A DNA stretch of 64,000 bases from Paraspadella gotoi. Taxonomy: Eukaryota; Animalia; Chaetognatha. The stretch lies in the NCBI GenBank assembly GCA_051294375.1, contig CM119263.1, forward strand, positions 10,624,703-10,688,702, in the 5' to 3' direction. Shown here piece after piece: positions 1-64,000 of this stretch. The stretch's first letter is position 1, and every line of letters starts with the position of its first letter. Made by a program: the position numbers and the translations under genes. The notes beneath the pieces were generated by a model. The model worked only from the letters and a program-made list of their open reading frames with translations. It made no database searches and was not told where the DNA came from.

Positions 1-1414
1 ACCTAACCCTTATTCTAGCGAAGTATTTAATTTTATGGGGAAGGCATAAGCTTTCTGGGGGACCTGTGACCAGCAAAGAAAATTATTGGAGGGGCCCATA
101 GATTCACGACAATCCACTGTTGGAGAAGCAAGAGAGACGCACAAAGAGAGATGAGACAGAGAGAGACAAAATTTTGCATGATTACTTAAAAGATAATATA
201 AGAGATTTGAGATTACTTTGCTTCATTCTAATTTTGTTATTGTCCACTGTCAAAAATTGCTTTTAAAAAAAATATAAAATTTAAAAAAAAAATAAAAATA
301 TAAAAAACCAAAAAAATAAAAAAAATTAAAAAAAAACCAAAAAAAGCCTTGGTAGTCCTACAAATGGGCTAAAATAATTTGGGTAGAATAATTAATATGA
401 ATAGAATATGCAACCATGGACCCTTTGTGAATTAGTCGATTGAAAACTTGTATTTCCAGATTTTTATAATTTCATTCTGTTTTTATCGTGATCAACTTTA
501 CATAATCTGTTGAATTATGCGCGACATTAATATTGCATATACGTATCTTGTCGCAGTCATCATTTTATGTAAGCCACCTGTGCCTTTCTTTTTTTTTTTT
601 TCGGGAGGGTTGCAATTATTTTTGTGCAAACTTATTTGCAAATTTATTTTGAATACATTTAAATATTTTATCACCAAATCGTTATTCTTTAACTATCAGA
701 CTAAATAGCGCGAAAAAAAATGAATTGTTGATGAAAGTTAATTTTTAATAAATAGTGATTTAATTTTAGAGAAAAAATAGATATAGAATGAACAATTTCT
801 TCAAAGATTTCGTTTCTTCTTACTACTCATATCCAAAGGTTCTTCGTTCCTATTGTTGATGTCGTGCTTGATGTCTCTTTGGTTTTCTTCCACGTTTGGA
901 TTCCAAAGAAAATTCGATCCCTCCTAAAAAAAGCGTACTCGTCAGGTCGATGTTCATTTGTTTGTTTGTTTGTTTCATTCCCTCAAAGATTTCGCCAAAC
1001 AACACTAAAACTCAGTAAATCGACAAAGCTCTCTTGTGATAAACTTGGTCTGCCTTCAGCGTAACTTACGAATGGGGACCAACTCGCTTTCCGAAGTCGC
1101 GTGATTGACCTGCCCCTTTGCACAATGGCTACAGTACTTGCCTTTTTTCTCCTGAATTTTTTTGGTGAATTTTTAGGTCTGCCTCTAATCATCTTCATTT
1201 TTTCCAATCTTTCCCGTAATTTTATCCTACTCTAAGCTTTGTTTTTTCGATTTTTAATGACGTAATTCAAATGAACCATGTTCAATTGTTCAAATGAACA
1301 ATGTTCATTAGAGTGGAGCACTGGCGAACATAAATTTTATTTGCGTGAACAAACATGGATATTTAGACGTGAGATAGTATGATTAAGGAGTATAAAAAAT
1401 ATTTTGCTTATATT

Positions 1415-1850
1415 GTTTGGGGAACAGTATCATTAATTACAATATATTTATAGTAATATCCTTATAAAATTATAAATTTTCAAAATAATTTTTTTTAATT
1501 TTTATTAAAGATTCTGATTCTTCATAAAAATTTAGATCAAAAATATAAAATATGTTATTAAAAATTGTAATGTCTTCAGCATCAAAAATGCAAAAAAAGT
1601 GTTAAATTCTCCGCTCTTTTACGCTTTGTAGTAAAAACAATTATATGATGAAACGTTTTGGTCATTTTTCGCAGTTTTTTGCTTTAACCTAAAAATATCA
1701 TGTAACATGTTTACAACATTTTTCAGTTTTTTTGGCGAATCCAAACTGTTCTTAAAATTAAAAAAATATGATTTAAAAATTTTATGATTTTATTTTATTA
1801 CTATAAAAAAATTCAATTAATGATATTGTTATGCAATTTTTTTTTGAAAA
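1415..1850. repeat. AT-rich degenerate foldback/MITE-like element; related segment at ~18110-18230
   Basis: ~1420-1505 is an imperfect reverse complement of ~1750-1835. AAACTGTTCTTAAAATTAAAAAA...TTACTATAAAAAAA recurs at ~18121-18195. Confidence 0.5.
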
Positions 1851-1875
1851 ATGGCTTCATTATTTTTATTTACAA

Positions 1876-2254
1876 GGCAAGATAGCTTATTTATTAAATG
1901 AATGGATAATTTTTATTTGGTCGTACTAATTTCATAAAATTCAGCCCTTGTATTTTGATGTAGTGCGGAGTATAATAAATATTCCTCGATCTAATACTTA
2001 AGGGAGTGGTCTTTTCATACAATTGAAACATCTTTAAAATATTATACTTCATTGATAGGGAAGCCAGGTACTCTGGGAGTGAATAAACGAGACTGTGAGA
2101 GAGGTCTTGATTGAAAGCTTGCAGGGACCTGCTATGTCATTATCTTGTAAGAGTGATGGAGGCTTTAAACCACCAAGCTGTCCAAAGTCAGGGGCAAGAT
2201 AGCTTATTTATTAAATGAATGAATAATTTTTATATTGGTTGTACCAATTTCATA
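1876..2254 (+). mobile_element. 324-bp non-autonomous repeat family, ~1.2-unit copy
   Basis: Similar to the tandem units at 59916-60583. Starts and ends with the same ~60-nt segment (GGCAAGATAGC...AATTTCATA). Flanked by TACAAGGCA (1871-1879) and TACAAAGGCA (2255-2264). Confidence 0.85.
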
Positions 2255-3434
2255 TACAAAGGCAGCAAAAAAACATTGTTCCATCGCTCAATCTTTTCAT
2301 CACTCCACCTAATGTTCATAGTACTCGCCTGGAGAGCGAAGTCGGAAAAACCGGCGAAGGGAGGCGGAGGAGGAAGAGGAAGAGGAGAAACAGGCGGAGC
2401 AGTGAAGACGATGGAGATCGGAGAGGAAGAAAGGAGAAGCGAATCTGAATTTGTTTTCGTTTAATTTTAAATCTCAAGTGAATAAATAATTAAAATGGGA
2501 AATTTAGGGCGTCGCAAAAAAACAATTACGGTATTCAAAACCTAATCGGATTCATTGCGGTTATTTGTATACATTATTACGTTGACATGAACATGATTAT
2601 TATAAAACATACAGACATGTGATAAAAAAAAGGGGGGACTGTGGCGGTATATTCACACCGCCTCAGGACCCTCTTAAATCTTAAATTGCGCGCGTTTGAT
2701 GCATTTATTTTAAAAATATTTAAATGGTAAATGTAGATTTTTTTTTAGGAAAAAAATTGGTCCAGTCGTCAAGACCTGTAGCACGCAAAAGACAAGAAAA
2801 CCAAGGAAGTCGTTCTGCCTCAATTTTTGGGCGTTGTATTCATGTATTTTTAAAAAACTAGGAATGGGAAATGTGGATTTTCGAAAGAGGAATCCATATG
2901 TTAAAGTTGGAAAGAAAATCATTATTGTCATTCAAGAGCTATAACACCCTCGACACAACAGATTAAAATTGCGTTAATTTTCTTCTACTCTAACGCTCTG
3001 TGTTGAGTAATTACTTAAAAAATTTTTTTTTCTAGCAAACGGATGGTTAAACTTTAACCAAATTCTTAATAATAGTTCCTTTTTTAATGAACATTGAAAC
3101 AAACCTGATGCGATAAACTTTCGTTTTCGTTGTTATTAGGATATAGAGAAAGGCAAAGTTTTTGAAATTGTGTATCTATTACGAATTTTATTTGAAATTA
3201 CGGACATGTTTCGGCTCATAATCAAAGGAACAAACCTATAATGGAGTATTCATTTGCGCAATGTTTTAGGGAGTCCTTTTTTTTTTTTTTTGCACAGGAC
3301 TGTAGTTTACACAGATGAAACCTCAGTTTAGAAATTCTTAATGTTATTCCGTTTAAATAAATTGCCAGTAAGTCAATTCTTATAGATTTTACTAAGTGAT
3401 CGTTTAATTTTTCTTCTTTTCTTTTTTTTTTTTC

Positions 3435-4646
3435 TCACCCCGTGATTTCTTCCTCTCTCCCCGACGCCTTCCTTCCGTCGCTGGTTGGGAAAGTGGCCGT
3501 AGCCGACGCCGTGTCCTCGGGTTCGTATCCAGAGACCGTCGCCCCCGCCGACGCAGATGCCGACTCCGAGAACGACGCGTACTTCTGCGTCTTTCTCCAT
3601 TTCGCTCTTTTGTTTTGGAACCAAATTTGAATCGTTGATTCCGGGAGGCGAATTTGTCGGGCGAGAGTCTCGCGACTGAGATGGAGTGAGAAGATACAGT
3701 ATTGTCAGTAACGGCAGCTGCGACAGTAAAATCAGCAGCTTCCGTTTAATATTTTTTTTTAAATTTTAACGAGAGATGAGTTGTATATACGAGACGAAAA
3801 CGAATCGTGCTACTGAAGAAAAACAGAATAGAACTACTAGCGCCTCTTTACCATCGACGATAACAGGGTTTGAAAGAATTAAAAGGAAATACGTAGCATG
3901 ATGCTAAGAAATATAATGATTATTATTATTACGTAGCAGCAGCCAAGTCATCATCGCTATATCAAAGACAACCCCGTGTCTCGCCTGTTGACATCCGGGT
4001 AGTGAGTGATGGAGAACATGAGCTCCAACTCGCGGAGCTGATCCTGAGTGAAGGTCGTGCGAATACGAGGTTTCTTCGTAGCGGCGCCGGTGGACGCGCC
4101 GCCCTTTTCCGGCGTCAATTGCGTTGCCGGCGTCTCGTCGGAGATGACGTCGATGATTTCGTCCTCGTCGTCATTTTTCTCGCGAATCGTCGACCTTTTT
4201 CCTTTCGGCCTCGGCGCCGGTGCAGGTGATGTTGTTGTTGCTGTTGTTGTTTTTGTCGTTGCTGGTTGGGAAATGGAAAACTTTGGCTCCGACGCCGGTT
4301 TCTCTATCGTTTTTACCGCGTGCCTTGTCTCTATGAGGCGGCGCCCATCGCGGCGTCGAGCCAAAAATTGAAGCATCCGGTCGGCGTCGAAAGGCGCCGA
4401 TTCGGAAAGGAGTTTAATTCCGGCCCCATCAAGAAACGAGGAACGCCGGCTCACGTCGTTCATCGGCGCCGCGAATCTCCACCAAGGAATAGTGCCACCA
4501 AAAATCGCATGGCGCCGCCAATCGTCGTTGGTTCCTAGTCGGCGCCTTTCGTCGAGAGCGACGCCGGTAAATTGGGTCTCGGCGCCTCCATCCTCGATTC
4601 CCTGGCGCCCTAAAGAATACGGAGACGTCGCCACGGTGGTGAACAT
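3435..4646 (-). CDS. PRD-class (Q50) homeodomain protein, divergent; exons 4646-3985 and 3675-3435 (may have further 5' exon)
   Basis: Joining AAC AG|GCGAGA (GC donor at 3984) to TCTCAG|TCGC (3675) gives an exact 60-aa homeodomain [63 protein letters not shown] at 3437-3435. Confidence 0.88.
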
Positions 4647-7095
4647 TTCCTGAATTATGAAGCGGCGTCCTCGTTTCTGTCTTTGTTTTAATCAGGTTAA
4701 TTCGCAATTCTTGCCTTTTAAAATTAATTTAAACTTTTAAAGAAAATTAAAAGAAGAATTAAAATGAAAAAACAATTTTTAAATTAAAGTTTGATGAAAA
4801 AAAAAACCTTTTTTGAATCGTAGAAAAATTTTTTTCAAATATTTGTCAAATCGCCGTTTCTTTTATCTGAATCATTTTTATTTTTAAATCACTTCAGCTT
4901 TGAGTCATGTAATAAAATGGAAATAAAATTAAGAAGGAAAAAAAATATAGAATACGGAATTTTGAAGTCACCGGCCTCTACTTCCAATAATCCGAAAGGA
5001 TCAGGTGTTTAAATAACACTTCCGCTACTGACATAGTCGCTGCCAGACGATCACAAATCATCGGTCGACGCCATTTTCGGTCCGAAGCGCCGCGCTCGTT
5101 GCGGGGAAGGAATCGATCCCCGCTTCTGTCTTTGTCAACTTTAAATACGGAAGCCGAATCGTCGTCGTCGTCGTCGTTCGTTGTCGTTGTCGTCGTCGTC
5201 GCCACCGCACGCAATCGTCATTCACCGTCTTACTCAAACTTTATTAAGCCACTTTTATTAAACATTTATCATGGAAAATCGAGAATAGCATTAGCCTGCT
5301 TTTTTAAAAAATAAGATATTTAATGACTCCTTTTATTAAACGCTATGCTTCTGGTCCAATGATCGCTATAGTTCAATTGACGTCATTTTCATTACGATCG
5401 TCGGTTCTCTTTGGTCATCGGTTATCTTATTGTGTCCTTAATCCTCATTTTTGTAACATCCGGCGTCTAATTTTTGACGACTAGATTGGATCGAGTGCCA
5501 CCTTGAGTTTCATTGAACGGCGGAGGGTGTTAACAGAGGGGAGGTGGAAAATGGAAAAGGTGGTAGGAGAAAGTTTAGAAAGGAAAGACCTGGACAACGG
5601 GTGGAAAAAGTAGAAGTTAGAAAGGCTAAAGAGGAGTGAAGGAGTTGGACAAATTGGAGGGGGGAAATGAGGTGGAAAAGTAGAGGGTGGGATATGTTGA
5701 GGAGATATCGTGTAAGAAACATTTCTTTGACGCAAAGGATTAGTCGGTTATATCGTATAAAGTAATTGTTAATATTATTTTTATTTCCTTAGTTGGAGAG
5801 TTTTCCTCGAGGATTGCTGGATCTAACCTCCCTGTTCAAGATAGTTTTAAAATAACAATTTGGGTGCTGTGGTCGCCGGGCAAGGTGGGAGGTCGGATTC
5901 TCGACAAATGGCAAGATGTTGTGGGCAGGGTTGTGTGTCGACGTCTCCATTGGATAAGTGGATGATGATTATGAATCCCAAGGAGGTGACTAACGCCGCT
6001 GAAATTTGAATCTCAACAACGTCTCACTCGGGTTGGAAAAACGTGACTAGCACAGCGTCAGGTAATTAAAAAAAATATTGAAATAATTTCGAAAACTTAA
6101 GAGCAACTACGATTGTCATTAAATTTTTGCTCTTCACCCTGCTCTTCATACTCTTTCTGGGTTTTCATGTATAAATATCATTTCAAGAGGATAGATTCGT
6201 CCAATTTTCATATTTTAATTGAGAAAGTTGTCCAGTATTTTGTCATTTGAAATTGTTTCCGGTTTTATCTACAGAGAAAATAACCTTAGTGTCTCTGTCA
6301 GAAAGGTTCTCAGTCATCCAATCAGGAAAAAACACTCCAAGCCAAATTTGTGATAAAAGATTGGGTTTGACGAGTGAAGGGGGAAACGGGGATCACCTAC
6401 TGCGGGGCAACCCTGACGGGAGGGCGGCCCTTTCGAAAAAAAAAAGCATTAGAGAACGCCGAAGCCCGAATTCGTTAATAAGTTGTTATTCAAATAATCG
6501 TTAAAACTGGGAGTAGAACCGAAGTCGAATTCTAAAAAGTTTAGATTCTGTGTTTGTCCTTTATTAGATCATGAGTAATTTGATTTATACTAACTGCATC
6601 GAAATTGATTCAAGTTTTTTTTTTTTTTTTACCGTGAATTGTTTCACTTTTGAACAAATTGATTAAAAATCCTAATTAATTCAACTTGATACCTTGAACC
6701 CCAAAAAAGTGAAATTAGATCAGGAAAGATCTGCTTTTATAATTGTCTCGGCTTTTCCTCCTCTTCGTTCGAACTCCGCCCTAATCACGTGGGACGTTTG
6801 ATTTCCGCGGCGAAGTAAATGGCCCCTGATTCTTTTATTTTATTTTGGATCGCCTCCGAAATTTTTGATTGCCACCAAAAATTGATTATACGACCTGTTG
6901 TTCAAACAAAAGGGAAGCGGACCGCCGTGAAGGCCTCTTTATCTTTTATTTTTAGCGAGACTTCGAGTGCCCTCTTTCGCGCGAAGAATTTGGAGCCGCA
7001 CGATATTAGATTCCAAGCAAGGCAATCGCGATTGTTTCCACAGAGGCGGTATATGCCACTGGTAATACGAATACGCCTTTATAGCAACAGCCGTG

Positions 7096-7278
7096 TTGCC
7101 TGTGATTCCAATTTGGATAGGGCATCTCATTGTTGACTTTATGGGCTTCTGACACTCATAGGCGCCGCCAACGCAGAGGGAAGTCATTAGGACTGTGGAT
7201 GGAACCTCCTTCTCCTTCTTAGCCGACGGGATTGGCTGATCGATGGTGGATGTGAGGCGGGGTAAATATACCGCCACA
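7096..7278 (-). repeat. Dispersed GC-rich repeat; diverged copies at 20724-20941 (+) and a 5' fragment at 2640-2665 (+)
   Basis: Shared blocks TGTGGCGGT..TT(C/T)AC(A/C)CCG(C/T)CTCAC, GTTCCATCCACAGTCCT, TTCCCTCT.CGTTGGC, GAAGCCC..AAAG.CAACA.TGAGATGCC and ATCACAGGCA. Confidence 0.75.
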
Positions 7279-7994
7279 CCTTCCCCTTTTAATATGTTTA
7301 ATGATGAAAAATGTTTTTCAGTAGTCTATTTCCTTTAACTTAAGTACTAGATTGGTAGACAGGCCAAGATAAATTAACGAAAACAATCGGGCAAATTTAC
7401 CGACAGGAAGACGGGGGGAAAAAAGAATGGTTGCTCCTCTTATTGAAAATTTGCCAAAAATAAATGTATCTCGAAAGATGAATGTTCTGTTATTTAAATT
7501 AAAAAGAAAAAATATGTTTTGTAGTACAATCATCAGAATAAGACTATTATTAAAAAATAACGACAGAATATTTAAATCAATTCAGTTATGACTAGCATGT
7601 GAGTTTCGTCGTCCGCTTTCTTCCTTTCTCTCTCTCCCATTCTCTTTCTTTTTTTCTCTTTCTTTCTTTCTCTTTCTCTTCCTCGCGTCCGAAAGATGAA
7701 GCTGAAACTTTCGGGGATTTTAGCGGATATTTTCAAACAATCGATAAACGTAAATAGTTCGTTGTGTTTATTCGCCACCGCCTAGATGCGAAGCTTTTTA
7801 ACAAAGAAAATAAAAAAGATACTTTTATTTCCAGACTAAAACTCCTATACGCAAAGCCTGGTGACATTATATGTTCATTTTTAGCTTACAAACTTGATGA
7901 CCAGAAAGGTTTCTTTGGACAAGACTGTCTCAACCAAAACCAAAAGGTTTTTTTCGTTATAATATAATAAACGGTTCCATCGTATTTCGACCGC

Positions 7995-9323
7995 ATGCGA
8001 GCCTCTCTCCATCGAGAATACGGTTCTGATGAGAAGTCATTTCGACTGAAGTACCCGACATTTTTCCCCCCTTTCGCGTTGCTCATCCTCTCTCGGTGTC
8101 GCATATTTCTCGCGGTTTTGGCCGCGCTGCTTCCGGCGACCTTCTCTGCTTGCGCACCTTTCGGGGAGATGCGGTCGGACTTTGTTGGCGCCGAAAAGGT
8201 GGCGCCTTATTCAATCGGAAACGTCACATACCAGATTACCATCGGCACCGGAGGATATAAGTCTCTGGCGCTGAAAAGAATTCCAAGAGGTGAGTGANNN
8301 NNNNNNNGAAAAGAATTTCAAGAGGTGAGTGACGTCAACATGTTTAATTTTTTTTTGTTTACGGACGGACGGACGGACCTACAGACAGACAGACAGACGG
8401 ACGGACGGACGGACATCGTTATTTTTTTGCATAATTTATCATAATTCGATGGTTGGACATGATGTAAGTGACTGCCCGACAAGATTGAGGGGGCGGACCG
8501 ACGGACCGACAAAGTGAATTATAGAGTCGGAATCTGCTGATAAGCAGACCCGACTAAAAATACACTGCGCGTCCTAAACCATTTCCCTTTTGTCCAGCCG
8601 ACCGCGGTAGAGCACCTTCAGAGGGGCCACTTCGGCTGAAACTTCTTGGCCAAGAAAATCGGTCTTGCATCCTGACCATTTTAGGAATATTTCACCTCGA
8701 CACCAAAAAAGTAAGAAAAGAGGCAATACATTTTTTAACGCTCTTTTCCCCCGCGGTTCTAACTCGCCCTAATATTTAAAGACTACGAAAGCGTCTTGTC
8801 TGTATTTGGGGGACATTTCGTCGGCTATCGTGACGATGAACAGCGCGGACCTTTGGTTCTTCGAGAGCATACGAGTCTCGCGAGAGAGAAAGACAGAGGC
8901 TTTGACGGACGTGGAGGCGTGGATGGGGAAAGTCGACAGGAATCGCGGTGAGTTTGGGAAGCAAAGAGGAAAACTACAGTGTGCCCCGGGAGTGTCGACA
9001 TATAAGAGAGATCTGAACTCAACCACGGGAAATTTAATTTGCCAACTTGCTAACACGGCAAAAGGGATTTTGCACCTCTTAGTCTAACCGTTGCTTCTGA
9101 ACGTCAAAACTACCGCAATTACCTGCAGTTTACTGCAGTTATTTGGCTTGATTGTTTTAATTGGAACGGATAAAAAGTTACGTGAGATTAATAGCCATTG
9201 ACGAAATCATTTTGAAAACTTTTTTTACCGTAGATGTTCACGTTTATTCTTTTACTTTCAGATTTTTGGAAAGTCAGTGGCGGGTGGACGGAAAGCGTCA
9301 CGATAACATTTACAAGAAGCTGA
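7995..9323 (+). CDS. Secreted PLAT/LH2-domain protein; exons 7995-8289, 8598-8710, 8782-8947, 9262-9323
   Basis: GT-AG junctions are phase-consistent. Hydrophobic signal (FLAVLAALLPATFSA) followed by PLAT-like motifs YQITIGTG...LRLKLLG...LGDISSAIVTMNSADLWFFESIRV. An assembly gap lies in intron 1. Confidence 0.7.
8337..8560 (+). mobile_element. DINE-1/Helentron-like non-autonomous element with (GACG)/(GACA) microsatellite; second copy at ~55100-55248 (-)
   Basis: Internal tetranucleotide repeat and terminal hairpin AGTCGGAATCTGCTGATAAGCAGACCCGACT followed by AAAAA. A reverse-complement relative lies in a protease intron. Confidence 0.6.
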
Positions 9324-9551
9324 ATTTTACCAGGGAATATTTGACTAAACTTCGGTATTGTTTGTGAACATTGTATAATGTATATGTTTGTATATTTGTA
9401 TTGAATTAATTGAATCATTGCCCAACAATACTCGATAGAAGTAGAAACTTAGAAGGAATAACAAAAGGAAATACGACGACAGATCGTCGGACGGGAAGAG
9501 GGAGGAAGGGGGGCGTTCAGTACGCCGCTGTTCGATCCTGACCTAATTTGA

Positions 9552-9600
<49 letters not shown>

Positions 9601-9693
9601 ATCTCTCTCTCATCTCTCTCTCTCTCTACACTCTCTCTGTTTCGAGGAATTATAAATCTCAGAGACAAGAGGAGAGGTGAGAAGAGAGGAGAT

Positions 9694-9729
<36 letters not shown>

Positions 9730-10317
9730 GGCGGGCGAAACGGGGGGGAGAAAGCTCGAGCTTCTGCCTTCCCCGACCGTCAACGGCGCAGGGGTTGCTA
9801 ATGATAACCTCGAGGTCAAACCCGTTCAACAGTAATCGGGGATTGGCTAAAAAATTTTGTCCGTTCGAGTTTCTTGAATCTGATTGGTTGATGAAAATAT
9901 TTTGACGTCGTAGATTGACGCCTAAATGTATCCGAATGCCGAATCTCGGACCGAACGAATCCTTTTGGGGTCCGATTTTATCATGAGGGGCAACGAAAGA
10001 AAGTTAAAATTTTCTAGCGGTCATTCTTCATTGTTTTAATCCCGACTTTTTTTTTACTGGATTAATAACAATATTAATAAATTTCTAAACAGGGAGGAAG
10101 AAAAATTTCAAAATTAAAAATTTGATATATGTATTAAACGTGCGGCGGTAAACGCGAATTGTCCTTTTTTTCTCCTCGTGGTCATCATTTGTGAGATATT
10201 TGATTTAAAAAAAACCCTAAAATTAAAATTAACGTAACGCCATCGAAAATTACGTACCATCGCGTCACGTATTTTGACTACCTTTTTTGGTATTTCTCCC
10301 GAAGCAATAAGCGTTTC

Positions 10318-11074
10318 ATGTCGCGTCCCATAATGGCCTCTCTGACGCAGACGACAAGCTTCCTTCTATTGGTGGCCTCCGCCAACTGCTTGCCCGTCTT
10401 CGATGGCTCCATCACAGAAGCCTCCGAAATTGTTTTCAAAGAGCGTAACTCTCGTTCTATCGTCAAGCAAAACGACCATTTGTCCTCGACTGGCTCGATT
10501 CTTCGAGGCGACGTTAAAAAGCCTGTCATCTTAGCCAACGAGACTGTCGGGACTCTCCGGGCCGAGCCGAAGAAAGAAGAAGAAAATTCTAAAGTCCAAT
10601 GGTTAGAGGAACAACCGCGCCCGGAGAGAACCGGAGACTTTCCGTACTTTGTGCGACACGAGTTAGTAACGCCGCCTCCCGTCGCAAAAAGCATTTGGAC
10701 CATTTTCGGCGAAATCGGGCGCGTTTCTGACGATTTAGATTCGAAGGATTACGATGAAATTAAATCCAAAATAAGACGAATAAACAGTGCGAAGGCTCTA
10801 GTCGTCGCTGCGGTGATAGGCGGTATAATCTTTGTCGGATACGCGACTCTCTGTATTTTTTGGCGGTTTAAAGGGTAAGTACTCACTTGTCTGCCTTCTC
10901 CGATATGCGGGAAAGACGACGCACGGTATAGTCGGAAAATAACCCGATCTCTTGCTCGTTTACAGTCCACCCCACGGTGTGCCACAGCCTATTCCGTTAA
11001 ACTATCCTCCTCAGCAACAGCAGCAGCAGCATGAAGGAAATCGCCATTTTGACAAATATTGCAGGCGTGGATGA
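10318..11074 (+). CDS. Type-I single-pass membrane protein, unknown family; exons 10318-10874, 10966-11074
   Basis: Signal peptide (SFLLLVASANC), TM helix ALVVAAVIGGIIFVGYATLCIFW, GG|GTAAGT donor and an in-phase acceptor giving a Pro/Gln tail ending in TGA. Confidence 0.7.
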
Positions 11075-11180
11075 GAAAGTAGGTCTTTTTTTTTTGGTAA
11101 ATAAGTTCAGTCTTATAGTATCATAATTTATCATTTGTAAACAAGCACGAGTTATCGACACTTCATTCCCTCAACGAAAC

Positions 11181-14076
11181 TCAAAAGCTGCTCGTCGACG
11201 ATTGTTCCGACGGCTCAACTCTTCTCTTTACTCTCAAATCCCTCCAATTATCCGGCAGGTTCCAAGAAGGGCGTCGAAGGCCCGACGACGTCGCGGCTCC
11301 ATCGTCCTTCCACGATTCGGTCGTCGACTGAGCGAATCCGTCCTCGAACTTGGCCGCCAAACGGCCACGCTTCCCGAGAGTCGCCGTCGAAAGCGTCGTG
11401 GCGTAGATTCGCTGCTCCAACTTGCGCCGATCGTCCGTCTCTCGCCCCTGGCGGGGACTTTCGTCGTCGTCGTCGTCCGGCTCGAGAACCGTTTCCACGT
11501 AGACGAGTTGACTCATCTCGCGACTCAGGATCTCGAGTTTCTCGACGACCCTCGCGCCCAAACGATCCACGCTGTTCTCGCCGGACGACCACGATTGAAA
11601 GGACGTCGGGAGATCTTCTTCGGCCTCGGAAGATTCCGAGCTGATCGAGTAAAATACGAAGGTTTTGTTTTTTTGATTTAATGTTAAGTAATTGTAAAAA
11701 TATTTTTTTCCCGTCAAAGACCTGCAAGATAAGGACACGTCATCTTCAAAGGCGGCTGATTTGATTACGGTCGACTCGTGGGACGCCGATGTCGAATCGA
11801 AATCGCTCGTCGACTCCGATTTCTCTTCCTCGGAAAGAACTTCGCCAAGAAGGTTGTTGTTGTTATTGTTGTTGTTGCAATTCTTGCTATTTCTCGATTT
11901 AAGGCAAGAGTCCAGCTTATCATCGATGCTCCTGTACTTTCTCCACAGCGCCTCCAGCATTCTCTTGTCTCGCTCGTCGATGTTGAGGCCGACGCCGCTG
12001 CTGTTGTTGTTGGCGGTTCTCTTTTTGCCGCAGGATTTTCCGCAGCCGCAGGAAGGTCTTCGGTTGGCGTTGGTGTCTCCGCTCTCTCCCGCCGTCACCG
12101 ACGTCGCCCGGGCCTCTAACGCTTGCGTCATCATCGTGGGCCGAGTTTCGGGCGATTCCGAATGACGAAGCGTCATCGTTGTGAGTCGAGCTTGCTCCGC
12201 CGCAGCTGCCTTCTCCCGCTTCCTTGGGCAGTTGGCGTTGGTGCAAGGCCGCGGGTAGGCCGTCTGTTGGTTGCCTTCGATCTTTGATCGGAGGCCGTGA
12301 GGGGTTTCGGGTTTCAAAAAGATGTCATTGATTAGCTTGTTTTAGTTGTTAAAAAGTGTTGTTGAAAATATAGTTATAGAACTGCAGTCATATATGAAAA
12401 AAGCGTCGAATATTTTCGTAATTTGTATTTAAACTCTCTGTTATAATAATATTATATCAAATTCTGTCAATTTTTTTCTCGTGTTATGACTAAATTCTTT
12501 TACTACTAGTTTGACAATTTTGATGCGAAGCCGCATAGCAGTTAGTTTAATTCGATTTTTTTTTTTACATTATTTTTTCTGTTATCCCGTTAATATTTTT
12601 AAGCCTTCTTTGTTGTTACATGACGGAAATACGAGGGCACAATTCTAGCAGCGCAATCTTTTAAGCGCAAACCTGCTACCACCATTAAAAAATAGATAGT
12701 GACGAAAGTTACCACGAGAGGCGGAGCTCCGATGCCCGTCTTCGTTCTCGGAGTAGACGTCATTACCGGCGCAGGACTCGCGGTCGTCGTCGTCGTCGTC
12801 ATTCTCGGCGTCGCTGTCGTCGTCATCTTGGTCGTCGTCGTCATCCTCGGAGCCGTCGTCAACCTGGACGCCGGTGACGTCGCCCGTCCATCCTTCCCCT
12901 GCGCGGCTTTGCAACCGGGAAGTCCGCAATTCGGTCGCACCTGCGTTCTCTTTTCGCCGGTCTTTTTGCAGGTAGGGCTGCACCTGTCGACGGTGAAACC
13001 GCACCCGTACTCGCACCTGGGCGCGTGCGAGTCGATTCCCTTACAGCGGGCATCGCATCCGACGGCGCGGTCGGTTGTCTCCGGAGGAGGTATCGCTTCG
13101 ACGCTTTTGTCGACGCGAAGGTCGCCAGCTCCGCAGATGCATCCGTCGTCATCCGGACATCCTTCGTCGCACTCCAGCTCGAGTTCCTCGGGCGGGGGCG
13201 GGGGCGTTGGAGGCGGAGGTGGTGACGGCGGCGGAGCCTCGGGTTCCTTACGACAAGGTCCGCAACACGGACCGCAACGAGACCCGCAGCAGGGTTTACA
13301 ACAAGATCCGCAACTGGGCCCACACCCTGATCTGCAGCCTGATCCACAGCCTGATCCACAGCCTGATCCACAGCCTGATCCACAACCAGAGCCACACCCA
13401 GAACCACAGCAAGATCTGCATCCAAGACAGCCACAGTCCTTGTTGAGAGAGTCGGCGCCGCAACTTATTTCAGCTTCGAGTCGTTCCACCTTAGTCCATG
13501 AATGTGGTTAATTTTTTCAGTAAACTACTACATAATTTTTATCTCTTGAGAGCATTTTTTTCCTTAGTCAGAAATTAAGTAATGATTCATTTCTCTTCCA
13601 AAACGATATTTTACTTTTCCTGCCTTTTTAAGAAGACAACTGTAGATCCCAGTATGCTCTTTGTGACATAGACGAAGATCTTGAAGGCGGTCGTTGGTCG
13701 CTTGGAGGTTGCGCAAAACATTGAAGAGACGTTCCGCCTCGGGGCTGCAAAAGCAGGGAGGTCGCACGTCCACCTCCCAGGCACAGCCTCCGTTACGGCA
13801 GGAGTAGTTAAGCAAGGTGTCGATCTTTAGAAAATGGTTCAAGTGATATCAATAGAAATGCAAGCTAAATGCTGAAGTAGGAAATTTTATCTCGTTACGA
13901 TTATCGATTACGATTATATAATTTCATAGCCCAGTTTCGATTTGTCTCACTGTTCTGTCGCAACTCATGTCGCAACATCCAGGATTGCACGGTTTCGGCA
14001 TCTTGTAGCACGGATCACAAAACCAGGGATCATAGTAGCATAGATGTTCAAACGCAGGACGACAGAATCTAGCCAT
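11181..14076 (-). CDS. Cys/Gly-rich multi-exon protein with (CGSG)n repeats and coiled segments; exons ~14076-13951, 13825-13616, 13489-12713, ~12335-11181 (probable in-frame 81-nt intron ~11721-11641)
   Basis: Phase-0 GT-AG junctions link MARFCRPAFEHLCYYDPWFCDPC..., IDTLLNYSCRNGGC..., VERLEAEISCG...(CGSG)n... and LINDIFLKPETP... ORFs. No named family recognised. Confidence 0.65.
13327..13410 (+). repeat. 12-bp coding tandem repeat (CAGCCTGATCCA)n encoding CGSG on the minus strand
   Basis: Directly visible tandem array. Confidence 0.9.
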
Positions 14077-14616
14077 TAAAAAATCTTCAGTCAAGTATTT
14101 AAAAAAAATTGTTTAAGACTTACAAAATTTTCTTAGCTTTAAACTTACGGTATGCCTCCGGCGTTAATCTTCCGACTAGTCTTTTGTTTTTCCGTGCATT
14201 TTTTTTTTCTATGTGCGAAATTGTGGTCCGCAGCGCCGTGGGTCAATGATGAACCAAAGCAAAAGCCTTTTGTTTTCACATGCGTTACTAAGCGATCCCT
14301 CGACGCCGCCGGGAGAGAAATCATATTGTTAATAAGTTTTAATAAAGTTTACTGAATAAAAATTTGATTTACTTTTACGTCATTTAAAGGTTTCGTTAGA
14401 TGATATGTATCCCTGACATAATGATGAGATGTTATTTTTTTTCTTTATTTTTGGTTAAGCTCTGAGGTTGTCCATGATGATCTAATAAAAAAAAAATATA
14501 AAGAGAACCAATGTCACCTCTAACAAATATATATCTAATATCAGGCACAATTTGAATCCTTTTTTCATATCTTATTTCATCGATATTCCTCAGCCCGCGA
14601 AAACTCCAAATTCGCT

Positions 14617-15335
14617 ATGCCAGGTCTTGACGATAACGTACCGGTGGTGGTCTTGTCGACATCTCATCAACTTAAACCGAGTTACGCCAACAAATTTCGC
14701 GCCGCCGTTGTCAAGGAGATTATGTCGACGGCAATGAATGAGTTCTTCGCCAACAAGAAGCAATACGAGTCTTTTCAAGTGCAAAGGTGAACCATTACGA
14801 GACCATTTCCGAAGTATTTATTGATTTTGGTTTTTTTAGACTTAACTTTCCCGCAGAACTTCATTATATTCAATTTATAAATTCTTAATTATTTACTGCT
14901 AACTACTCAAGTAACTAGTCAAGACCAACAAAAACATTATCCACGAATTACATTATAAATTGTCAGTATGAAAACTATAAAAACCACATTATATTTTTTT
15001 ATGTTTATTGTTAATTAATAAGTATTATTATTAATGACTTATTTTTTTACAACAATACGCGTTTTTCAAGTCTCTCGCACTCTCTCAAATCTTTTAACTA
15101 CTGGCGCAGGTGGACCAGTGATTTGTGCGAAGACATAAAAAGTCGGTTGAAGAATCTCAACTATGGTCGCTACAAGTACGTCGTCCAAGTCGTACTCGGC
15201 GAACAGAGGGGCGAGGGGGTCATGATGGCGACCAAGTGCTTTTGGGATTCGGAGACCGACAACTACGCTTCTCAAGTCTTTTCTAACGACAACTATTTCG
15301 CCGTCGCCGTTGCCTACGGAGCTTACTACTATTAA
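14617..15335 (+). CDS. TCTEX1D2: Tctex-type dynein light chain (TCTEX1D2/DYNLT2B-like); exons 14617-14786, 15110-15335
   Basis: Motifs RYKYVVQVVLGEQRGEGVMMATKCFWDSETDNYAS and FAVAVAYGAYYY*. AG|GT...AG|G junction is in frame. Confidence 0.88.
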
Positions 15336-16100
15336 AACTATTTATTATTTATTCTTCTTTTAGTTCCTGGTTTGTTTATCATGGCACAGTATTTTTTTTA
15401 TTGGCCTTTTTCTCAATGCATGACACCAATGGTCTTAGAAATCTAATTCGCGATTGTGTATGCACTAAACAGTGTCTGGCTTAGATCGAAACTTCAATGT
15501 CGAAAGGCGGAGAACTTTAACTTCTGATTGTCTTTAACGCTGCCCTCGGGGTTACAACAGTTTATTGATAAAAACTCTTCAAAAGTTCAAAAATAAAAGC
15601 AGAATAAGGATAAGATCGCGCGTGATTTACGACGGATGTCGGTGCGATCACTATTACATTTAATTACCAGAGAAATCTCATCCACTAATTCTGGTTAAGA
15701 CGACAACGACGTCCGCGAAGAAAACAACTTTAAAAGGTAAAACGTTTAAAATGTTATAGTATATAACGTTTATAGTGCCTAAGCTAAAGTTACGATTTTA
15801 CCAAGGCTTTTTGGCGACGAAGATTTTGCCGCCACGCTCAGTTGGCAACCGTATTGAATTATTGTGAGGGAAGCTGATTGCTCTCTGTTTTCATCATAAT
15901 AAAATTTAATCATAATTCTTACATGAACGAAAAAAATATAATTTAAATTTCCCCCAATAAATATGAATAGTTGTCTGCGTATTACATGATTATTGCAATC
16001 GTATATTTAAATCAAATTTTTGATTTTCAAATAGTGAAACAAGCAATTTTCATTATTATCAAGGATACCGTACAGGGTTCAAACGAGATGCGTCGGAACA

Positions 16101-17327
16101 CTACGCCCACGTGATTAATTCGGGATAGCAATCTCTTTCCCCAAACCAAAAGTCTCTTAGCTTCTCGTACCACTTCGGAGGGTCATTGACTTTTCGGTGC
16201 ATATAATCGCAGAGTTTGCAGAATCCTCCCTCCAACATGCCCCCTTCTTTCGCGTCCCAGCGTTTTCTCCATTCGTGAAATTCGTTGAATCTTTTGTCAT
16301 CGATGCTCTTCAAATATTCTGCTAGTTCCTGCGGACTGAACTTCAACGCGTCGATGTAAGAACCCGGGGGCAACAAGTTATGGTAGTCCGCGCCCCCTAG
16401 CACCACCGGCACAGCCGTCGTCAACGTGAGCGTCCTCCATATCTTTGCCGAGATATATTCGTAACACAAATCGTTTTCGAACGCTAAATAAAACTTGTAG
16501 TGTCTGTTCAACATGTCGTTGCACCCGGATTCATTACGTCTCGAACACTTTTTGTCGCCGCATTTGCCGTAAACGTCGACGGGGATGTGGCGTCTGAGTT
16601 TCTCCACGTATTTATCGCGTTTGCTGACGACGTCACAATTGCTGACGAACCAAGCAGCAAGGCGAGTCTTTTGGGCGGCGTAGTTGATATTGAGTCCCGC
16701 CTCCACTCTCTTTTTTCTTATCTTATATCCATAGGGAATAGGAACGTCGCTGTCCCGTCGGTAGGTCATGGTCCAGTTGAAGACCGGACCGAAAACGTCC
16801 GTATCGAAGTTGGGCCAGCCCAAATTCAAGAAAGCCTGCGACGGAGGCTCGAGGCTGAGGAAAACCCACCGCTGACCGCGAGGTTTAAAGGGAGGAAAGT
16901 CGAAGTCTTTCACGAGCGAATCCGCGCCTTTTTTTCGTTGGATGTCTACGGGATGAAACATGACGACGTCGGCCTCTTTGAGTCGGTTTCGATCTTTCGT
17001 GATCTCGCAGCGAGATTCGTTGCAACCGTTTTTTAAAAAAGGTTGATTACCGAAACCTATGAAGTAATTGTCGCGACCCATAAACTCGGTCCACAACAAG
17101 ATGATTTTGTTTTTCGGCGGTCCTTTCGATGGCGTTGGTAGAGGCTTGGCGGATGCGACTCTTTCTTCATGGTTAACCACTCCGCCACTCGTTGCATCCG
17201 TGATGTCTTTTAAACGAAATACCCCAATTAAAACCAAAAATGTTACGATTGAAACGAGAAAGATGGCAGTTATAAGGCGCCTCCCGCGTAGAAGTCGAAC
17301 AAACATGCTGCGAAAACAATTCAACAT
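16101..17327 (-). CDS. Alpha-1,3-fucosyltransferase (GT10), intronless, type II membrane
   Basis: N-terminal TM; ILLWT, ADVVMFH, QRWVFLSLEPP, FNWTMTYRRDSDV, AAWFVSNC, YKFYLAFEN, VPVVLG motifs. Confidence 0.95.
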   Translation of the reverse strand: MLNCFRSMFVRLLRGRRLITAIFLVSIVTFLVLIGVFRLKDITDATSGGVVNHEERVASAKPLPTPSKGPPKNKIILLWTEFMGRDNYFIGFGNQPFLKNGCNESRCEITKDRNRLKEADVVMFHPVDIQRKKGADSLVKDFDFPPFKPRGQRWVFLSLEPPSQAFLNLGWPNFDTDVFGPVFNWTMTYRRDSDVPIPYGYKIRKKRVEAGLNINYAAQKTRLAAWFVSNCDVVSKRDKYVEKLRRHIPVDVYGKCGDKKCSRRNESGCNDMLNRHYKFYLAFENDLCYEYISAKIWRTLTLTTAVPVVLGGADYHNLLPPGSYIDALKFSPQELAEYLKSIDDKRFNEFHEWRKRWDAKEGGMLEGGFCKLCDYMHRKVNDPPKWYEKLRDFWFGERDCYPELITWA

Positions 17328-18838
17328 CAGCTTCTTATGATACGTTGATCTTATTGCATTCTAATTAAATATAGACAAGAGGCATTATGACTGAAGAACA
17401 ATAATTGCATGTTTCATTTATTGAGCGAAAGGGCGAAAGGCGTTAACAGGTTTGATAGATGATCGAGTCATTCCGCTGTAACTTCGAACCAGTCGTACCG
17501 GAAAAACCAGTATTTTAAAAACCTAAACAATAAAGCGTAGTATGGTGGACTAAAATCCACTAACCGTTCATCATTTTTTTACTACAAAATCTCATTAAAG
17601 TTAGCGATTTTTTTCTAAGTTGTCAACACTCGTTAAAAGAATAATTATAAAATTAAACATTATGATTATTTAATATTTTATTAAGAAAAAAGAAGTGCTC
17701 AGAAAAATAGGAAAGAAAATAGAGAGCAATTCGCCGATTACTTTTTTTTAATCCCGAGTTTAAATCATGCGATCCATTGCTGATCTACTCTGTCCGTGTT
17801 CAGAGAGAGGACGGGAAGACTAAGTCACATTCTTGTTTCAATAAAAAGTAGTGACAAAAGAATGTGTCCAATCGAAACCATAGGAGACGTCTGCAGCTTC
17901 GGCTGTAATAGAATTGGCAAACGACCTTAAGATCCGTGATCGTCCATGTGCAATTGAGTGGAGCAATTGAGAACAAAAATTTGATTTGAGTCAATTAACA
18001 ATAATAATTTTATGTGAGATGGTATGATTATTGAATATAAAATATATTTTGTTATTATTGTATCAAAATTGAAAAAAAACATATTTTAATAAAAGTTTCT
18101 TATTTTTTTCGGACAAATCTGAAACTGTTCTTAAAATTAAAAAATATTCAAAAATTATATGATTTTGTAAGGATATTACTATAAAAAAAATTCAATTTGC
18201 TCTACTGTTATGCTAAAAAATTTTTTTAAAGGGCATGGTTTTCTTTAATTACATATACATATACGGAGAAAATAAAAAAAACTATCTTACTAATCTTTTC
18301 ATCATTCAACCCTAATGTGCAATGCACAATTGCACATTGTGCAATGTGCATGTTCCTTCCTTGAAGTAATGAAAGAAATGAATTATAGTAATTTATATGT
18401 ATCTTATAATAATTAACCCAATCCTTTCTTTTTACCAGGAGCGAACGGGAAATTGCTTTCTTGCCGACGAAATTCGAAGAACGCTGTTTGCTGAAGACAA
18501 GGTGGTTGGCTCGATAAACTCGAAGTCTCCGCGATTAAATCGTCGAGAATGCAGCTGAGAATGCAACGCCAAAAACTACAAAGTTGACGGGAACTATAGA
18601 TGCGGATTAAACTACCAATAACATCCAGAAAATACCCGCGATTATCGTTTTTTAATGCTACATGTCTTTCTTAATTTGTTTTTATCATTATATGTATAAA
18701 TAACTCTCAAACCTACACTTTATAAATATACGATTTTTTATTTCATTTTATTACATTATTAACGAGAAAAGTTTATATTCCTATGAGATCCGTTCCTTTC
18801 AGTTGTCGAGGGATTGGGACGTGCGAGGTCGACTGATC

Positions 18839-21800
18839 ATGGCCGTCCAGAACCCTTCGAGCAAGCCTTCTAGACTTAGGGAGTTTCCGACGGTCTCCTC
18901 GCAATCACGCGGTACAGGTAAAAAATTATTTAAAACAAACTTGCTATTTTAATAAACGCTTCTGACCCACCTATCCCCACTTTTACCCGCTCAGCCCATA
19001 ACCCTCTCCTTCCGGTGCTGCCCCCACTGGCTCCGCGACGCGACGCCGCCTACCCGCGCGCCGTTCACAACGCCCCCTATACCGCGCTGAGGGCCACCCT
19101 CATTCACGATGACGAACCGACGCTTCTGCCGGTGACGCCGCGTTGCAGGCTTCGAACGCAGGTTGTTAGAATTTCGAGGCTGCGGATGAAATCGATCGAT
19201 GATGAAGAACGTATGATTCAGGTCGGATCGACGAACCGTTGGCGCATTCCCTCCACACTGGGTTCGGATCTTTTAGGCATCAATCAGGCGATCCGCGCAA
19301 TCAGGCGGAACGTCAGTCACTCCGTCGCCGTCCAAAGAATAGACGGTCGGGAATCGAGAACGCCGCACCGCGTCCAGGAATCGGTAGAAGTCGATATTGA
19401 ATCTAATATTTTATAAGTGTTTTATTTTTTTGCTTCGTTAATTGTTTAGGAATTGAAGAATTAATTATTTTTTTTATTTTTTTAATTTATTTATTTATTT
19501 CATTTATTTATCGATCGATTGATTTTATTGATTTATTAATTGATTAGTCTCCTCCCTCTTCGCCGCCACGTCATCCGCCGCGAACGGCGCCCGGTTCTTT
19601 GCAACTTCCCTCGATGCGAGAATCGTCAACGCCTCAGTTCACTCCCCAGCCGACTATCCAACCATTTCTTTATAAATCCGCTAAGCATGAATTCAAATTT
19701 GGTCGTCATGGCAACAAAGTCGGCACGGGTAAGACGATGATAAATATTTTATTAATTAATTCTATTTTATTAATTTTGTGAGGCCTTAAGAGAAAAAGTA
19801 ATAGGCTGAGACTCGCCCTACTTCCAGGAGTGGCCGACAACGCCCCTGCCGATGTTCTGTTGGAAAGTCTCGAAGAAGTCTGGGAGCTGCACCGTCCCTT
19901 TCTTCAAAAGTCGCAGGTGCTCTCGAAGCTGTTAAAGGCCACGGATTGGGAGCAGGAAAGAAGGTACGGCGTTGCGCATGGGGTTAATCTAGGATATTGC
20001 TAAAGACCTCTGACGTTACATAATTAATTTAATTCTAACCAATCAAGTTATGATGCGTCAACGCCCGACTTTGACCCGCTCGAGGCCGGCCGATGCGTCC
20101 GGCTACAACTGCCCGTCGACGATCATTGGATCTCCAAAAAAGCCCTCGCGGTCGCACTCAGCAAGTTGTACGAGCAAGACATGAACTTCGCGGGTAATTA
20201 AAAACATAGTCCGCGGTTGATGAGTTCTGTGATGCCACTTATACTATATAAGTTATATAGAATTTATTTTGCATCAGGAAGTGGACCGCTCGAAGCGGCG
20301 TTGGTGGTCGGAGTTCTCGGAGCTTCCATACTTCTCGATTTCGCGGATTTGTCTAATTGGTGCTTGGTTAGTTTAAGTTTAAAATAACAGTTTTTTAAAA
20401 AAATCATTCACGCGAGCAAAAAAATTGTTCTATGTTTCATCTGGTTTTTACGTAGGAGTATATGTTGGCACAGATCAAACCGTCCACCGTTTGTCAATTT
20501 CATCAAGGAGCAATCAGGTTTGTTTTTGTTTTCGGCATCGAGCTCTTTTTTCATGCGCAAGTTAAGAAATTTATTTTGGAATAAGATGAGAAATATTTAG
20601 ATTTAGGTTTACCTTGTATACAATGTACAGGTAGGTCTAGCTCTTTTGAAAATAAATTTTAAAAAATGTTTGGACATAATTATAGGAATATTAGTATGCA
20701 GGTAAAAAAAATATTAAGAGAATGTGGCGGTCGATTCACACCGTCTCACGTCCATTGGCTCAGAGGGGGAACACACCATCCCAGGCGTAGTGTTCCATCC
20801 ACAGTCCTGACGATTTCCCTCTTCGTTGGCAAAGCGAGACCGTCCTAGGGTAACCGCGCCAGTGACTGGATGCGTCACTGAGGGTCGGAAGCCCCCAAAG
20901 CCAACAGTGAGATGCCTCAACCCAGTGGGCATCACAGGCATATAACAAACTGCTTTTTTAGTGTAAGGAATTGAAGTTAGTTCCCTTAGAGCTGGACCTC
21001 CCTGTAAAATATTCATTGTATGCATAAATTGTATTCGTATCGGGTATAATTAAATTGATAAACATTATTTGCCCAGATATCGCTCAGTGACTTTGGCTAC
21101 GGCTTGCGAGCGCTGGCTCAGCCTTCATCTAGTTCCTACTCTTTCACGAAGCGTTCATATCAAACATCTTACTCCTGCAACTTTACAGGTATAATACAAT
21201 ATTTTATTTATTTATTTTAAACTGGGAATGACACTTATATGTGTCACTTTCTCAACGTTCCAAAGATGATCCTGAAAAGTCCGAAGCTTTTCGTGACGAG
21301 CGAGTGGAGAGTCTACAAGACCGTTTGCATCTGGCTGCATCTTCTTTTGAATCCTTCGCAAGACATCCTTCCTTCGTGGAAAACCGTCGTCGACTTCTTC
21401 GCCAACTTTTCCACCTCAGGCTTCTGGTCCCCTTCGCCCATCGGCACCATGTAGCGTTTTTACAACTTGAGATATAATTTTTAGAGCGAAACTTTTGTGG
21501 TAAAAAAGTACGAGTCCATATAATGCTAATATCAAGTAATGCTATTAATGCTATTAATTCTATTAATGCTATAAAGCAATTCAACTTAAATTTTCATAGC
21601 TGAGGCTCTTAACTATTCCTCCACTTGCAAAGCTCCGCCGGATCCGTCTCGCCGCCCGACGCAACCGACTCGGCTTCTGATTTGCCGCCCGGCGTCGCTA
21701 GCGCCTCCTGCATTCGCTGCAACGCGCCATCTTTTCTCGAGTCGGAAGAAGGGCAGCGATTCACGCCACTCCTACATGCCGTTCGCCTTCACGGCGTCGC

Positions 21801-24544
21801 GGGTGCTGCTAACGTCCAGGATCTTATCAGGATGAATGTGGTGCCGCAACGCTGGCTGCTGAATACGTTGCAGGGTCACTATAGGTGATTTAAACTCATT
21901 GCATTCGTTATCTTCCGGGTAAAGGACTACAAAAAAAAATAACTTCCAAATGTATATACCAGTGCGCTTCATGGCGAAGCTGTCTCATCTGCGATTGATT
22001 CCGGGAACGCCCTTGTCGACGCTGTTCGATTCGGTTTCGTCGTAAAGACGCGGTGCAGAGTCTCCGAAACTATTTTACTCCATGGATTTCATTTTGCGGT
22101 AATATGTATTAGAAAAAAATAAATAAAAGCTCGAGATATTGTACCATTTACTGTAGAATTAGAATTTAGAATTACAACGCCCATCTTTAATGAGAAAATG
22201 AACAAACGATACGCGGATAGAAAACAGAAAACAGATTTACTGTGCTCACATTACTACAGCGTAATGGCCTCGTGCAATATCCATGTTGTATGTCCATTTT
22301 AATTGAACATATTGGAATACTTAAATACGTATTACCCCTTACCACATCAATGTGATTCATCCAGTTTTCCTGCTTCGCCCGGTTCTCTTCCGTGTACGAC
22401 TGTCATTTCTATTTCGACTGCAGTAGCAATTTCAGATTCTCTGGCGCCGGTCTCTTTTTTGGCGTACGTCTCGAAGTCTTTAGCGGCGGTCGGATCTGTT
22501 CCGTCTGTCTCATTGCCGGCCTTGTCGAGGGGCTTGCGGGCTGGGGCAGCGGGGTCTGTCTGGCTCTTCCTTGACGCTCGACTTCGCTCCGCTATCTTCA
22601 AATACGCGTCATCGGGGAAGCAAAGGTCGTTGTTTTCGCAACAGGAGGCGCGGAGTTTGATCTTGAAACGCCTCGCCAAGCAGTAGGCGGCGCCGAGAGC
22701 GACGACGACGCCGGCGAAGGCTCCCATGATGCGGACCACGTGAGACGCGTCCGTCTCTTCATAGAAGCAGTTGGGGCCTGTTTGGAGGGGAGGGTTTGGG
22801 TGAGGCTTAGTTTAGAAGAGACAGAAATGACGATGCCGTGAGCAGTTCACCGTCCGTTGCACGCAAGGTCCCGAACTTCGGATTGGCCTGTAGTCCGTCA
22901 CTACAGGCGGGTTGAGCAAATGCAAGGTGGCCACCGGGAAAGAACCCTCGACCTTTGGGTTGGGAGGCGAATGACTTGCCTCCTGCACCAATGGTCCCTA
23001 ATGAACGGTTGGTGGATTTTAGTCCACCATAAATGCTTCTTTTTTTTTTCAAAGCTGACCTCTGCAACAGTGAGCTCCGCTTCCGGGGCAATTGTCTGGG
23101 CCTGGAGCGTGACCTCTGTTTATCAACCCGCGGCCCTGGCAGGCGGGAGGGAGGAGGAAGAGGACGAAGAAGGAGACGGGAAAGAGGAAATGAAAGATTG
23201 CGTGAGAAACGCGGCGAAAATATAAGGCGCGAGGCCGTTGGGGTTGCTTGAGGCCATGTTCGGTGAGTGTGCGTCGCGGGTAGCTGTTCTTGAAATCGGT
23301 AATTGGGCCGAGAGCAACGAAAGACGTTGTCAAAGTCATTTGCGACACTGCAATTATTTCGACGACGTGGATCAATACGCTGTTGCAAATCCTTTTTACG
23401 CAGGAAGAGATCCACTCGCTTTCTGCTCGGAGACGCTTTAGGGCAAAAAGAATGTGCAGTCATGTAGTTCTTATTTTGCCTTCACTCTTACGCCTTAGGT
23501 TTACAAATGAAAAATGTTTAAAAAAAGAATCTTGCCGAGCGAAAGTTTTCGACGTTTGGGAATTTTTAAAGCGGACGGGTTCTGATCAATCAGAACCAAT
23601 TAGAGTAATTTCCTGTATGGAGTTCGATTTTTTTTCAAGTCGAGTCTCTTTAACTTAGAAATGTTTTGATTATTTGTAATTATGTATTATATATTATAAT
23701 TATATTATATTATGTATTATATATTATGTATGTAATATGATTTTAGTCGTTTCACATTTTTTTCCCCCCAGGCCTCAGTTACAATAACCTTTGGTCAGTC
23801 TGTCTGTTTATTTTACTTACGTTACAAATGAACTTATTATAATCAGGTGGTAATCTGGAAACGATATAGTTTGGTGAACATCTTGCTTTTTGAACAAATT
23901 GCTTCGCTGACTCTCCGCGTTTCAAATTCTTTAGATCGTAGTGGAGCCCGCCGACGACGACGACGTTGGATGGAGCTTCATGCTGGAGCGCCTCCGCCCG
24001 TCGGAATTAGCGTTAAAGGCGCCACCGTTTTCCGCACAGCCAGTTTCTCTTCAAAATGATTGTCAACTCCAGTTTTACGTTCAGGTAATGACCACAGAAA
24101 GAAAAGTCTTGCATCGGCCGGGAATCGAACCCGGGCCGCCCGCGTACTACCGAATTCTTTCGCTGGCAGGCGAGCATTCTACCACTGAACCACCGATGCT
24201 TCGCTTAGGTATCTTGAAAATAACTGATGATGAATTATTTTTCGTTGGAAGGAGAAATTAGAAAAAGTTAATCGAATATTATTATATGTAATATATATGA
24301 AACAAGGAGCCAAAAATTATTAGTTCAATCACAGTAAGTGATAACTTTTTAAAATTTTCCGTTACTAACCCATTTCGACCCACAGGTGACCACAATGCCT
24401 TCCAAGATCCCTACGACGATCCACTCCGGTCTCCTCTCCCACGTATTCACATTGGGCGAACATCCTTCGAGGCGGCGTCGAGTCGATATGACCAATTTGC
24501 GTCTCCCCATCTACGTCATGTTTGCCATTTGCTTGCCCGACTAA
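18839..24544 (+). CDS. BTBD16: BTB/POZ domain-containing protein 16 (GCL-related BTB-BACK), multi-exon
   Basis: Exon translations GSTNRWRIPSTLGSDLLGINQ, ADVLLESLEEVWELHRPFLQKS, ACERWLSLHLVP, SPKLFVTSEW, LHAVRLHG, WSFMLERLRPSEL and terminal LPIYVMFAICLPD* resemble my recollection of vertebrate BTBD16 (GSTNRWRLP..., ADVILECLGFKWELHQP..., IPIYVSFAFIFP). Last exons are 23935-24084 and 24386-24544. Confidence 0.88.
20628..21004. mobile_element. MITE with TA TSD (Tc1/mariner-type), carrying a nested copy of the GC-rich dispersed repeat
   Basis: TA|CAGGTAGGTCTAGCTCT at 20626 and AGAGCTGGACCTCCCTG|TA ending 21006 form imperfect 17-bp TIRs. Confidence 0.7.
22347..23339 (-). CDS. Nested antisense single-pass membrane protein with short Cys-rich ectodomain; exons 23339-23060, 22777-22347
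   Basis: AGAG|GTCAGC...AAACAG|GC joins the two ORFs in frame: ...FFVLFLLPPACQG...DNCPGSGAHCCRGPNCFYEE...IMGAFAGVVVALGAAYCLARRFK. Lies in a BTBD16 intron. Confidence 0.65.
22835..22998 (-). mobile_element. tRNA-derived SINE-like element
   Basis: Head GGGACCATTGGTGCAGGAGG...GAGGGTTCTTTCCCGGTGGCC has A-box and degenerate B-box spacing typical of tRNA. Lies in the intron of the nested gene. Confidence 0.5.
24110..24199 (-). tRNA. tRNA-Gly(GCC) with 19-nt intron (24163-24145)
   Basis: GCATCGGTGGTTCAGTGGTAGAATGCTCGCCTGCCA[GCGAAAGAATTCGGTAGTA]CGCGGGCGGCCCGGGTTCGATTCCCGGCCGATGCA. The exons form a canonical invertebrate-type Gly-GCC cloverleaf, with TTTT just downstream. Confidence 0.95.
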
Positions 24545-24558
24545 GCATCGCTCTCTCG

Positions 24559-24631
<73 letters not shown>

Positions 24632-26902
24632 CCTCTCCCACACGACTTTCTTCCTCTCAGAAGTTTTCTTTACTCTGAAGATCGCGAGAAAACAAATTTC
24701 GCCGGTTTTTCGGATCTTGAGAATATGAACTCGCAAATAAAACAAAACCGAATTCTAACAATAAATAACAAAAAGTTAAGGGCCAACTACTCGAGAAATA
24801 CAGAACTTATTTTTTTACTATTTTTATTTGAAAGTTTTTTAGAAATAGTCAGCAACGCTGTTTTAGAATTAGAAGTAAACATTCATTTTTTTATTGATTT
24901 ATTTCTAATTTTTATTATCTATTTACTTTCTTTCTTTCTGTTTTTATTTATATGTTTAATGCTTTTTTTATTTATCTTTATTCTCCTTCCTAACCCTAAC
25001 ACTCTTCCTTCCTTCCGCCTTAACCTTCCCAGAGAGAGAGAGAGAGAGAGAGAGAGAGGTGGAGTGAGAGGCGAAGAAACAGGAATAAAAGAGAGAGAGA
25101 GAGAGTAAAATCGATTTAACTTTTTTTTCATCCTAGTTTTCCTTCTCCCAGGATTTGTTTATCGAAGAAAAGGTTAGCGGTGGCCCTGAGGAGTCTGAAG
25201 TGTCATCTCTCGTTGGGTGGGATGGAATTTCTATGTCTGCCCTTGACCATAGTCATCTTTCGATTTTACTCCAGTTTTTTGTGTTTTTTTTTTTCTATTA
25301 CTTTTTTTTTCGGTTTTGATCAAAACTGCTTTTCGACGATGACCAAGGTCTATGGACGGGAATATTTCTCGTTTAGTTCGTAACAACTTATTATAGATTG
25401 GGATTATCCTATTTCTTATTCATAGCTACATCGTATTTTAAAAGTTTTAACATTTTTAAAAACTGCCCTCGGCGCCTATAGTCAAAAGCGTCTATACAAC
25501 TTGAATGCCCTATATATTTTGATCATGATTTTCCCGTCTGATGGAATGTTTACTGCTTAGACTGAGAAGGCAATTTGAGAAGGGAGCGAAAGGAAAGTAA
25601 ATGCCACTTGAACAAAGCAAAGGAACACCCGGGATCCTGTCATGGCAACGACGATAACGGTGACGACGACGTCATCGGAAAAGGAAGTTGATAGCTATTT
25701 TGCGGGTCGCGTTGTGACATATTTAAAGGTCGCGTTGAAAGAACCGGAGGGTCACGATGGATCAGCCGAGAAAGAATGATCGGCCGGCGTTCCTCGAGTC
25801 CTTGACGGGAAGTTGGGCCTTTTGGAGGCGCCATGGCGACGACGATGAAGACGAGGACATTGTTAAAGAGGTCAATTCTGTCTTGGCGCCAGCCAGGAAT
25901 TTAAGGAGATGTATAAAAAGTTCGTTATATGATTTGCATGTAGTCTGTTTTAATTAACGGTTAATTATGACTGATGATCGGATTTCCGAAAATTAAATTA
26001 TTTAGAAACTAAAATAAAAGTTTGGCGATAAAAAATCGTCCGAAGACAGCGGCAGCGTTGGGGGAACGCTGCGGGACCGTAGCAGGACCGCAGCGACCTT
26101 GAGTTGCGCCGCAGCTCGAAGCCCGAGTTACGCGAAACGAGAGATTCACTTACCCGTCGAGGTAAGTCCGACTAAATCGCATCACCGTTTTTTTTTCGTA
26201 AGACTTTGTTTAACCAAAGAAACAAAGGCGGATACACACAAACTAAAACTCGAAAGGCAACAAGAACATTTTTTTTTAAATTTCGAAGTATAAATTTTTT
26301 ATAAAGAAAAAAAATTAAAAATTGCGAAAGATGACCCACCGCCGCCGAAAGGGTCTATTCACCAACGACCAAAAAAATAAAAAAATCCGGATTCTCCATT
26401 ATTTTTTTGTAGAGAGGAGCGTGTGGATGTGAAGGGGAGAAACTCCGCGTCTTAACATCGCTTTGATCTTTGGAAAGGGTTTCGTTGATTAGGAAGGGAA
26501 AGACCTCCGGGTAGATTGAGACACTCGGGGAAAAGGTCGTCTTCTTGTCCCGGGGGGGAAAATATCGAGGGGGAAAGGGGGAAGCGTCTTATTTGTAAGT
26601 AGTGAAGCAAAACAAACATTAAAAAAGACCGAGGGAAACATGCGGTATAAAAAGACAGAGGTCTTCTTCAAAAGCAAGGAAAATCAAGAAACGAGGAAAC
26701 ACAAGGAGCAAATGAAAAAGGACACAAGAGTAGTATTTTGTAGAGGACAGATGTAACTAACAAACAAGCAAACTGACGGGGGGAAAAAAAATCCGCTTAC
26801 GCAAACATGAACGAATGACAAACCAGCGAAAAAAACTTCCCAACATAAAACGAAAAAAAACTTCCGGATCAACAAAACAGAACAAACGAAAGAGAAGAAA
26901 AC

Positions 26903-36044
<9,142 letters not shown>

Positions 36045-37853
36045 CCATTCTCATGGCAAACGGATTATCAAACACCGTCCGGTCGACGATATGGCTAATG
36101 GCAAAATTGAAGCGCTTTTTTTTTTTGTAAATGCTCTTCTGTTTAGTTTGTTTTGCTTTTCAAATAAACTTACGTTTAAAAATATATTATAGGAAAAAAA
36201 ATCTGTCTTTAAAAATCTTTAGGGTTAGTGGAGGAAAAACATAGAAAAGTCATTTATATAGATTTTAACGTTCTTTCGCTCGATGTTTTTGCAAGAGGAA
36301 ACTTACACTTTATCACAATGTAACAAGTCATGTTAGAAAAACGAATTGATCCACTCCTGTTGAATCCATTTTCATCTCAATGTGTAACCAACCGCTCTCG
36401 ACTGCAGTGACCAATCTCGGCCAAAGAATGATGAAAAAAAAAAAAATATCTTCAAGGATAAAAAAACTTCATTCGTCGGTTTAACTTCTTTTTTTTTTTC
36501 TGATCTGGTTTTTGTTTTGGTTGAAGGGAAAGATATTCGCCACGAAAATCACCATGAATACCGCAATCAATATCGCCATGAACATCAACAGAAATGATTT
36601 TCGTTTCGTATTTTGTCGTCGACGAGGATTATTTAAAATCGAACTGAATAAAACCTTTGGGTTATAATTTCGATAACCGAAATAAGATTAAGTGAAACTA
36701 TGTAATTTTTTTAAAAACGATTTAAATGCAAAGTCTTATGAATAAAATGTGTATGAAATCGTAGTTATAGAACGGTGTAACATATCAGTCTTCGCCGTGA
36801 GCCTGATCTATGATGACAATTATCGTCTAGAACCCAATCTCAATCAAAATATAAAATCTGTCATTTTTGCACTTAATGACAACAGCGTCTAATTGGATTT
36901 CGTATATATCCGACTGAGCTGTTTTGCACTCATGCGAAGAAGGGATTAATGACCAAAGGCAACGAGAAGTACCCTAAAAAATTTTAAATGTTTTTGTTGT
37001 CAGTAACCTTTTTTTCTTTTCAATACTTATGTAAGTAATTACGTTATTACGCCTTAGGTTATGCCTCTACAGAAATTCTGAAGCCCCTAAGCCTTTGATT
37101 CCTTTTCGCAGCTCACAAATCTTTTTACGATTTACGACTTTACAATGAACTCCCGAAGGTTTCTCCAATAAACGAAACAATTGAATCCCTAACTTTTTTT
37201 TTAAGATAACGTGTGGCCGGGGCCTCGTGCCCATATCTCATGCTCTCTCCCTCATGCCCATGAATCATGGTGCAAAGAATTCGTGATGTTAAAATCACCC
37301 AAATACTCACATAGCGTTTAACGAGGCTCATCGGAAATTCGTTTACTTTGGTTGAAGAGGTCCTAATAAATCCTAGTACATTCGCTTTTCATTTCTTTTT
37401 AGTAGAGGATATAATATGTGCTAACGTTTTTGTCATTTTCTTCTTTTAAATGTTTTTTTATTTTAGCCATCTGATCAATTCACAATTGATCTCCGTTTAA
37501 TACGTAAATCTGAGAAAAAAAAAATAGGAACGGGATCTCGTTGCGTTAATTTATCCTAAAATAAATATTAAAAAATAAAAAACGGGCGAGACATAACATC
37601 CACCCTATCCAGTATCCAATAGCCTTTTTTTTTCTCTTTCGCCTTCGAGGGCAAGAAAAGATGCAAACTCGAATATGCGATCAACGATGCAAACGATGAT
37701 CGAAAAATGATGCGATCATGGATTAAAAAACGAAAAAAAAAAACCTGAACTAAAAAAATTATAGTAAGGAATAAAAATCAAAACGGCAACAATAACCAGC
37801 GAGATTCAAACAAATCATTTTGTGACGTTCGAAGTATAATCGTTGGAACCAGT

Positions 37854-40800
37854 ATGAGTTTGCTGCAAGACTGGGCCTCGGCTCTGGTCAGCCAAGACGT
37901 TAAAATAGGTAAGGACCACGGGTTTATTATTTTTAATAAGTACATAATTTTTGCATTCAATCAAAAATTTATCCTTTCAATTATTCAGTTTCCGTTCTAT
38001 GTTATCTTGACTCGGACTTAGGAACTTGAATGTTTTTGACGTCCATATTTTTGTGAAAAAAATAATCTAGTCTAGCCAAATTGTGCATTGTGCGTACAAA
38101 AAAAAAACCCTTAAAAAGAGTGTTTTCCTTTTAGATTATAATTATACTTGATGCCCCTGATGAATAGAGTCAACCAATGCTCGAGGCTAAAAATGTAAAT
38201 AATGAAATGTATTTAGACAAAATTTAAAAGATGGAGGAAGCGAAGAACAAAGAAGCGATGGCTTCAGTTGTGGTTGTAATTTTTTTGTGTTCCTGTTCGT
38301 TTTATGACTTAAGATTTATCGTTTTGCTTTTTTCCAATTTCACTGTTTTCAATTAAAGCGATAAGAAAAGATAAAAGTAAAACGTACTGAATTGAACGAA
38401 TGACTTTAGTTCAGGATTCGGTTTTCGAAAAATGATTTCCGGGGTTTGATTCTTGATCCCGGGGGATTTTAAAAACAAGGGAAGAAGAAACCAAAGCAAG
38501 AAACCGGAAGAACAAATTTTAAAAATAATCCTGACGGAAACGAACGTCAATAAAAAAAAATAAGGAATTTTAACAGTTTAACAATTTGACCGTTAATATC
38601 ATGAAATATGTAGAAAGTAGTTGATAGGAATAATTTATTTCTAAAATAGTATTAGTACGATTAATGGAAAGAACCAAAAAATAACAGACGATGCCTACGA
38701 CCGCCTGCACCGCAAGGACATGGCAACGCTCCTCCTCCTCTTCCTCCTCCCCATTGTTGGGCAACAGTACGTGGGCGATCCGATTCAGTGTATGGCGCCA
38801 ACGGCCTTCAGCGACGCCCAGGTTCCACTGTTGCTTTTGTTTTTATTGTTTTATTGCAACACTTTTTGACAAGAAAAAGAAAAGGAACGAACGACCCATT
38901 ACCGATAGCGACAACAATTTACAGGTGGCGTATTTGCACAGTCGCTGTTGGACCGAGTCGACTTATTACATCCTGGCCAAGGACATTCCCCTTACGTCCT
39001 CTGCGAAGACCACCGAGCAGCGACTCTTGCTCAGGAATTTAGAGAAGTTTAGGAACATGCCCTTCTACGAGAAGAAAGGCCTTTACCTTTCTGGACGAAA
39101 GGTGGGGGCTAAAATTATGTAGTCTACATATAGTTCCGTATAATCCGTTTATATAATGCGTTTTCGACGAACAATTTTGTATAACAATCTCTATCAGGTT
39201 ACGTTGGCCCTACTGTTGGTGGAACACCGGTCAAGCTTCTTTACTACCAATTCGTCCGATTATTTTAGTGGTTATGGCCCTGCTCTTTTTTTTGCCCTAC
39301 TATCTCTGGGTAGAGAACGTGCAAAGGTTAGACTTTTGTTTAAAAAATGAGGGACGTTACCTATATTTTAATTCAAGAGGAAAAACTAGTGCGTCATAGG
39401 AGCCTGCGAAAGTATTAATATAAATAAATTTTCAATCAGCTTCGAGATAAAAAAAAATTGGAAAGGACCACCTGCAAGATCTTGAAAAAAGTTATTTTTA
39501 ATCGGATTATATTTATTTTTCTCAGTTTTTAGTTTGGTGGCAGGAGAAACTGATTTTTTTAAGGGACGAGTAAAAATACAAAAAACGAGAGGAAAAGAAA
39601 AGGAGAAAGCCTACGTTTCTTCATGTTGATATAATACTATATATCAGTAATTATGTACATATTTGGAAAAAAAACAAGGAAAGCTTTTTTTGTAAAATAT
39701 TGGGATTAAAACGTGAAAGATGAAAATATAATAAGTGATATGTTTAATCAAACACATCCGCTTAGCAATTAAATTCATTAAGAACTCGATATCCCGATTC
39801 GCAACAACAAACCATCCAATCAGGTACGGGATCGATCTCTACTCTCTGATGAGAGGCGCCGCGACACTGACTCATATCGGCGATCCATGGATCAGATCGT
39901 CATTGATTACTCGTGAGTCTATTGACAATTGGCCTATTAATTATAAGTATAATAATAAACAGAAGGTCATTGAATATATCGTAACGAAATTACTGTTTTT
40001 TTAAAAATCAGTAAATGAAGTTATAATTTAAAAAAAGGACAAATCCAGAACAACTTTTGCTACTTTTTCCTAGAAACACCATCAAAAACTTTGTGGAGCA
40101 ATTCAGTCGATACGTCAAACTGCATGAATTGAAAAAGACGGACACCATATGGCATCGAGTGAGCCTCTTCGTTGTTGTTTTCTTCTTGTTGTTTTCCCTT
40201 TTTTTCAATGTCGATTTTTTCTGCATTAAGTTTGTAGTCGGGCATTGCATAAATGCCCGACTACAAGTTGCAAATGATTATGCTTATTTTTAAGCCCAAT
40301 CAGGGAAGAAGTTCAAATCACTAATCCACAACTTTTCTTCTTCCTGCAGTTACGTAACACTTTTTGCATCGGCATCGAATACGGCAATTCGCTCTTCTTT
40401 TACTTCATCTTCATCAAACTTCTGTATCTCACCAATCTCGCCTTTCAAATTTGGCTCATGACGACTTTTCTTCAAGTGGACACCGTCTTCGCTCTTCTCA
40501 CCGACGCCTACAAGATCGTCTTCAAGTGGGAACCATCTGGTCAGTTTTTTTCAATAATTGAAAATATTTTCTAGATCATTTTCCTACGCTTTTTCTCCTG
40601 TTAAAAATGAGTTATTTTGACAAGCTGCCCTTTAGGTCTCTTCCCCTACAATACCGTTTGCCATTTTAAAACGACAAGAGATGGAGAATCTCAGGTAGGT
40701 TTATATAGCCTGATTAATTAATTATTTTTAATTTCTTCATTTTTTTTCATTTATTATGTATATTAAATGCAGCCTCCTCCTGTATTCCTTTTTTCAGCCT

Positions 40801-42171
40801 TTTACCGTTGAATGCTCCCTGCCCATAAACCTTTTCAATGACAAAATATTCGCCATTATCGTGGTACTCTACCAACTTTTGGCGATTCTAACTGTGTTCA
40901 ACATGGTCCGATGGCTTCTGCTCAATTCTTCAATAAAAAGGCGGGAATTCGTCAGAAATCATTTAGGTGATTTGTCTAATGAGAGGCCATAAAGTTTTTT
41001 TTTTTTTCAAATTGAATTTCATTTTGCGTTGTATTATGAAACACATAATTGAATAAAAAAATCTGCCAAAAAGATGTAAATTAAATAACGTGAAGGTAAA
41101 TGAAAAACAATCCAGGCGTTCATTACGACACTGCCTTGTCCAAGACGGAAGATGTCGTCCTCTCCCGACTTCATCGCGACGCCGTCTTCGTCCTTCAACT
41201 CATCGAACTCAACGTCGGAGGTCAGTCTGTCAGTCTATCTTGTTAGTTTCTATCGCTGGGAAAACAGAGACTTGATCTTCAATGTTAACAAAAGTAGGGT
41301 ATTGCACAAAAATTTTAAAAATACTGATTTTCTTCATTGATGGTTTAAAACCTTATATTAAGCCTAAAGAAGTGTACTGTAATCGTTAATTCTTTGACTT
41401 TTAAATATTTGATTTACGCCAACTGATTTACGACAATTTGGAGTAACGTTTCTGCCTCCTTTCTGCAGTCAAGGATATTCAACAAAAATTTTTGAAAACG
41501 CTTGTTTTTAATTAAAAATATATAGTATTATTGGATTCAGATTTGATTTCTTTTTTTTTACGTGTTTGTTGGCGTTGGTGGCGTAAAAACTACGCCAAAA
41601 CGTAATATATCCTAGTTACATATGTGGCGTTAATGATTTTTCAAAAAAAAATTTAAAATATATCATGTTAAAAGTCTAAAACTAAGCGCAAGGAATAAAA
41701 TTGAATAAATTAGAATAAAATAAAATAAGCCCCTCGACGGTGTGGATAAATTGATAGTCTGCGTTCTTAGGTGGCCTGAGAGAAGGCGGTTTGCGGTAGG
41801 CAGTAGGCGGAGGGCTTACCAGGCCCGTCGATCGGACCAGGGCTATTACGTTCAGGAAGTCCAGTATCCAACGGGTAGTGATATTACATAACTACAAGCT
41901 GTTTACAAACTGCAGGCGTCGTTGTATCAAATGTGCTGGCGCAACTGTACAACGATTACGAAATTGAGCGGAAAACGAAAGGTGAGAGTTGGAATATCGA
42001 TGATTAACTGGTCAATAACTCGTGAAGTCAAAACGGAAATCGAAAATCTGTTCAGGCGAAGTCCTTCAAGCGAATCTGCTCGCCGAGGAATCCGGGTTGT
42101 TGGGCGCCCCGCTCGGTCTCGACAAATCCGTCAGAAAGGTCGACAAAAAGGGACGGCTCATCAGAACGTGA
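37854..42171 (+). CDS. Innexin (invertebrate gap-junction protein), ~11 exons, with apparent frameshifts
   Basis: DDAYDRLH, QYVGDPIQC, CWTESTY, YYQFV.IILVVMALLFFLPYYLW, FIFIKLLYLTN, FPYNTVCHF, CSLPINLFNDKIF and DAVFVLQLI motifs. Confidence 0.9.
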
Positions 42172-42565
42172 CTCGATCCGACGGTTCTTCCCGACTGGGC
42201 GCCTCGACTATTTAAATATTACGCTTGTAATGGAATATTTATTCTCATCAGTCATCACATTTTTGTCAATAAAGTTCTCTTTATTTATTTGCCACAACCA
42301 AAATTTTTAAATGACATTTGATTTAAACGTACGATAGATTAAGTGGATACATTCCAAAGTAGATAAAGAACAACTACGAATCTGAATTTAAAACCAATTG
42401 GATAATAGTCCTCTTTCTTTTTACCACTATTTTTTTTTCTTCTTTTGTTTTTGTTTTTTTTGTTTTTTGTTGTTTTTTTTTTGTCTATTTTTTCTTCTTC
42501 TTTCGTTTTTTGGTCTATTGTTTTTTGTTTTTTCTCTATCGTCTTTTCTTTAGTCTGTTTCAATT

Positions 42566-43250
42566 TCACTCGTAAGGATTCGTGCCAAAGTCCGGCCTCT
42601 TGACTCCCTTCTTCGGCGACCTCCCTTCCGAGTTTTCCTTCATTTTGTTGCTTTTGTCGCGGCTCGCGTGACTAAATTTCGATTCTTTCTTGTCCAGTTT
42701 GTTTTGTTCTTCGTCGCGACTTTCGTGACCTTCGTGCGATTCGCCTGCGCGCTCTTCCGTCTTCTTTCTTTCCAGCTTGGATTCTCCGCCGCGGTGACTG
42801 CGGTGACTGCGGTGACTGCGGTGACTGCGGTGGCTCCGGCGATCGTCCTGTTTGTGGTCATCGCCGCCGTGGTGATCGGAGTGGTATTTTTGGAGATCGT
42901 GGTGATCGTGGTGATCCTTGTGGTCGGGGTGGTCGTGGTGGTCGTGGTGGTCGTGGTGGTGGCCGTGGCCGTGACGATCTCCGTGGTCGTAACTCTCGTG
43001 ACTTTCCCGGCGATCGTGGCGACGTCGCTGACTGGAGTGACGTCTCTCTCGCGTTTTCTTCTTCGAAGGCCAGTACATGCAGTAGCGACATGGCAATGGG
43101 GAAGACGGCCGCTCCGACGAGTTGGAAGACGTTCGTCGCCGTCTCTCGTCGCTCGAGTCGCGGTTGTTGTTGTTGTCGTTGGCGGGAACGCAGTCGTTGT
43201 TCCAGGAATCGTTTCCGTTCCTTGGTAACTGAATGACGTAGACACTTTGA
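42566..43250 (-). CDS. Probable terminal exon of a His/Arg/Ser-rich low-complexity protein
   Basis: 231-aa ORF with HHDHHD and (SHR)n repeats and a GC-rich coding-like composition. It starts after plausible acceptors, convergent with the innexin. Confidence 0.45.
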
Positions 43251-44429
43251 AATAACAACAATAACGATCGAGAAAAGAAATTTGTTACGGAAAGCGAATA
43301 GTCTAATGATCAATCATTTATCAGGATTAATAAGACCTTACGAGAGAGTTGTAGGAATTGAGTAAGGAATTGAGAAGGATCAACTTTGAGACCAAAAACT
43401 TAAAAAAAAAAAAGATTTTCTCTCGCCTCGATTTGATTTCTGGAGTCCTCTCCAGCCCTGTCGCCGTAAGGGTTTACAGTGAAATTCGGACGCTGAAATT
43501 CATAAGGCAAGTACGTATGTAAAATAATTGAACGTCTTAAATTTAACTTTTAAATATTTTTAACATAATTCTTTATATATTTGACTTTATCCACCTGATA
43601 AGCGACGGAGGTTTGGGCCGCCGAGACATTGGCAAAGGGATTCGTCTCGTATTTCGGCTGCTTCTTTCTCTGAGATATCCATCAAAGCGCTTAATAATTA
43701 TCAATTGAAATAATTGATTGGTCCTTTTAAAGATTGACAACCTGGAGGTCACTATCTGTTCCTTTTGGCTGATTCTTGCTTCCCTTGGACCGCTAAATAT
43801 TACAATTAATTGTACAATGTACTCTGTACAAAGATCAAACCCCAATTTCAAGTTTTAGAACACGTACATGAGATTTAACCGCTGTTGAGCCAGTATTGGT
43901 CCTAATTGAGCAAAATGGCGAAGGAATTGAAATTCAATAACTTATTGTATAACATCATCAAAATCAATCAATCTGCAATCATTCACTTCATAAATTCGGC
44001 TCCCACATAGTCTATCCCATTATCTTGGACGGCTAAGTACACCCATACCCCTTTCATGTCACGCCAGAGACATGGGGTGACAAGGGGTGGTCAGTTCAGG
44101 TGCACAGCCCTAAGCGCCAGCTGTCGGGAAATGCCTCCCACCCCGGGCATCAACAATCAACATGTTGTACAATGTCTTCTCGTTTCCATAATATCATTAT
44201 TGTCATGTTCGTCTGGAAAGCCAAATTTCTTCTTTATATCCATCACTTGTTTTTCGGCGTTTTTCTCCTTTTGAAAGAAAAAAATAGGAGGGGAAAATTT
44301 AATATGAGACAAGTAGACGGTGATAAGTCAAAAATCACCCTTCCACATCCGACGAATCATCGAAGGTCTCCGAACGTTCCTACGCGATATAAACACATAT
44401 TCTGCCTTACTGTAATATATTTCATATTA

Positions 44430-47130
<2,701 letters not shown>

Positions 47131-47405
47131 TCGGGAGACGCCGGTTTTCTGCGGCGTCGTTGTATGCGCTTCTTCGTCGAGTGGCGCCACGAGTTAAATT
47201 TTCCTGATCGATCACGTGACTAATAATTTAGGAAGAATTTTTTTTTTTATAAGAGAAGTTACGTTAGTTTTCCGCCCCATATTTATTCTTTTATTATTCT
47301 CTTTATGCTTTTTCCAAAACGACGTGGCGCTGCCGAACATGGCTCCTTGCTCGTATTTTCTTGTATTTTTTTAACAAAAAAAATTAATAAATTTGTTAAT
47401 AAGTT

Positions 47406-48122
47406 ATGATTAAGAAAACGTCGAATTTGGGATCAAGTGGCAGATTTTTTTTTTCTTTTATAGAAAACCAATATTTCGATCTTATTTTGACAGATCATCG
47501 TTCAGGGTAAGAGTGAAGTGAGTAGAAGAAGAGAGCTAAGGAAAAGAGAGAGAGAATAGAGAGAGAGAGAGAACAGTGAGAGTCAGACAATACAACAGGG
47601 ATAAATCCCTCCACCCCCCCCCCTCGTTTCAATGTCTAGTCTCATTTCTTCCCAGGGAATTAAGGATCGGTTTCCATGCATCAGTTTTGACATAAGACCC
47701 CATATCTTTATTGAGGCCTCTGCCCGGGCCACAATCGAGGCGCTGATCCACAAGGCCTCTTCCACCTTTAGGTGGTGGCTGAGGCTGGATGGTCTTTGAT
47801 GCGTGGACGTGAGAGGATGTCCGGTGTCCAGTCGAATTGGGCTGAGCAGTGCTGACGATGCTGGGCCAGACCCGAATGGCCCCACTTTCCAGTATCCCTG
47901 TTGTATTGTCTGACTCTCACCTGTTCTCTCTCTCTCTCTATCTCTCTCTCTTTTCCTTAGCTCTCTTCTTCAACTCACTTCACTCTTACCCTGAACGATG
48001 ATCTGTCAAATAAGATCGAAATATTGGTTTTCTATAAAAGAAAAAAAAATACTGCACTTGATCCCAAATTCGACGTTTTCTTAATCATAAAATAAAACAG
48101 TGCATGTGATGACTCTACAAAC
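47406..48122 (-). mobile_element. 5'-truncated, inverted Penelope-like retroelement: inverted pLTRs flanking a GIY-YIG C-terminal fragment
   Basis: ~200-bp inverted arms at 47404-47603 and 47893-48090. The spacer encodes SSALLS..LDTGH...LKVEEALWI...NKDMG (frameshifted). Hammerhead-like motif in each arm. 13-bp direct repeat TTGTTAATAAGTT at 47393-47405 and 48123-48135. Confidence 0.8.
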
Positions 48123-50065
48123 TTGTTAATAAGTTTTTTTTTATTCAATTTTGTTGCTTGCAGATTCAGCTTAGACATTAACTCTAAGCGATAAATGTTT
48201 TTAACTAATTAACTAATTAACTAATTACATCTGACTTTGCGTTTAGTAACTTGATATTATTAAATTTTCAGAAAATACTAATGACAACAAAAGTACAGGA
48301 TGATTTATTTATCAGTTAGTACGTTGTTTAATGTTTATTCGTTTATTCTTTCAATAACTTATTCAATTGTCTGATTCTTCCATAAACCTAAAACGCCTCT
48401 GAAAAAGTAGTTTAAAAAAATACCTAAAAAATTTGTAAAAGAGAAAGAGAGAGAAGCCAACCGTAAAAAATACTATCAAAGCAACTAAGTCATAAATATA
48501 AAGTAATAAAGTTGTTAGGATTCCCAAAATGCTCTAAACTACTTAGAATTTAAAAAGAATCATCTCAGCCTAAGAAAGAAAGAAAGAAAGATAAATTGAA
48601 AGGCAGTTTATTTTTTCCGGGCGGAATTAAGGCAAAATCTAATTAGTGGAAGATCAACGCTGAAGCCAAATCCCTTTTATATTATTATCATTACGGTTCT
48701 CGGTTTAAAAAGAATTTCCTTCGTAGTGGTAAAAGAAACGAAGATTTTATCACCACCTCTCAGGAGTTGCAATTAAAGAATCAAGGTAATGAAAGTGAAA
48801 TAGTTAGCGTGGGTTCAACAAATGTATAGTATAACCGACTAATTATAGTACTAATAATATAAAACTAACATAATTTTTAGTTAAAAAATAGAGCATTCGT
48901 TTGCTCAGCATAATTAATGAGTTGGAAAAAAAAAGACTTAAAAAGAGAAAAAATTAATGTAGCTGTCTGAATTTTAAAAATATTTTCTCCTCGCCATCGG
49001 CAAATTTATATATTTTTCGCTGCGATGATTAAAAATCTTTTTTTTTCCCTCAGAAATATTGATAATATCTGATACCATTCCATATTTCAGCTCCATGCAA
49101 GTTTTCTGCTACACTTCACCTTTGCCAATTCTCCGTCCACTTTGGCTTCGGTTCACTTCCGCTGAATTCCCTGACAAAAGAATTTCCCGTCGGATTCCCA
49201 TTCGTGATGAGGATCTTTAATTTCTAATCAAGAGGCTGGGGCGACCCTGGGGGTGTTGGATGGGAAGCCTTCAAGTCGGTTGTTGTTGTTGTTGTTCTGT
49301 TGTCATTATCGATTTCTTAATGTACATTAAACATTAAAAGTTACCGCGTTGCTACGAAACTATTGTCCTTACGAGTTACGCCCTATAGTAGCATATATTT
49401 TTTGTCAGTTGAGAATAATCTGATAAATCCTTTCTTCTATTCACATTTCCCTATGAAATGAATTTAGATCAATTGAAAAAAAAATATATTGAATTTGAAA
49501 GGGTAGCGAATATTAAGCATAACAATAACGATTGTAAAGTCGAAATAGAAGGTAATCCCACCAACAAACATTTATTTTTATAAGATCACCCATTTGCGTT
49601 TGAATAAACAAATTTATAAATTTTTCAAGTGGCTTTGACTTATTAGATAGATAGATTGTTAGCGATTTTTTTTATATGACAATAATAAATGATTCTTGCC
49701 GAAATAACACAAATAAAATAGAAAAAAAAATTGTGAGACATTGTCATTGGGTTTCGAACCCGCTAACGTGGGTCTCGACTCGAAACCTCAAAGGATTAAA
49801 GAATCGGTGTCGTCGAAATTAAGGAAAAGGACGACGACGACGAAGAAGAAGAATAATCATTCCTTCAAGATGCCGACGCGAAAAATACAGTGTTTTTTTT
49901 AAAACTTTTTATTTATAATAATTTTTTCATTGAAATATAGATAATATATATTAAAGAACAGTAATTGTAATTGATATCAATAATTAATGATTTTTTTTTT
50001 TCAATTATGACTTTAACATTCATTCAGAAAATAAATTCACTCGGTGAGCCTCCCATCCTCTCATA

Positions 50066-51942
50066 ATGTCGTCTCTGCGATTGCCACTAATTTTTCTGCT
50101 GCTACTAGTCGTCGCTTGGCAACGAAGTGACGGCGTCCCGAGTGTGGACGCCCGTCAACGCGCTGTGGATGCGGTCGTCGACTTCCTGCAAAAGAGGCTG
50201 AAGGAGAAGCGGGCAGATGAATCGGAAGAAGATGAAGAAGATGAAGATGATGAATCGGATGATGAATCGGATGATGAAGGCAGTTCTGAAAGCGATGAAA
50301 AAGGGGTAAGTGGATTCTTGTTTCACAAACAAAACACGACAGAATGTTTTTGCTTAAAAAAATATTAAGTTTTTATTAAAACTAACTTTTAGAGCGTTTG
50401 AACTTTTATGATACCCGAAAATTTGCAAATATGAGTATATTACCATTGAGCTCCGTATATTTAAATAAAATTGGTACAACCAATATAAAAATTATCCATT
50501 GATTTAATAAATAAGCTATCTTGCCCCTGTAATGTAATAGATAATTCCTGGACTTTAAAAAGTGGAGGCTATATAATCGCCCACGTTTTATTTCTTAACG
50601 ATAGCAAACTGGCGAAGTGGAAAAGCGTTCGATGCTCAGTCCTGCTCAACGCAGTTTTGAAACACCAGTCCTGACCACATCGAAAATCACTAAGCAACAG
50701 AGCAGAGAAATCCTCAATCTCCACAGGTTAAAACTTGTTTTAAACGAATATTTCATATTGATATGTTTATAAATTTAATACGTTTAAATTGAAGGAAAGA
50801 AAGGCAGTTGGCGAAGGCTTCAAACATGTTGGCCATCACATGGGACGACGAACTGGCGAGGCTGGCGCAGGGACTAGCAGACGGATGCGTATTCGTACAC
50901 GACAATTTGAAGGTAAAGTCATAAATAATATATGTACTTCAGTACTTATATAGCATGAACGATACCGGTGTAAAGCTCGATATTTGAAGCTAAATAACAG
51001 TAAAAACGACGTCGACTCCTATATATATAATTATATAGATACATATGGCCCTTATATATATATTATAATAATATATGAAAACTTTTCTTAGTACCGCTTG
51101 ATAAACTCATCCAAGATCAAGTTTTGAATAAAAAAATTTCTAGAACTCGACTCCGATCTTTTTTACCTCGAGATGAGGACGGATATTTAAAATCAAACTA
51201 CTCTTCCATCACCCGCCCAACCACTTCCAGTCTTTCTTCATCCGTATCCGCAGCTCCCCAGCGGCGAGAAGGTGGGTCAGAACATTGCCGCCTGGTCAGA
51301 CCCCAACGCCTCTATCAAGTCCCTCGTCGACCTCTGGATCAACGAGAAGAACGACTATGACGTCTCGACACACACCTGCAGCGCCGTGTGCGGCCACTAC
51401 ACCCAGATGGTATGGTCAACCTCGACCAAAGTCGGCTGCGGACTGTCCAAGTGTAGTAGTCTAGGCGCTTTCCTTGTCTGCGATTACTCACCCTCGGGAA
51501 ATTGGATCGGTAAAGTCGGGAGTGGGAGGTGGGAAAGATTAAATAAAATAGACGTTCAGAATTTTATAAATCGCTTTTTTAATCAATTTCAAAAACAAAA
51601 TATAGGCGAGACTCCATTCGAACTGGGCCCTGCTTGCTCTACATGCAATCTCTACCCTGGAACCTCCTGTAATCAAGGAATGTGCAGCCCTTGCAAGCCG
51701 CGGAAGAACAAGAAAGACTGCAAAAAGTAAATAATGAAGAACTGATAATTTCAAATAATGAAAACCAAAAAAATTGGAGAGTAATGTGGCCCTTTAGATA
51801 CGATTCCAGCAAATGCTTTGACGCCAAAGTTGACCCAAAAATCACCGACTGCGAGCTCTACAAGGAATACTGCTCAATGAGGGATTACGAGCCATGGATG
51901 AAAGAAAATTGTTCCAAGACGTGCAAGTTCTGTCACTCCTGA
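50066..51942 (+). CDS. Secreted CAP/SCP (CRISP-like) protein with C-terminal ShKT domain; exons 50066-50305, 50605-50726, 50795-50912, 51254-51508, 51606-51726, 51798-51942
   Basis: Signal peptide, ILNLHRKER, ASNMLAITWDDELA, GQNIA, CGHYTQMVWSTSTKVGCG, LVCDYSPSGNWIG and the ShK pattern C...C...C...WMKENCSKTCKFC. Confidence 0.93.
50465..50529 (-). mobile_element. Short 3'-end fragment of the 324-bp repeat family
   Basis: AAATTGGTACAACCAATATAAAAATTATCCATT...AAGCTATCTTGCCCCTG matches the reverse complement of the unit end. Confidence 0.8.
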
Positions 51943-52351
51943 GCCATGGACCGTGAGAGCTGCATGCTGACCGCGCAAAAGCAATCGCGTTCGAATGAAG
52001 GGCCATTGCGAAAAAAAGTATAATCTTGCTAACCTCGAAATCTTAAAATGTTTATCTAGCTATTATTTGATAATAGGCTGTATTCATACTTATAATCTAA
52101 TATTTCTAATTCTGCTTAGTTAAACTGTAAAAATCTAGTCTTATTAATCAACTTATTTTACGAGATTCGTAAAACTCATAATCTATGAATTTAAATAAAA
52201 TTTAAAAAAAAACGAATTGTATTGCTTGGTTTTTTATTTGTTGAAGGTCAACATTTACTGATTGAGAATTTTCTGAAAACATTCATGCTAAGAGACATGC
52301 CTGAATTAAACATACGAAATTTGGAGTTGAATAAATAAAGAATGCGAGAGA

Positions 52352-53110
52352 CGAGCAGCGCAAAAAAAAAGTAGCCACTTTTTCATGTGGATGGCTGAAT
52401 TTCACCGAGACATAGATATATAAATCAAAGCTTGTTGAAATATGAAGTGATTGGTCCAAGTCCTATTAAAATCGAGCAAAGCGTTCGAAAATTATAGGAC
52501 GCCAAAGTTGATTGGGACAAAAGATCTGACAAGAAAGAATTAATTTTAGTCAAGAAGAGTCTATGACTTTTCATTATAATAAAATATTTATTAGAAAAGT
52601 TTGAAATNNNNNNNNNNGTAGGGATAGGTGTCAACCATTTTAACCAAAATTAAATTTAAATAAATAGGGAAACTATATAAAAAAATCTTACCTAAGATTA
52701 CTTACAAAGCTTTTCCATATCTAAGTTTTTTCATTTTGTCATCTTGGTTGAAGTATGCTCATAGAAACTCTTAAAAATATATTAAAACTAAATTATTTAT
52801 ATTTTGTCAAAGAATTACTTTTTGATTTTAATATAATTTAAAAAAAAAGATTGTTTTCGGTATTTATCATTAAAGTATTATAAGTTATTGCCAACCCTTT
52901 CATATTTTTAATTCCATTGTGATTATCTCAATTCTATATTGTTACCATCAGTCAGAAAAAGAATTATCATTAACTTGACATCCGAGAATTACTTTTTCCC
53001 AATTCCATTTTGAGACTCTTGACTGTAACATATTGCTATATTCTACTTAAATTTTTTTTTAGACTAATCCATACCTAACAAGTGGCTACTTTTTTTCCCG
53101 CCGCAGTGTA
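52352..53110. mobile_element. Degenerate TIR element spanning the assembly gap
   Basis: AAAAAAAGTAGCCACTT (~52364-52380) is the reverse complement of AAGTGGCTACTTTTTTT (~53079-53096). The right end is ...CCGCAGTG|TA. Confidence 0.45.
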
Positions 53111-53225
53111 CCAAGGTAAAAAAGATCGGAATGTCCTCACAAGTCGACCCGCTAAATCGACGAATGGACGTAACAGAATAAGTATGAAAATATCCAAGGA
53201 AAAACCGAAATGGTTGCCCGCCATC

Positions 53226-56200
53226 TCAAACGGCGCCTAGTATGGCGCCTAACGGGTTGCCAACGACGACCATCGCCGCGATCGCAGCCACCTCGCTCGC
53301 GAACATCGGCGTCGAGGCTAAAGAAATCCGCGACGACGGCAAATCTACATGGTGACAATTTTACAAGCGCCGGTAAAAAAACGCTGTCATTTGCAAACCA
53401 GTCGTTATTTCATTGATTTTAAAAATTAGTTGAGTAGAAAATATTAAAGTCATTTAAAGTAAAAAAAAACGAATTGTATTGCTTGGTTTTGTATTTGTTG
53501 AAGGTCAACATTAACGGATTGAGAATTTTCTGAAAACATTCATGCTAAGAGACTAAATTTTATATTAATCAGTTAAGATATGCCTTGACAGTGAGTGGAG
53601 AAAGTTGGCTTGTAAAATCGGGTTTTATTTTTTAACTCACTATTAAATTCAATTCATTTTTTTTTTCAACTTTTAGCACTTTTTTAAACAAAGTATTTAT
53701 TAAAATATTAATAATATTAAAATCCTCAGAAAGCCCTTAAAAAAATGAAGAGAATGATATACTTACGAAAGCTCTATCATAAAAATTAAGCTGAATAGTC
53801 TTGGTTCAATTAAGAGAGTTAAAAGTTAATTATCTAAAATTTTAAATCTTTTTTTAAAATATATAACCTGTTTAACTTATTATAACATAAAATATTATTA
53901 TTTATATAAGTATCATGAAAGAGCCTGAAAAAAAGAGCTATAAGATAGCCAATCACAATTTGATAAAAATCCTAAATTTACCCTCCAGCTTTTGATTTTT
54001 TTAAAAATGTTTTGTTTTTGAGTATCCTAATTAAATTAAAGCTGGGCCGGTAAAATTTTATACTACAGTATTTGTAAGTATGTCATTCTCTTTAGATTTG
54101 AAAGGGCTTTCAGAAGATAATAATATTAATATTATGAAATTGGTACAACCAATATAAAAATTATCCATTCATTTAATAAATAAGCTATCTTACCCCTGAC
54201 TTTGGACAGGCTTTGGTGGTTTAAGGCCTCCATCACTCTTACAAGATAATGACATAGCAGGTCCCTAAAAGCTTTCAATCAAGACTCTCTCACAGTCTCG
54301 TTTATTCACTCCCAGAGTACCTGGCTTCCCTATCAATTTTATTTCAAATTTCTTCAGAAAACCTACTGAAAGTAAGAGAAAAAAATTGAATCTAAAAAAA
54401 GTTAGTTGAAAAATGAAACCCGATTTTACAAGCCAACTTTCTCCACTCATTGTCAAGGCATACCCTAACTGATCAATATAAAATTTGAACACATAAATGA
54501 CTTTAATATTTTTTATTCATCTAATTTTTAAAATCAATGAAATAACAACTGGTTTGTAAACGACAGCGTTTTTTTTACCGGCGCTTGTAAAATTGTCACC
54601 ATGTAAGCCGCGATCCTCTTCCGATTCGATCCAAGGGACGTACTCCGAAACGCGAGAGTAGACTCCGGGAAGCAACTCCGCGGCGCAACCGACGCCCCAA
54701 CTGACCACGCCGACCAGAACGGCGGTATTGTCGTCCAGGTGGAAGAGCGGACCTCCGGAGTCTCCGACGCAACCGTCAATGCCACCGGCCGCGTAGCTAG
54801 ATAGGCGGGGTCGTGAGGGAGATCGGGAAAGGATGACGGGAGGAACGAAAATGAGTTAGAAGATTGCCATCACGGGCGACTCGGCAGTTGCCATAATGGT
54901 CGAAAAACGGGAAGCCGAAAAAAAACGAAAAGAGAGGGCGATTGGAGGAGGTCCAACCTTTTTTTTTTTTTAACAAATCTGAATGTTTACCCTGCACACA
55001 TCATTTCGTTCGAGACTTGTCCATAAGCTTTCAGCAATTCTTGACAACTTTTGAGACCAACGAGAGGCACCGTTGCCATCTGCAAATATTTTTTTACGTT
55101 TTTAGCCGGATCTGCTGTAAGCCGATTCCGGCTCTATAATTCACTTTGTTGGTCCGTCGGTCCGCCCCCCTAATCATGTCGGGCAGTCACTTATTAATGA
55201 TTAATTATGCAAAAAAAATGATGTCCATTCGTCCGTCCATCCCACCTTAGCAAAAAACAATTACTCGTGATTTGATGCTTAGATTGGAATAAAATTTTGT
55301 GTGTGGGTAGGAAAGTGTGTGATTGAGCTGGAAATCAAGTTTCGATGGAATCGTTTGAGTGGAAATAAGTTAAAATGGAAAAAACAAACAATCTATTTCA
55401 TTATGTGATTATGTTTTTTTATGTTTATGTTAAATGTAAATTTAAGCTGCAATAATTAATTATTAATAAAAAAATAATTAATTAATAATTATTTAATAAA
55501 TAAATAAATTAATTAATTAATAAATTATCTGATCGGCTCCTTACCGCTAAGGATCGTGGGCAGATCCGGCATTGTTTGCTCAAACTTTTTTTTTTTCGTA
55601 CAACTTCTGTTGAAGTGCGCTCACATTCTCGGACGGATCCCTCCTTTCCTCCAGCCTCCCACTCTCTCAGCTCTTTTTCGATCCAGCTCACCTTCTCCTT
55701 TCCCGCTCCGCACCTGCAGCTCGGTCGGCAACTTTTGTTCCTCGAAGTTAACGTATCCATTCCCGATGACGACGAGCTTCGTTCCCTCGACCAGAGCCTG
55801 CTCGTGAGCTGCGGGTGGAAGGCAAGCAGGCTGCACCCGCGAGTTGAAAACGAAAGGGCGGTTGACGAGCAGGACGGCAATGTCGTTGCGGTTCGCCATG
55901 TCGCAAGCGCCGTTATGCGCTGCGCCCGAGGAGCAGAAGCGCGGATGTTGCCGCGACGAAACAACGCGGCGGATCTGAGCGCCGCAGTAGTCGGTGGAAG
56001 AGCGCATGACTAGAGAAATGCATGTGATTTAAAAAGTGGAGGGATAGGGGCTTAATCGAAAGAGAGTGAACGCTAAATCAAGACGTCCACCGAAAATGTA
56101 GTCTTCACGCGAAGTGTTTTTCACAGGACATCGCAAATCATCCAAACCTCTTACCGATTTTTTGCGGGGCAGTGGTTCCGGCGAACACGAGTTTGCCCAT

Positions 56201-56463
56201 TCGATCCCCGCTGTACTTGAGACAGTGTGCCGCCGTGACGAGCGTATTGGGGTCGACAATGGTGGCGCCGCAGCCTCCGATGTCAACGAACCACGGAGCT
56301 TCGCCTTGGCGGACAGACCGACCGCCGACCACATCGGAGGAGTGTAAATCTCTTGGATGAATTTATTAAGACCGTGAGACAATGGATACATGAGTGGAAG
56401 AAAAATGGAAAGGAAAGGAAAGGAAAGGAAAGGAAAGGAAAGGAAGGAAGGAGGAAAGAAAAG

Positions 56464-56494
<31 letters not shown>

Positions 56495-56549
56495 GAAAAG
56501 AAAGAAAAGAAAAAAAAGAAAAGAAAAGAAAAGAAAAGAAAAAAAAGAA

Positions 56550-56581
<32 letters not shown>

Positions 56582-56582
56582 A

Positions 56583-56614
<32 letters not shown>

Positions 56615-56858
56615 AAAGAAAGAAGAAAGAAAGAGAAGAAAAAATGAATGAATGAATGAATGAATATTTGCATAGGTACCTCTGTTTCAGTCGTTCTTCG
56701 ACCCTTTTCCCACATTGACCTGGAAAAGGATTTTTATTTGTTTCTCCTTTGCAAAGGGGAGGATCTAAATCTCCTGTCAGATATTCTTGCGGGATCGACT
56801 CCAATATGGCTGGCGTCGTCGACATTAGCACTAAACCCACGAGGAAAAGGAGATTCAT
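53226..56858 (-). CDS. Trypsin-like S1A serine protease, probably GPI-anchored; exons 56858-56680, 56351-56155, 56009-55714, 55079-54991, 54796-54600, 53344-53226 (last junction inferred)
   Basis: Signal peptide, [51 protein letters not shown] and [14 protein letters not shown], with an intact H/D/S triad. Hydrophobic tail ...[21 protein letters not shown] lies beyond the transposon. Confidence 0.9.
53348..54603. mobile_element. Non-autonomous foldback DNA transposon with TA TSD inserted in the last coding exon of the protease (candidate introner)
   Basis: TA(53346-47)|CATGGTGACAATTTTACAAGCGCCGGTAAAAAAACGCTGTC ... GACAGCGTTTTTTTTACCGGCGCTTGTAAAATTGTCACCATG|TA(54604-05). The arms remain alignable for several hundred bp with interruptions. 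Confidence 0.9.
54133..54336 (-). mobile_element. 5'-truncated copy (~0.6 unit) of the 324-bp repeat, nested in the foldback element
   Basis: Reverse complement matches ATTGATAGGGAAGCC...CCAATTTCATA. Confidence 0.85.
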
Positions 56859-57741
56859 GGCCGGGTATAGAAAAAATAAAAAAAATAAAAAAAATAAAAA
56901 ACAAATAAAAACAAAACCAGGCCTACGAATCAGTACAAACAATTTTTATTCAAACAATCTATAACATTTCCTTTTTGTTCACTCGAGCTATCTCACATAA
57001 ACAGTTCAACTATTAAGATAAAAAAGTTTTTTTTCTGACTTATAAATTTCATTACGTGAAAGTGGTTAATTCAAATTTAATAGTAGCTGCCAAATCAACT
57101 AGCACGTTTCATGAATAAAAATAAATTTTAATAAATCGAAACTAAATTAATTTTTCCTATTTTTTAAACCGCGATTTTCATTACGCTCTTTAATAATGAA
57201 TACTTTAAGCTTACCCTTAGTGCTCAATGGTCGAGGGATTATTTCGACTCGTGATTACTGATTAAACCTTACTGGTAGTTGAATGAACCTGATACAAAAT
57301 ATGTCGAATACTGACGCTGCGTCGGATAGATACAAAACGATTAAACCTAACCTGCGATTTCACTTTTCATTATGCAAATGCATCAGTCCTCTTAGTCCTC
57401 TTACTCTTAGCAAATGTGCGCGCAATCACAATCGCAGTCACAGACACTGAAACGAAAAACGATTTCGTAATCAAATTGAATCAATACCAAGGACGCCGCG
57501 TCGCGCGTCGCCGCCGCGTCGCGCGTCAGCCAATCACTTTTCGCTACGAACATCCAATGAGATCGCAGAACAGCCTCAGCAGCTCCCGACGCACAGTGTT
57601 TCAGTATTGGCAAAATGGAGCAAGTTCAAGGACCACAGAAACATCAATATTGTATTAATATTTCTTGCGTTATGTTAAATAGTTACGTCATTCAACGCCA
57701 TACGGAAGAGTTAACATTATTTGCGCAGCTTTAAGCGAATA

Positions 57742-58430
57742 ATGGAAAAAAATCTCAACCTGCTCGTTCCCCTTGATCAAAGCGAAACAAAAAGCAAAAC
57801 GAACAAGAAAAGATATAAACCTCGAAAATATTTTTCGATTCCCAAATTCGCCAAACCGGAGCAAGATAATTATGTCGGACATTCAAACTGCAGGTTTGAA
57901 TATTGATTAAGTCTCCACTTGGACTCTCGTCGTTTTCTTTTTAATATATATTTATTTCAATCTATGAGTGTTTTTGATTACAGATTCCACTACGGTCTAT
58001 CCCCTGTGGATTTAGTTCGGGCGTCGCGACAGTACATGTACGACGTAGAAGGGAACGAGTTTCTGGACTGCGTCTCTATCCAGGCCCCCGCCGGCCATTG
58101 CCACCCGCAAATCGTCATGGCCGCCCAGAACCAAATGGCCACCCTCGCCGCCTCCTTCGGCTTCATGCACAAACTCCTCCCCGAATTCTCCAAGAAGATC
58201 GTCGAGACTCTCCCGCCTCAACTCTCTATCGCCTACTTGGTAATTTATGTCGATTGATTGATTGATTGGTAAAATTTTGAATTTTTTCACTTCTTATATT
58301 AGCAACAACGTATAGAAATTTCATTACGCCCAAAAAAACAAAAAAACAAAAACAGTAAAAAAAATTTAATAATTTTTGTTTTTAAAACTACTTTAACACT
58401 AATCAGTAATCACCCCTTTTTGAAACAAAT

Positions 58431-58513
<83 letters not shown>

Positions 58514-61121
58514 GTGTGTGTGTGTTTCGATTTTTTCCTTTTGCCCCCAGGTTAATTCGGGCTCTGAGGCAAATGACCTCGCCCTTCGCCTCGCCGGATG
58601 CTATACCCAGGCTAGTGACGTGATTTGTCAGGAAGGTTCTTATCACGGAAACACCTATGCAACTGTGGCTGTCTCTGCAAAAACCTTCAAGAAAAAATTG
58701 GGTAAATTTCGAAAGATCCTAAAACGTTTTTTGTACGAAAAAAAAGGGGAAAAGAGAGAAATAATTATTTAAAACTGATCTCTAAAATTACATTTCTATA
58801 TATCTATATACCTATCATACCTAGGCAGAGCAAAGCACGTCCACGTCCTACCCTTTCCCGACACTTACCGCAATCCCGAGGTTCGCGACGCCGAAGAGAT
58901 GACCGCCCGGGCAACAGCCTTTGTCGATTTGCTCGCCCAGGATCCCGACTCTCGAATTTCTGCCTTCATTTCCGAGAGCACTATGACTCACGCCGGAATG
59001 ACTGACCCTCCGACGGGCTACTTAAAAGCCGTCTACGATTCAGTTCGTCGTGCAGGTGGAGTCTGCATCGCCGACGAAGTTCAGGTGCTTTTTTAATAGG
59101 TTCCACAATCGTTATCGATGAACTAATCGGGCTCCATAATTGTGTTTTTGATCTTTCCGTAGACTGGGCTAGGCCGCGTTGGTGAGACGCTCTGGGCTTT
59201 CCAACAGCACGACGTTGTTCCGGACATCGTGACAATAGGCAAGCCACTCGGCAACGGTCAGCCAGTAGCGGCCGTCATCACGACTCCCGCAATTTCCGAG
59301 GTCTGCCCTGAGTTCTCATCAACGTTTGGCGGGAATCCCGTCAGTTGCGCCGTCGGTCTTATGTTGTTTAAAGTCATCAAAGACGAGAAGCTTTTAGCGT
59401 CCTCGACTCGGGTAAGCTTACCTGTCACATGATGATTTTTTCCTGAAAGTTCTGTTTAAGTACTTTGGATGGATAGATGTATATCCGAAAACTTAATTTT
59501 GTTTTGATTTATAAAATAACCTGACCGCCCCCTCCCAAAATGAACCTGTGGCTGCGCCAATACATGTATATCGCTTTCAAGGGCTTAAACCGAACTGTTA
59601 CTGAAGTGTTACTGCGGCACGAATAACATTTTGGTACTTGCAAAAATATTTTATAAATCAAAACAATATTATATTTGTTTGGATATATGATTAAAATGCT
59701 TTGATCACGACATAGAATAAGAAAGAGAATTAAATGAAATAGAATTTTAAAAAATATCTAAAACATTTTTATAAGATTTAATATAATTAAAATTGAAAAC
59801 TTTTATAATACTTAATAATAATACTTAAACTAAATTCTATTATTATTTTGTTTTGAAAATTGCTCTTTTATTTGAATAGCCATCTGGTTTATTAAGACTA
59901 ATATATATATATATATTGGTTGTACCAATTTCATAAAATTCAGCTCCTTGTATTTTGATGCTAGTGCGGAGTACAATAAGTATTCCCCGATCTAATACTT
60001 AAGGGAGTGGTCTTTTCTTACAATTGAAACATTCTTTGAAATATTTTCCACTTCATTGATAGGGAAGCCAGGTACTCTGGGAGTGAATAAACGGGACTGT
60101 GAGAGAGTCTTGATTGAAAGCTTGCAGGGACCTGCTATGTAATTATCTTGTAAGAGTGATGGAGGCCTTAAACCACCAAAGCCTGTCCAAAGTCAGGGGC
60201 AAGATAGCTTATTTATTAAATGAATGGATAATTTTTATATTGGTTGTACCAATTTCATAAAATTCAGCTCCTTGTATTTTGATGCTAGTGCGGAGTACAA
60301 TAAGTATTCCCCGATCTAATACTTAAGGGAGTGGTCTTTTCTTACAATTGAAACATTCTTTGAAATATTTTCCACTTCATTGATAGGGAAGCCAGGTACT
60401 CTGGGAGTGAATAAACGGGACTGTGAGAGAGTCTTGATTGAAAGCTTGCAGGGACCTGCTATGTAATTATCTTGTAAGAGTGATGGAGGCCTTAAACCAC
60501 CAAAGCCTGTCCAAAGTCAGGGGCAAGATAGCTTATTTATTAAATGAATGGATAATTTTTATATTGGTTGTACCAATTTCATATATAAATTAGCTATATT
60601 GTGTAAAGCAATGCAAGTGAAGATCTTGTGGGTCCAAACAGAAACTCATAAAACTTTTTTCTACCCCCAAGGTGGGAAACAGACTTAAGGATTTACTCCT
60701 CGAATTGAAGCGTCGACGGCGAAACCTAGGCGACGTGAGGGGGCGTGGCCTCGCCATTGGCGTGGAAATAGTAGAGGATGAAATCTCCAAAAAACCCGCT
60801 AGTCGATTGGCCGAAGAAATCGTGTATCGAATGAAGGAAAGAAGAGTCCTCGTCGGTCTCAGCGGAATTCACAACAACGTCGTCACTGCCACGCCTCCTC
60901 TCTGCTTTACTCTCGATAACGCCAGGGACTTTGCCAAGGCGATGGACGACGCATTGGGTGCGTCGGAAGCCTTCGCGGATGGGCAAGGCGTCGCTGACGA
61001 CGACAACGATGATGCCGTTTCGTCCTCTTCTGAAGAAGAAGAGAAGGACGACAACGACAACGACGACGAGACGAGACCTCGTCAAAAACGACAAAAAGTT
61101 AACTATTCTGACATGGATTAG
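57742..61121 (+). CDS. Class III PLP enzyme, ETNPPL/PHYKPL (AGXT2L) family; exons 57742-57893, 57984-58239, 58551-58701, 58825-59084, 59163-59411, 60672-61121
   Basis: GHCHPQIV, VNSGSEANDLALRLA, SYHGNT, GGVCIADEVQTGLGRVG, DIVTIGKPLGNG (PLP lysine), STFGGNPVSCAVGL and GDVRGRGL. Confidence 0.93.
59912..60583 (+). mobile_element. Head-to-tail dimer (2 x 324 bp plus ~24 bp) of the 324-bp repeat family
   Basis: TTGGTTGTACC recurs at 59916, 60240 and 60564 (period 324). The two units appear identical. Lies in an ETNPPL-like intron next to (TA)n. Confidence 0.95.
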
Positions 61122-61540
61122 ACTAGACTATGAGACCGATGAACGATAATTTAATAGATGTACGTAAGTCAATCATTTCGATTGATTTAGGCTAACGATC
61201 CAAATGATTGAGGTGACTGCCGAAGTTACCTCGAAATAATTATTATTTTTCTTTTCAATCATGATTGTGTAATTTTTCGAGGTTTTTACCTCGTTAAATA
61301 TCACTCGTTAGTCTAATTGGGTTGCTTTCGTTGAAAATAACAAGGCTTTCATTAAATTTTTATTTATCGTCATTGATTTCGATAATCCTTAGTAAAGTTA
61401 AGTGTTTTTACGACATTGTGACCGATCTCATTTTTGTACTTTGCAATTCATGTTGATTTATATTATGAAACCCCGAAAATTTTGTTTTAATTTTTCTACA
61501 GTTTCGCGATTACCTTGTCAATAACAAACATTACGCGAAA

Positions 61541-63241
61541 ATGGAAGCGAATTCTTTCATGGAAGATCCTCTGTCCCTTCGAAAAATCCTTGAACAGAGC
61601 AAATGTTTGCCCCAGGGTTGGTCCGTTCAGTTTTCCTCCGATGTAACTCTGGCTTTCGTACACAGCACGGTCGATTTCAACGCCAAACAGTTCCAATCGG
61701 ATCGAGCAATATTCATTCGGCCCAACAATAAGTCTGTATACGACGTGGAGATGGTCTTTCCTTTGGACGACAAGCAGACCGTCAGCTTAAAGTGTCAGCG
61801 AAACCTACGCACAGCTGAACAGGCGAGAGATTTACTAGTCGAGATGACAAGTTACGAAGTCCCGCAGGTTCAGAAATCAAACGCGGACCAGAAATCGAGG
61901 GTCACTTCCCCCGAAAATAAGCGCGTCACCGAATCCGCGATCATTCAGTCGTCGAAGCTGATTCAATCACTCGCTGTTCCGGTAGCGGAGGCAGAATCGC
62001 GATCAATGGAAGGAAAATCGAGCGAAACCTCGCGCAGTAATAGCTTCCATTACGGTGACCTGGGAAGAGTCAATTTTAAAGCCGCCAACTTGATCGAGGC
62101 GAATCGAATTCCAAAGCATCAATCAGAAATGATGCAAGAAAGTAAAGTATTGAGATGCACCGTATGCTCGACTAGTTTTACGACTGAGAAGCTTCTGGAG
62201 GATCATCTCCAGTCGAGCCACACCAAGGACGATTTCCGGAGGCATCAGAATAACATGGCGGTCTTTCGGTACAGGATGAGAAAAGTAATGCAGGAAACGT
62301 CTTTGAAGGAAGAATTGGATAAAGAATCGAAGCGGAACGTAGAGTTGAAAGCAGAAGTCAGGATCTTGGAGGAGTCTATCGAGTATTTTAGAAAAGGATT
62401 GCTGCAGAGCAATGGGAAGGCTCCTACCCAGACGTTAAGCCCATATTACAGTCAGATTGCGACCCCATCTTCGAGTCGAAAAACAAGCCCACCTTCCAGT
62501 CATTCGTCGAGCCCTTCTTCCAGTGGGCCGGCGAGCCCACCTTCTAGTCAGCCAACTAGTCAACTCCAACTCTTCGAAACCACAAGAGAAAACAATCTTA
62601 AGAAAAATTCTGCGAATTTTCACCAATCTATTGGCGCTCAATTTTATTCTCAGATGTTTCCATTAAATTATGATATTCAGAATGAGCCGACTAATTTAAG
62701 CATGGGAAAAAAAAGCCAGAGTGGCACAAATTATCAGTGTCATAACGGGATGGAAGTTCAGAAGATAACACGTGATCTCTATCCTTTGTTAGATGATAAG
62801 AAAAAGGTCACAAAGTCACAAGGTCTCACAAATTCTTTGACAGAAGAACAGAAAAGATTGGACGGTGAGATAGTGTCGCAGGATTTTAGAAATCTTCGTG
62901 GGGAAGTACAGAAAAGGTGGCAAGATTTTTCAAATCACAGTTTGAAAGATGGAGAAGTGTCTCAAGATCTCACTCACGATCTCAGCGAAGCTGAACGGCG
63001 CGCCTCGTTGCTCGATCTACGCAAATCGATAATGAGTTTGCCATCGACGTTTCCACAAAGTCAACTTCTGTCTTCGGTTACAACTGCTCCAACTTCTGAT
63101 ACTCAAACTGTCGATCCTTCTTATCGCAAACGGTCGATACAAAAAGTAGAGTCTTTTAATGAACCTAATTATTTTTCGGGAGAGAAAACCCAGAAACATC
63201 TACCGTTCACAAAACGAGCAAGGTTTTTGTATAGTTTTTAG
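61541..63241 (+). CDS. Single-exon 566-aa protein with one C2H2 zinc finger fused to a C/EBP/PAR-like bZIP
   Basis: CTVCSTSFTTEKLLEDHLQSSH followed by FRRHQNNMAVFRYRMRK and heptads L..ESKRNVELKAEVRILEESIEYFRKGL. Confidence 0.75.
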   Translation: MEANSFMEDPLSLRKILEQSKCLPQGWSVQFSSDVTLAFVHSTVDFNAKQFQSDRAIFIRPNNKSVYDVEMVFPLDDKQTVSLKCQRNLRTAEQARDLLVEMTSYEVPQVQKSNADQKSRVTSPENKRVTESAIIQSSKLIQSLAVPVAEAESRSMEGKSSETSRSNSFHYGDLGRVNFKAANLIEANRIPKHQSEMMQESKVLRCTVCSTSFTTEKLLEDHLQSSHTKDDFRRHQNNMAVFRYRMRKVMQETSLKEELDKESKRNVELKAEVRILEESIEYFRKGLLQSNGKAPTQTLSPYYSQIATPSSSRKTSPPSSHSSSPSSSGPASPPSSQPTSQLQLFETTRENNLKKNSANFHQSIGAQFYSQMFPLNYDIQNEPTNLSMGKKSQSGTNYQCHNGMEVQKITRDLYPLLDDKKKVTKSQGLTNSLTEEQKRLDGEIVSQDFRNLRGEVQKRWQDFSNHSLKDGEVSQDLTHDLSEAERRASLLDLRKSIMSLPSTFPQSQLLSSVTTAPTSDTQTVDPSYRKRSIQKVESFNEPNYFSGEKTQKHLPFTKRARFLYSF

Positions 63242-64000
63242 TTCATTTTTGGTTATAGTTTTGTTCAGTCAAAAACTAGTCATTGTTCGTCAATTGGTTG
63301 TATTATGGTTTTAACTTTTAAGTGTAAATAATTGTTTTTTGAAGTCATAAACCAACCCCATGAAAGCCAGTTGTTGAAAAGACGTTCTCAGTTTTTTTTT
63401 GGGAAAAAATGGATTTGCAGTAATTTGAATTGACTATGAAATGAGTTTGTTGCTTTGAAAAAAACATATTTCATCAATCAAAGACATCAACTTAAAAAAT
63501 TTCACTCATAAGTTTCACAATTGGTCATTTCTTATTTCCTATTTTTCCTGTAAATTTTTTGGTTCATCTAAGATTTGGCCGAATTTAATTCGGGATTTAT
63601 TTTCATTAAATTGTCTTCAACAAGTTTTTTTTTAAAACTCCCCTTATTGCTTGTTGTGATATAATTCGGTTTAAAAAACCAGCCTTTTCCCAATTCGTGT
63701 GAAAATATCAGCCTACCTCCGATAACACTTAATGACAGCTAATTTTTTTTTGTGTCAGTGAATGGTTCGAGAATTGTATTAATTTTTTTTATAAATGTGT
63801 AAGTTATAAAATTTGTGCGAGTGAGTCCTTTTATTACTTTTGCGTTTGTATTTGTTGCCTTAAATCCATAAGTGTTCTTTGTATACGTCTTTGAAAGAAA
63901 ATATGCTACGTTCCGTAACCAAACCAGTATTCTATGCTAATTTGCTGTTTTTATTACTCGTTATTTGTTAAATGTTTGTTCAGATATCTTGTAAACTGTA

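Follow-up and report, generated by a model that had tools for sequence, protein, structure and literature searches.

The 2022 survey (Gozashti 2022, PMC9860276) defined introner families by a minimum of four similar introns in non-paralogous genes and detected them in no more than two animal groups, and single introns derived from transposable elements are known from many eukaryotes (review PMC11282704). In design, the described family most like the locus reported here is Mariner (TcMar-Fot1-like) introner family 1 of Colletotrichum scovillei (Gozashti 2025, PMC12130899, supplementary file 8 row 200), which is a terminal inverted repeat (TIR) element of kilobase size (~1.9 kb) with a 2-bp TA duplication, a carried 5' splice site, a co-opted 3' site and GT..AG ends. 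That family is from a fungus, includes transposase domains and has four introns annotated, whereas the element described below sits in an animal gene, has no transposase frame and was seen as one intron; the likeness is one of design. None of the eight rows containing the word Mariner in supplementary file 8 of PMC12130899 is from an animal. In worms and human cells, exonic DNA transposons are subject to a different process, SOS splicing. The authors of PMC12779559 ascribe those splices that are GU-AG and independent of AKAP-17 to the spliceosome, and they speculate that sites for the spliceosome may reside in TIRs.

In this work, a window of 64 kb (the whole stretch of DNA that was analysed) was found to contain an animal protease gene with a genuine intron born of a transposon, backed by an RNA contig. 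New introns in animals are seldom found with their cause still in place, and introners are rarely reported in animals; here every base of the new intron could be assigned and the mRNA junction was seen, in an apparently well-covered and intact gene. The preferred reading, to which we give a probability of about 86%, is that the inserted element is removed between the GT of its own TIR and an AG made by its target duplication and the host, likely by the spliceosome, and serves as the last intron of the gene.

The gene lies on the minus strand, has six exons and encodes a trypsin-like protease product of 358 residues with intact triad motifs. By profile match, the His, Asp and Ser motifs fell inside a Pfam Trypsin domain, as in S1A trypsin-like enzymes. 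The gene features were as follows.

Near 56900, minus strand: putative 5' end of the transcript; a model starting from 56900 gives 1,322 nt, the exact length of RNA contig 25.
56680 to 56858, minus strand: exon 1, placed by the same model, with the ATG at 56858, a hydrophobic N-terminus and a propeptide that is alignable with homologues.
56155 to 56351, minus strand: exon 2, with the VVGG start of the mature chain and the catalytic His; RNA joint 56009>56155; Pfam Trypsin.
55714 to 56009, minus strand: exon 3, with the catalytic Asp; RNA joints; Pfam Trypsin.
54991 to 55079, minus strand: exon 4; RNA joints 54796>54991 and 55079>55714.
54600 to 54796, minus strand: exon 5, with the catalytic Ser in GDSGG; RNA contig piece 54600 to 54796; Pfam Trypsin.
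53345 to 54599, minus strand: the transposon-born intron, 1,255 nt, GT..AG, running from TIR position 5 through the second TA and one host G; RNA joint 53344>54600.
53023 to 53344, minus strand: exon 6, with the remaining C-terminal tail, the stop codon at 53226 to 53228 and the 3' UTR; RNA contig piece 53023 to 53344.

In the mature chain, VVGG was preceded by Asp and not by Arg or Lys (56320 to 56345), a trait common to close homologues and hinting at an unusual activation route. The initial annotation had compared the enzyme with prostasin/testisin-type proteases; the closest relatives found were unnamed proteins that are neither prostasin nor testisin. The neighbours of the gene in the window (16101 to 17360, 50600 to 51730 and 57900 to 61120) were a single-exon fucosyltransferase gene and a CAP/SCP gene, both recognised by Pfam, and an aminotransferase-like gene assigned from its reading frames. 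A paired-class homeobox gene elsewhere in the window points to an animal source, and an open frame of 590 codons with weak bZIP and C2H2 Pfam matches (61469 to 63241) is possibly a mobile-element or regulatory gene. Two assembly gaps of 10 N each were located at 8298 to 8307 and at 52608 to 52617, the latter about 400 bp beyond the 3' end of the protease gene.

The last coding exon of the protease is interrupted by a TIR element with a TA duplication, as the initial annotation had proposed, and recomputation of the coordinates and arms gave the same result. The parts of the element were assigned as follows.

53348 to 54603, no strand assigned: non-autonomous TIR DNA element of 1,256 bp, with a longest stop-free frame of 83 codons.
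54604 to 54605, no strand assigned: TA target duplication, copy retained in exon 5.
53346 to 53347, no strand assigned: the other copy of the TA duplication; its A and the host G at 53345 form the acceptor AG.
54494 to 54603, minus strand: 5' TIR arm on the gene strand, with the donor GT at 54599 to 54598.
53348 to 53456, minus strand: 3' TIR arm, with a candidate branch motif CTAAT from 53429.
54128 to 54337, no strand assigned: nested copy of another high-copy repeat, with 96-97% copies at 60055 to 60264, 60379 to 60590 and 2051 to 2254 and very high contig depth.
53460 to 53553, no strand assigned: the second nested insert, confined to the 3' arm, with a 97% copy at 52203 to 52296.

The GC content of the element was 28%, against 62-63% in the adjoining exon parts. 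The outer 36 nt of the TIRs, including the TA, were 100% complementary, the 110-bp arms were 93.6% identical (self-BLAST E-value 2e-41), and more arm blocks were found inward. The diverged arms and nested insertions described before were both recovered, and copies of the two inserts were located elsewhere in the window. A 15-nt TIR motif occurred twice in the window against 0.24 expected, and at least two occurrences were obtained in 3 of 100 shuffles; the element itself is present in one copy within the 64 kb. Other copies of the family diverged from the window sequence at 53456 and then matched the opposite arm. Removal of both TA copies or of neither (1,260 or 1,256 nt, against 1,255 nt) would shift the reading frame, which identifies the TA as a target duplication. 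A TA target duplication together with TIRs is a feature of Tc1/mariner elements. Some elements outside this superfamily also make TA duplications.

Several other repeats were observed in the window. A repeat of about 370 bp with a very high copy number was found at 59888 to 60590, 1876 to 2260, 54128 to 54337 and 50459 to 50529, being in tandem at 59888 to 60583 and partly nested in the element. A second TIR element with 201-bp arms (96.5% identical) was located at 47404 to 48090. At 17541 to 23031, two inverted copies of a 31-bp repeat (97%), each with TA on its outer side, stand 5.5 kb apart with gene-like frames between them; GT occurs near their ends, without a TA-G flank. The pair may be one large TA-type element or just two fragments of repeats. 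The end sequences of the 13 inverted-repeat pairs listed for the window gave no sign of another TIR element that forms an intron.

When the element and one TA were removed, the reconstructed empty site gave an open frame to the stop codon at 53226 to 53228, in agreement with the in-frame reading predicted by the initial annotation. The last letters of exon 5 are the first TA copy followed by the initial 4 nt of the TIR, and all 1,255 nt of the intron consist of the element, the duplicated TA and one host G; the intron was therefore made by the transposon. Two other origins were tried and ruled out: insertion into a pre-existing intron, since no intron sequence is left over, and insertion at a stop codon, since the TAG is off-frame.

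Eleven matching sequencing runs were listed, comprising eight DNA-type runs of one organism (five samples, two studies), run X9 and two runs of other organisms; eight of the eleven were aligned to the window. X9 (sample S6, study P3) is from the same organism as the DNA runs and from a third study; its RNA status is a guess, supported by four spliced introns and by RNA-only A>G/T>C changes, and it was analysed at contig level. Contig 25 of X9 (1,322 nt, depth 749.7) skips 56010 to 56154, 55080 to 55713, 54797 to 54990 and 53345 to 54599, all as GT..AG on the gene strand. The last skip is 1,255 nt (CT..AC on the plus strand), compared with 1,258 nt for an empty allele. Beyond 53345, the loose end of the contig reads as the sequence from 54601 on, so three TIR-derived bases are present in the mRNA. 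Excision of 53345 to 54599 keeps the frame open and adds a single His. The donor 4 nt inside the TIR, the acceptor composed of TA and G, the extra His and the junction letters had all been predicted from the sequence, and each was matched by contig 25 of X9, which showed exactly this skip and the additional 3 nt. The element is thus absent from the mRNA exactly between GT and AG, likely via ordinary splicing.

The same contig could in principle come from an animal carrying a DNA allele from which the element had been excised, or the new intron lost, with the 3-nt addition left behind and no splicing at this site, as RNA sample S6 (study P3) differs from every DNA sample. This explanation was judged extremely improbable. 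The skipped stretch is GT..AG to the base, no such joint was listed in DNA runs X4, X5 and X7, and loss of the intron would itself need earlier splicing. Footprints of Tc1/mariner elements usually retain both TA copies, whereas the contig keeps one.

Some features of the splice sites tell against the preferred reading: the donor had a weak consensus match beyond the GT, the acceptor had little pyrimidine tract, and in the predicted fold a long TIR stem contains the donor and has the acceptor at its base, a prediction that carries no shuffle control at this length. No further AG occurred between 53385 and the acceptor. Such a stem, containing the donor, is what SOS splicing would use, in which a TIR hairpin triggers removal by AKAP17A, CAAP1 and RTCB independently of the spliceosome; contig 25 would then be the dominant in-frame product surviving NMD, from this route or from a hybrid one, with GT..AG ends by chance. 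The arms offered a further parallel. At 12 listed variant sites between 53381 and 53426 in family-wide contigs, eight showed changes at 3.6-29% in X9 and at no more than 0.5% in X1 and X8, all of them A>G or T>C. This RNA-only pattern looks like A-to-I editing of family hairpins, with DNA runs, and not the DNA of the X9 animal, as the reference; the signal is pooled over the copies of the family and is not specific to this locus. However, SOS splicing cuts at multiple sites that are rarely GU-AG (PMC12779559), and the one junction listed here is exactly GT..AG, albeit in contigs, which hide minor forms. Based on this single exact junction, removal by the spliceosome was favoured over SOS splicing, which we consider very unlikely, and over the excised DNA allele, which is less likely still.

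Taken with the preferred reading of spliceosomal removal, retention of the intron could still have a role. The initial annotation had suggested a switch between anchored and secreted forms, in which retention, or polyadenylation inside the element, would give a tail-less secreted protease in addition to the spliced form. Its statement that the retained-intron reading ends within the element was correct, with a stop after 28 codons.

54512 to 54519, minus strand: stop codon inside the element that closes the retained-intron reading; an AATAAA, a possible intronic poly(A) signal, overlaps it.

The motif AATAAA is present five times on the gene strand of this AT-rich element. Depth told against a large contribution of such a form: the spliced contig explained 749.7 of the 753.2 depth units over exon 5 and all of the listed depth over the tail, which leaves 3.5 units over exon 5 unassigned, and no retention contig was among those listed, although contigs may drop rare or tissue-specific forms. 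The switch is thus unsupported so far, and we regard it as having little chance of being real.

The origin of the C-terminal tail was also considered. Its GC3 was 0.74, compared with 0.67-0.74 in the catalytic exons, and the mean hydropathy of its last 20 residues was 1.99 (1.9 for the N-terminus). The best three homologues, P0122 to P0124 (40-45% identity), share the propeptide and the unusual activation site of the protease, and each has a polar linker of variable length followed by a terminal hydrophobic stretch with a mean hydropathy of 1.2-1.9. As these three are also tailed, the interrupted hydrophobic tail is likely ancestral, judging from sequence comparison. The search with exon 5 returned generic trypsins only, and a similar hydrophobic tail at a similar distance occurred in 4 of 120 matches, which indicated that the tail is not a general trypsin feature. 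An origin of the tail as exonised UTR was ruled out by its GC3 of 0.74 and by the tails of the homologues. A word-based homologue search with exon 3 gave no match, and P0124 used as a query against metagenome contigs gave no locus. GPI signals combine an N-terminal signal peptide, a small omega residue 20-30 residues from the end, a spacer and a terminal hydrophobic stretch (features as given in PMC2571997); by a hand check, Ala329 or Ser327 fit the omega spacing, and a role of the tail as a GPI signal, and not just as a simple membrane anchor, is plausible. The inserted His would be tolerated on account of the variable linker length among homologues.

From these data the following course of events is proposed. 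A non-autonomous, TA-targeting DNA transposon would have inserted in the last coding exon of the trypsin-like protease gene, and its transcript would be cut between the GT of its own terminal repeat and the AG supplied by the duplicated TA and the next host G. With the spliceosome as the likely cutter, the element would now be the last intron of the gene. The insertion may have survived owing to the position of the His, in a linker that varies in length, and to the preservation of the likely ancestral hydrophobic tail, plausibly a GPI signal.

The DNA runs were used to evaluate the frequency and age of the insertion. Run X4 spans the 53347/53348 junction under the 31-letter rule. Below this rule, X4, X5 and X7 enter the TIR by 26 letters from the exon 5 side (54603) with no other letters, and X1 enters the element by 22 letters from the tail side (53348). 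Neither a joint nor a loose end of an empty site was among those listed for X1, X4, X5, X7 and X8, with X8 having no cover there; an empty allele or a minor isoform may lie among the joints and loose ends outside that listing. Since no empty-site form was listed and the RNA animal of another study carries the additional 3 nt, we infer that the insertion allele is common or fixed in the species. An intronless orthologue was sought in organism B (X10); nothing matched at 80% likeness, which does not prove that it is absent there, and the records of the homologues give no gene structure. At 3 of the 12 listed sites, the 3' arm carried a letter other than that of most family contigs; together with the two nested inserts, this suggests that the insertion is not recent. 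Contig depth over the tail region (53050 to 53345) was 9.1 in X4 and 8.1 in X5, compared with 15-22 upstream, and X7 and X8 had no cover; such thin cover could hide a tail-less haplotype, but the records are filtered, so holes in them prove nothing.

The element belongs to a mobile family. The TIR end with its TA was joined to foreign flanks at 53344 to 53346 in at least 62 contigs of X1 and at least 37 of X8 (five further X8 contigs ending at 53349 were excluded from the count), and the donor lies inside the conserved TIR; a multi-copy mobile family that carries or co-opts splice sites is a feature of introners. Summed TIR depth was about 470,000 against 82 in X1 and 26,000 against about 10 in X8; this does not measure copy number but hints that it is high. 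An exact 23-nt TIR pattern had 0 matches in metagenome contigs. Among the listed contigs, TA followed by G flanked the family in 14 of 62 (X1), 10 of 37 (X8) and 5 of 9 (X9 RNA), compared with 13.8% of all TA sites across the window. One-sided P was 0.04, 0.03 and 0.004 respectively, but a strict X1 count was 9 of 57 (P = 0.39), and the samples share copies.

The geometry of such insertions was also computed. Because the TIRs are symmetric, a donor is supplied in either orientation, and insertion at any sense-strand TA-G, in either orientation, adds 3 nt in frame. Depending on the frame, the outcome is a His, or Thr followed by Cys, Trp or a stop, or read-through at a TAG stop; a new stop arises only if AGA follows an in-frame T. 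In the coding sequence of the protease, 5 of 23 TA sites qualify, none of them with a new stop. If 10-20% of the genome is taken to be coding, roughly 0.7-1.5% of random insertions would be expected to fit this geometry, which makes 4-7 per 500 copies before selection acts. This geometry makes the family a candidate introner and predicts further introns. Whether it amounts to an animal introner, that is, a high-copy TA-targeting family making in-frame +3 introns at almost any sense TA-G, with several to dozens already made in this genome, we regard as tentative, the chances falling somewhat below even. If true, copies of graded age, the old ones fixed and the young ones polymorphic, would make it possible to test spliceosomal intronisation against SOS splicing on edited TIR hairpins.

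Peptide layout and intron design can both be placed beside known systems. Like prostasin-like GPI-anchored S1A proteases, the product has a signal-peptide-like N-terminus, a trypsin domain, a polar linker and a terminal hydrophobic stretch; the likeness is one of layout, as its closest matches are unnamed proteins with a distinct propeptide in common. A literature search made without the organism name found no paper on this element, a result from which absence from print is not claimed. Long introns derived from transposable elements have been described in animal hosts in family 1 of Strongylocentrotus purpuratus and families 1 and 3 of Styela clava, as here, but according to the entries in PMC12130899 those families are non-LTR, hAT (8-bp duplication) and LTR elements with both sites co-opted and several of them non-canonical, unlike the present intron. 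The SOS splicing of Tc1, Tc3, Tc4 and HSMAR2 (Zhao 2025, PMC12779559) resembles this locus in the loss of an exonic TIR transposon from animal mRNA, in TIR pairing and in A-to-I editing of TIRs, whereas its sites, as presented there, are multiple, rarely GU-AG and often out of frame, in contrast to the single in-frame GT..AG junction observed here. The locus looks like a natural case of a TIR carrying a spliceosomal site. Introners in general, as characterised in PMC9860276 and, for Micromonas IE1, in PMC11282704, share with it a carried donor, an acceptor taken from the duplication or the neighbouring exon, a codon added to the mRNA and a GC content below that of exons, although their median family lengths of 30-654 nt (PMC9860276) are shorter than the 1,255 nt found here. 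The mechanism is already described in fungi and algae, and this animal locus works like an introner insertion.
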